From Fistulifera solaris (taxonomy: Eukaryota): a DNA stretch of 64,000 nucleotides. The stretch covers positions 62,001-126,000 of the forward strand of contig AP026136.1 of the NCBI GenBank assembly GCA_030295235.1, read 5' to 3'. The notes beneath the pieces were generated by a model that searched no databases, had not been told where the DNA came from, and saw only the letters and a list, made by a program, of their open reading frames with translations. Below are positions 1 to 64,000 of the stretch, piece after piece. Numbering within the stretch: the first letter of the stretch is position 1; the number at the start of each line of letters is the position of its first letter. Both the position numbers and the translations under genes were made by a program.

Positions 1-1
1 T

Positions 2-1791
2 CATCGAAATTCTTTCGTTTCGACCGAATTATCACTCGCACGTTATCGACCCGATACGAACAAACGTCCAACGAATGACGATGCCAGCAATGAGTCAACG
101 GATGATGGCGTCACGGGGCAGGGTTCCAACTGGTTAGAGAGGTCTTTTCCGATTCCGCAAGAAAAAATTGACGCGAAAACGGTCATGGATTACAATTTAG
201 GATTATCGGGTGTGAGTTTTGGGACGGGTCCCTTGTCGGGGCGGATGTACGCTGCCATGACACAACGATCCTCTGCTTTACAGCAAGCGCCACGAGAAAT
301 GAGAGACGAAATAGTGGGAACGTTGCGTGTTTATGCGATGGATTTTACGGCCAAAGAAGCCACCAAAGTCGCCTTGAATCAGAATGGACTCGAAATGGTA
401 CTACAAGACGATGAGCAAGATCAAGGAATGTGGGGAGATGTTGATTCGATTCAGCTGCTGGATGAAAATGATCAGCCCATTGGTCCTATGTACGACGATT
501 GGGAAGATGCCGCTAAAAACTGGACACCGGGGCAAGCGTTTGATTTTGTAGTGCGACAAGTTCCTGCCAAAGTACGAGAGCTTTCGTTGGAAGAACTGTT
601 GCAAGCTCTAGATCCGGATGGATCTTTACGAGAAGAAGGAAAGGCTATGAATATGAATCTCATTCCGACAACCGATAATTTGCAATCTTTGGAGGATATG
701 GCGGGTGAGAATCGACGAAGAGTAGAGCTATCTCCACAAGACACAGAAAGTGTATTTACAGGATACCCCGAAAAAGAGGTTATCGAGTTATCACCGCAGA
801 TGCCTTGAGAGACTGTTGGCGACAATCTGATCGTGATACGTTTCTCGACAATCCTACGGTACTGCACGTAATGGATGCACTCGTGTCACACGGTTGTTTG
901 GTAGTTGATTTGCAAAATACAGATGCTCTCGAGGGATTATGGAAGACAGTGGAAGAAGTTTTTGCCTCGGAAGATACATATTCACCTCTAAGGACTGCCA
1001 CGGAGACAGGTTCTTCGTACGCGAAAGTGGGCTATGTCGAATATGACACCATGGCGTTTCTAGAAACTAGGAGAATCGGTGATGGTGGTATGTTACCCGA
1101 TGAATTGAGTCCCGAGCAACAGCAATCTCTCCAAAACGCATTTACAAGTATTTGGGATGTATCTCGTAACGTCATTCGTATTGCCATGGCGGCGAGTACG
1201 TTGGAAGACGAAGCGAATAACGATGATATTACGGAAGGCGACATAAATTTTGATCCGTTCCAAGCAGCCGACTGGGCTGCAGAAGAACTCGTCGATCATG
1301 GTGGATCTGGTGGAAGTGTCAGTATGAGCCCGCATCGTTTGTGTCGTTACTATTCTCCCTCTACCGACGCGGGAAGCAAAGATGACCAGAAATACAGAGA
1401 AGTGTTTGGAGCTCATACTGATTCGACCTTTATCACGGCTGTTCCAGTAGCTACCGTTCCCGGACTTGAAGTGTACGATGAAGCGGCCGAACGATGGTAT
1501 CGACCCGAGGCTTTACTCACATCCTCACATTGCCGCTATGTTGTTCTGGTACCGGGTGAATTTTTACAGCTGTTGACACGTCAAGAAATCTTGGCCAGCG
1601 TCCATCGTGTGGTTGTCGGGGCCGAACAACGATTTAGCGCACCCTTATTACTTCGCGGTCGACCAGAGGCTGTCTGGAACGTGCAACGGTACTTTGGATC
1701 GTCGGCGTTGACATCCAATACATTACTGCAAGAATGTGACGGACGGACTATGGAAGAAATTCATGCCGCCATGCAAAACTCATTTCAATAA
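2..1791 (+). CDS. 2-oxoglutarate/Fe(II)-dependent oxygenase (IPNS-like C-terminal domain), 5'-truncated by the window edge, one frameshift near 800
   Basis: Frame 2 is open from base 2 through ORF 185..808, which overlaps ORF 805..1791. Motifs GAHTDSTFIT (HxD), GLEV, VHRVV (distal His) and RFS (RxS). Confidence 0.75.
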
Positions 1792-1922
1792 TAGTAAGAA
1801 GAAGATTTGAAGCGCTACGCAATAATTGATATTATTTCAAAAAGACTCGGTCTGTATACGATTACTACTTCGTTTGCGACATTCACCGGGCATGTTCTAG
1901 TACAATCTTCGCTTCGCGTTTC

Positions 1923-2500
1923 TTACAACCGAGTACATTTATAGCATGTATTTCCTTCGATATCGTCTCCCCTAACCGGTGCTCCAGTTCCATCTCGTGT
2001 GGACAAAGTCGAATCCGCATCTGGGCACGCCGCTACCAGTTGCGCCTTGGTAGAGCCATTCTGTAGATACGCATAACACTTTTGCGTCGCACTGTCGTAC
2101 GTGACGCCGACCACTTGCGCCAATCGTTCCGCACTGCGTTGACAATCTTTGAGAGAAATTTTCGTCAAAACGATGCCACAGAAATCGTACAAACGGTTCT
2201 GTGAGTCCATGCATCGACCCGCTCCGACGGATTGTTCGCAGCGATGTTGGGGCGGTTGGTTGGTGCCAAAGGCATCGGTATTGGCGGGAGAAAGTCGGCC
2301 ATCGCAAAGTCGATCCAAGAAGAGAGAACGACTTTCGGAAGATGCGTCGTTTAACCAGGTGGCCGTCGAGAATGATAGATGCAGTGCGAGACACAGAATA
2401 AGGACGGCTGGATGGAGGAAAGGGCAATTGTGTGAGTATGCTCTCTAGAAACGTGAAAGAAAAAAAGGGGTGGGGTAAAAATGCAGCTTTCACCTTTCAT
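1923..2500 (-). CDS. Small secreted Cys-rich protein (8 Cys in the core domain, PAN/apple-like spacing); intron 2408-2493
   Basis: ATG AAA G|GT...CAG|CC splice gives signal peptide MKAVLILCLALHLSFSTAT in frame with ORF 1923..2318. Paralog at 16608-17186. Confidence 0.7.
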
Positions 2501-3030
2501 TTCTCTTATTTAATGTTCTTCGTGCAATAGTTCCTTGCTATACTTTGTATTATGACGCTTGCTGATTACAAGTAGTTTCCAGAAAGGAGTTATGATACTG
2601 GTGCCCAACTTCTCTTTTGGCCAGCTGTCATGAACGCTCGTGTGTGGTCACAACGGGAAACACAAATGTGGAAAGTGGAGGGAGAATTCTACAACACACA
2701 ACACATAAAAGACCGATTAGCTAAAAAAACGTGAAGTACGCCCGTCGCGCTGAATAAATGTCCGTTGACAATGCCGCGAAGAAAAAAGACTCTCGCTTAC
2801 AATGTACGAAAGCAATTTAGCTTTACACTTCAAAAACATCATCGGCTCTCGGCTATTTATGTTTTATTCACTCGAGTGATGAACCCAAAGTATCTTCCAA
2901 CTTCCGTCAAATGGATGTATGCACGTTTGAGCTTCGACCCCACGATGGAAAAAGCAAACGATCTCATGTTTATTTGTCGCGAACGATAGCAGTCTTTTCC
3001 CTTCGCTCGTCCCTTGCAGCAACGACCGAT

Positions 3031-4164
3031 ATGATCCGACACTCTCTGTTCGCTCTGCCTCGCGAGCTTTTGTCGTTGTTGACACTTCTCTTGCTTCGTA
3101 GAGCAGCCTTTGTACAGGCAAAATTTTCCTGTAGTGCTCCACAGAGTATTACGGCACCGTTTTCGTACACACCCTCATCGGTAGAACCGGTGAATGATAA
3201 TGAAATTTCGTTCAACGTCTGCGGTGACGCTCGTGAGGAAGGCTCTTCAGTGTTGCCACCGGGCTTATGGTTCCGTTACGTTACCTCCAAAACAACAATA
3301 GTCCGCGTCTACGAAGAAGCCGTCAAGCAATATCTTTTTCCGTGGATACTCTCGTTTTCTCGGGTTCTTGCGATGATTCTCTGGAATGTGAAGATTATTC
3401 CATGTCGATTAGCGATGATTTAGTGTTTCAAGCAGATGTGGATGTCGAGTATTTCATTTTTGCATTTAGTGACGCCAACATAAGCGATCCGTTTACACTG
3501 TATGTCGAAGAACTAAACTTTCCTGTGAACGACGAATTGCATAATGCCGCGGTGTTAACTCAGGACGATCTCCCCCTTTCAAGGAGAATTTACTACCGTT
3601 GGTGCACTTTCGGATACTGCACTGGACGCATGCGGTTTGGATGGTGAATACGGGGTGTGGTTCAATTACAGCACCATTTATTCTCAGCAAGCGCTGGCGC
3701 TTCGAGCCAACACCGGCAATACCCGAGATGTGTTGGGAATCCAAGCTTGGATAGATGATCAAATGGTGTGTATTACTTCTGGCAATACATGGGACTCTAC
3801 TATTGAGTGGACAGCTGAGGCCGGTGTGGAATATTCTATTTTGGTAGCCGAGCCTCCAAATTCCTACGGACAAAGTTTTACATTCACTTTAGAGTCACAA
3901 AGCATTGTCCATGCCCAACCAACGGCGGCTGTTGTTGAACCTATTACATCGACTCCGGTGATTGTAGTAGATGATGGACCTACTGCGGCAGCAACTTTCA
4001 AGCCTACGATTAGCACTAATGATGAACTGGAAACAATTTCACCCTCGGTTGTGCAAAACAATTCGTTTGACCCGGAACCCACTATCACCTCTTCCAATGC
4101 GGGCAAACTGAAGAAGGGTATCACACTCGCATGGGGGCTAGTTTTTGCGATCCTATTATTTTAG
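3031..4164 (+). CDS. Secreted/cell-surface protein with Thr/Pro-rich stalk and C-terminal hydrophobic (GPI/TM) tail; about 2 frameshifts
   Basis: Signal peptide MIRHSL...AAFVQA. Overlapping ORFs 2911..3423, 3267..3647 and 3637..4164. Repeated GLWF/GVWF units. Ends ITLAWGLVFAILLF. Confidence 0.6.
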
Positions 4165-4800
4165 AAAATAGTTGCTTTGCAGCTGCTATCACTCTCGAGT
4201 AAAGCCTTTTTTGTCAATAGTAAGAACCTTGTTGTCTCCTTATCTTTTGTCTTTACGGGGCGCAAAATAGTTTGAGTCGGAGATCGAAAAAGCTCTGCTT
4301 TATACGCTGTGTCAACCTGGTAGTGAACATGACTTGTGAGTTTTTGTCGGGATCCTTCTGGGCAATTCATTCCTACAACATCGTCAACGACAAAATTAAG
4401 TTACAAACCTTTGAAGCCATCAGTTAAGAAGGCTTTGTTATTTTGAAAATAATCAGACGGCATTGTCACTTGATGATTCCGCATAATTGCGGTTACTATT
4501 GGATAGGTCTAAGTCTCTAATGAATCCTAACCAAATTGAGTCTACGGGTCTCGATTTAATTGAAGTCGTGGAGGTCGTGAACCTTCTCTTCGCGCTATAG
4601 TGCTTACGGAGTATTTCTTTTCGTGCTTAGGGTTCATTACACACCGCTCGTCCCTCATCCGTTTATAAGCCGTTAGAATTTCGCTTTGTGCCTCTATTTC
4701 TCTTTTCGACGTCATTTTCCTCGTTTTCGCATCTCATCATTGTCACTTTCGTTCATTTTCATTTTTCATTGCTGCTGTTCATTTTTAACAATACACTATC

Positions 4801-5661
4801 ATGATTCCTATTTCCGAATTACTGTTAGAATACATTTGCCCAATTGCCGGAGGCTTGACGGCGACGGTTATGTTTGCCGCGCCGTTGCCCGACGCGTATC
4901 GTGCCGTTCGCGATCAGGGGCATTTGGGGTCTCTCAATCCTTTACCGTGGGCGTTCATGCTCGGGAATTGTTACGGTTGGGTCCTCTATGGTGTTATTCA
5001 ACGGAATTTCTTTGTGTATTGTGCGAATGTCCCCGGTTTGTTCTTTGCGATTTGGTTGAATCTACAAGCCGTCAAACTGCAGTACAAAAGTTATCCTTGT
5101 CACAAGTATTCTCTCGTGAGTCATGCCGAGATTGAAAAGCCATCACCGCAAATTGAAGACGGAGAGGTTGTTGCTCCTGTGGAAATGAAAAGAGAAGCCC
5201 CACCAGCTCCTTTGCCCACTACACAAGACACTTGGATATTATTCGTGGTCCTCGTTTGGCTATTGCTGACTTCCGTTCTCGGTTTTCAGCAAGGAACGAT
5301 TTCTTCTGATTCGCAACAATTACTGATTGGCAGTACCGTCAATCTCAATTTAGTCATCTTCTACGCTGCACCCTTATCCACCATTTATACTGTATTACAG
5401 AAGCAATCCTCGGCTTCAATTCATGTGCCGACCATGTTAACGAACACTGCAAATGGAGTCTTTTGGTTTGCGTACGGGTTGGCAGTACAAGATTGGTTCA
5501 TTGCCGTGCCTAATGGCTTGGGAGCAGCACTGGGAGCGATCCAAATGGTGCTGAGGGTGCTGTTTCCGGCACAAAAAGTTCAAGCGAATCAGGATGTTAA
5601 AGCTGTTGTAAATGCGAACGTACGACATGAGGATGATCACTTGGAAAAAAATAGTACGTGA
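4801..5661 (+). CDS. SWEET: SWEET/MtN3 sugar transporter
   Basis: Two MtN3 repeats: MFAAP...LNPLPWAFMLGNCYGWVLYG and FYAAPLSTI...VFWFAYGL...VPNGLG; about 7 TM segments. Confidence 0.92.
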   Translation: MIPISELLLEYICPIAGGLTATVMFAAPLPDAYRAVRDQGHLGSLNPLPWAFMLGNCYGWVLYGVIQRNFFVYCANVPGLFFAIWLNLQAVKLQYKSYPCHKYSLVSHAEIEKPSPQIEDGEVVAPVEMKREAPPAPLPTTQDTWILFVVLVWLLLTSVLGFQQGTISSDSQQLLIGSTVNLNLVIFYAAPLSTIYTVLQKQSSASIHVPTMLTNTANGVFWFAYGLAVQDWFIAVPNGLGAALGAIQMVLRVLFPAQKVQANQDVKAVVNANVRHEDDHLEKNST

Positions 5662-5926
5662 AGAAGAGGAGACATACGATAGATTTTGAAAATAATGAAT
5701 AATAATAGAAAAATAATTTCGTCGACTTAGCAGCATAATGATGGGAAGCCCATTTTAATGAGAGGGACTCGGCTCTGGACAGGATCACTCAGTTGATCGC
5801 CGAGAAAACGGAACTATGATACTACGATTCTCTCTTTACCATGTAGTAGCAATGATCAAGGAATTTACAATGGCCTTGTTTAACACTTTTAATGATTTTG
5901 CTCCATCGAATCCGTCGCCCCACCCG

Positions 5927-8255
5927 TCAGTCATCGCTTTTCTCTGGCCCGTGGTAAAAATTCCACGGCCGAGGACTCAAAACACGGACGCGGCCCTGTT
6001 TCGTGCCATACACAAAGCCGTGTCCCGAGTCAGGATGAAAGCGGGCAATGTTCACATCATCCATGTCCGAGAGCATGGTCGATACATGCTGCATGCCACC
6101 ACGGATGCGGTACAAGGCACTCACCGGATGGTGCGTTCCTTCGGGTTCACGAACACCGTAACCTATCAAACAAAAGTCCGTGGAAGGAGAAAATTTCACG
6201 CAAGTGACGGCGGAAGCTTTGGCGGGGTCTAATGGACACGCTTCCAACAATTGACCCAAACGGGGTGAATAACCACACGCCACGGCACCGGGGTGTTTGC
6301 CACGAAGATTGCCACCCAATTCAACACTTTCGGGGAAAGGGGTCGTATCCAAACTGATTTTGACCACGTGAGGGACATAACGGCCAATACCGCGTTGTAA
6401 AACTTCTTGAACCCCGGCCACACCTGCCGCGACAATTGACAACGGATGAGGGTGGGCGAGCACCTCCCGGTGCCGGCGGCGGCGGAGGAGGAGGTGGTGG
6501 TGGAGGCGTCGACATGGTTCGATTGATCGTATCAACTAGCACTTCCCGACCCTCCGATTGATGCAAGCCACCGGCGAAACGACGCCCTGGAGGACTAGGG
6601 GGAGATAATTGTTGGGGTTGATCTCGCAAAACAGGGGGCGTCCGCGGTGCAAAGTCAGATGATTCTGGAGGGGGCATTGGAAAAGCCGGGACGGTAGCAA
6701 CGGACAGAGTCGGTGCCGATGGAGTGCTCAAAACCATTTCATCACGAAAGGAAGGTGAACGATTGGGAGATTGTCGCTGCAAAGATGAGGAATGACTTAT
6801 TAACAAGTCGCTCACCCGCACACGCTCACCCGTCGCCAGGGAAGAAGCATCGGCATCACCGAACGGCATGTCTTCATCCGCTTCTTCTTGTACCAACAGA
6901 TCCATGGCATTGTCGACTCCTTCCGGCAACCAATACTCGGCACACGCACACAACGTCTTTCCATCGGGTGATACGTCAAATCCTCCATCATTGTACAACA
7001 ACGCCCGCGGCACAAATGTTCGAGGCTACGGGCGAGAATGTAGACGTGTGAGTGACGCATATACAACACCATATCGATCGCTTCTCGTACTTACATTGGA
7101 AATGGCCCGCCGCAACGCTTGCGCTTCCAATGCGACAGTCATGTCAAAATCCCACAATCGTAAATAAAAACTCATCGTCCCACCACTGCTCAAGGCTCGG
7201 GCCCGTCGTCGAGGATCTTCATTGGAAGGATTGACACCACCCACGATAATAGTACGGCCATCCGGTGGGAAATGGACACATCGCAACATGTGTCGTTGAT
7301 CCATTTCCGTCAGACGATTCGAAGAAGTTGTTTCCTGCGCACTGTTCCTATTGTTGTCTTCGTCAAAGGCATCCAATCCCCAAAAATGCAATCGTGTCCC
7401 ATTCGCAATCGCTAACAACTGCCCCGTGGGATGAAAACTGATACTAATAATGGCATAATCGAGTCGCACCATTTGCAAACAAACATTCTTTCGCCAATCC
7501 CACAATTTTACTTGATGACCTAAACAGCCACTGGCGACAATGTGGGCATGCCGGGGATGATATTTGACGGTCCAGGGTGTCCGGGGATGCCCCTCGAGGG
7601 TTTGGAGACACCGTCCCGTATGACAACAAGTGATTTTGACGGTATGATCGCCGTGCGTCGACGCCATGGTCTGTGCATCGGGAGAAAAGGCAATGGAAAT
7701 GGTACTAACCGCAGTGGAACTTTCGGGACGCTGTCCGTGTGCGTCGCAGACATCCTGACCACCCAAGTGATTCAGAAAACTGGATTGATAGTGCACCGTC
7801 GAACAGTATTCCGCAAAGTACGTGATTTCGTCAACGATGCGGATGGGGTAAACGGTACATCTCGCCCGTTGTTCGTGCAGTTGTTGCGTCATAACTCGTT
7901 TCTGTTCGATCACGTCTTCTTCTTCGTAGACACGACTGGTGGTGCTGTTGGGAGAAGGCATTCCCGAAGATGGTACTTTGGGGAGAAAGGGCGGTGCATT
8001 CGTCCGACACTGTCCTCGTTCACGATCATAGAGGATGTGTACAATATTTCGTCCTCCATACGAGTGAGGATGAATGCGACGACGCGGTGGTTGCAATATT
8101 TCGTCTCGAAAGTTCCAGCGGCTTTGCATGGTGTTTGTGTCGGGTCGTTTTCGACGTAATGATGTTGTTGTGGATGGATCGTTGCGTGATAACGGCGGAG
8201 GATGCCGTTGAAAGGGATTCCACATCGAATTATTGTTGTTATTGTTACTTGTCAT
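5927..8255 (-). CDS. AMBRA1: AMBRA1-like WD40 protein (autophagy regulator/DCAF); intron 7026-7094, frameshift near 6470
   Basis: STISIAFSPD..MASTHGDHTVKI...GHPRTPWTVKYHP...ASGCL; ALLYNDGGFDVSPDG; VKFSPSTDFCLIGYG; VNIARFHPDSGHGFVYGTKQG. These match the split AMBRA1 propeller. Confidence 0.82.
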
Positions 8256-9081
8256 GCTTTGATGATTGTTGAATTGTTGAATTGTTGAATAAAAACGAAT
8301 AGAACAAAGAGATGATAACGGACGATGATGATGATTCAAGGTAGATGATTCCTTTTTCTTCGATTGAATTTTGTTTATTGCCGCAACGATAAAGAATGAA
8401 AACGTTCCGTTTGCTTTTTCACCCGTCCCGCAAACTCTAGCAATTTGAATTTATTGTGAAGTAAAGAGACAAACGGAGTAACCAACCATAAGAACAGCAC
8501 AATAAGATGCAATCGGAGACGTATTGATTTGACATAGTCGAACTGCACAGACCCGCCGCAGAGCGTTCTCCTGTTTTTCGACTTCCGTGTCATCACGCCG
8601 GCCTCTCTTCCGCTCTTCGATTCGAATGAATCGTGTGTCCGATGGGTATCTTTGTTCTTGTTATTTCTGTTTTTCACATAAGAGCATTTGAATGAGGCGG
8701 TATTGGTGCTACAACAATGTAGTAGGCATAAGCCATAGTACAAGTACATGGTAGTAAGAAAGTAAGTAGTAGTCTGGTGTTCCCGTCCGTACTTCCGTCC
8801 GCTACGAACGAAAGGACATGCTAAAATAATAATAATGTGATGAGACGCTACACAGTTTTGTACCTGGTATTTGTACCAGGTACGGACGCGCGAGGAATAT
8901 GTTGCGTAATAACAAAGCCAAAGAAGAATTTGTTTCAATCAATTCGAATTGATTTTGTCAACACAATTTGCTTCGCCTTTGTGTCTTGCATTACCAGTAC
9001 TTAATCAAGCTTTATTCGTTTAGCCACATCTCACAAACTCGCGATTTTTGTCCCTCTCAAAACGAACAGGAAACAAGAAAC

Positions 9082-10146
9082 ATGAGTAGCCGTTCTCCGG
9101 AAGCTTCCTCCTCTCCTCCGCTGATGAATAATCGTGCTAACAAACAATCTCCTCCCAACAAAATCAGCAATAACAACACACTGATCCGCCACAGTAGTGA
9201 TCACAGTCAGAATAGTTCCCACACGAACGAAAATAATCACAACGACTTAACAGCAACAACAACACAACAACAAATTTCAACAAACGAATCATCATCATCA
9301 CAAAATCAATCCACGCAACAACTCGGTTCCATGCTCACTCAATTGTCGCTTTCTGCAATTACTGTCACACTATACATTCCCACCAGTGCCGTAGGAGCCG
9401 TTATTGGTCGTCGGGGACAAACCATTGCTCAAGTACAAAAAACCGCCGCACAAGCGTCATCGAATCCCAAAGTACCCGTGCGGATTTCCGTGCGGGAACC
9501 CGAAACGCCCACATACACTCCGTTGGATGCCTCGGATGAATTGTGGACACCGGTCGTCGTCAAGGCGGATCCTCTCGCGGCGTGGTCCGCTTGTGAACAA
9601 ATTCAGGCACTCGTGGTGGAAGCCGGAGGCTTCGTGGAGCACGAAGACATTATTGTCGATATCCCATTGCATCGCAACAAACACGCCACGGTGGTCGGTA
9701 AACGCGGTTGGACGGTTGCTACATTATCGGCCGATCATGCGGTGCGCATTCTTGTACCACACAAGGAGTTGCGGCACGATATTGTACAATTGGAGGGTCC
9801 GTTCTCGAATGTGCGGGCCTGCTTTGCGGCGTTATTGCAAGTGTTGGTCGCACCCGCAACGCTCATTGTGCCGGTTTTGCCGTCGCAAACGAAATTACGA
9901 CACATTGGGCGCAAGACAGATACCGTGTTGCGCAAAACCAAGTTGGAGGACGGGACGTGGCAATTGACGGTGACGGGAGCGGGACATGTACCAGCGGCCA
10001 TGGCTATGTTACAGAAATGGAAAGAGGAGCTACAATATCCGTCATCGTCGACGAAACCGTCCGCGGGAGCGGTTCGGAAATCAAGGAATCAAACATCGGC
10101 CAAAATGCCAGCACGGAATAGGGAAGTCTCAGCGAGTGGACAGTGA
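9082..10146 (+). CDS. KH-domain RNA-binding protein
   Basis: IPTSAVGAVIGRRGQTI and HATVVGKRGWTV (two GxxG KH loops). Confidence 0.85.
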   Translation: MSSRSPEASSSPPLMNNRANKQSPPNKISNNNTLIRHSSDHSQNSSHTNENNHNDLTATTTQQQISTNESSSSQNQSTQQLGSMLTQLSLSAITVTLYIPTSAVGAVIGRRGQTIAQVQKTAAQASSNPKVPVRISVREPETPTYTPLDASDELWTPVVVKADPLAAWSACEQIQALVVEAGGFVEHEDIIVDIPLHRNKHATVVGKRGWTVATLSADHAVRILVPHKELRHDIVQLEGPFSNVRACFAALLQVLVAPATLIVPVLPSQTKLRHIGRKTDTVLRKTKLEDGTWQLTVTGAGHVPAAMAMLQKWKEELQYPSSSTKPSAGAVRKSRNQTSAKMPARNREVSASGQ

Positions 10147-11117
10147 TGATTATTGCGTAATTCTTTGTATGTGTCAATTACAGACGATTCGACTGCCCAT
10201 GAAAGTTAGCAAAGTGCGAATTTTCATTCTAGCACCATCACTATTTCTACGACGTGGCACTACAAACAACTATTCCATTTGGTAATTTCAATGAAGAAGG
10301 GTATCGTAACAAGTTCACATTCACGAGTGAGCTACGCAAGGAAAACAATTTCTAGACTTGGGATAAGATTATTAGTTTATTGTTCCATGATACGAAATAA
10401 CCATGTGGGCGGCGATCACGTTGATGCGGTTGTCAAAGAAAGCCAAAACGTAGATGGAATCATATCCGGGTACTCCCTTTGTCGATAAATTTCCCTACGA
10501 ATGCCAACGTTTTGTCAATGCCTTGAGATTAGAGGCCTTTCATTTTCTCCTCATTTCGATGTTTTCATTAAACTGTCAAAATTTGTTGCTCAAGAGTATG
10601 TGCCATGAAGGTTGTGTACGGAATTGTAACAGAAATGGTGGCAGGGGGGTAATCGAGGTTTGTTTGTACTAGGGCTCTTTCTTGGACTCGGGACCGCGAG
10701 CAAACCCGAATAGGATTTTGACGTCATCCGAATGAGTCCAACGCACTGTTGCTAAAAAAATAAATAGCCAAACATTTTTCTCAACGCATTTCCTTTGTAC
10801 TGTTTTGTATCTACAACGTCGTGTTTGCGGAGGAAGTGCGCCAAGGAGAGAAGTGCGCTCAGCGCTACTTTCGTGTTTTACCCCAAAAGTTTGCACCGCG
10901 CAGCCGTTGAGTGGCAACTCGTTCCTCTCAACAACACTAGTGAAAAGCATTCCTTTGTATAGGTGCGGTGCTTGTTTGCACCCTTTTGAAACACAACGAA
11001 CGGGAGAGGTGCTTCAGCTCGAATCCTTCTTTCTGGAATGGAAATAGCAGAAAACGAAAGCTTTTCTTGTATTCGTTCTGGTCCTTTACCGTCAATTCCA
11101 CATCATTCAACCCAACA

Positions 11118-14100
11118 ATGTTTCGCACACCGCAAATGCATGCTATTCGCGTCTATCAGGATGAAGAAGAGGAACCGTGGGATCAGCGAAAATCAACGCC
11201 GAAGCGATCCTTGTACGAAGAAGAAATCAATCATATGGAGGATGGAGAACTACCATCTTTATCGTCCTCGAAAAAGTCAACACCACAAGGAGGAGACTTA
11301 GAACAACGCAAATTTTGGGGACAGTTGGACGTCAATTCATGTGATGACGATGACGAAGAAGACGAAGAAGAAGAAGAGGATGCTGTGAGTCGAGATAAGT
11401 CGATTCGGCGTCGTGCTGATGAAGAGGACATGCCCGACGATGAGCTCATGTCGTCGGCATCACGCAACAACCTCTCGAAACATCGAGCCCGGCATAATGC
11501 GCCGCGTCAAAGTGATGAACTCTACCAAGCAGACTCGTACGAAGCTCAAAACAAAGTGCTGGCATCGGGGTTTTGCGACACGACGTTGACGGCGTTGGGT
11601 GATATGTGCGGCGCGTACACGGGTACTTCCAAACGCGTCACACTTAGTCCGCGAATTCATTCCGATGTGCAAGAAGAACATACAGCTATTGAAGTAGAAT
11701 TTGTAGAAGAAGAAACAGAACCCGCACGACATCATCCCGATATGAGTGTTGAATCTAAGAATGCGTACTTGTCAGCCATGGCGGCACAAGCGAAAGAAGA
11801 ATTTAAAAGCAAGACCAAGAAAGGAGGTGATAAGTACGATGATGCCACGGATGAACATACGGAAGGACGCTCGGCAAATACGAACTTGGCCACCACCTTG
11901 GATGATGCAGATGCATATGAAAGCTTTAATGCTGCCGAGAAACGGAAATTCATCCGTTTGATCAACACAGGAGCAAATCCACGAGAAGCGACGCAACTGA
12001 TTTTACAAGAGCGCAGTACATTGAAACCAGAGCCACCGCGAAAAGCGACGTTACCAACTCCGGAAAGCTCTCTGCCAAAACGATCTATGAATGACGGAAA
12101 GCGATCTCATCGATCGCACCGGTCCGCCGTTTTGTATTGGAAAAGAGCAAATATAACCAACAACAACGGTCCGTCAGTGGCGACCCAATTCGTCCCACTA
12201 TTTCAGAAGACGATCAAGACGACATGAGTACTCCGCTTCCTACCTTGAAAGACAAGACCGCTGCGTTGACAGATGATGACGGTGGCGAGCCAATTAGTGG
12301 GAATTTTGCCAAGAGTGGTATTCACTTTTACGATGCCGAACGACAAGAAGATCAAGAAGACGAGATGGCGGTCAAGCAGTCACCCAGCACTCCCCCCTTC
12401 GATGAAAAGTACTCGTAGCGAGCAAGTTCGAAAAGTCGGTTTCAAATCCCTCGCGGAACGCAGGGCCAAAAAGTCTCCGAAGGTGACATCCGCGATCACT
12501 AACGACGGCTCGCAGATAATTGGGGAATCGTCCAAACGCGAAACCGCAGCTCGCTATCCGCCCCAAATTGGTAATGATTCTGTGGAGGATTATGACAATA
12601 TTCTGGACACTGCTGAAGAATCTGGCTCGTTTAGCAAGAATGCCAGTTTTGACCCAGAGCTGACACTGGATGATTACAATGCAGCAGAACCTCGGTACAA
12701 GGAAGAAAAGACATCAGCTATTGAAGCAAACAGCAACGAACGAAATGCAGCTCTCTATGCTAATGCCAGAAAACAATATGCTGGGTTGAGTGTGCCAACG
12801 CCAGCTAGTGATGAATCAGTATACACCGCGCAAACATCTGACACAGGATACACGGGAGTGACGGGAATGACAGCAGCAACGACTTATACACAATCGTCCC
12901 GGGTTCGCCGACCCGGGGCGGCCAAAAACGATTGGCCAAGGAGAAAGAGCTTCAAGAGAAAGCAAAAGGGGCCCAAGGATGGGTCGAAAGCGTCAAGGAA
13001 GTGGCGGCTATGACCCGCCAGAAATGGGATCCTCTATTGGGTCTTGTAGATTACTTGGAACCCGTGGTAGAAGAAGTTCCAGAAAAGGCAAGGTATGAGA
13101 ACATACACTTGGACCTGAGCAAAAGATTTCGACACCCTCGAAGCGTTCGAAGGTCGATGATGTAGGCTCGATCAACACCGCGAAATCTACCCCAGTCCCT
13201 TTTCCGCGAGAATGGGAGGAAGAACGCGAAAGGATGATAAGAGAAACAAAGAATGCTAAGAAACAAGATTCACTCGCGACTCCATCCCGAGATGGTATTC
13301 CGAGCAGCAATGATGACTCGAGAACAAACAGCTGGATCGAATCTATGAAGGCGGCAAGCGCCACCCTAGTATCACACGGGAAGCAGTGGGATCCTGACAA
13401 AGGTTGGGTGAATGATGACGGCACTTCCGTTGCGATTTCAACTGATGGAGACTTTACAACTGCTTCGTCATTACCGCCTCCGCCACCTTCTGCATTCACG
13501 ACGGACAACGTGCCGAGGATCAAAGAGACCAACTCCCCGACCATACATGATCGAATCGGTGCAAGTCCTATTGCTCAGCCAGAACGCTACGTCCAACTAA
13601 ATGACACGGGCTCTGTTCGTTCCGTGCATCAAGACTATCCTTCGTATGCCACTTCTACCAAATTATCCGTTACACAACCGATACCTCCAGTATACGAGTC
13701 GACTTACGTATCGGATGACGAAACGGATGTTGACAGTGCCCCCTTGTCTAATGTTGTAGAAGCATATCCCGCTCAAGAAAAAACCGTAGCACAATCCGCC
13801 GCTAATGTCAACGTTGTCAAAGAGAAAATAAACAATGACGACATCGGACTTTTCGCTAATGGGAAGAACAAAAACACCGGGCATGCGGGTAGGACCGAGA
13901 GTTTGGGGAGCGAAGGACTTCCTGAACTTTTCGCATCTAAAGATCATGACGACGCGGAGGACTGGAATCCAAACTCTGATGAAGATGTCACTAAACCACG
14001 ATCACAGGAACCTACGCAACGTTCAAACGTCGATGTGGATGTGGATATGGATATGGATGGAACTGATGAACTAGACGACAAGCAATCAAAACCATCCACA

Positions 14101-15666
14101 CGTCGAGGCGGTGGCCCGGTCGATCTGGATGAACTGAGTGCAGGATCGGAAACAAAGTCAACGTTCTCCACGAATACCGATGGGCGGTCGATCGCAAGCT
14201 TCAAACTTAAAAGTAACATACGAGATACGTCACCACTGGTGAGAAGGCGACAAGCCGGCAAGGCACTGGTGACACCGTCTCCAGCGCAAGAAGCAGAAGA
14301 CAGGACGAAAGTTGAGCGTGATGTTTTCAAAGACCAAAATGCTCAAGGGAAATCGACCAGACGTATCCAAACCGGAACGAGCCACGAATCTTGCGACCAA
14401 GAAATGGTCGATCATTACCATTCTGCACCCCGTGGCATAACGCGCGAAGATCCTTCGCGAGATTTGTCCCCGAAAACCCGGAACACTGTTGCTGAGTGGA
14501 ATTCGCGTGGAACCGAGACCGGCAGTGCACCCTTGAGCCCAAGAAATAGTGCTGAATGGAAGGTGTTTCTTGCGAAGAAAGTTCGCGCGGAGAGAGACGC
14601 TTCGTCACGAGCGGCTGAATCGTTGAATATGCCTCGTCAACTATTCAAATCATCTCCCGACGACGGAGATGGATATGACGACGATTCAATCTTTGATTTC
14701 AAGACCGCAGTCAATGTTCCTAATGATGGCGGTGAAAACAGAAATCGCGTACATCCAACCGACAAACATAATCCACCGAAAGCTGAGAGAGGAATATCGC
14801 AGACAAATGTCACCCCCATTAAATCTGACTCGGCACCATTGAAGGACATATCCCATTTATCTCCAATTAATTCTCGAGACGAAGGCGATGCTGAGTACGA
14901 TGATGGCAGATACGTATCTACGTCTAGAGTACATGGCATAGAGACTGCGAAGCGCGTCAACTTCTTCCAGCGACTAGCAGAGTGCACAGGACCGGTTTTA
15001 TCGGAAAATAAAGGAATACCATCTTCGCACCTCTCTTTTCTGCAGAACAATATCTGTGGTCGGCCAGGTGATGTACACGATGATACCGCCAGTGATGACG
15101 GTATCTTGGATAAGGATATCGAGAATCTTGAGAAAGGCGTCGCAATGGATGATGTTGCTAACGTTTCTGTAAACGATGGAAACGAAGATACCGACCTTCA
15201 GCATAGGGCTGACAAAAAAATCGACATCAAACTGGCACGTGCAAAAGCAGGAGCCGGGTTGAGTAGTCGGCGCTCATCTACTGGTAGCAGCGTAATATCA
15301 GAAGGTAGTTTTGGTGCCAAGACGGCTTATTTGGAAGCAATCGCGATGAAAGCAGCCGTCGCAACACCCAGAAGTCGCAGCCGCGCTCGTTCCACTTCAA
15401 ATTCAAGTGCGGTATCTGCTGCGTCGTCCGTTCATTCCGAGAAATGGAAGGCGTTCTTGGAGAGAAAGAAAGCAGGCACATCACCCAGCGTGATCAGCAG
15501 AGCATCCGACGAGAGATACAAGGAGATGATCGCGAGACTAAAATCTTCCCCGCGACAGGTAGATGCCGACGACGTGTCGCAGTCTGCAAAGGACCTGTCT
15601 GGTGCCAAAGTGGAAGCGCTAATGGCTCAGTTAACAGGGTCCAATGTAAGTGAGGCGGAAATATAG
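11118..15666 (+). CDS. Large low-complexity, probably disordered protein (about 1500 aa), broken by several frameshifts
   Basis: Chain of overlapping + ORFs 10968..12227, 12137..12418, 12273..13013, 12932..13165 and 13234..15666. Internal repeats WxESxK...WDPxxG and EWKxFLxxK. Confidence 0.65.
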
Positions 15667-16607
15667 TTCCGAATCTATAAATAAGAAATGTAAAAAAGTT
15701 AACGTCCCAATACGGTAACTTTGTTGAAACGTAGCATCTGGAACACGTGATTATCAGATCGACTTGAAAGGCATTACACCAAAAGTCCTGATAGCCTTCT
15801 GTCGGGCACGTCTAACAAACTGATGCCCTTGAACGCTACTAAACAAACTGGAAGCCCAAGACACATATCAAGAATCACGAAGCATTTTGCTATTCCCTGA
15901 TTATATGGTAAAGAAGCAGATTTATTTAGTGTTTGTGCGCTTATGATTGTCCCGATACGATTAGATTCATTGATTAATCAAGGCTTTGACAACAAATTGA
16001 CATTATAGAGATACTATCAACTGACAGCTTTTCGATAGGAACCTGCTTTTCAAATGCGGATTTCTTTTTTCGAAGGATGGGTCTCTTGGTGACGGCAGAA
16101 CCTTGCCGTCGGCCCTCCTACTTGTGCATCTTGATTCACCATAGCACCGTAGCAGGGGAGCAACAACGTTGACAAGAAATTTGACATGCATTAATTGTGA
16201 AAAGGTGAGGTCGTTCGAATCATTTTTTATCAGTCAGAATGCAGTATTAAGTAGACTACGTCGCTTATCCCCTTGTACAGAATATGAACGATACAGATGT
16301 CATAACCGTTGACCAATCGGTCTCCTAGGAAAATGTGATTGTCGAAAAATTTAGATTAGTACTTAGAAGACATTATCGCTATTAAGACGTCAAAGCGCTT
16401 CTCATCCACATTTTATTGCAAACTGGTTCAGTTATTTAGGCAAGATGTCACGAACGAACCCCACACAAATTCGTCCAACAAATCGAAGTCACTTTCCTCA
16501 ATACAAAGCAAGGCAGAAGGTGCACAACGAAGTTCTCTTTCATCGACTTCTTGGGTGTAAAGTCACTTCCTCGAAGAATAGTTTATCCATCTTATCAATT
16601 AAAATTA

Positions 16608-17186
16608 TGAAATTCTCCGCGATTGTGAAAGGTACGTAAAGTTCGCTTCGAGAACGACCCTGCACGTGTTTACAAAATCTCATTGTTCTCGAACAGTTTT
16701 GTTGACGACGGCCTTTTTTGGGCGCAGTTATAGTGAAGAACGCATGGCGTTGTTTCTCCATAATCACAACGGATTCTTTCTTCAACTAAGTGGGGAACCG
16801 TCCCATGACGATGACCCGGAAAATCTCCAAGATAGTTTTGGTGCACAGAGGACCAGCTTTGGGCCATGCGATACCTCCATCGGCGCCGGCAAATGCCTGA
16901 GCTCAACGGATGCGTTTTACAATTATTGCAAAAGGATGGTCTAAAGTTGGAAGATTGTCAGGCCAGTGTTTCCAAGCTGTCAGAGGCGGTGGGTTTAGAC
17001 TATGATAGCGAGACGCGCACTTGCTTCGCCCTCTTTGTTGGTGTCGGGTTGACGAAACAAGATCTGGAAACGTTCTGCCCGAAGGCAGACGAAGTCGCCT
17101 TCTATTATCCTGAAACTTCTGGATTCCCAGTAGATGCTCAGAGTAATGTGGAATCCTTCCAATGCTTTCAGTGTTCAAGGGGTTAA
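16608..17186 (+). CDS. Small Cys-rich protein, paralog of 1923-2500; 5' structure uncertain, frameshift near 16930
   Basis: CDTSIGAGKCLS...YNYC(K)KDGLKLEDCQ...VGLDYDSETRTCFA...CP...CFQC aligns with the 1923 protein. Confidence 0.6.
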
Positions 17187-17309
17187 ATTTAATAAAACAT
17201 GGGGTAACGGTGTTCTAGTAAAAACAGTTGCGTCCAGAACAGCGCAGTCTTTGCTTAGTTCGATGGCAATTAGAAGATGAAATTAATAAATGGATTGCAT
17301 TCTTCATGA

Positions 17310-19675
17310 TCAAGAAGCTCGTCCGAGTAAGGATTCTGATGATATCACGAGCGTCCCTTGGGCATAACGAGGGATACTGGTTATTAACCCAAACTCCTGC
17401 TCTAACCATTCTTTTAAGTAGTCACGCAATGATGTCTTGTTGGATTGTTTGCCCACACCAGTAATGAGGGTAAGCTCTTGGTTATCCACATGTTCATAAT
17501 GTTTTAACAAATAGCGACATGCTGCGCGGGCTACAGGAAATGTTAACCCCGACAAATTAATTTCATTCGCCGAATCCAAGAAGCCATTTAGAAGCAACTT
17601 TCGCTCCACGGCATACGCTAGAATGCCATCTACATGTGCTTGATAGGCTTCTGATTCGTCTGCACCCGCTAAAGCCCCTATCACTTCCGTAATGGTAATG
17701 ATGTCCGGCACTAAATTCGCTTTCCCCGTGGAATATCGCCGTTTTGGCACACCCGCCTCTGCAGTGCGCGTCAGCAACAACGTTTTCGGTTGCGCCGTAC
17801 CTTGTTCCAACAATTCATTCCACAACTGCCAAGATTGTTCGGGCCTGTGTGCCACACGCAACGCGTTAAAGACGGCATTATACGTGACCAAATCCGGCTG
17901 TATTTTGTGTTGTTTCATTTGCGCCAACAGTCGCAAAGCGTGATCTGCTTGTCCATGCTTGCCACAACTCGCAATTGCAGCCGTATACACCAATCGATTG
18001 GGAGGCTGTGCACTATCTTGCATCTCTTGGATGTATTGGAGTGCCAACTCCCATGGACCATAACAGCAGCACATAATGACAGCATTGTACGTAAATCCGT
18101 CGGGTTGTAAGTTTTGCTGCTTGATTTCCTCCAGTAAATTCACGGCGTGTTGCCAAATGGGAGTAGTCTCATTGGCAGATATAGTTGCATTGGTAGTTGT
18201 GGTCACATCATTCGGTTCCTTGGCTTGAAGTTTTGCGGTTTGTGCAAGCGCTTGCAAGGCGGCATTGTATGTTATTAACGGAATGGTCGCGTCGACAATA
18301 GTTGCTTTTAATGCATGCAGAAATTCCAATGCCCGATGCGGCGCCGCTTGCATGGCCACACGATACGTGAAACTATTGGGAACAATCTGCTGTTGTTTCA
18401 TTTCGTCCAAGAATTGCAAAGCTCTCTTAGATTGTTTCAATGCGACACAAGCTTCCATGGCCGCAGTATATAAATACACATCCAACAGACCCAATTTATC
18501 TTGCGCGACTTCAAATAAGACCAACGCCCGCTTCCATTGTCGATCCTGCAGACACGCTCGTACTACGTGCGTGTACGTGACGACATTGGGTGCCAAATTG
18601 TATTTTGCTGCAATTCCTGGAGGAGCTGCAACACCAACGGTACGTTGCGTTCCCGTTGGGCCAAATACATGACACGATTGTACGTTTCAATGGTCGGTGA
18701 TTGCGTGCGTTGCAAATCGCGCAATAAGGATTGCGCCGTCGCCAAGGGCACGTGTCGATGAAATAAAATGGCATGATAGCATTCGAGTGATAGTTTTGCC
18801 GCATGATGTTGTCGTAAAAATTCCCATAATGTCCAAACATTTCTCCACGATTGTTGTGATGCAGTCTTTTGTAACAATTCGAGCACATCCGCAGCGGTTA
18901 AGATGGCTTCCGCTGCTTGCAATAATGACAGGAGGGTCTGGATGGGACAATCTTTCGCATGAATACACACATTCCACAAGGCACGATAAGTTTCCACTTG
19001 TGTAGAATCTATTACAGAGACGTTGAGACGAGATTGCTGTTGGAGTAATTTCCATTCACGCAAAGCCCATTTCCATTGCCCCAATCGACACAAGACTTGA
19101 ATGGCATCATTGTGCGTTTGTGACGATTGTCGCAACAACGACCACACCTCGTCGTCGTCGTGGCGACTCGACGTAGGCGTCAAACAGCAATGTCGCAGAA
19201 TATATTCGACATGCATTCGAGTCGGTTCGACCGTTTGTTTCAAGGCATTCCAAACTTCCACCAAGAGTGAGTTGTCAGTCGACGTAGTATTATTCGTACT
19301 ACTGCTCGTAGCCTGCAAGCATTTGAGAAAAGTCTGTTCCGTTTGTACAAATTTTAGCTGCTGCATGATTCGTAACGTTTGCAAGACACCTTCCCAGTCA
19401 TTGTGGCGTATGTAATCCGCCAAATGATCATCGCATTGTTCGGGTGTTAACCAGAGTGAATCATCCGTCCAAGTACTTGTCGTTTCCGAAGCCATCGGAT
19501 TGCTTTCTGAACAAGAACGTTGTGTTCTGCGACAAAAGGACGTTATCTGCTTCCGTTGATGCGGTATTCTCTGCGATAGAAGAATACTAGAAGGATTGTA
19601 GATTGTTGTAAAGGACGTCCAGCCATGACAGGACGAAAGGATGAAATGTAGTGTTAATAAAACATAGAGAATCAT
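17310..19675 (-). CDS. Pentatricopeptide-repeat protein with C-terminal Smr domain, probably plastid-targeted; frameshift near 18600
   Basis: PPR motifs PNVVTYT, PDGFTYNAVI, PDLVTYNAVF; Smr-like INLSGL...LITGVGK; N-terminal signal MILYVLLTLHFILSSCHG-W. Confidence 0.85.
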
Positions 19676-19923
19676 TTCAGTACACAGCGAAGGGGAAAGA
19701 CAGAAGGAAGCGCCGAACATTCTCATTATTATTAGAGTAAAGAATGATTCACAGCGATAGAAGGTTCGAGGTTCGAAGGTAGGGTAGAGGATGCATTGGT
19801 AGTAAAACATTAAAAAATGGATCTGTTGCGATTTGTAGATGATGTAAAAACGTCGCGTGCATTTTTTGAATGCGGTCGCCGGAGGGACGAGTGGAGCTTG
19901 TTTGCTTCATGCTTCATGACGAC

Positions 19924-20200
19924 TCATGACTGAAAAGCAGTCGTGGCGAAAAACAGACAACACTTCGCGTCTATAGTAAATACTGGTATTGAGCACAACA
20001 AATCGTTGAGGCTCTTCGACATCTTGAATCAAAAACGTGCCTTGAAAATATTATGGTTAACTATCGCATTGCATTACCGACAATTATTGCTCAGCAATCT
20101 TTCAATATGAACTTAAGTTAACTCGAAAGAAAATCAATTCATGACTGAAATTCAGTCGTGGAGACAAAGGGCGTCTTCACTTTGGGCTATAGTAAACACG
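19924..20200. repeat. Dispersed intergenic repeat, copy 1 (two TCATGACTG..CAGTCGTG hairpins, each followed by CTATAGTAAA)
   Basis: Visibly similar to 29473-29650 over about 130-250 bp. Confidence 0.6.
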
Positions 20201-20829
20201 GAAGCTATCATTTCTCTAGCATCTTTTAGCGTGAATCTCTAAAAAGTCAATGCTATGTTCTAGATGACAAGTGTGATGTGAATGAACATTGTGACTCTAG
20301 TAATGCAGACAAAGGTTTCAATTGGAACGTAAAGTAACCAACCCAACATTGATTGCTCATGACTCATGACTGACTCCAGTCTTGGAGGATTTGACACGTG
20401 TAAACCTGGCAACACAGCTGCAGTTTCATTTTCGTTGGTTCCCAAACACGTTTCGAATGAGACACAGAATAGAAACGCTTCTTACTTTGCAGTGGATACT
20501 CGTACTGTTGGAACGTCTGAGGAACAACCCCTATCCCAACTTCCCACCTTGGAATCTCCGAAATTCGCGCAACATGGTGTGATGAATCGAAAAAACAAAC
20601 AAACCAACGATAGCGAATGCAAGAAGTGAATCATTGCTTATCAAACGCTTCCTTTCTCAGGTTTCAAACGTTCACAATCGAAAGCGACAGAAAAAGGATG
20701 ATTCGTCAAGGCGAAGTTATCTTTTGCATCCGATAGTATTTCAACGACAAACAATTAGATTACATTACACATTACATTACATTACATTTAATCAATCTCT
20801 CCGAATATCTCTCACATGTTACTTGAAGA

Positions 20830-22647
20830 ATGAAAGCCGATTCCTCCTCCTCCTCCTCCTCCTCCTCCTCCTCCTTCTTCTTCTCTTTGCAACATCCAAA
20901 CAATGAAGAAGAATTTGTTGCAGAACCGCAACCCGCGAATCATGACTGCGAAGATCACATAAATGAAGTAACACCCGCAACAACAACACTCGTTTCGTCG
21001 TCTCCCTCCGAAGCAGAACCCTCTCACCCAAAAGTCCTTCTACGAAACCATTACCAGTCCAACGCTCCGCCCGTTTGTCATTATCAGTACTTCCTATTTA
21101 CTTTTCACGATCACAGATGGTGCCATTCGCATGATTGTTTTGTTGCATGCGTACAACAAATCCTTTTCGGCTCTCCAAGTCGCCTACATGTTCACCTTGT
21201 ACGAACTGGCCGGTGTGGTGACCAATTTGGCCGCGGGCTTTCTTGGGGCACAATGGGGCATCCGTTACACACTCTTGTGTGGATTACTACTGCAATTACT
21301 GTCGTATGGACTCTTGTTTGGATGGAACGATGATTGGTCGCAACAAACGGCCATTGTCTACGTGACGATCGCACAAATGTTTGCGGGGATTGCCAAAGAT
21401 TTGACCAAACTGGGGGGCAAGACGGTGACCAAATTAGTTACACCGGAAGATAAAGAAACACAGTTGTTTCGATTGGTCAGTCTTCTCACGGGATGGAAGA
21501 ATTCATTGAAAGGAGTCGGATATTTTTTAGGGAGTGCCATGTTGCAAGTCTCCTATGAACTCGCTTTGTGCGTAATGATGGGATTGGTCTTGTTGGCTTT
21601 GCCCTGGGCGTATCTGGGACTCGATAACAATTTAGGGACGGCCAAGAAAGAGAATGCGACGTGGCAGTCGGTATTCAAAATGGACAATACCAATTTAAAC
21701 TGGTTGAGTGCGGCACGGTTGTTTCTCTTTGCCAGTCGTGATTTTTGGTTCGAAGTACCTTTGCCCTTCTTTTGCGTAGCCCGGCATGTGAGGGATTGGG
21801 AGAAACGGTGTGCGCTTTGGGAGAGGACGATATTTGTCAAGTAGGAGCGGTTTGTGTCAATGAAGTTTGTACGGCCTTGAACAGTGGCGGAGGATGCGGT
21901 GGATTGGGCATGAATCGTGTCGTTGTCGGTGCCATGTTGGGAGGATATATTATCTTGTACGGGCAGGTTCAATCTTGGACACCGCAATGGGTCACGGGAC
22001 CGTTGCAACAAACCCCACCGAACAAATGGACCGAAGTATGGTGGGGTGTTATCAATAGTATTCCGACATTGATTGCGGGTTGTTTGTTGCAATTTGCACC
22101 GGCCTTTGAAAACAATGGTGTGGCGGACGCGGAAGAACGGAATGAAGTCGTCATGACGATTCTTATGATTGTGATTTTGGTCACATTTGCTTTCGTCTTT
22201 GCCGTCAATTCGTCGATTCATTCGTATTTGATTGTGGCGTATGCGAGTATGGACAAGGTTGCTGTCTCGGTCGGTTTCTATTACATGAGCAATGCCGTGG
22301 GACGACTGTTCGGAACGTTGGGATCGGGATTGTTGTACACGTATGTCGGTGAAACCGATTGGGCCACGGCCGCATCGGGTCATGATGCCGTAGCAGGTTT
22401 GGCGGCTTGTTTCTTTGCTGGTACAATCTGTAGCTTACTGGCGGCGTGGATCACAATTCGTATTGATGACAACAAGAGTGGACTGAAATGTGGTCCATGT
22501 TGGACCATTGTTCCGGTGAATGAGGATTTTGACGAAGGCGACGACGAACAAGTAACAGTCGAACAACAGCAGCCTTCAGTTGGTGTCGTCGTCGTCGTCA
22601 AAGACGAAGTCAACCGAGAGGAGGATGGGTATATCAAAGCCCTCTAG
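20830..22647 (+). CDS. arsJ: ArsJ-type organoarsenical efflux MFS transporter; frameshifts near 21050 and 21772
   Basis: SYLLFTITDGAIRM, YELAGVVTNLAAG, GIAKDLTKLGGK, LTGWKNSLKGVGYFLG, LSAARLFLFASRDFWF, FAVNSSIHSYLIV and VGFYYMSNAVGRLFGT are characteristic ArsJ motifs. Confidence 0.85.
20842..20874 (+). repeat. (TCC)n microsatellite encoding poly-Ser
   Basis: About 11 TCC units seen directly. Confidence 0.9.
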
Positions 22648-22786
22648 AGACGCAAAACCCAATCAGTAGGAATCCTTTTGTAATGTTTACAAATATTTCA
22701 AAAGTCATTTGTTTCTACAACAATCTTCTGTGCTTTTCCTTAACAATTTTTCAAATGCTACACTCTCTCATAGTCGTTGTTCTGTG

Positions 22787-23503
22787 TTACAAATCATCTT
22801 GCAAATCCAACACCAGATGTTCTTCCCCCGCTTTAAAGGCCGGTTTCCCCAAATACGGACAGGAAGCACAACGAAAGGCATCTCCCAAACCACATTTTCC
22901 ACACGAACTGGCCGGAACTGCCTGCGGCTGCTGTTCGAGCAAGACATTACCGTCTTTGCGACCGCACGTACAATCCGCACACGGTTCTCGACCTCCACAA
23001 TCGTCTCCTTTCGTGGCGACCGCCGACAAGGCCGGTGGTGGTGCCAACAAATCACTTTCCAACAAGGAGTTTTCATCCAACACAGGAGGAGTCGTCGTCG
23101 TCGTCCAAAGAGGTTTGGCCTGCATACGAACATCGGGGGCACGTTTTTGGGCCTGTACCGTTACCGTGTCGGTGGCTTTACGTTCTCCGGTCGCTACCAG
23201 ACCTGCCAGTAACAAAGATGTTTGGAGTGTCGATGCAATATCTGGTGTGAAATTGCCCTGTACATGAATTTGTACGTGGGAAAAAGTCGAAAAGGACGAC
23301 AAATGCATCGGCGAATTCCATACTGTCGCAAATTCATCGGCTTTGACGTAAATATCTAGATTGGTTCCATCTTGTGGTGGCTGTGCATCCGTCCAGAGTG
23401 CAACACGACATACAGTCGATAGTGATGATTCATCGAGAGACGATGGGATTGTCGCATTCCCCAAAACAATACTCGTGCACGATCGAGTTGTTGCGGCGGT
23501 CAT
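22787..23503 (-). CDS. DRE2: Anamorsin/Dre2 Fe-S cluster assembly protein
   Basis: C...PCADCTCG and [29 protein letters not shown] motifs. Confidence 0.93.
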
Positions 23504-24639
23504 TTTGCGTGTTTCCGTGTGTGTGGTAGCGTGGCGTTATGTTTGACAGCAAAAGGAGCAATCGAATCGAAATGCAAATAATCAATTAATATTGCAGAAC
23601 AGAAGAGAATGAACTTGAAGAGAAGAACGAATTATATTATCTCAAATGATTCGTTCGTTTTGCCTTGTCGATTATTTTTTTGAATGTGACTGGAAGCAGC
23701 AGCGCGTGTACCGTGTACCGGTACTGGTACCAGGTACCGGTACCAGGCTTCGCGTTTGTGTCGTGCTCCAATTCGGATTGCGTCTCATGACTGAAATTTC
23801 AGTCACGGCGAAAAAAGCACGAAGCATCGTTATCTATACCTGGTAGCTACAAAAATCTTACTCACGACACTGCAATTTGTGATGCTAGAGCCCGTCTGTG
23901 GCTGCTTTTTTGGCCATCACATACACAGGGACTATGGGATAGAAGCCAGATTGATCCAGAAAGACGCTTGCATCGACGATGCGCAAACGTTTTCAACACC
24001 ACAAACACGAAATAATATCCTCGTCCCCTTCGGCGTCTAGCTCCTGCGGGGAGCTTTCTTCGTGCTCCCACACACAAACACAAACACGGACACCAAACCG
24101 GAATCTTATCTTAGCGGTACCGATGCTACACACACAAGGACTTTAGTTACCGCTAGGACAAATGAAAGAGAGGGTTCGATGACGTATGTCAAGTCGTTTT
24201 CAAGCCAGAAGAGTAAAAAGTCTTCGTTGGAATTCGTGACCTTTATTGCAGAATGCAGAACGGCAAGTGTGTCACTTTTCCCCAAAAGCCAAAAGACAGA
24301 ACTTTCATCACCTTATCGACCACATTTTTACACGAAATACCCTGGTACCCTGCTTCTCGGCATTTTCCAGCTCACAGCTCACAGACGACTCAGAGCCCTA
24401 CTCACAGCTTCAATGTCTGACTGCTAGAAGAATGTAGATGATCAAAAGCTAACTTCAATGACGTCGGCGGCGTGTGCCGATGGGCATCTCGGAACTTGTT
24501 GTTTCTCCACTTCTCCGCCGGACGGCTTTTTTTCGATCTTTCCATCATTCGGTCCTTTTCCACATCTTCCAAAGATCTCATTCTTTTTCGTTTTTTGATT
24601 TTTTTGTTGGCATCCAGCACACAAGTTTTTGTTTTCTTC

Positions 24640-27191
24640 ATGAAACTGACGGCTCATTGGGGATCCGTCTTGTATTTGTCTTCTTCATTGTTATTGTTGC
24701 ATCCGACTGCGGCCGCTCTTTTGTGAAACTACTACCGAAGGACTCACTGGACTGGGCGAAGAATTTACCTTTCCGTCGAAACTATCGATCGTCGATTTTT
24801 CGGCATCGGTGACTTACGCTACTTTGGCACAAGGTACGATTAAATGAATCATTGAGTTTACAAGTACTTATTTTGCTATTGTATGCCCTTCTCTTACCCA
24901 TCCGTGTTCTGCTTCACAGGCGCAACACCCTTTGTCAAAATCATCGCGGCGTCGGTACAGCCGGTCGTTTCTCTTGGCGAGGACGGTACTCTGACGATTG
25001 CCCCTGAAGGCTGCAGCATAGACGGAGCCCCTGTCGAAGGCGTTCCATCGGCCCCTTCGCCTGTACAAGCTCCTGTCGAAGGAGGAACGGACGGAGGTGC
25101 TCCAGTTGTTGCACCGGAAACACCGACCGCCAGTAGTGCCGCAACATCGGCTACACTCTTTTCTCTTCCGTTCTTTTCCCTGTCAACAAGATGACTTCGT
25201 TGTTCACGACATTGACTCTGCTTTCTACCTTCGCCTACGTGCAGGGTTCGAATCATGAAGGATCATGTATTCCGACTTTGACCATTGAAATTGGTGTGCC
25301 AGAAATGGCACCCGTACGACAGAACTTTGGTGAAACTGACCACTACTTGGCCGCGACGGTCGACACTGTGACGTGGGGATACTACGATCCGACGGCCACA
25401 GCTGAGACGGCAGCTCTCACCATGGCCTCGGGTGAGACGGTAACTGTGGAAGTGATTACGCATCATTCGAGTCACGACTACGCGAAGATGATTCGTGGTG
25501 ATCCGGCGGTCGAAGAAATCTTTTACTGGTCGGACAATCAAACAGAAGCTACGAAGAATGAACCGAAACTCCCTGGAACTGGTGTCCATTTGGTGACGGG
25601 CCCGATCAACGTAGAAGGTGCCATGCCCGGTGATATTCTTCAAGTCGATATCCTCGAATTGGATCCTCGTTACAATGTAAGTCATGTATGATGTGAAAAA
25701 AAAGTGTCGCTGGTTCGTTCGTCTCAATTATTGTTCTTTTGTGTTTCATATTGATTCGTTTGAAAGCCCGCTACTGGACGTTGCTACGGAACCAATTCAC
25801 AAAAGTTTGCCGGATACCAGTATCGCGTCGGCGAAAAGCGTGACGGCACTCCCTACGTTCGTACGGGTGGAACGGAAGCGATCACGGTCTTTGAATTCAT
25901 TGAAGACGATGCTTCCAACATGTTGTATGGTGCGCCTGTTTACATGTAAGTCATTCTTTCTTGGTGGATTTTTTTCGTATGGCTTGTCGTGTCTCGCTCT
26001 CAAAACAGTCATGTCCTCTATTCAGGTATCGTTTTCCCAACATGACGGATCCCGACGGAAACAACCGCACGATTGACAATAATCCCTCGGTCACTGTCCC
26101 TCATGAATTCAACCATGGATACAATGGAACACTTCTGGAAGAAGATCCCATTGTCTACCCTCCCGGATACGATGCGACTTTTGTAAGTACCAAAGGAAGC
26201 AACAAAAGATTGTCGATGACTACGAATAATTGTCGTTCACACATGTTTCCCATTCACACAGGTCACGGACGAAGGCGGCATCTTGTATTTGAGCCCGGAA
26301 CAAGCCCAATTGGACTGGAAAGTCCCATTGCGTCCCCACATTGGTACACTGGCGGTCATGCCCAACAATACCGGCAATTACTTGGACGAAGAAGCGCAAG
26401 GCGGTGCCAGTACCATTCCTCCGTCCCGCTTTGGTGGCAACATTGATGATTGGCGCATTGGCAAGGGTGGCACCATGTATTACAAAGTTGAAGTTCCTGG
26501 TGCCTTGTTGTTGGTCGGGGACACGCACGCGGCGCAGGGTGATTCGGAATTGGCCGGCACAGCCATGGAAACCAGCATGACGGCGAAGTTGCGTGTCACG
26601 TTGCACAAGGCGGATAGTTTGCCCAAGATTGTGTCGACCGTCGAATGGCCATTGTTGGAAACGTTTGACAAGTTTGTCGTGCATGGATTTGCGTTTGCGA
26701 ATTATTTGGATGATTTGGAAGATCCCTCAACGATCTTTGATGAAGGTGCTAGTTTGGATCAGGCTATGCAAGACTGTTTTGTCAAGACGCGTGATTGGTT
26801 GATGGATGTGTACGACTTGTTGGAAGAGGAAACGATTGCGTTGATGACAACTTCAGTGGATTTCGGTATTACGCAAGTTGTCGATGGTAACTGGGGTGTG
26901 CATGCGGATATTCCCAAATGGGTCTTTGATGATTCTGGAGCTCCCTACGATTATTCTTGCACAACTTCTCAAGGACCCGGTCGTCGTCGTCGTGGCCTCT
27001 TGAATCATCGCGAGCGTCGTTCTTTGTTTGCCAAGATGGTGGGTGATGATGTCGAAATGGATGCTTATGCTTCTCAGTTGTACAACAAAGTGACCGCTTC
27101 TTGCGCCGCCTGTGGAGATCATCACATGCGTGAATTGTTGGCGGAGAAGTTGGTTCATGCGAAGTTGGATTTCGCTCATGCGCGTGCTTAA
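24640..27191 (+). CDS. Acetamidase/formamidase (FmdA/AmdA) family protein with N-terminal signal peptide and extension; 4 introns, 2 probable frameshifts
   Basis: TVTWGY, GVHLVTGPINVEGAMPGDILQVDIL, PPSRFGGNID, GDTHAAQGDSELAGTAMET. GT-AG introns at about 24834-24919, 25677-25766, 25946-26026 and 26183-26261. Confidence 0.85.
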
Positions 27192-27729
27192 AAGACGTTT
27201 TAAATGACAAGGTTATAAAACCAAATGAATGTCTGGAAAGGTTCAGAGTAGACCACTTAGTTAATTAGTTGCTGATAATGAGTAAAGAAAATTGGTAGAT
27301 CATCATGTCGACAAAAAGCGAGCGCGACCTCGAAGCTTGAAGGGATTCAGTTTGAAATACAGAGCACGTAGTACTTCGGAGTATCACTACAACACTTCTT
27401 TCTTGTCGTACCAGTACAAAGTACACACCACTTCAAAACGTCACAACACGCGCCCACCGCGAACCGCGAAGTGCACATTGTTACTTTTGTTTCTTTGAAC
27501 GACAATCGAGACGTTGATCAACATAGGATCATCATTACCTTGCATTTCTTTGTCTTGCCTTTTCATTTCCTCTCCTTCGCTCTATATTTCTTGATTCTGA
27601 AATAAATAACTTGAATAGATTGCCTGCTTCATTGACTGCTGATTCGTTTCGCACATTCGCTCGAAAGAAAGAAATTGAAAATCCTGCTCTCATCCTCATT
27701 CACTTGTTGCGGAGAGGATATTATTCAAC

Positions 27730-29348
27730 ATGAAGTCTTCCTTCACTTTTTTTCCTTTTCTGGATAATAAACGCAGCTTTTGTGTCTACCTTTCCTTTGC
27801 TGACGGTCGTGAAAACACACACTAGCAGCCCGAAAGCCATCATCTCTACCGCACGGCAATTATCCCCCTCTTCCTCTTCTTCCTCTTCCTCCTCCTCCTC
27901 CTCTTCCTCATCAAGCACCACGGCGTTAGACGCACGAGCGGAGCAATTGATGCAGACAAGTCAAAAACGTTTGGGAAATAAAGTAAAAATTGCCTCGGTA
28001 GCAACACATCGCTTGGGATTGATCGCCACGGAGCATATTGCGAAAGGACAGGATATTGTCGTTGCCCTGCGACAACGACGAAACATTCCCCGTCTTGACG
28101 GTTACGGCAGCGAAGCAAGTCTTTCGCGATATTTTACCCGATTCCTTTGATAGTTGGACGGGTGATGCAGGATTGTTGGCCATGTTATTATTGCATCATG
28201 TGGCACACGATGCGAACACGCCCTCGCCGTTGCGGACGGCTTGGTTGCAGGCATTGCCGACTATCGGAGAAATGGCGCATCATCCGTACTTTTGGTCCGA
28301 AGCCGATCAAGAAATATTACAAATGTCTTCCACGAACAAAATATATCAACGACTCGATGATATGGAAGAAGATTTCGCGTGGTGGAAGAAACAAGTCCTC
28401 GATGTGGATCGACAGCGATTTCCGGAGACAGTGAACGACCAGCCGTGCTTTTCGTGGACGGGCTTTCAATGGGCCATGACTATGATTCAATCGCGTAGTT
28501 TCTTTTTGGATGGTGCCCTGCGATGCATTCCGTTGTTGGATATGTGCAATCATGACGATGCCGCGGAAGAAATTCAGACGGCGAGTGCTGGTGGATTCTT
28601 TGGCAGTGGTGGTAACAAGAATGCGCAATTGATTGCCGACCACAATTACGAAGTAGGACAAGAAGTGTTTTGCTCGTATGGTCCGAAAAGTGCGGCCGAT
28701 TATTTGTTGGAACACGGGTTTTGTCCCGAGCAGTGTTGGAAGACGGCCGTTTCGGAATTGACGTTTGAGATCGATCCGAATGATCGTTTCCGTGACGACA
28801 AGTTGGATATTTTGGAATTTGAAACGTACGACCAAGCACCAATGGATCCTGTGCAAACCTTTGATGTCGTCAGTAGTACGAGTACAGGAACCACACAGAC
28901 CGATGGATCGCCCGATCCGGCTATGATGCAATTTCTGCGTCTGTGCAAGTTGGGCAGTACCGATGCTTTCTTGTTGGAAAGTATTTTCCGTAAAGACATT
29001 TGGGGATTCATGGCGTTACCTGTGAGTGAACAGAATGAATTGGCGGTCGTGAATGCGATTGCTGAAACGTGTCAACGGGCGCTGGATGAATTCAATGAAT
29101 GTGCCGACGATCGAGGTCCTGAAGTGTGCAAGAAACTGCGACAAGCGGAATCGCGGGCCTTGAGCAAAACGATTGCTTTCGTGCAAAGAGAAAAGGAAGC
29201 TTTGGATTTGAAAGAATACTATCAAGAGCGTCGATTAAAAGACTTGGGATTGGATTCTGAATGGTCACCCGAGGATGACGATATGGTGGGAGATGATTTA
29301 AGCTTTGGGCAAACTAGAGCACCCGGTGGTGCCGATTATGATTGGTAA
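27730..29348 (+). CDS. SET-domain Rubisco LSMT-like lysine methyltransferase, probably plastid-targeted; 2 frameshifts near the 5' end
   Basis: GLIATEHIAKGQ, SRSF, PLLDMCNH, EVFCSYG and a C-terminal YYQERRLKDLGL typical of LSMT. Confidence 0.85.
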
Positions 29349-29472
29349 TGAGTTTAGTTGGCTATGCACTTCTTAATGTGTGATGTATGTCTTCTAGTTG
29401 ATGAACGTAGACATCGAAGCTTGCAAATAAGCGAAGGCTCACTACTACTTCTATCTCGCGAAGCATATTCAT

Positions 29473-29650
29473 TCATGACGGAAAAGCAGTCGTGACGAAA
29501 AACGGAGTAAATACCTGTTAAAGCGACCCCCGAAGCTTTTCGATATCTTGAATAAAAATAAGCTTTGCAAATATTACGGTCGTCTTTTGCAACAAAAATA
29601 GCTTAATGAGACGAATATTGTCGTGGAAGAAAAGGTCGCCTACACTATAG
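29473..29650. repeat. Dispersed intergenic repeat, copy 2
   Basis: tcatgacggaaaagcagtcgtgacgaaaaac...agtaaatac...ttcgatatcttgaataaaaa...aaatattacggt matches 19924-20060. Confidence 0.6.
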
Positions 29651-30000
29651 GTCTAATTCGCCCGCCTTGCGCGGTAAGAATGGATTCATGGGTTATAAAT
29701 GCTATTGAATTGATTTGTTTATCATCAAGGAGTTGTACACTTGTTCAAGCGCGCAGGATGGACGAAAGGCAATGATGCTAGAGTAAGGATCCAAATATTA
29801 TGAATCATGACTGAGCTTCGTCGTGGTACCAGGTAAAGTTAATACAACACTTTTCTCCTATGTATCTTTGAGACGCGTAACGACATGATATCACGAAATC
29901 CTCCCCCGAACGAGAAAACGCAACGAAAAAGGAAATAAATGCGAGGACAATGAGAAGGAAGAGAATTGCAAAAGAAGTCAAGGATAACGCGTTCACAATC

Positions 30001-31383
30001 ATGCTTCTCCTTCCTTTTCTTCTTCTTGGGATGAGCGTGGCGTCGGGCAGCGCCTTTGTCCTTCCGCAAACGCTTTTAGCAATGCCAATTACGCGTTCTC
30101 TCCCGACACGTCTTCAGAGTCTCTTAACACCAACAACGGCAACTGCTGCCACCGCATTGACGTCTTCTGCATTAATGGGAATGTGGATGGAACGTCAAAA
30201 TCCGAATTCAGGTATTTTGACGTCTTTGATGGTTTCTTCTTTGGTGTTTTCTCGGATGGCTCCGGCCCATCATTTTCTCTATGATCGATGTTGGGATACT
30301 TTCTTACCCGCTTCCTTGGCTTTGCTGTTCATGGGAATGCCACAAAGCAATCAAGATATCAATCAACGAGAAGAAACTATTGATATTTCTCACCGGAAGG
30401 AACATCATTCGATTCGCACTGTGGTTCGTCGTTTGGCTGGGCCGTTTATGCTGGCTTCCATGGGATCTTTGATCGGTTGTACTACGGCGTTCTTCGTGTG
30501 TCGCGGTATGTTCTGTTCAAGCGATGCCGCCTGGGCCGGTGCTTGTTTGTCAGCTTCGTTTGTGGGCGGGTCGGTCAACTTCTTGGCCACGGCAGCTTGG
30601 ATTGCTTCTCAAAGAGGAGAATCAGTTACCACTTTGGTTAGTGCCATGACGGCGGCCGATCTCATTGTCATGGCGATTTATTTTGCCATTATGGCCGCCG
30701 CCACACAGTCGGTGTCATTAGAACGTTGGTTTCAGCGAAAGAATAGTCATCAGGATAATCTGGTGGATCCAACACGCACAGCTACTTCTTCAGCAAGTGA
30801 CGAAAATGCCTCGTACTCTACGGTTACATCGGCACTATCTACATTTCACGTTCCTACTGCCTTGCTCATTACCACTATCGCGCTGGCATTGGTACGCGTC
30901 GGACAAAAAGTAGAACTACTCTGTTCCGCTTACATTCCCGGCATGGCGTGTGCCTTTTTAGCAGCCGTCACTCCGGGGATTCGGCGCTATTTGCCCTCAC
31001 AAGCTGCGGCGACGGCACCACCCTTGTCCCAATTTTGTTTCTTGTTGCTGTTTGCCGCAGTGGGAGTGACCGCTGATTTACAAGCGGCACTGCAATCGGG
31101 GCCCTCTTGTATCATCTTTGCGACGGTGGCCCTTCTTCTGCATGGTGTCGTATTAATGGTAGGAGGAAGGTATTTGCTAGCGGGGCGTTCGAAATTAATG
31201 GATTGTCTCATTGCGTCCAATGCGGCCATTGGTGGACCGGCTACGGCGGCGACATTTTGTGGAACTTTGCCGAATAATACACAAGCGCTCACCATAGCTG
31301 CCACAATATGGGGAGTGTTCGGGTACGCCATTGGTACTACCGTGGGCGTCGGAATGTATCGATTCCTTTCGATGTTTACATAA
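30001..31383 (+). CDS. DUF819-family multi-pass membrane protein, plastid-targeted
   Basis: ASFVGGSVNF, AADL and ASNAAIGGPATAA...GYAIGT; bipartite presequence ...GSAF. Confidence 0.8.
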   Translation: MLLLPFLLLGMSVASGSAFVLPQTLLAMPITRSLPTRLQSLLTPTTATAATALTSSALMGMWMERQNPNSGILTSLMVSSLVFSRMAPAHHFLYDRCWDTFLPASLALLFMGMPQSNQDINQREETIDISHRKEHHSIRTVVRRLAGPFMLASMGSLIGCTTAFFVCRGMFCSSDAAWAGACLSASFVGGSVNFLATAAWIASQRGESVTTLVSAMTAADLIVMAIYFAIMAAATQSVSLERWFQRKNSHQDNLVDPTRTATSSASDENASYSTVTSALSTFHVPTALLITTIALALVRVGQKVELLCSAYIPGMACAFLAAVTPGIRRYLPSQAAATAPPLSQFCFLLLFAAVGVTADLQAALQSGPSCIIFATVALLLHGVVLMVGGRYLLAGRSKLMDCLIASNAAIGGPATAATFCGTLPNNTQALTIAATIWGVFGYAIGTTVGVGMYRFLSMFT

Positions 31384-31452
31384 ATTGTACAGATAGGTAC
31401 ACAAGTGACGCAGTGCGTTACAACGGTTAATCTAATTATACTGGATGTTGTC

Positions 31453-33943
31453 TTAAAACGGCACATCGCGAAAATCATCGGGATGAGGCACTTGAACTTT
31501 CGAGCCCGCTGACCATCGCGAATTCGCTGCGGCAGGACGTCGTGTACGTTTTACTCCTTCCAGTCGCGCAGTGAAACGCTGTTTCAAATCTCGAAATCCC
31601 ATTTCGTCATAAAAAGCTATAATTCGATTTTCATTCATGGGTTCCATACGTAGCTCACTCACTTGACGTTGACCTTCCGGGAAGGTCATGTCCTCTACGG
31701 GCAAGTCACCAACTAACGTCACCAGTGCTTTGGAAAGGCGCGCTTGTTCCAAATGCTCTTCTAGTTTCGAACGCCGCGCCTTTTGTTGTACATCTTGGAC
31801 ATGGTCCAATAGGTACTCCAATGACCCGAATTCTCGGATCAAATCGGCAGCAATTTTCGGGCCAATACCCGGCACACCCGGAACATTGTCTGCCACATCG
31901 CCTGCTAATGCCAAAACATCACCAAGCTGCTCGGGTGTAACATTCCACTTTTCTATGACCTGAGTCGAGGTCACGCGCTCCATTTTCATAGGATCAACCA
32001 TATGAATGACCGTAGGACCATCATCTCGAATCAGTTGCATCAAATCCTTGTCACCCGAAAGAATGTGCACGTCGAGACCTTCGCGTTGCGCCATTCCTGC
32101 CAGTGTTGCAATGACGTCATCCGCTTCGTAATTCGATGCTTCAATCATGGGCATACCGTAGGCCAGTCCAGCCTGTCGGATAAGGCTAAATTGTGGAATT
32201 AAATCCATGGGTGCCTCCGCTCGATGTGCCTTGTATTCATTGTATAGCTCGTGTCGAAAGGTTTTGCCTTTGGCGTCAAAGACCAAAACAATGCGGGGTT
32301 GTTCTCCTTGTACCATGCGATTCAATATCAATCGGTTTAACATGTTACAAAAATCCCATGACAGCACCTGTTGGCATTCCATCGGATCGATGTATGGGTG
32401 GCATGGAATAATACGCACGGTAGATGTAAGCCGAGGCATCGACCAGTAAAAGTGGATCACCACTCGCGGTTTTACTGGTTGTTTCTGTCGTCCCGGATGA
32501 CGACGACGAGACCGGTGTCGACTGCATCGCGCTTTTCACGCGCGTTCCTTTCACCACGGCTTGTTGTTTCGACGACTGTTTCCGAATCCTTTGTTGCAAG
32601 CGCCGATATTGCAAAATCAAATCAGCCATGCGATTGCCACTCGCCGCCTTTGCTTCCAAAGCTTCCTTGTTGGTGGATTCTCCCGGAATTCCAAAGACCG
32701 CCATGGAAACTTGAGAAAGCGAATTGATATTGAATGGCTCATTGTTGTTTTGTTGATAAATTTGCTCCGTAACTTGTTGCAGTTCCATTTCCAGTACATC
32801 CACCGGAGAACGGGTGCCTGTTCCGAGTGACGCTTGAGCTAGCAAAGCACGTTTTTCTGGATCATTCTTAAGAAACGTGGATGGTGGAGGCGGTGGCCTT
32901 TTTTCAGACGAAAAAGGAGAAGATGATGCTGGTGTATATGTTGGTGGCGTGCGCTTGGAAACAGTCGGTAGATATGAATCATCTTCGTGCGCAGTTCCAG
33001 GAGAATGGGTCACAGCAGCCGGTGTTGGTGACTCCACGACACGTGGCGACTCTGTGGTACTCGCTGCTGTTGTTGAACTAGCGATAGTATAGTCATCGTT
33101 TTTGTGGTTGTTGCTGTCCTGCAACGTCATTTGTGCTCCCAAATCATGTAAGAAATCTAGCAGATCGATAGGTTCGTTGGGTATTTGAATGGGTTTCGGT
33201 GGCTGGGAATATTGCGATTGCGTTTGATTATAGACAACAGGTGCGTTTTGGCTCATCGTCGCCACGTCCGACTGTAATAGCTGTTGCTCTGGCACTGTTA
33301 CTGGCTCCTCGGATGGCGAAGACTCGACAAATGTATTTTCTTTTTCGTTTTGTGCCCGGTAAGTAAAAAAGTCATAAACAGGAAGATTGTTGATTGTGGA
33401 TGATGATTGTGGATTCGCTTTTTGTTGCTGAACATTTACCGACCCTGTAGAAGACTGCGGCGACGAAACAGTACGGATTACTGGAGAGGGTCGAGGAGGA
33501 GATACTTGAGATGAAGATACTCGCGACGGAGCATTGCTTGGTGTCACTGACGGTGATGCGCGGTTCACCGTCGCTAGAATGGGTCTTTCCGCGGATTGTT
33601 GTTTGCTTGTTGTTGTTACTTTGGCAACCGCTCTTTGTTGCGATTGCAGTTGACTCCTATTGTATTGTTCTTCTTGTCGCATCATTTCTTCCATTTCTGC
33701 TACATCCGGTTCGTAGTCGTAGGCACCACTCAAACCAACTTCCTCCCCATAGCTATCCCATTCGAATGCGGGTCGTCGATTATGTTCAGGCGGAGATGAA
33801 GCAAGAAATGATCTTGTTGCTTTTGATTGAAAAGGACGCGTTTTTGTGAAAGAAAAGGCGAAAGCCCCTTTCGTTTTCAACGTAGCAGCAATCATGACGT
33901 AGCAACAGAAATACAATGAAGAACCACGAAGCAACACGTTCAT
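31453..33943 (-). CDS. Pol I-type 5'-3' exonuclease/flap nuclease (organellar OEX-like), no complete polymerase domain; frameshift near 32350
   Basis: LLLVDASAYIYRAYY, PTGAV, VFDAKGKTFRHELYNEYKAHR, YEADDVIATLA, SGDKDL, LAGDVADNVPGVPGIGPKIA (H3TH). Confidence 0.88.
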
Positions 33944-34899
33944 GGCCCTTAGAAACAGAGAGAAGTTGTATTGATACTTTGTATTCAAACTTAATAGTTG
34001 ATTGAATGATAATGAATACAAATAAGTGCGCATTTTTCACGTTGGAGCAAATAAACATAAACGAGCCTTACTCGTGTCTGAATTCCAGTCATGGTGAAAA
34101 ACGAACACTTTGGACTAATAATACTTGCGGTTAGATTTTAGTCGTAACGAATACATTGAATGATTGCAATGTTCCTAACCAGCATTATAGTCTATAGTCG
34201 GACAATCTGGTTTTTAGAAAATGAATGCAATCGAAGGAAGTGACCTTGAAGAAAAGAATATTGGCTCTCAGAGCTCGTGACGTAACAGCTCCCCCACTCC
34301 ATCTCCATAGGAGGGTACCAACTGTGAGCTTGCTTGTATCGTGGTGGTAGCTCGACCAGCAGTTATGTTCCGGACTTGTCATGAGCTAATAAACTCCGAA
34401 GATTTCCATAAAATCCAGCTTCGTGGATATCGAAACGCACACTTGGGACTGTAGTAAACTTGGATGAACAAGATTCCGTTTGCTTTTCGTCTTACATGAT
34501 CAGCTAAGGGGGTGCGTTGCGATTTTAGCTCACTGGGGTCGTTACCTACGAGCTTCTAATGATAAAGCTATCCTAGAAACAGTTGCGATCGATTGGAAAG
34601 ATTTCGTATAGCCATGCTTCCAGCTTCCATTCAAGGACTACTTTGTAGTTTGTATTTTTGAAGTTTGATCATTGCCTCCAACAATCGTAGAGAGCCGTGG
34701 CATTGTATCAATCTTTCTCTAAAAAGTTATTGTGTCGATGTGGGGGTTGTTTGTTGCTATCACTGGCTTGCGGCTGATGGTGGAAACAGAGCGCCGATAG
34801 AGTGTTTTGTTCGCACGAGTGCACCAAATTAAATGTCCCTTGTGGAAAGTACGTACGTTGATTGTGGCAGAGCCCGTGAGAGGCGGAAAAGTTAAGGTT

Positions 34900-35196
34900 A
34901 ACACCACACGCCCATATTTTCCGGGTACGTGAAAACACCCCTCCCCCATATTTTCTGCGTAAGTAAAAACACCACACCCCCATATTTTCCGGGTACGTGA
35001 AAACACCTCTCGCCCATTTTTTCTGGGTAAGTGAAAACACCACACTACCATACTTTCTGGTTACGTAAGAACACAACAATCCCATATTTTCTGCGTACGT
35101 GAAAACACCACACCCCCATATTTTCTGGGTAAGTGAAAACACCACTCGCCCATATTTTCTGCGTACGTGAAAACACGACATGCCCATATTTTCTGG
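34900..35196. repeat. Minisatellite, about 9 x 34 bp (AAAACACCACACSCCCATATTTTCTGSGTACGTG)
   Basis: Units start at 34932, 34966, 35000, 35034, 35068, 35102, 35136 and 35170, plus a partial unit at 34900. Confidence 0.95.
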
Positions 35197-35989
35197 TATA
35201 GTAGTAGTATCAATGACCTGCAGCGAGTCATTTAACATACATTCGACTAAAGTAAAGGCCAAAATAAGTCTATGGATTCTCAAAAATCCGACCCCCACAC
35301 CCACACCCCCTTGTCACAGCGAAAGTAAAACTTTTCGGATTATTTCGACGAATGAAACGTCTATTAGTGTAGAAAAGGGTGTACACATCGGTACAATGCA
35401 ACAGTCAGGGCTTAATTCCCGCATCTTCCTGTCATCTGTGATCGTCGATCGTCTGTCGTCTGTGCACTGGGAGACACGGGAACGCACCTCTGCTTGGTAC
35501 ATTTCTCTACGGGGGCCTACGCGAAAGTACACAATTTCCCGCACCGTCCTGTGTACTGTGCACTTTTTGTCGAGATCGCATGAATTATCTCGGATGCTCC
35601 GTACTGTCATCGCTACTTGTGGGAATGACGAAAATGACGTCAATTGAACATATAGCTGCAGCTGCAGGTGGCAGGTGGCAGGCGTGGCCATGGAGCATGG
35701 AGTACAGAAAGAACGATTGCGTAGTATTGCGTATTGCGTAAGAATAACTCCGAAAGGAAGGGTATAATTGATTTTATTTGCTACTGTATCTTAACTTTCT
35801 TACGTTTCAACAGATGATCCAATCACAACTCACCAAATCACCAAATTCAACATTCAGAAACACTTTAGCCCTCTAGAAACGTCACTTCCCCGGGAAACTT
35901 CACACATCTCAACATTCTCCATCGTCAAGGCTCCCGTCCATGCAACACAATTCAAAAGCTGCTCAGTCTCATTCAAGTATTTCTCCCTC

Positions 35990-36310
35990 ATGAAGTCTTT
36001 CGCTTTTGTTTTTGCTGCAACGCTTCTCTTGGCTTTCGTTGGGAGCAATTGCCACCTGGCCATGGCGAAGGAAGTAAAAGACAAGTCGTACCTATCGGCT
36101 GTGGGCCCCGATCGCGAGTTGGGATTTTACTTTAGAAAATGCGAAACCTTTCTCCCCTGTGGTAGTAATAAAGAAGCATACAGAGTTTGCTACTACGGTT
36201 TGACAGCCGACGCGGAGCCTCAGACAACGTGCTGGAGAAACACTCCCGTCCAAAACTTTCTGGCAAACTCTCTCCGTCTTCTACGTCGGCTCCCGTTGCG
36301 GCGGCTGTGA
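35990..36310 (+). CDS. Small secreted Cys-containing peptide precursor
   Basis: Clear signal peptide MKSFAFVFAATLLLAFVG, then REL followed by a Cys-containing segment. Confidence 0.55.
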   Translation: MKSFAFVFAATLLLAFVGSNCHLAMAKEVKDKSYLSAVGPDRELGFYFRKCETFLPCGSNKEAYRVCYYGLTADAEPQTTCWRNTPVQNFLANSLRLLRRLPLRRL

Positions 36311-36746
36311 TATGGCGAGTATTTGAATATGTACACAAGCAATAACTACTATGGACTACATTTTTATTGGAATTGAAGTGATTTCTCGTGTGTACTGGTA
36401 TTACTTTTCTCATTTGCATACTTTGTCCCTTTCAATGGCTGGGAATAAAGAATGGCTGGGCAAAAAAACAATCTGAAGATTGTTTAGATTGTGTATGCAA
36501 TCTTCTTCAGACCATCAAGTGGGTCGTCGACCTTCAATTTCTTCTCCTAGGAAATAAAGAGCGTACCATAGCCGAGTGTATTTATCAGCTGTTCGTGAAA
36601 ATGAGATACCGAGCACGCGGAATACACACGGCGAAGGGTGCAGGCAATTGTTGCAATTCCGCCTTCATGCTTCACATATATTAAGTGAACCAGTTGTAAC
36701 TGCCTTCGAGACCGACACTTCCTAAATCTTATTCTTTGCGACGCTT

Positions 36747-37503
36747 CTACGGCTGCAATAGCGTTTGCAATAATTGTTGCTGATTTTGAATCATCATCTG
36801 GATTTGTACTTCCTCTTCTTTGGTCCAATTGCAATAATTGTTGTTTCGTGGGGTCTTTCGTCGTCGTTTCTGTTGATCGGAATCCTCGTCATCGTGAGCA
36901 GGCACGGAACGTTTCTTCTTCATCTTTGACGTCGACAAACGACTTCGCAAGGCATGACTAACCTTTTCACGCGCATACTCCATGTCCACTTCTCGATACA
37001 AATCAGTTTCTGTGTCTTTGATTAGAAAGCTATTGAGAAAAAGGTATAGAATTCAGCTGATGAGTCCAATGCACACATAGTAGTCCGTAAGGTAAATAAA
37101 TCAGAAAAAGAATGAACACTCACCGAGAAGGAGAGGGTCCATTGCACAATGCTTGCACAACTTCAGCGGTGATGCGTGCTTTGTCATCACGCTTAAGGGT
37201 GCTTTGATATTCCTCTCGACGCGCCACAATCATGCGGCGGAATTTCTGATTCCCCGCGTGTGCGCAAATGCTTTTGCCTCGTCCACAGACAATATCGTGG
37301 TCGCTGGGCTGCGAGAACCACGTTTGTGGTGCCGTTCTTGTCGGTTCGATGGTTGTTGACATTGAAGGGTGCGAAAGAATTGTCGACGGTCGAACATGTG
37401 TCACGAAAGTAGGCGAGGATGCGATCGGAATTTCCTCGTGCAAAGTCGACGACGACGTTAAGGAACCTGAAAGGCAATTTGTCGACAAATTGGTATCTTT
37501 CAT
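36747..37503 (-). CDS. DUF6824-type diatom protein; intron 37030-37123
   Basis: DIVCGRGKSICAHAGNQKFR, K..I..E, spliced RFL, and AREKVSHALR. Confidence 0.82.
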
Positions 37504-37629
37504 GGTTTTATGATTGTAAGTAACAATACAATGATTGTTTAATTGTTGCTATGTTTGTTCGGTTGACACCACCTGAACGGACTATGATGTGGAGTGTACA
37601 AATTGACTTGTGGAACCCGGTATGATGTT

Positions 37630-37822
37630 GCAAGTGGTGTTTGCCCATCCACAGAAAATCTGTAAGTTTGGTATTTTCAAGTTCACAGAAAATCTGTGAG
37701 GGTGGTATTTTTATGTCCATAGAATTGTCTTCCTGTACACAGAAAATCTGTGAGTGGGGCGTCTTCATTTACACAGAAAATATTGGGACGTAGTATTTTC
37801 GCATTCACAGAAAATCTGTGGA
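37630..37822. repeat. Degenerate 34-bp minisatellite, inverted homolog of 34900-35196
   Basis: CACAGAAAAT at 37650, 37684, 37738, 37772 and 37806 (34-bp spacing apart from one 54-bp interval). Confidence 0.85.
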
Positions 37823-38066
37823 TTTGACATCTTCCCCTCAAAGATCTACAGGTTCAAGCGGTAACGAATTGGAGGGTATCGACATTGATCATGCCTGTCG
37901 CCAATCCCACAAATCATCGAATCCAGGACTTCACTTCCTTCTCTTCCTTCGCAATCTGGCAATACAATACTCATTAATTCGTAGAACCCTTTTGTTAACG
38001 AATAACGGATTGTGCAGAACGAGAACGAGACAGCAATAAAAATTGTACCAGTAGTGTGGTCATCAT

Positions 38067-38331
38067 TATAGTTCGACACTCTCAAAAATACCAAATAACG
38101 AATATCGATATTCACGTTATAATAGCGTATTATAACAGAGTCATTTTTCCCAATATCGATATTTGTCGATATTCGTACGCCTGACAGACGGATTTTTAGG
38201 CACTTTAAGCTAAAATGGGTCTATTTTGCGGGCGAAGACAGACGGTCGCCGGTATTAATATCGGTTATTATATTGTATAATACGATATTGATATTCGTAA
38301 AAATCCAAATATCGATATTTGTCGAACTATA
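38067..38331. mobile_element. Non-autonomous MITE, hAT-like (12-bp TIR, 8-bp TSD)
   Basis: TIR TATAGTTCGACA (38067-78) / TGTCGAACTATA (38320-31); TSD GTCATCAT at 38059-66 and 38332-39; internal AATATCGATATT repeats. Confidence 0.85.
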
Positions 38332-39346
38332 GTCATCATGTGTTTCACTGTTTTTTTTTTAGGATCTTTCCTTACCCAGTAGTTTTTTTTATAAGGGCTA
38401 TCGTTCATCGTAAATCGACCTTCCAGCTCACAGCCTACAATCTAACAAGTGTGGCGTGTCCGCATTCCGCATGTAAGCAAGAGTACCTTAGCTAATGAAA
38501 TGACGGTGAGAGGCAAGGGTCAATAGTCAATAGTCAAAAGTCCGAAACCCGAAATAAATAATAATACTGTACAGAACCCTAGTTTGTAACTGGCCAATCG
38601 ATGTTTAATGATGAATGATGACTGGTGACTGGTGACTTTCTTGGGCCTGGGGCCACAGACATGTAGTAGGGGGCATTGGGCATTGTGAGTGTCCAAGGTC
38701 CAAGTTAGTCTTTGTTGTAGTGAAGAGTGGGAACGTAGAAACGGGTCACGTTGCATGTTGCATGTGCTGGGTGTTTTTCGTCTTCTTGTCTTGCGGCGAA
38801 AAGGCGAAGTCGAAAGTAGAAAACAATAAGTAAGGCTGACTGTAGGTTTCTCGCGGTACCAGTAGATGGTGTAGTAGATAGATAGAAGTTAGAAGTTGGA
38901 CTGATTTGGCCTTCCGGCCTTTCGCCCTTCGTCACTCCCCTTTCCCCTTTCAGCTTGCATGAACTATGAGCAAGGAGCCAGGAGCCAGGAGCCAGGAATC
39001 ATGTATTATGAACGACCAAACAACGCTTCTTGTGAAGCGTTTACAAGACATTGTGTCGCTTATCGCTTTGTAATAAATCTGGTAACAGCAAATTAAAAGT
39101 ATTCTTAGACGATAGATAAACGCCTCTCAATCATTTAGGTATTTGTTATCTCTCGTGAAAGACCATCATTTGAGTCTTTGCAAAGCTACTCAAGGGGTAA
39201 AAAGTCGCAGCGGTAACGAATAACGAATTGTGCAGAACAAGAACGAGACAGCAATAAAAATTGTCGTCATGTGTTTCACTGTTTTTTAAAGGAGATCTTT
39301 CCTTACCATTCTCACTTATTTTTTGTCTTCAACAAATCATTAAAGT

Positions 39347-40489
39347 ATGCCATCGGCCTCCAACTCGCAAAAGTTCGACCGGGAACGTCAAATCGCCTAC
39401 TTTTCGACGTGCTTACAACAACTGCCAGCGCCTTACTGCAAACTGGACACCAATCGATTGACCATGGTGCACTTTTGCGTCCACGCATTAGATTTACTCG
39501 GTGTCTGGGATGAAATGGAGAAACAAAACGTCAAGTATTCATCGTTTGTTGAGGCAAACAACATTATCGAATGGATTTTGTCTACACTTATGCATATTGA
39601 CAACAACGATCCGCAGGAGGCCGGCTTCATAGGTGGAACCTTTCTTCCCCCGCATCACAAATATCATCACAGTCACATTGCCATGACTTACACGGCTTTG
39701 TGTATCTTACAAACACTGGGTGTAGACGTTCGCAACGATCCCCGTATACCCCAAACTGCTATCATTCGTACACTGCGACGATTGCAACAACCCGATGGGA
39801 GTTTTGCCTCCACTATCCAAGGAGATGGTGAACACGATCTGCGCTTTTTATACTGTGCCTGCTGTATTTCCTACTTGCTGGACGATTGGAGTGGTATTGA
39901 CATACCTCGAGCGGTTTCGTATGTTCGAAATTGTCGATCGTTCGACGGTGCGTTGGCCTTGGTACCTCACGGCGGAGAAGGACACGGCGGATCGACGTTT
40001 TGTGGTGTCGCCAGTTTAGTCTTGATGAATCAACTGTATGTGATTGGAGAGGATGCGGACTGGAAGGCGAGTTTGCTGCATTGGTGTGTCACACGACAAC
40101 AGAAGCAGGGACTACAAGGTCGTCCCAACAAGGATGAAGATACATGCTATTCGTACTGGATTGGTGCTACTTTGAGACTGTTGGGATACGATGCTGGTAC
40201 CGGTAACGAAGACGATGTGCTATGCTTTTTGGATCATGCCGAGCTGCGGTCCTTTGTTTTGTCGTGTCAGCATCCTGTGTTGGGAGGATTCTCTAAAGTA
40301 CGAAATACGTATCCGGATGTCCTGCATTCGTATTACAGTCTGGCGTATTTGAGTTTATCACAAAAGTATCGCCAAGATACACAAATGAAAAAGGATTTAG
40401 AGGGCGTGTCTTTGAAAGCATTGAATTGTACTATGGGAATCGGGCAAGCAAGTATTCTGGCAGAAGAGGGATTCCGGCCTCTCTTATGA
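39347..40489 (+). CDS. PGGT1B: Geranylgeranyl transferase type I beta subunit
   Basis: LDTNRLT, HIAMTYTAL, LQQPDGSF, EHDLRFLYCA, EGHGGSTFC, QGRPNKDEDTCYSYWIGA, PDVLHSY. Confidence 0.9.
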   Translation: MPSASNSQKFDRERQIAYFSTCLQQLPAPYCKLDTNRLTMVHFCVHALDLLGVWDEMEKQNVKYSSFVEANNIIEWILSTLMHIDNNDPQEAGFIGGTFLPPHHKYHHSHIAMTYTALCILQTLGVDVRNDPRIPQTAIIRTLRRLQQPDGSFASTIQGDGEHDLRFLYCACCISYLLDDWSGIDIPRAVSYVRNCRSFDGALALVPHGGEGHGGSTFCGVASLVLMNQLYVIGEDADWKASLLHWCVTRQQKQGLQGRPNKDEDTCYSYWIGATLRLLGYDAGTGNEDDVLCFLDHAELRSFVLSCQHPVLGGFSKVRNTYPDVLHSYYSLAYLSLSQKYRQDTQMKKDLEGVSLKALNCTMGIGQASILAEEGFRPLL

Positions 40490-40533
40490 TAGCAAGCTTA
40501 TTGCTTTGATATTTAATGTTGATTACAATTAAC

Positions 40534-41693
40534 CTACATTCCTTTAGGTGTATCGACAATTTCGTTCTTCTTACAAAGAAGGCTGCCGCCCCATTTTATT
40601 GCAAAACTAGAATGATCTCGCAAACATTCCCATTGCTCGCGTGTTGTAAATATGCTAGTCGCTGTCCATGTTTCCTCAATCCTCGAATACTCTTCCAACA
40701 GACCATGCTGTTGCCAATGCTGTATATAGTGTCGCAGAAACAGTTCTTGCTCTTGACAAACATGTCCGTCGTGGAACATCATCGATGCCGCATCGAATTG
40801 TTGGCCGTTGAGCGGAATCGGATGCATCGCCATTTCTTCCTGTGACGGAATGATCTTTTCCATGGAATCATCCATTAACAAAGTATTGTGGCAATTCCAC
40901 AAGGGATATTGATTCCAGACCTTTTGTAAATCTTTTTTAAACAAAGGACTCGTGTTATTGTTCATTGACAAGTCATCGTGTGTGGCAAGACATTGATCTT
41001 GTCCCCACACAAACAAGAAGGTCGTTACAGGAATTTGTAGCTGTTCTAGTAGAGCATGTACGGTTTTTTCGTTTCGCCGATGTCCACAAGGCCAAACACA
41101 AATTGGAAAATTGCAAGTGTTGCAAAAAAAGCGTGCAAGTGGGGACGGGCAATTACCGGTGTTTGCGCGACATGGGCATCGATCGGTCGGTATTCGATAA
41201 TCGTATTTGCAGTCTCATGATCTTTCCTTTCCTTTGACTTTCGTATCCGATGACATAATATTCCATTCAAGTCGAGTATTAATAGCGGCTTGATGTGAAT
41301 GTGACAATTTTGATGACTATCGGAAGGAGAAGAAGACGTTGTCGTGACGACACGGATGACATTCTCGTTCTCTTTGGGTGATTGTAGAATAGTTGCTCCC
41401 AAAGGACATTGCTGGGCACATTGAATGAATCGGTTAATACTTGGACGCGCTTTCGCTTCTTGAAGGGCTGCAGCGCGCTTTTCAGAACGGCTCCATCGTT
41501 GCTTCTTCTTTTTTATGGTGGCGGACGTCGTTTCATTCGGTGAAGCGCTAATGCTACATATTACACTCGAAGATGACGAAGACATGGGAAAGAAGATCGT
41601 TCGCTGAGACTGTTTCTTTCTACACAAGCTTGTTCGAAGGCAATACATTTCGGGTACCCAGGGGTATTTAATGGCGTTGGCGGCCATTGTCAT
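40534..41693 (-). CDS. NIF/FCP1-family HAD phosphatase-like protein; frameshifts at about 41050-41130
   Basis: LLILDLNGILCHR, RPHL, WTSA (alternate frame), WGQDQC, FKKDLQKVW, NTLLMDDS. Confidence 0.78.
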
Positions 41694-42188
41694 CTCGAGT
41701 CGCGTGTCGCGTCGTGACGCAAACAGAACTCAAAGATTTCCGGCGACGACGACTCCTCCTCCTCTATCAACCAAGTTTCAGTCCCGGTAAATCTGAGCGG
41801 CTACGGCATGCATTGTTGCGCAGCTTTATTCTTTGTTCGCTACTTCTAGAACAGTATATGATAGTAGGAAAAAGCATCCACCTTTCTCAATGCTGTTGTT
41901 TTGCAAGATAATGTTGGAACAAATGCAAAGCTCTAGTTTATTCTTGGGGAGGAAGTCACTGGGACCAGTCGCTGAGGCCGACTGAAATCGATTTCGATCT
42001 CCACACCTATATTTGTAACTTAATTTTACTCCGTAGCCAACATCGAACTATGAGCAAAACATAGTTTATGCTTCACCTCTAGAACTGTAAGAGAGGAGGC
42101 TGCGTGTTGCGTACCTGGTACCAGGTAGTCATCAAAAATAATGCAGCAACCACGCCTTCGGAAATAAGGCAAAAATATCCTAAAGGAA

Positions 42189-42291
42189 GGTCCACTCCGG
42201 GAATCGAACGGGACCTCATCCAAGACTGAAACAGATGCAAATTGCAGGCTGTATTCCCTAAAGATGAATCATACCACTAGACCAAGTGGAC
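42189..42291 (-). tRNA. tRNA-Pro(AGG) with 33-nt intron (42223-42255); T-stem lacks 2 G
   Basis: Acceptor stem GTCCACT/AGTGGAC, A-box TGGTCTAGTGG, anticodon stem CATCT/GGATG with loop TT-AGG-G, B-box GTTCGATTC, downstream T-run. Confidence 0.8.
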
Positions 42292-42482
42292 ACTTGATAC
42301 TCAACACGCTGTAATTACAATACATTTACTGATACAAATTAAGACGTTTTTGTTTGCGAGGAAGGCGATGGGTGCTTTCAATACTGGTACTGTCATTAAT
42401 CAAAGCTGCTCTTTGTTTATCCTCGCTATACCCCATCGAATAGCGACAGTGCACGCCTTCGTGTCGCTTTAAAAAATGCAAC

Positions 42483-43576
42483 ATGCGCTCGACAACAGCA
42501 GCAACTACCATTTTCGGATTACCACTCCTCTTGTCCTGCGTGGCCGGAGGATCGACTTGCTTGGGAGCGGCCGTCGTCTTTGGCTGCCAAACCGTGTCAT
42601 CATCTCAATTAGCTTTTGCTTTGAGTTTAGCGGGGAGTGTCATGATGACAGTGTCCTTCTATTCGATATTACCCGAATGTTTTCGTGTCGAAACAGATGA
42701 AGAAGATGAAGAGTCATCCATGTCTTCTCAATATTTGAGTATCAATAGCTTTTTATTCTGGCAACGGTGCTTTGGTTTGGCTTTTGGGGGCTTTTTTCGT
42801 ACTTTTGTTTGGCCAGATGCGCTTTTCCCGAACCCAACGAGATCATGTTCAGGTCCGAACACGACGAATGTGGTGAAAATGAATTGGAGCTATTCAACAA
42901 CAATCAACAAGAGCAAGATATAAAAGTACGGCGATCTTTATCGCAGGAAGAAGAATTTCTCCTTTCCACGAAAGTCACAGCTCGAACGCCTCAACAACGT
43001 CTGACCTTCTCTTTACAACGGCGGTCTTCATCTTTGGAAGACACTATTTCTTACAATAAACAATCAAAACCAACATCCTTTTGGCATGGCACTGATTTGA
43101 ACAACGCGCACGCCCAGCGTGCTTGGAGAGTCGCGCTCTTGTTGTTTCTGTCCTTGCTGGTACACAACTTCCCCGAAGGCTTGGCGGTAGCGGCTTCCAC
43201 TCTGCATTCGCCCCAATTGGGGATCACCACCACCATTGCGATTGCCTTGCACAATATTCCAGAAGGGATTGCGGTAGCTGTCACATGTTTGGCGGCCCGT
43301 CCGAATGCACCGTGGATGGCCTTTGTCTTAGCGAGTGCGTCCGGATTGGCGGAACCGGCAGGTGCTGTGGTGGCATTGTGGTGGTTACCGCTCCACACGG
43401 AATGGATGAAGAATATCTTAGCTTATGTAGCAGGTATTATGATCATGGTAGCTTTGCGCGAATTATATCCCGAAGCCTGGAAAAATGTAAGGCATCAAAC
43501 GAGCAAAGCACCACTCATCTGGGGGTCTGTTGTTGGTGTATTCATCATGTTGGGGTCGGAGGCTGTTTTAGAATAG
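42483..43576 (+). CDS. ZIP (ZupT/GufA) metal transporter; frameshift near 42790
   Basis: LSLAGSVM, HNFPEGLAV, IALHNIPEGIAVA, SGLAEPAGA, ELYPEA. Confidence 0.9.
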
Positions 43577-43598
43577 CCGCAACTGCTAATGTTTTTAA

Positions 43599-45526
43599 TT
43601 ATTGTAATTCTTTGATCATTTCCTTTTGATGATACTTGCTGTAGACATGCGTGCCGATGTATATATCCCATAACGACCTCCACAGCCATTTGGAAAGATT
43701 CTTGCTCGCCTCACTGTTCCGTTGATGGCCACCACCCTTTTCTTCCCAGCGTCCCAGACAAAAGGCTGCATCACTCAACAACTGTAAAATCACATATTCG
43801 ATCAACAGCTCACGTATGCTGTCATTATTATCAAACAATTCCGATATGAGACGATCCAGCACAGTTTCAAAGACATGGTCCAGGTACGGAACTAACGTTT
43901 GAGTTTCTTCGGTCAAAATCAACTTTTCATCATGAATAAGAAATCGCAACACCCACGAGCCGGTTGTCAAATCTTCTTCCATGCCAGCCGTGTGGAAGAA
44001 ACTCATCAAGAATTTTGTAAGAAAGGCAGGTTGCGGCATGGACTTCGCTAGACCTAAATCAAACAATTCCAATCCACGATCTTGGGAATAAAACGTATTG
44101 TGCAACCCGGCATCGGTCAAACCACATGTCCAAATGCATTCGGTAGCAGGACCAGATTGAAACGAGAGAGCGTGTTCCAATATTGATAACCAGCAGCCAT
44201 CTAATCGATCTAGGCAACAACTCGTATGTGGATTCTGAAAATCAGTCATTCCAAAGACATCTGAAAGGAGCGTCCCGCGCAACAAGAGTTGACCCAGAAA
44301 TTGTGCCGGCATGATCTCATCGTCCATCAATGTTAGCGCCTGCGGATCTTGAAATTTTGCTCCAAAGTCTCGCATTTGGGCAAAACGACCTTTGGTCGGA
44401 TGAAAATTTTACGAATCGCTGACCCTACCATCAAATCCGCCATTTTGGATACTTTGGTGACATCTGGATTCAGTTTCAAAGCTTCAATCTCTGCTCGCAC
44501 TTGTTCCATGCTATTCCGTTCTTCTGGTAATGTAATTTCGTACAAATCGCGCATCACCGTCACAAATTCATCAATCAGCCCTTGCAACACATCACCTTGC
44601 AGTTGTCGTGATAACAACAACGCCGCACTGTTTTGGGGAAATGGTCCGCCAATCGTTCTTTGTGCCAACGTTACTTTCCAATGTTCCTCTTCTTGCAATT
44701 CGGCTAGTTGCTGTTCCAATTGACTCAAAAAGGCGTGACCATCTCGAATCGTCGATGCATCGGCCCACAAGTGTTTGGGAATTTCCAAATTGACGGTTTG
44801 CAATCCAACACTCAAATCGATCGTCGCATCGGTTGATGATTCCATCGTTTTACGGATCCGTATCCGACGCATCCCTTGTTGTCCGGCCTGTTCTCGTGTG
44901 TGCGGTGTGAGCCGTTGGAGCGAACGCAACGACATGAGAAAGGAGGTGCGTCGTCCTCCCACCGGTTCGTCATTTTTGCGTCGGTCTGTCAGTTGCTTGG
45001 TACTACTACCAAAATAATGCGGCCCGTGAGCCCAAAAGTTGCCCCGTAACGAAGTCCACAATTCGTGCGCCCGATCGCGTAAGTGATACGGACTGATGTA
45101 GACCAAGGTAAATGCCGGAATGCGGTTTTGCATGTTCTGTGCCGCATTCGAAGGCGACGACAACGAGATCAACCGCAAATGCCGCTTGCACAGTTCTTGT
45201 TGTATTTTGGTTAACGAAAGAACTTCGTGAGTATCTTTGGCATTTGCGTGTTTCATGACAAGCGATCCCCATTGCGATGTATAGCCGTGAAAGACGGCCG
45301 TCCCGCTTCCTCCGCCGTGTAACAATCGAACATCTTTTAAAGCAGCAGGAGCATAACAATTCGAGTGAATGGAAGTATAGTGATGATCGGGGACGGCTTC
45401 AATCGTCACAGTGCCGTTGGTAGGATGATATTGCATCACTAAACCGTATCCGGCCGGAACTTCAAACGTGTCACCGTATTCGGCTTGAAAGTCTTGTAAC
45501 GACAGTGCGCGTGATTGAGGAGCCAT
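43599..45526 (-). CDS. Hypothetical protein with atypical protein-kinase-like motifs; frameshift near 44405
   Basis: LHGGGSGTAVF, LVMK, LTDAGLHN and LFDLG occur in kinase order. Confidence 0.6.
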
Positions 45527-46288
45527 TGTAACGTGAGTAAGTGCGTGTGTGTGTATGTAATAGACGTAAAAGTATTGTCGTTTGAATGAATGCCAAGATG
45601 TTTATTATTTGAAGGAAGAAATTCGATCGTTTATTACTACTAGTACCAGGTATGCTGTGTCTCGAGAAAAAATTCATTCCTTCTATCGCGCCGCTTACTT
45701 TTGAGGCGAGACTACAAAAAATAGTAGCCGTCACCCCCACACGGTCAATTTTCAAAAAAAAGGGAACGGCGTTAAAAATCTGCCTCATCGTAGACGCTAC
45801 GTAAAATGTAGTACTGGGAGGCAGAATTTTAACGTCCGTCCCAGGAGTCGTCCGCTCGTTCGCTCGCGATGCGAACCGAAGCCTTTCCGAGATTCAACCG
45901 TCCGCTCATCCATCCGTAGTAGTCATGAGTCAAAACGGGACACAACCGACGTAGCACTGCGATCTTTGCAACCTCAACGAAGCGCGCAGCGTTGTTTTTT
46001 TCCCATGGCGGTGTTTGTGCCCACGTAGCATGACAGATATTACTATCCTTGGAAAAGGTAGGTCAAATGACGACTTGCTATCGTATCCATTGATCATTGT
46101 GTTTGATGTAGCAGTGTTTAGGAAATAAATCAAATATTTTTGGGTGCTGCGCCGACGGGGACGGGCAGCAGTCTCGTTTCGAGTGACAAAAGATATCCCG
46201 TTTTCGAGAGCTTTATCACTCGGTAAACGACATTATTCAATTCCGCCCCTCTCTCATCCTGCCTTTTTTACCTGCAGCTTGTTTGAAA

Positions 46289-46693
46289 ATGTCTAAACTT
46301 AGTTTCGTAATTGCATCCTTGGTTGTGGCCATGAGCCAGGCCTTTGTTCCGGCCTCGCAAGTCCGTACTCCGGCTGCCGCGTTCGTCAACAACAACTCTC
46401 CCTTGGTCATGAACATGGCCGAAGACATGTACTGGGAAGGCGAATACCCTCCTTCTAAGGTCTTGGGACCTATCATGTCCAAGATGCCGTCCGGAGTTTT
46501 GGGTGTCCTCTCCTTGTTCTTTTTGGGAGCTTGCGCGTACTCGGTAGGACAGAGCAGTGTGTTGGTGCAGGAGCCGGGAGCCTTTGAAAATGGCACCTGG
46601 GTCAAATGGTACTACGTCTTGGGCAGCTTCGGTGGACCTTTGGCGTGGGGCACGCACGTTGCCTCGTGGATTCAGCGCAAGAATGGCATGTAA
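46289..46693 (+). CDS. Nucleus-encoded thylakoid protein, probably photosystem I subunit PsaR/Psa28
   Basis: Bipartite presequence SQA-FVP. Mature part WEGEYPPSKVLGP...WGTHVASWIQRKNG resembles red-lineage PsaR as I recall it; not verified. Confidence 0.6.
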   Translation: MSKLSFVIASLVVAMSQAFVPASQVRTPAAAFVNNNSPLVMNMAEDMYWEGEYPPSKVLGPIMSKMPSGVLGVLSLFFLGACAYSVGQSSVLVQEPGAFENGTWVKWYYVLGSFGGPLAWGTHVASWIQRKNGM

Positions 46694-46964
46694 ACACAGC
46701 GCCATTCTAGTCTATCTAACGTACTAATGAATATTGTAGCACTGCGCTGAAGACTACAGTCTTTGTCGTTTTGTTCTGCTAGTCTCAAATATTCAAAGCC
46801 CTTTCTCATTGATTAGAATGGATACTTGGAACAATGTTGTCAAGCGTTACTGTGTATTTTGTGATGCTGTAGGAATGAAGTTGGTCATGTGTTCGTGCTC
46901 CATGCTAAGGTTATGAATTTTACAGCTGCTAGATTATGATCTACTTTCTAGATCGAATAAGTTT

Positions 46965-48183
46965 TTAGCGTTTGCTGGCTCGAAGAAGACTTTTTCCTCT
47001 GCTCTGCAACATGGTTTCTTTCTCAACATCGCTCATCACGTGAACGGTCTTGATTCCAACGCGCTCTTTGAACCTAAAAGATGGTAAAATGAAAAAATAA
47101 TTGAGTGTGACAATTGATGTGCTACTCTTCAAGGAGAAGTAGAGAGAATCTTACCATACTCCGTTCAAAGTTGGATAGGCCTCTAGTCGTTGAATGGTGT
47201 CTATGCCCCAAATGATGCGACCGAAACATGGATCCCCCCTGTGCAGCTCGGTATTATCCGCCGTATTAATATAGAAACTCGGGCTACCGTCCGCAGCGAA
47301 CGCTATTGTGTATGGCTGGTGTGGGTGTTCGGGACTGTATTCTTTGAATGTCACGGTTTCGAGATTGGCGTCCGAAAATTGCCGTGCCTTGTCCTTGGCG
47401 GACGTCCGATCGTAGGGTAGAGGAGCTGCTTTGATGACTTGCAAAGCATTCAAAATGAAAGAACAATTATCCCACAAATGATCCGCTACCATGGCCAAGA
47501 AGGTTTGAATGGAATGCGGCATCAGTTCGGTAGGTGCCAGCTCCACCACAAACTTTTCAGGTCCGGGTCGACCATCTGGGAATATCAACTCAAACATGAC
47601 ATGAATCGGCTCTTTTCCGTATATTCGTCTCACTTCTTCGACGCTGTCTTTTTGTACACGCTGCTTGAGTGTCAGTGCTTTCGAAGTATGTTTATCGACA
47701 CGCTGCTGCAACTTTTTCATTTCCGTCAAAGCGCGCAAATTGGCTACTTTCATTTGTTGTTGAGGATCCATTCCAGTAGTCGCTTGAAGCATTCTATCGA
47801 CGGCATCTAATTCTCGCTTCAATTTATTCAATTCTGATTCTGCTTTCCCCATAAGTTCTTCTAGCGTTTGTCGATTGTTTTGCATATAGACGACTTGTTG
47901 GGATGTGTAACTCACGGCCGTTCGCGACAGTTGTATCACAAATAAGGCTGATGCTACGCAACCGACAAAGAACCACGATATTCGAGATTTCCGTATCGCC
48001 TCCTTTTTATTGATGGGTTGCGATTTATATTGATGAATGCCAGAGAGCGCTACTCGATCGCCCCTTGATGAAAATGAATCATCAAGAGAACTGGAACTGA
48101 GCTGGAGATTGGAGCTTGGCTTACATGTTAATTTTAACAGCCGAGGGCTGAGCTCCAAGTCGTCTTTCGACGCATCGTTCATG
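46965..48183 (-). CDS. Type II membrane protein, coiled coil plus cyclophilin-like domain (paralog 1); intron 47074-47154
   Basis: TM segment, coiled coil, FVVELAP..MPHSI.TFL, FYINTADN..H.GDPCFG. Splicing restores W-FKERVGIK. Confidence 0.78.
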
Positions 48184-49028
48184 ATTGAATTCAGATGGTT
48201 TGTAATGGTTTGTAATGGTTTGTAGCCATAACAAGCAAACAGCTGCGAATAAAAAGGCAACCATCGGGGAAAATGCATGTGGCAAGAAAAGTGCCGCCCG
48301 AAAGCTCCTCTCGACAGTAACGTTTTGAGTACTCCAAAGACCTGGGAACGAAAACGCGATGTCCATCAGTCAGGCGGGAAAAAGCTTCTGCTAGCCATAT
48401 CAAAGCATATCCTCCCGTGTCTTCAACACAGCGAACGTTTATTCAGCGAATACCTTTCTATCATTATCGGATGTAAAAGCTGAGGAAAGAATGACTCATT
48501 CCATTCAAAGCCTACGTTTATTTAGGCTCTGTCGGATATTTATCGATGTAGGGGCAACCCGGATATCGAGTAGGTTGACCACCCTTGTTAACGGGGTAAA
48601 ATTTGCATCGATGTTACTTATACCTTCATTGACATGACTTAGGCGATCCATGGAATGCCATTGGGCAACTATGGAGCGTCAAACGTGAGGAAAGACGACA
48701 AATCCATCGAAGTAGAATTCTACGTGAAATTGGATGTACTAGTAGGCCATGTAAGTCATTTGCTGGGACCCGATAACTGATAAAGAGAGGACGATGCAAA
48801 AGCTTGATGCGTAAGATCATTAGCAATGCTTCTTCTACTCCGAATAATTGCTAATTGGTTAGTAATCTAAGTTTTTGTACATGATTTCGAATATACGTCC
48901 CCGCTCTTGGCTAAATCGTCCCCACCAGACAAGTTATTTCTTGTGTACACAGTGCTTCATCCGTATCTTACTCATGAGGCTCGATAGTTGATGATTTGTC
49001 TCCGGTAACCAAAACGACTGAAAAACAA

Positions 49029-50164
49029 TTAAACACGTGTCTTGAACCGTTTCTTTTGGTCGATAACGACACTTGAATTGTCGAGGAGTGTTGCCGATTT
49101 GATTCCCACACGTTGCGTGAACCAAACCCCGTTGCGAGTGGGAGAAGACTCCAGACGCTGAATGGTATCAAAACCCTGAATAACTGTTCCGAAGCATGGA
49201 TCTCCTTCGTGGGCCAACGTATTATCGGCCGTATTGAGAAAAAAGTTGGGACTACCGTCGGCCGTGAAACCCATTGTGTACTTCTGATGCGGGAACTGCG
49301 GATTGTATTCTTTAAAAGCTAGCTGATCGAGACCCAAGTCGGCAAACGATTGCGCTTTCACTTTGGCGGAACTGCCATCGTAGGGTATCGGAGAAGCTTT
49401 GATGACATTCAAGGCACTCATAATGAACGAACATCCATCAATAAGCTTGTTTGATACCATATCGAGAAAGGCTTCGACCGCATGGGGCATCAGTTCACTA
49501 GGAGCGAGTTCTAATACGAACCTAGTGGGTCCTTTTTGCCATCGGCAAACACTAGTTCGAATTCCACCCGATGTACTCCTGTTCCGTACTTTTGGTGAAT
49601 TCCGGCGAGACTGGAAGCTTGAATTTTCTTCCGCAATCCGTTTGCTTGTTTTTCAAATTGATCTACTCGGTCTTGAGCTTTCATCATCTGATGCATGGCA
49701 CGAATGTTCGAGACCTTCATGATTTCGTTCCTGTGCTCCGGATTCTGCGCCGTTTCGGACATCATGCCGATCGCATTGATTTGCCGCTTGAGGCGATCCA
49801 GCTCACCTTCCACACTGACAGACTTTTCATAGAGCATATTCCGGGTGTGTTCCATGGCTAAAACTTGTTCACGGGTATTTCCTACCACTTGTCGGGAAAT
49901 AAAACCAAAGGCGCATCCTATTATCAGGCACGTCGCAAATACCCATGACACTCGCGGAGCGGTTTTACGTCGGTAAGGATTATTGCAGTTTTCGGATGAC
50001 GATGAAGAAATCGATATTGGGACGAACGGGAGAAGGGCTTCCACATTGGGGGATTGTGGATTTGCCATGAAACGAATTTGAGCTGGACCAGTTCGCGTCG
50101 ATGCTTCCTCGCAGTCATGTAAATGCGAATGCAACTCGAAGGAATCGCTGTCATCGTCGCTCAT
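49029..50164 (-). CDS. Cyclophilin-like membrane protein (paralog 2); frameshift near 49535
   Basis: ORFs 49511..50245 and 49029..49490 together align end to end with the neighbouring paralogs. Confidence 0.78.
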
Positions 50165-50535
50165 TGTGAATGCTTCTTCAAGAACTGATGTGCGGCAGGC
50201 AATTGATACACATTTCGAAGATGACTTGTACCTGTAATCGTTCAAAGAAATAGTAGCAACAAAGCTTTTTTCGTTTTGCTTTCATTATTCGTTTTGATGC
50301 ATTATTTGATGCCGCATGCACGCGTTGCGTTAATGGTCTTAGTCATAAAAGGTTTTTACTATACGCCGAAGTGTACGCTGAATGACCCTTTAGCTTTTAC
50401 GGACGCTGACTAGCGACTAAGGCCAGAATCATGACTTGCAATCTTTTAAAACCATTTCCTAATTATAGATTGTTGCTTGACTTCTAACATACAGCCTATG
50501 TACAAAAACATGCGCGCAAACCATGAATAGGGTGC

Positions 50536-51672
50536 TTAAGCTCGACGACTCTTTTGTCGAAGCTTGGCCTGTTCATAGCTAATGCTGTTTGCTTCTATGA
50601 TTCGGGCGGCTTTGATACCAACACGCTGAGTGAACCAAATTCCATTGCGTGTCGGTGATGATTCCAGACGCTTCACCGCATCAAAGCCCTGTATGACTTT
50701 GGCAAAACACGGATCTCCTTCATGGGAATGAGTATTGTCGTCCACATTGATGAAAAAGCTGGGGCTTCCATCGGCAGTAAAGCCCATGGTGTACTTTTCG
50801 TGGGGGAAGCTTTCGCTATATTCCTTAAATGCCAGTTTGTCGAGACCGAAATCGGCAAATGACTGTGCCTTGTCTTTCGCCGAACTGCCGTCGTACGGCA
50901 ATGGGGCTGCCTTGATAAGATTGAGCGCGTTCATGATGAAGGAACATCCGTCCACGAGTTTGTTGGATACCATGTCGAGGAATGTTTCGACCGAATGTGG
51001 CATGAGTTCACTGGGAGCCAGCTCAATCACAAACTTGGTCGGTCCGTCTACTCCGTCCTGAAACTCGAGTTGAAATTCAACGTGGTGTATTCCGTCACCA
51101 TACTTTTTCGATATACCCGCTAGACTCAATGCCTGTACTCGTTCTCTTAAAAGCATAGCTTGCTTGGATGCTGTGTCGACTCGTTTTTGGGCTTTGTTCA
51201 TCTGGTGCATAGCCCGAATGTTGGAGACTTTCATTTCTTCCTTCTCCTGGTTATGTTTATGTTGAGGATGATTCGAGTTGATGGTATTAATCTTTTTCTT
51301 GAGTTCCACGAGGTCATTGGAGACGCTGGTGACTTTTTCTCTCAGTAATTGTCGGCTGGACTCCATCGTGGATACTTGGGCGGCAGTGCTTTGTATGGTT
51401 TGCCTCGCTACGTACCCACATATGCAGGCAATCAATACGACACCGAGACATATCCACGACGCTCGTTTGGATTGCAGGAAAGCATAGGAAGTGCTATCAG
51501 GGTGTAATGAAAAGCCCTCGATGTCGTCGTGATCGGATAAAGCTTGTTGAAACGTCAATGGACTATAACTTTGTGATCGTTTGTACAAGAAGCGAGTGTC
51601 GCTCTCCTGTTGTATATCGTTGCTTTGGCTTCGTACGAGTCGAGTCGGTCGGCTTTCCGATGAATTTAACAT
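50536..51672 (-). CDS. Cyclophilin-like membrane protein (paralog 3)
   Basis: Intact 378-aa ORF with the same architecture. Confidence 0.8.
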   Translation of the reverse strand: MLNSSESRPTRLVRSQSNDIQQESDTRFLYKRSQSYSPLTFQQALSDHDDIEGFSLHPDSTSYAFLQSKRASWICLGVVLIACICGYVARQTIQSTAAQVSTMESSRQLLREKVTSVSNDLVELKKKINTINSNHPQHKHNQEKEEMKVSNIRAMHQMNKAQKRVDTASKQAMLLRERVQALSLAGISKKYGDGIHHVEFQLEFQDGVDGPTKFVIELAPSELMPHSVETFLDMVSNKLVDGCSFIMNALNLIKAAPLPYDGSSAKDKAQSFADFGLDKLAFKEYSESFPHEKYTMGFTADGSPSFFINVDDNTHSHEGDPCFAKVIQGFDAVKRLESSPTRNGIWFTQRVGIKAARIIEANSISYEQAKLRQKSRRA

Positions 51673-52431
51673 CGTCTCTTATTTCCTATGCGGTCTTCAT
51701 TCGCCTACAACACAGAGTGACTTGTTGCTTTTATTTTTCTTTGCTAAAGGAGAAATAAAAGCGCCGATAGCGCTTTTCGCTTTCTCCTCCCACTTCCGTT
51801 CAACAGCTTTGCGCCAGCGGTAAATTACCATAACAACGAACAACAAACCCAGTAAAAAGTACCGCGTACTACATTTCACGACCACGAAATTTGTTTGGGA
51901 CTATGATTATTTGTAATTCCTATCTTTGGGCCTATTTTCCTTCTAAATCGCCTATAGAAGCTCAGAAGCATTATTTGAACTTTGATGTGTTCGGACTTTT
52001 TACAAAGCCATCTTCAGTACAAAGTACTCAGCGGGTGCACTCGTCTCATGTCAAAGCTCGAGAGCTACAGAGAGGGATCTCATTTTTTTTCTCCGATGAC
52101 GACAAAGAACAGTGTTATTACTCTTTGGTTACGCAGGTCTATTCTAAGAATTAAATAGTCTAGTTTAGCTACATCCTCATTCGGTTGAGATCAAGACCAC
52201 TAAGGGCGATAGATTGGTTTCCAAGGTGACCGGTCAATAATTTTATCAAATCGTACGTTGGACGTCGACACTACAAACGCTGTCGATAATTACGTGCATT
52301 CAAAGTACCATAGCGACGATTCCAGGAGGTACTAGCTATCTAGCCTTAACCCATTTTTTTAAAAGATAAAAGCTGTCCTAACCAGAGCATCCTTTGCGTC
52401 TGCCGCAATCGCAAACATTTGAATGCAGACG

Positions 52432-55400
52432 CTACTGCTTGTTCTTCGATTTCTTGCCAGCGGACTTGCTCTGCTTTGCAAGCTTGCTCGCGCCTGCTGT
52501 TGATATTTTAACATCGGCACAAATTGTTTGAATCATATCGTTGTCGGGAATCTTTTTGATGTACTCTTTGAATCGATCGTGACTAGCTGTACCTTTGTTT
52601 TGATCATCACGCAAGAATATTTCCTGGCATTGTTTGCTAGCTTTTCCTCGTTTCATGGCGCCAGGTGTCAACTTGATCCGATAGGTATACTGAGAAAGCG
52701 TCTGATATGGTGCCAGCACAGGAACCGCATAGAGGATCATGTCCTCGGGGTGTGGCTTTCCAGTCAATTTTCCTAGTTCTTGCACATCGTCCAAAGCCAT
52801 GTCCTCCTGGTCAAGATCTACAACGCCTTCCTCGGCTAGTGTCTGCTTCCATTCTTTCACGGCAGCGTCCTTCTCCTCTTTTGTTTTGCGCTTCGCAGCA
52901 GTTGCGTCATTTTCGTCATCCATCTTTATATTTTCGTGGCCAAACTTCTTTATAGTACGGATAATTCCACCTAAGCTGGCCGAGAAGTGGTCAACACGGC
53001 TTGTCCGCTTCAGATTCAGCAATCGACGCGCCGCCATGGTTTGCGCTTCGATACTGAGCGATTGCAGCTGCTCGAGTGTATCTCCGTCAAATTTATCCCA
53101 ACGAGCAACCTTATCCGCTTCTTCCCCAACAGTCACACACTCTGCCAATAAATCACGGATGCTATACTCCAGCTTACGAGCGATTTCCTTAGGATCTTTG
53201 ACGAGAAGTGCAACTGTTTCAGCAGCGAGTTGTTGTTCAGTTTCATTCTTCGTATTAACTTTTTTCTTGGGCTGGTTCTTCTTATTCTTTTTACCTTGCA
53301 GCGCAACCATCGCCAACTCACGGTCTTCGTCATCTTGATCGGCGTACTTGAGCATTTTCTTTTCGCCTTTCCTCTTTGTCCTCGTTTCGCAGTAGACTTG
53401 TCGTTAGCAACTTTCGTCTTCTCGCTCGCGGATTTTGATACCGGTGTGCTGGGACGCTCTTCTTGCTTCTTTTGACTTATTATACGCTGCGCCTCTTCCA
53501 ACGACGAATACTTTTTCAATAGCTTCCGTTCCTTGACTGAAAGTCCACGCTTAGATTGTGCTTTTTCGTTACCACTCACTTGATCCTGTCTGTCTTCGTC
53601 ATTGCCATCACTATCGACGGACTCATCCTTTTCATTGGTGTCGACATTGATCGACACGCTGCTGTCCTCCGCGTTAGCTTCTTCGACTTCTGTGGTTTCG
53701 CCTGGTTCCTCAGCCGACTGTTCCAATTCGGCTTCATAAGAACCATTATCGTTAATAAGGTTATCCCTAGTCATCGTGACGGATTCATTATCTGGTGGTT
53801 GGTCTTCCAACAATGCCAACGCGACGTAATCTTTTCGCTCGTTAGCGTGCCTTGCCAAGGTGTCAGGATCGTCATCTCCTAATCGAAACAAAATTCCCAA
53901 CCCCAGTTCAAGCGACGCAGGCTTCAAGTAATTCTTCTTTCCACGAATCATAAAGGAACCTGTCGTCAAGTATTCTCCCGATGGCGCTGTTTTGGAGACT
54001 TGGTGCGAGTAGACCCACCAAGCGGAGGTGATCATTTTCTTCTTCCACGCAACAGATTGGCATACTGTCCAATGACCAGCCTCGGACAAAGCCTGTGGAC
54101 TAATACCATTCGTTGCAGTGGTGGCTGCGGCTTGTAGAGACGCAGCTTTACCACGTACAATGCAGGAGGCTGCGCCGGCCACGTCGGCATGCAAATATAA
54201 ATCTTGCTTTCGGAGATAGCGCTTGACCAGTAATTCATTCTGCTGTGCGTCTTTACCGCCCAAAACCAGGTAATTGTCGGATGTAATGAACCACAGAAAC
54301 TTCTCATACCAGGCTTTCTTGTGCTGTTGTTTAGTCAAAGCGCGGACGGTTTGGTACTGTTGCTGTTGAAACTGTTGTTGTGCTTGGTGCTGCGCTGCCA
54401 GTAACGCTTGTTCTGTCTTTTCGAGAGTCTTGGCAGCTTTCTCCTTGGAAGCACGGTATTGTGCAAACATGCGATTTGCGTTGCCATGCGCCGTTTCAGA
54501 CAACTCCAAAGTCACCTTGATACTTTCATCGTCGTCCTCCAGTGTGTCCGACGGCAATCTCAATACCATTGTGTTGTCGTTCAAATGCAAGTGATGAATC
54601 AACATTGCAACAGGATTTTGATTTTCCTGTTCGACACGAACAATTTCGTTCAACTGATCCCAATCCATACCGCTGTTCAAGGCAGAATTGACCACCTGTA
54701 ATGCTTGTTCCACCATCACTGCGTGCTGCTGCACAGCGCGAGCCTGTTTTGCCATTGTTCGGCTGCCACTTGCAGCGACTGAACACGATCCGTCTGATCT
54801 TGTTCGAGTTTCTGCAGTTTGTTCTGCATAGCTAATCGAGCTGACTTCAATTTGGCTTGGTGCTTTTGTTGCCATAGTTGTCCAAAGAATAAATCGACCG
54901 CTTCCGAGAACGAAGCGCACTCTTGCACCAATTTGTGTTGTTGATCTTGATGCTGTCGAAACAAGTACGGCTGAAACTCTAAATAGATTTTCGCTGGTTG
55001 GCTGCGATTATCTTTGTCGTCATTATTTGGAGTCTCAATCTGGTTACCAACGCCCTCGTCGTCGTCCAGGCGATACAAGAGAAATCCTGCTTGTGGTGAT
55101 GTTTGTTGCAATGATTCCATAATTCTTGATCCTTCTTTTTCCAGGGTTTTTATCAAATGAGAACATTCATTTTTCTCTAAAGGAAGCATGTGTTGAGGTG
55201 ACACGCCCGCTTGCAATAAACAATGCTCGATCAAAGCCGGCCCGTAGTGAGAATAACCCGAGGAATGTTGCAGCAGCAGCCACTTCCAATTCTTTTGCTT
55301 CTGCTTTTTGCTCTTTTTCCTATTACTTTGATTCAAATCCGTCGGTAATGAATCTTGCAATTGCTCTCGCATCCACGCATCTATTCGATCCCAATCATTC

Positions 55401-56041
55401 GATGACAAGAAGCCTTCTTTCTGGAAAGCAGCAGAAGTTGCAGTCGTGCTTGCTGCCGACGTTGTTGTCGTCGTCGTTGCCAGAGTCACCGGATACACGT
55501 GCCCTACTTGCACTTGCACAGTGATAGATGTTATTGATGGTTGTTCTCTGTCTTCCAAAGGTGATGGCGTGTCACTGCTCAGCTGATAGGTATGACTTCG
55601 AAGTAGCGCCAGAATTTCCCAATTGTTCCTGGCATCACAAAGAATGAGATTGCCTTGCGCATATAGCTCCAAAATGAGTCCATATTTTCCCTTATCGGGT
55701 GCCGCAAATGTCATACAAACCACACGTTCATTCGACGCACCCAACTGAGTGATTTGTTCGAGTCGCAATCCTCGCACGTGTTTCCTTAACTTCGCACAAA
55801 AAGGACTCGGAGCCGTCGTATTCGTATTCCGTCCCGTCGTCGATACATGCAAACGAATTCCACTTTCGAGCACCAACAGCTCATTTGCCTTGTGCTGTTC
55901 GAATTTGATCCAGTACAAACTGCCATTCGTGTCGTCGTTGTAAATATTCACGACGCGTTGACCGACGAGAGATTGCAGTTCGGCCACCATGGCGGTCACA
56001 TCCAAGCCGTCAAAGCGGACTTTTGTAGCACTAGCTGTCAT
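52432..56041 (-). CDS. NEMF: Ribosome quality control subunit NEMF/Rqc2; frameshifts near 54750 and 53360
   Basis: PSPFCAKLRKHVR, LILELYAQGNLIL, WYEKFLWFITSDNYLVLGGKDAQQNE, QVSKTAPSGEYLTTGSFMIRGKKN, KYADQDDEDR, APY..KLTPG..KRGKA. Confidence 0.93.
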
Positions 56042-56701
56042 TTTTGTCCAGTAAATTATTCTCCTATTTTATACTACGAATGAATGGATTTGGGTAAAAC
56101 AGTTACAAAAGAGAAGCGATGAGTTGTTACGTAGTATTCACTCAAGAAAGAATGCGATGCAATGAAATGTCGCTTGGATGCACGGATGGATGGAAACAAT
56201 ATTGATGAGCGGAATGAATCATCAGACAGGGTTCGGGTTTATTCCCTTGTATGGAGTATGGAGCAATCACCCACCAGATTGACTTTGAAACGCTAAGAGT
56301 ATGACCCGGTACGACTTTGGTTGAGTGACTAGAGTCATGTATCGTGGATAAACAAATGATTGCGAATGAATTGCGCAAGCATGGTAGTAAGCTTCCAATT
56401 TATTGAGTACGATGCAAGTAGCCACAGCATTTTTAAACCTTGAATTACGAGGTAGAAAATCTTTGCGGATCGCATTCTAACGCGCATTTACTATAGACCG
56501 AAATGTAGGCTGGGCGTTTCACCTATATTCATGACTGAAATCCAGTCACGTTCACCAATTAGCACACGCTCGCGTCGTTGCGAAAATAATGTTATTCACC
56601 AAGAAGATGTTTACAAATGACAGCGCGCTATTACCGTTCACTGGATGGTTGTTTGCATTCTTTATCCAATTCTTCGATTATCGAGAAGACCTTTCTCATA
56701 G

Positions 56702-58426
56702 ATGACGACCCGATCGTCCAGACAACGTCGAATCGCTCGCAATGTCATTCTTCTGGCGTGTATGTTACTCGCCCTCGGCTTGCTCTCCCGGCATTCCATT
56801 TTTCAAGCCCTGCGACGACATGAGCCCAGTGCTCGCATCTTTCGTGCCTTTCTCGAAATTCAATTGATTCTGTTAGGAACAGCATGTTCATTGTATCTGT
56901 GGTCACGGACGATTGGGGCGAAATGGATCGGACGACTTCTTTTCTTTTCGTCTACAAATGGTGACCTTGCGCTCTATGCACGTTTTCAAAATAAAGAGGA
57001 TGACAGCAACAACCATTACAGAGATAACGATGATTCGGACTTTGCACCATTATTTGTAGATGAGAATACGCTCGAAGAACTCTCCAACAAGCAAGAAGAG
57101 GAGACCAACAACGTAGACATCCTGGATGCCACGGAAGATGTACTCTTGGCTACCGGCCGTTCGAGTACAAGCTCTGTTCCCACTGCCGCAGATATCTTTC
57201 AGCTTTGCTTGGACAATTTACTGTTAATTTTGGTCGCTTTGTTCTTGTTCTCTTGGAGTGCTTCGGGGTATACTTCCCTGTCGAAATGGACGCAATATAT
57301 TGCATGGATTGCGGCGCCCACCTTCCCTCTTCTACTCTTTCTTTACGGCATGTTCAACATGCTACTTCACAAACAACATCGACCTCTTTGGAGTGTACTG
57401 GCGTGCACTTTAGGAGCCCCTCTTTTCCCCGTCACCTTTCGAGATGGTTTTGTAGGTGATGTATTGACATCATCGGTGCGTCCTATGCAAGATATCACAT
57501 TTACACTCGTTTATTTACTGTACGGATTGCAAGGATGGTGGTCACAAAGTTATGCAGCCGTGGCGGATGAGCAGCTCGAGTCAACGGATCCATCTTCATC
57601 GCTGCAAGACACTTTGGATTCGTCCATTTTGTTGCCGGCACTGGAGAAATCTTGGATATTGCATACAATATTGCTACCCTTTTGTGTCATTGGTCCACTC
57701 TGGTGGCGTTTCCTACAAAATTTACGGCAAGTCATGGATGAGCGAAGAAGATGGCCTTATTTAGGGAATGCTTTCAAATACTTTTTTGCAGCACAAGTGG
57801 CGGTGACGGGTGTTTATTATCCGAACTGGCATGGTAGTACCTTATGGTTGACGGCATTTGTGGTGGCAACATTGTATCAAATCTACTGGGATATCTTTAT
57901 GGATTGGGGATTGCTGGAACGGTCGTCTGGCCGGTGGAGGCTCCGGTCCGAACGTCTTTACAACAGTCGTGCACTGTATTGGTCGATCGCCTCCATCAAC
58001 GTCGTTTTACGGTTCTGTTGGACACTAACGTTCATACCACCACAGTATTTGAATCCTGCAGGAATCCTGATTCAACAAAATAAACTGATTATGAGCCCTT
58101 TCTTCGCCTCGGCTGAAATTGTACGTCGTACCCTATGGGGGTGGCTTCGGTTTGAGTATGAAGCCTTAAAAGTCCGAAAGGACGAAGGGGTATCCGAAGG
58201 TGATGAAATCCTTGTTACTGATAATCTGGAACTTGCTCCCATGGAGAAAATGGACACTGCAGAATCGAAGCCGTCGACCATCGAGTTTACGCCGCACACG
58301 CAAGTAAACTCATGGAATGACATGGCCTCATTGAACGACACACAGGTCTTGTTGGAGCTGAGCGTGTATGCCGTCACGTTTTTAACACTCTGGTTAGTCG
58401 CTGTAGCCCATCGAAGTACGCAATAG
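56702..58426 (+). CDS. EXS-family (ERD1/XPR1/SYG1) membrane protein without SPX domain
   Basis: VTFRDGFVGDVLTS, PLWWRFLQNLRQ, NAFKY, WDIFMDWGL, LRFCW, EIVRR.LW..LRFEYE. Confidence 0.9.
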   Translation: MTTRSSRQRRIARNVILLACMLLALGLLSRHSIFQALRRHEPSARIFRAFLEIQLILLGTACSLYLWSRTIGAKWIGRLLFFSSTNGDLALYARFQNKEDDSNNHYRDNDDSDFAPLFVDENTLEELSNKQEEETNNVDILDATEDVLLATGRSSTSSVPTAADIFQLCLDNLLLILVALFLFSWSASGYTSLSKWTQYIAWIAAPTFPLLLFLYGMFNMLLHKQHRPLWSVLACTLGAPLFPVTFRDGFVGDVLTSSVRPMQDITFTLVYLLYGLQGWWSQSYAAVADEQLESTDPSSSLQDTLDSSILLPALEKSWILHTILLPFCVIGPLWWRFLQNLRQVMDERRRWPYLGNAFKYFFAAQVAVTGVYYPNWHGSTLWLTAFVVATLYQIYWDIFMDWGLLERSSGRWRLRSERLYNSRALYWSIASINVVLRFCWTLTFIPPQYLNPAGILIQQNKLIMSPFFASAEIVRRTLWGWLRFEYEALKVRKDEGVSEGDEILVTDNLELAPMEKMDTAESKPSTIEFTPHTQVNSWNDMASLNDTQVLLELSVYAVTFLTLWLVAVAHRSTQ

Positions 58427-58575
58427 CATCAAAAGTTTTTGTCTTGCATTCAATAACGTTGTCGCTTTTCTTGCAATGATCCCGATGACATATCCTGCTT
58501 TAAAATGTTTCGATTTGCAGTAAGCTTCCCAGATTGCATAATTTATGGTATCGATTGCGAAGCAAACAGATCGTC

Positions 58576-59514
58576 CTACTTCGAGCCACGACGGAATAGG
58601 TTACCAAGCGCTTTGCTTGGACTAATGCCATTCGTCAACTTTTCTGGTTCCTCTTCTTCCTTGAACGAATCGGCTACTTTCAAAACGTCCTCGTATTCGC
58701 CTTCAATTAGTGTGATAAACAGCAGACTGAGCTTGAGTTGTGTCTTTTCAACATCTTCTTTGGCGATTTCCGAGAAGTCTTCAATGTTTCGGATGAAGGC
58801 CGCTTGGTCTTTCTTTGATACGAGATTTTCCCCTATGCCTTCTAAAGCATTGAGAATCGCTGCGAAACCTATTTCGGACGGCCGAATCGCGACAAATTTT
58901 TGATGACTGATGACCAACTCTGTCTGAAACCTAGCAAAGTCCATCAGTAACTGAGTGGCTCGGTGGTGAATTCCTTTTGGAGCCAGCGCCATAAAGTGTT
59001 GCACAAATCCCAATGGTGTCGGTCCATTGACTCTAAATTTGAGCGTTTGTAGTATAGTTTGCTCCATAGTCACAAACTCCATTTCGTCGTACATGCCATG
59101 ACTGAGATCTGCCAAGAGAGACGTCTCGATTTCCATTGGTTCATGCATCTTGATAGCCACATACAGAGTTGTCATAGCCGCTAATTGATATTCCTTCCGA
59201 TTGCCCAGAGTCTCCTTGCCCTTCCTCGTGCATAGATATCGGTCCAAAAAGGACATGCCGATGCCCACCGTTTCTCTTCGGAATTTGCAATAGTCGATCA
59301 CATGATAGCACCACTCACACATTTTTGTTCGGCAATCTTCATCTACCGGCTTGGCTGACAATTTGCGGAGCTCTTCCTTATCGGCAAGATAATCATGCAC
59401 CATGTACGTCGTTTCCTCTTGAATCCGCATTATGGCAATCAGATCGGCCAGATCGTTTTGATCTAAGGCAGGAAGTAATGACCCCTCGAGATTATTTGGA
59501 GTGAGAGCAGGCAT
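58576..59514 (-). CDS. Cyclin (diatom-specific type)
   Basis: CRTKMCEWCYHVIDYC..RETV.IGMSFLDRYL, YQLAAMTTLYVAIK, MEQTIL..L.FRVNGPT. Confidence 0.9.
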   Translation of the reverse strand: MPALTPNNLEGSLLPALDQNDLADLIAIMRIQEETTYMVHDYLADKEELRKLSAKPVDEDCRTKMCEWCYHVIDYCKFRRETVGIGMSFLDRYLCTRKGKETLGNRKEYQLAAMTTLYVAIKMHEPMEIETSLLADLSHGMYDEMEFVTMEQTILQTLKFRVNGPTPLGFVQHFMALAPKGIHHRATQLLMDFARFQTELVISHQKFVAIRPSEIGFAAILNALEGIGENLVSKKDQAAFIRNIEDFSEIAKEDVEKTQLKLSLLFITLIEGEYEDVLKVADSFKEEEEPEKLTNGISPSKALGNLFRRGSK

Positions 59515-60076
59515 TTCGAAATCAAGCTGACCTGCAACGAATCTGTTTCAATACCAAACACGACGCTAGTCCTCTTGTTTTGACTGCAGATGAAATGCTT
59601 GCCGGGGCGAGAGCGATGACCGAGACTGTGATGCGGTCGAGGTCGACGGAGAGAAGCAGGTCCTCGAAGAAGAGGTATGATCAACGCAAAACCAAGTTCT
59701 ATGGTCAATGTGACCTTTGTGACTTGTGACTGACTCGAAGACATTATTATTAGGGAAAAAAGTCTCACAAAGAGAGAACGAAAAATGAGTCATGAGACAT
59801 GAGACATCGAGTCACGGATTCACGGTCATCGGACTATGACACCTCTTAGAGAGAGGACTGGTGAATGAAAAGTGTACGAAGCAGCTAACGAACGACCGAT
59901 TTCTTTCGGTGGTAGATCCATAAGGGTCTTGAATCTTGTAGATTAACCGGTAAAAACGCTGCTGAAAAAGCGGTGTTGGAAATAAACAGAAAGAATGAGA
60001 CAACTAGCTTCCGATTTTATGAAGGTTTAGATTATGAAAATATGCCTTGCGAAACATAGAATTTTTGGGTTGCACG

Positions 60077-61028
60077 TCATTGTGAAACCATAACAGAGCT
60101 TGGGCTATTTTGACGGAAAACAGTGCCACGTTTCTTGTCTTTACCCATTATTTCAAAAGTGGAAATCTCTTCCTCTTTTTTGATAGATGAAATTAAAAAA
60201 TCAGCCCCCATTGCTTTAAAAAGTAGATTGCTCAGCTTAGCTTGCGTATCTAGTATATCTTCGATGAATAGTTTGGTAGATTCCTCGATGATACGAATAA
60301 AACTTATTCGGGCTTTCAATGTAAGTATGGATTCGTCTAAGCCTTCCATAGCATTTAAAAGTGCTGCAAATGCAGCTTCAGAAGGTCTTATTGTACAAAG
60401 CGATTGACTGGAAACAAGAAGCTCTGTCTGGTACCTTGCGGAGTCAAAGATCAGGGCCACAACATCGGGGTGAATCGTAAACGGCGCTAAACCCAAAAAC
60501 ACTTGAACAAAACTGAGTGCGGTTGGACCACATACGCGATATTCGAGTACTTCTAGAATTTGCTGCTCCATATCCACTAAATCCATTTCACAGTACATCC
60601 CCTGGCTGAGATCAGCTAAGAGACTCGTGTCTACTTCCATTGGCTCTGAAATTTTTATCGCGATGTAAAGTACTGTCATCGCCACAAGCTGATAGTACTT
60701 TTGAGAGAGCAGAGCAGGACGGCCTTGCTCAGTGCTAAGATATCGATCCAAGTACGACATCGCCACCACAACAGTTTCTCGTCTAAACTTGCAATAATTG
60801 ATGACGTGAAAGCACCATTGGCACATTTTCATGCGACAATCCTCGCTAACTGGTTTTCTGCCAGATTTTCTCAGGACCACTGTTTGTTTCATATAATCGT
60901 CCACCGCGTAAGTAGTTTCCTCTTGTATACACATTATCCCGATCTGATCGACCAGCTCAGCCCGCGATAAGGTAGGCAGTTCTAGCTAGTACTTCCACGG
61001 CAAGAGGTTCGAGAGCTACACAAGGCAT
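60077..61028 (-). CDS. Cyclin, tandem paralog; frameshift near 60985
   Basis: Same cyclin box. The N-terminus MPC...LPTLSRAELVDQIGIMCIQEETTY aligns with the neighbour after a frame correction. Confidence 0.88.
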
Positions 61029-61651
61029 CTTTGCTCTCGCTTGTCGAATCGCGCAAAATGGAGCTTCTGGAAGATTGTTTCGTTTTGCTATCCAACAATC
61101 CATGGAATCTTCCTCTGGACGAGCATCGGATGGTAAAGGTAAAAAAAGTTTTCCCGACGAAAGAGGGTCGAGATTTTGTGCCCCGAAGGAACAACACAAC
61201 GAGCAACTCACTCATATTGACAGTACCTGGTAGTGACCGGTGCTTGATGTAATATCACGAAGCTCGAAGCTTGCTAACGGTGTCCGAAAGGCTTCGAAGT
61301 TCGACGTCTTCTACACTAAGATGGTGTCTCTCTCTAGACTCTAGACAAGAGAAAACAATAGACAATACGAAATTGACACTTTGAATTTGAAGCATATCTG
61401 ACTTTAAAACACTTTAGTCATAAAGATCTAGTACCGTAGACAGATGACAAATGACCATTTTTCTTACACCTGTATAAACTGTAGGAGTGACAAGACTGAG
61501 CTAATAGGCAGTCCCGGAAGAAATCGGTCGCTTTCAATCAGTGCCTCTTCTCTCTTCTCCATAAATTATATTGATTCTTAGTAATGTTACTCAACTGTGA
61601 CATGTGATTGAAGAGCATCTGGTCCCACGACCATAGATTGATAGGTTTTGT

Positions 61652-62506
61652 TCAAACGATCTGTCTCGGATACGGGGCCAACACCAGTTTGTTATCGTCC
61701 ATGAACTCCCCCTGCTTCTCTCGAAGTGCCGATCGAGCCCAGGATGCATCCGCAAAATGCACCAAAAATGTCCTGGGCCGATCGTCCCGACCTCCTTTCC
61801 ATTCTTCGACCGCCTTTGCTCCCGGTTTTAGATCGTATCGACTAAACAGATTCATCACATTCATGATCGTTGTCTTGAGTGGGCAATTTTCCACGCGAAT
61901 CGTGGCATCCGAGACACGGTAAAACGGTCGTTTCGCATCGCGGTGTTCGGAGACGATGACTTTTTTCCACGAACAAAAAAGACCCGCATCGGCGGATTGA
62001 TTGAGCACGGCTTGGACCAACGATCGATTTTTTAACTGAATAAACCAGCCAGTTGGTCGGGCCAACATCGACAGATTCAAGTGCGCCTTTTGAATACACG
62101 AGGAGTCATTGTTGAAATGTAGCGATGGAACGGGGTCGATCGAATCCCATGAGGCATCCAAGTCAACAATGCCCCGTTTGTTTTCTCGTTCGAGTGCTAA
62201 CTGAACTCCTTCCAACATGGCTTCTAAAGAAGAAGTCGGTGGTATTCCATCGATTTGAATCCAGTTGCTTTGTGCGACGCGTTCTCCAGCTGCCTGCATA
62301 TGATCACCCACAATACTTCCTGTCGGTAACCGTTGTTTCTTATTCGTGTTCTTCTTTCTGTGAGATATTGCAGAAGATGGCGTAGGAACGGTCTCGGAGA
62401 ATAACAGTCCGGACGACGAAGTGAAAGCAGATAAACAGAGGTGAAGTGGTCTCTTCCATTGCTGTAAACGACTAATAGATCGTCCTGTCTTGAGTAAAAT
62501 TGTCAT
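61652..62506 (-). CDS. RRM-like protein, possibly mitochondrial
   Basis: IRVENCP..T...V.NLF...FLVHFAD...A..AL...QG pattern; basic, Ser-rich N-terminus. Confidence 0.55.
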   Translation of the reverse strand: MTILLKTGRSISRLQQWKRPLHLCLSAFTSSSGLLFSETVPTPSSAISHRKKNTNKKQRLPTGSIVGDHMQAAGERVAQSNWIQIDGIPPTSSLEAMLEGVQLALERENKRGIVDLDASWDSIDPVPSLHFNNDSSCIQKAHLNLSMLARPTGWFIQLKNRSLVQAVLNQSADAGLFCSWKKVIVSEHRDAKRPFYRVSDATIRVENCPLKTTIMNVMNLFSRYDLKPGAKAVEEWKGGRDDRPRTFLVHFADASWARSALREKQGEFMDDNKLVLAPYPRQIV

Positions 62507-62980
62507 TTTCTCTTTTTTGTTGCAATCAGGTAGATAGAAAGACACTATGAGGTTCTTATTGATTTGAAAGAAGATAGAAACTGTTCTTCTGCTTGTAGTC
62601 GAAGGAAGACCTCCCGATTTTTTGGATGTGGGAGAAAAACGATGCGCTGCGAGATAAACGATCGTCCTTCGTCCGAGAACTTCAGAAGGCTTAACTAAAA
62701 AACAAGGTTGGAAACAAAGGAGATCAAAGACCTAAGTATTTACAATCATTATACTTCTCAAAGTGGACGGAAATGTTAACACCCAGCGCCCAGCGCATCG
62801 CGCTGCACCGCAGTTTTCTTTTTGTTGCTATCGAAAACGTCTCGATATTTTCAAGCATTCATATTATTGTTGTCGTGGTGCGAATTGGCCTCTTTTTGCT
62901 TGGAGAGGTCTTACCATGAAACACTCCTCTGAACCTATAGATTCAATTTGTTTAGAAAAGGACTTGACTGATTAGGGACG

Positions 62981-64000
62981 ATGGAGAACAATTTGACTCA
63001 CAACAATCGCAGTGCGTTCTCGCGTGTTGCCGCACCAACCGGTCCATCCTCAACCAACACGAATGCAAAACCACCCTCTCAGGTCACTTTTGAAGGAGAT
63101 CTTTCGGAACAGACAATGGAATCTCGTACGACGTCCTTCCCTTCATCGCCCAGTCGAGGACTCGCGTCTTCGGAAGAAGACAGCGTTGCCGAAATGGACT
63201 ATATGAGCGAAAGTTCGAATGTATCCATCAAAGAAACGGACGTGTCCACGGACGAATACAGTCACAAAAATATCGTACCGCCGAATCGACCCGACGATGG
63301 AGCGTTGCCTGCCGAAGACTCGTTGTTTCGTGTCCCTTCCGCGCGTCAAGTGAAATGGACACCTACCCATGTCGTCAGCAATACCAGCTTGGAAGACGAT
63401 CATCGTCCCCTCTGTCTACCGCGCTTTCGGGATACTCAGACGTGTATTTGGACGGCCTCGCATGCGGCGAATGCCCCCACGGAAGATCGGAGCGCGTATT
63501 TGGTCAACTTGTTGTTGCAACCGCTCCCACCCAATTTTGATTCCGAGACGCAATTACTGCCGTTGGAGCCGGATTATAAGACATTGATTCGACTTAATTT
63601 GTGGTGTGTTGTCGATGGTCATGGGGGTGGCTGTGTGGCGACGTACGCGTCCGAAGTTCTGTTGCCACACATTGCGGCTTCGGTCTCGCGGGCTTTGGGA
63701 TGCGCGATTATTGACCGGGGTGTGTGCGTCGTGAATGGAGAGTTGCGCGATGCGAATGCTCTGGATTTGGATGGGCTCATCACGACATCGGATCGGAGTG
63801 TCTTTAATCCCAATTCAATTCATTATCGGTCTCCTTTTGAACGATCCGATTCGGAGTTGAACGGCGAGGCGGAGCAGAATCTGTCGGAAGTAGACGGTTC
63901 CGTGGAAGCGAGAACGACGGCCTCTATGGCAGACTCCACCGGAAAAGAATCGCAAGATAGTATGACGGCTCCCGCTTCGGTCGATACACCTACAAGGGTG
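62981..64000 (+). CDS. PP2C/PPM-family phosphatase, 3'-truncated by the window edge
   Basis: Continuous frame from ATG 62981 (absent from the ORF track because it has no stop in the window) containing AANAPTEDR and LWCVVDGHGG. Confidence 0.8.
   Translation, partial: MENNLTHNNRSAFSRVAAPTGPSSTNTNAKPPSQVTFEGDLSEQTMESRTTSFPSSPSRGLASSEEDSVAEMDYMSESSNVSIKETDVSTDEYSHKNIVPPNRPDDGALPAEDSLFRVPSARQVKWTPTHVVSNTSLEDDHRPLCLPRFRDTQTCIWTASHAANAPTEDRSAYLVNLLLQPLPPNFDSETQLLPLEPDYKTLIRLNLWCVVDGHGGGCVATYASEVLLPHIAASVSRALGCAIIDRGVCVVNGELRDANALDLDGLITTSDRSVFNPNSIHYRSPFERSDSELNGEAEQNLSEVDGSVEARTTASMADSTGKESQDSMTAPASVDTPTRV

What the first reader, a model, noticed from the sequence alone, without database searches (positions are those of the whole stretch)
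20830..22647. Eukaryotic ArsJ arsenate-detox exporter with a Cys-rich insert
Seen: all hallmark ArsJ motifs occur in a nuclear gene with no apparent intron. A roughly 40-aa insert with 6 Cys (ACEGLGETVCALGEDDICQVGAVCVNEVCTALNSGGGCG) follows the WF-x-x-x-LP motif, and there is a C-terminal CGPC. Known: bacterial ArsJ exports 1-arseno-3-phosphoglycerate made by a co-encoded GAPDH. Inference: this alga may pair ArsJ with its own glycolytic GAPDH, since no gapdh lies in this window. The insert could be a disulfide-bonded extracellular module or an As(III)-binding module that I do not recall in bacterial ArsJ. A horizontal origin is possible.
Basis: partly seen in the sequence, partly recalled or inferred. 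Interest (0 to 1): 0.7.

Follow-up and report, generated by a model that had tools for sequence, protein, structure and literature searches.

The report
Diatom arsenate exporter with disulfide cap
This diatom gene is an intact copy of the already known arsenate-export pump ArsJ; it carries a small cysteine-knotted cap on its outer face that bacterial and green-algal copies lack, and it most likely works with a special enzyme made elsewhere in the genome when phosphate runs short.

Summary
The gene is real and intact. Its three frames reproduce GAX10376.1 (605 aa) letter for letter; the two frameshifts are single-base assembly errors absent from short-read contigs. That protein is already a leaf of a published arsJ tree (PMC9812998, Suppl. 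Fig. 14), so eukaryotic ArsJ is known and old, not a fresh transfer.

Not found in print: (1) a ~40-aa insert in the outer TM7-8 loop, with six Cys in 121 of 122 close relatives (eight in one) and absent from all 149 parsed bacterial-type loci; variants gain or lose Cys in pairs, which points to disulfides rather than As(III) binding; (2) a dedicated ArsJ-type GAPDH on other contigs (passes NF033735), next door to arsJ in Mayamaea and one metagenome contig, whose inferred Phaeodactylum orthologue rises about 50-fold under phosphate starvation.

The 'glycolytic GAPDH' idea is therefore unlikely. The scan already noted this GAPDH in this genome (e1-7505819) and the green-algal cluster (e1-561054). 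Verdict: new variant of a known system; the cap's function is untested.

The parts
20830..22647 (+). arsJ-like coding sequence, 605 aa, intronless, 12 predicted transmembrane helices (MFS fold); shown in three frames because of two single-base assembly errors
21030..21033 (+). apparent frameshift 1: one base too many in an A run; assembly error
   Evidence: X1 contig lacks the base, depth 15.9 of 15.9, one contig; P0123 is continuous here
21770..21773 (+). apparent frameshift 2: one T too few in a T run; assembly error, also present in the homoeolog on G000:C11
   Evidence: T present at full depth in the contigs of X1 to X4; same gap in L002; P0123 and P0003 continuous
21772..21909 (+). Cys-rich insert in the loop between TM7 and TM8 (residues 315-360; Cys 320, 328, 336, 342, 347, 356), predicted outer/luminal face, small beta-hairpin module, probably three disulfides
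22480..22500 (+). GLKCGPC motif just after TM12, predicted cytosolic; shared with many other eukaryotic ArsJ, nearly absent in bacteria
   Evidence: [LVF]xCG after TM11 in 121 of 122 diatom-type proteins, 51 of 90 further eukaryote-type proteins, 1 of 77 parsed bacterial loci; LxCGxC in 106 of 122
20232..20239 (+). single match to YGAATCTH (recalled as the diatom PSR phosphate-starvation motif), 598 bases upstream of the ATG; not significant alone
   Evidence: 128 of 500 shuffles reach it (P 0.256); the motif comes from memory

Best explanation
The gene encodes a working ArsJ-type MFS exporter of a diatom. When phosphate is scarce and arsenate enters through phosphate transporters, a dedicated cytosolic ArsJ-type GAPDH (genes on G000:C38 and C39, unlinked here) uses arsenate in place of phosphate to make 1-arseno-3-phosphoglycerate. 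ArsJ exports it, and it falls apart outside into arsenate and 3-phosphoglycerate. The 40-residue insert is a folded, disulfide-bonded cap on the outer (ER-lumen, then extracellular or vacuolar) face between TM7 and TM8: Cys320-Cys356 closes the loop and the four inner Cys knot a beta-hairpin. It was gained once in a branch that holds diatoms and some unnamed algae. Shown here: intact frame, family, conservation and pairing pattern of the Cys, existence and class of the GAPDH, linkage in relatives. Inferred: topology (from the model and MFS rules), the disulfides, the substrate (from Pseudomonas and Chlamydomonas work), phosphate control of arsJ itself, and any function of the cap.
For: Exact match to the intact 605-aa protein; indels absent from X1 contigs. 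NF033734 is the only NCBIfam hit. 12 helices, mean pLDDT 83.7, insert blocks 88-97; MFS fold. Six Cys in 121 of 122 relatives, eight in one, invariant in 111 of 111 aligned rows while the spacers vary. The loop is acidic like the other outer loops (6.2 D/E, 2.4 K/R). Two-Cys variants keep only the first and last Cys (P0143/P0414, P0217). All three distinct seven-Cys variants (P0125, P0131, P0134) have one extra Cys in an enlarged TM3-4 outer loop. ArsJ-type GAPDH P0274 scores 473.5 against a cut-off of 450, as do 4 of 5 further homologues tested; it is found across many diatoms at 82-92% identity over the searched part. Mayamaea arsJ and GAPDH are consecutive records GKY93705/6; L023 holds them head to head about 260 bp apart. 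Phaeodactylum GAPDH_3 (Phatr2_23598) log2 +5.64 and +4.19 under P deprivation (PMC5825098 S1). Chlamydomonas arsJ mutants are arsenate-sensitive (PMC7826186).
Against: The protein misses the NF033734 cut-off (354 of 400), as do three other diatom copies (339-350). No arsenic or GAPDH gene flanks it here, and L021 (8.4 kb) also shows no GAPDH. No transport or arsenate assay exists for a diatom copy in what I read. The link P0303 = Phatr2_23598 is by elimination among six GAPDHs, not by accession. I could not identify Phaeodactylum arsJ in the P-deprivation table. The single PSR-like site upstream of this gene is within chance. The 122-protein set came from a query that contained the insert, so it is biased towards carriers. 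Six diatom-type proteins with six Cys in the insert also have one Cys at the start of TM4, so an extra Cys near loop 3-4 does not always come with a seventh. Exporting a phosphoglycerate ester would cost one phosphate per arsenate, which is awkward under P starvation.
Confidence: 0.68

Rival explanations
1. The ArsJ and ArsJ-type GAPDH pair serves phosphate economy rather than arsenic: it moves a phosphorylated C3 compound or phosphate between compartments during P starvation, and arsenate tolerance is a side effect.
For: Strong induction of the inferred GAPDH orthologue by P deprivation without added arsenate; paired PSR-like sites at C39 GAPDH, L023 and L025 (P 0.014, 0.012, 0 of 500); export of an arseno-phosphoglycerate would lose P.
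Against: P limitation also induces the cyanobacterial gap-arsJ pair, which sits beside arsR (PMC9846622 table); algal arsJ mutants are arsenate-sensitive; seawater media carry trace arsenate (own knowledge).
Confidence: 0.14
2. The insert is a thiol cluster that binds As(III) or another metal as a sensor or sink.
For: Six invariant Cys in an arsenic-handling protein; As(III) binds three thiols (own knowledge).
Against: Predicted outer face, where Cys are normally oxidised; counts stay even (2, 6, 8), and the odd ones come with an extra Cys in another outer loop; no CxxC or CC spacing (gaps mostly 7, 5, 5, 4-6, 8). The cytosolic CGPC is the better thiol candidate.
Confidence: 0.07
3. ArsJ here works with the ordinary glycolytic GAPDH (GapC).
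For: No GAPDH within the window; GapC enzymes accept arsenate in vitro (own knowledge); GapC2a also rises under P deprivation, log2 +1.1 and +2.5.
Against: A dedicated NF033735-class enzyme is in the genome and is the one linked to arsJ in Mayamaea, L023 and L027, in 73 of 80 bacterial genome loci and in green algae.
Confidence: 0.07
4. The gene is a pseudogene broken by two frameshifts.
For: Two frame changes in the window; the homoeolog in the same assembly is also broken at two places.
Against: Both indels lie in homopolymer runs and are absent from X1 contigs; intact proteins for both homoeologs are on record; the two homoeologs share the same missing T although they differ at about 10% of columns.
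Confidence: 0.02

Closest known systems
Bacterial GAPDH-ArsJ arsenate module (Pseudomonas aeruginosa; Chen et al. 2016, not read, cited through PMC7826186; NCBIfam NF033734 and NF033735)
   Same: Same MFS family (best and only NCBIfam hit); partner enzyme of the same class passes its cut-off.
   Different: 34-39% identity to the nearest bacterial loci; score under the NF033734 cut-off; 40-aa Cys cap and C-terminal CGxC absent in bacteria; genes on different contigs here instead of one operon.
Green-algal ArsJ-GAPDH3-PGK3/4 neighbourhood (Foflonker and Blaby-Haas 2020, PMC7826186)
   Same: Same eukaryotic ArsJ clade (support 100); same GAPDH class; C-terminal Cys motif shared with many members; arsJ mutant arsenate-sensitive in Chlamydomonas.
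   Different: No named green-algal copy has the insert; no clustering in this genome; only three PGK pairs found, none on C11, C12, C38 or C39, so no sign of a PGK3/4 partner.
Eukaryote-wide arsJ tree (Cho et al. 2023, PMC9812998, Suppl. Fig. 14)
   Same: Contains this very protein (GAX10376.1) and its homoeolog (GAX20558.1), other diatoms, Emiliania, Saccoglossus, fungi and others.
   Different: The passages and supplement part that I read name no insert, no diatom GAPDH partner and no phosphate control.
Small extracellular disulfide modules (EB PF01683, DPY PF21164, Dickkopf-N/DUF7107-like repeats, knottins)
   Same: Similar size, Cys density and beta-hairpin; weak hits only (Pfam E 0.011-0.25 in 3 of 7 inserts; Atlas TM about 0.5, under its bar; Z 2.1-2.5).
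   Different: No hit reaches a family cut-off; the module is embedded in an MFS loop and closed by an invariant NxGGGCGG stem.

Membership tests
Bacterial ArsJ equivalog (NF033734 MFS_ArsJ) | Whole-protein score of at least 400 bits | tested here: not met
   354 bits; insert-free eukaryotic copies P0129 and P0130 pass with 410 and 407. That the insert causes the shortfall is inference.
Bacterial ArsJ equivalog (NF033734 MFS_ArsJ) | Best profile match, over nearly the whole model | tested here: met
   Only family hit, E 1.2e-105, profile 2-370 of 392
Bacterial GAPDH-ArsJ module | ArsJ-type gapdh encoded beside arsJ | tested here: not met
   No GAPDH in the 64-kb window or in 20 kb around the homoeolog; adjacent in Mayamaea and L023
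GAPDH-ArsJ module (any linkage) | An NF033735-class GAPDH in the same genome | tested here: met
   G000:C38 and C39; P0274, 95-100% identical to them, scores 473.5 against 450
Eukaryotic ArsJ clade | Groups with green-algal, red-algal and other eukaryotic ArsJ | tested here: met
   FastTree clade of 50 rows, support 100; leaf of the published tree
MFS | Twelve transmembrane helices in the MFS fold | tested here: met
   AlphaFold2 model; 433 PDB matches at E <= 0.001, the 50 listed all MFS-fold transporters by title; PF07690
GAPDH-ArsJ module | Confers arsenate resistance by export of 1-arseno-3-phosphoglycerate | not testable with these tools
   Needs knockout or complementation
Green-algal ArsJ-GAPDH3-PGK neighbourhood | Non-canonical PGK3/4 beside arsJ or GAPDH3 | tested here: not met
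   PF00162 matches only on C1/C2, C21/C22, C34/C35; the search scores only the best candidates
EB / DPY / Dickkopf-N / knottin modules (for the insert) | Profile or fold match above threshold | tested here: inconclusive
   Below cut-off; the insert-only model has pLDDT 58.9

The most novel reading that the evidence does not exclude
Diatoms run the GAPDH-ArsJ route as a PSR-controlled arm of their phosphate-starvation response, and it is their main way to throw out the arsenate that comes in with high-affinity phosphate uptake (no Acr3 match in this genome). The disulfide cap is a functional lid over the exit that holds the unstable ester until it hydrolyses, or docks a partner such as a surface phosphatase, so that arsenate leaves while the phosphate of 3-phosphoglycerate is recovered. 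The long-noted induction of 'GAPDH_3' under P stress would then be arsenic defence, not rerouted glycolysis.
Probability: 0.2. Interest if true: 0.72.

Novelty: new variant of a known kind. Interest (0 to 1): 0.4.

Why it matters
Diatoms face arsenate whenever phosphate is low, because phosphate transporters take it in (PMC11665274 passage). A conserved exporter plus a dedicated, starvation-induced GAPDH gives two named knockout targets in a tractable model (Phaeodactylum). It also offers a new reading of one of the most strongly P-induced genes in a published diatom data set (row 54 of 6,016). The Cys cap is a lineage-specific addition to a transporter whose core is otherwise little changed, so it can be deleted cleanly to ask what an outer lid does. 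The gene itself is not news: it is already labelled arsJ in a published tree.

Tried and rejected
Pseudogene or intron at the frame changes: rejected. Recent bacterial transfer: rejected; the tree is FastTree only, midpoint-rooted, 98 rows with 39 bacterial rows taken from every second genome locus; the first, slower build did not finish. A family for the insert: Pfam at E <= 10 on 7 inserts, ESM Atlas and a wide structure search with a weak model gave nothing above threshold; this does not show a new fold. Homodimer prediction: no answer, score 0.00, alignment not used. Expression: no RNA holder listed on record; X2-X4 are only guessed to be RNA, come from one study and are contigs, so level and strand cannot be read. 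Single-protein scan of bacterial genomes found nothing; the alignment scan did. PSR motif: the source paper is not held and no held paper gave its letters. Accession link for Phatr2_23598: not found. Phaeodactylum arsJ could not be picked out among MFS rows. Acr3: no match in G000, which does not show absence. Literature on diatom ArsJ or the insert: searches gave only the two algal papers; the supplement of PMC7826186 was cut when stored and file 5 of PMC9812998 could not be read, so either may say more.

Full report
Observation. The stretch 20830-22647 (+) holds one coding sequence in three frames. Its two long pieces hit only NCBIfam NF033734 MFS_ArsJ (E 8.9e-73 and 9.1e-34). The three frames reproduce, letter for letter, residues 1-68, 69-314 and 315-605 of P0123, a 605-aa protein on record as GAX10376.1 of the diatom Fistulifera solaris. 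No intron is needed.

The frameshifts are assembly errors. Both lie in homopolymer runs. A contig of run X1 that is otherwise identical to the window lacks the extra base at 21030, and the missing T after 21769 is present at the full depth of X1 (37.2 of 37.2, of which 16.4 is homoeolog-type) and in the bridging, homoeolog-type contigs of X2-X4. The homoeolog on G000:C11 (95% identical over the C-terminal half) shows the same missing T and one more gap in this assembly, yet is on record as an intact 596-aa protein. Contigs of X2-X4 cover the coding part; these runs are only guessed to be RNA and come from one study, so transcription is not shown.

What is already known. Green algae carry ArsJ beside a special GAPDH3 and a PGK-like gene, and a Chlamydomonas arsJ mutant is arsenate-sensitive (PMC7826186, passages read). 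A red-algal genome paper shows an arsJ tree whose leaves include GAX10376.1 itself, its homoeolog, three other diatoms, Emiliania, Guillardia, Ectocarpus, fungi, Capsaspora and Saccoglossus (PMC9812998, one passage and supplement file 1 part 4). So 'eukaryotic ArsJ' and even this gene's label are in print. My own tree agrees: the protein sits in a clade of 50 eukaryote-type rows (support 100) well apart from 39 named bacterial rows (FastTree, midpoint root). The nearest bacterial loci are 32-39% identical. The protein scores 354 bits, under the NF033734 cut-off of 400; insert-free eukaryotic copies pass (410 and 407). I file it in the eukaryotic ArsJ clade, not in the bacterial equivalog.

The insert. 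Of 122 full-length relatives P0003-P0124, 121 have six Cys in the loop and one has eight (the two window fragments were left out, and the query held the insert, so the set leans to carriers). In 111 aligned rows all six Cys and the GGGCGG stem are invariant while the spacers vary. In bacteria the segment is 38-47 aa against 79 here, with at most one Cys, in 79 of 79 parsed genome loci (80 examined) and 70 of 70 parsed bacterial-type metagenome loci (72 examined). Among 90 further eukaryote-type proteins found with an insert-free query, 87 have the short loop, including every named green alga, red alga, hemichordate and the Pavlovales protein; the three carriers are unnamed. The 19 carriers in the tree form one clade (support 92): one gain. 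An Atlas cluster of mostly haptophyte proteins matches the insert best (TM 0.63, under the tool's bar), so some haptophytes probably carry it; I could not name the non-diatom carriers.

Where it sits and what the Cys do. The AlphaFold2 model has twelve membrane helices, mean pLDDT 83.7, and places the insert between TM7 and TM8 as a confident beta-hairpin module (blocks 88-97). Its fold is MFS. In MFS proteins with both ends in the cytosol this loop faces out (own knowledge), and the charge pattern fits: the insert is acidic like loops 9-10 and 11-12. Natural variants behave like disulfides. Two shortened forms keep only the first and last Cys (P0143/P0414 and P0217). All three distinct forms with seven Cys (P0125, P0131, P0134) have one more Cys in an enlarged loop 3-4, also an outer loop; these three may be one event, as they group together. 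Against a clean rule, six six-Cys proteins have a Cys at the start of TM4. No family claims the module. I could not measure S-S distances. I put about 80% on disulfides and under 10% on As(III) binding. The GLKCGPC after TM12 is cytosolic in the same topology and is shared with many other eukaryotic ArsJ (121 of 122, 51 of 90, against 1 of 77 bacterial); palmitoylation or metal binding there is untested.

The partner. A search of G000 for GAPDH gave 12 matches. Five loci groups appear; the pair on C38 and C39 scores best with NF033735, the ArsJ-associated GAPDH, while the four others tested score best with GapA/GapC models. The intact protein P0274 passes the cut-off (473.5 of 450), as do the Phaeodactylum, Mayamaea, Fragilariopsis and Cyclotella homologues; the Tetraparma one does not (419). 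In Mayamaea pseudoterrestris arsJ and this GAPDH are consecutive records (GKY93705.1, GKY93706.1). Of eight eukaryote-type metagenome loci, three hold a GAPDH head to head with arsJ: L023 (with the insert; 64-81% identical to P0274), L027 (59%) and L028 (39-42%, class unsure); L021 has none in 8.4 kb and four are too short to tell. In bacteria 73 of 80 genome loci hold one at 50% identity or more. In this genome the linkage is broken: arsJ lies between a PPR gene and a CIAPIN1/Dre2 gene. No PGK lies on the four contigs concerned, and Acr3 gave no match.

Phosphate control. Phaeodactylum has six GAPDHs: two mitochondrial, one plastid, two GapC2 and a third cytosolic one, 23598 (PMC2173943, passages). 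P0303 has no presequence and is not GapC-type, so by elimination it is 23598; no accession link was found. In a P-deprivation data set Phatr2_23598 rises log2 5.64 at 48 h and 4.19 at 72 h, against 1.1 and 2.5 for GapC2a and falls for the other three; under N deprivation it rises only 1.3 (PMC5825098, supplementary rows). The cyanobacterial pair also rises under P limitation (PMC9846622, table passage). A motif I recall as the diatom PSR site (YGAATCTH; source not held; PMC13187674 confirms only that such motifs were reported) occurs upstream in 7 of 11 promoters tested: once each for this gene, its homoeolog, C38 GAPDH and L021 (P 0.14-0.26 each), twice each for C39 GAPDH, the L023 spacer and L025 (P 0.014, 0.012, 0 of 500), and not in L022, L024 (about 150 bp only), L027 or L028. 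This is a lead, not proof, and for this gene alone it is within chance.

Mechanism. Most likely (0.68): arsenate enters with phosphate, the ArsJ-type GAPDH turns it into 1-arseno-3-phosphoglycerate, ArsJ exports the ester, and the cap is a disulfide-knotted outer module. The chemistry rests on Chen et al. 2016 (not read; cited through PMC7826186). The rivals are a phosphate-economy role (0.14), a metal-binding insert (0.07), use of glycolytic GapC (0.07) and a pseudogene (0.02). One puzzle remains: each exported ester carries a phosphate out of a starving cell. A lid or docking site that helps recover it is the boldest reading I cannot exclude (0.2).

Novelty. Searches found no paper on diatom ArsJ function, its GAPDH partner or the insert; subscription papers and parts of two supplements were not visible. 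The system is known and the gene is labelled in print; the cap, the diatom partner and the link to phosphate starvation make it a new variant. Interest 0.4.

Noticed in passing
window 19924, 20139, 20364, 23785, 56529 (+): A short repeated element starting TCATGACTGA...CAGTC (small hairpin) occurs 5 times in the window, three of them upstream of arsJ (0 expected by chance). One exact 19-mer has 43 copies across G000. Possibly a miniature mobile element or a common promoter element.
   Followed up: partly
proteins P0130, P0430, P0431: ArsJ homologues in three hemichordates (Ptychodera, Glandiceps, Saccoglossus; 71-73% identical to P0130, two on contigs over 27 Mb). P0130 passes NF033734. No other named animal was among the 120 listed. 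Saccoglossus is already in a published tree. Whether they keep the GAPDH partner was not checked.
   Followed up: partly
G000:C38 about 81.5-82.8 kb and G000:C39 about 84.1-85.4 kb (L012, L013): ArsJ-type GAPDH genes; the C38 copy reads as three exons and the C39 copy is split by frame changes in this assembly. An arrestin-domain gene lies downstream.
   Followed up: yes
window 22787-23536 (-): CIAPIN1/Dre2 (anamorsin) gene convergent with arsJ; poly-T loose ends at 22708 in X2-X4 fit its poly(A) site, about 60 bases from the arsJ stop.
   Followed up: no
window 17310-19906, 31453-34036, 52432-56068, 25137-27191: Several genes (PPR, 5'-3' exonuclease, NFACT, formamidase) are split over overlapping frames; more single-base errors or introns, not told apart.
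   Followed up: no
window 47151-51678 (-) and 58576-60985 (-): Three tandem cyclophilin-like genes and two tandem cyclin genes.
   Followed up: no
window 56702-58426 (+): An EXS-domain gene (XPR1/PHO1-like phosphate exporter family) 34 kb from arsJ, with one copy of the repeated element just upstream (56529).
   Followed up: no
L023:15384-18037 (+): A pyridine-nucleotide oxidoreductase frame followed by an AIRS-domain frame, which looks like a fused selenophosphate synthetase, 4 kb downstream of an insert-bearing arsJ.
   Followed up: no
L145: A contig labelled Bifidobacterium breve (MAG) carries an arsJ that groups with freshwater-type Actinomycetota; the label may be wrong.
   Followed up: no
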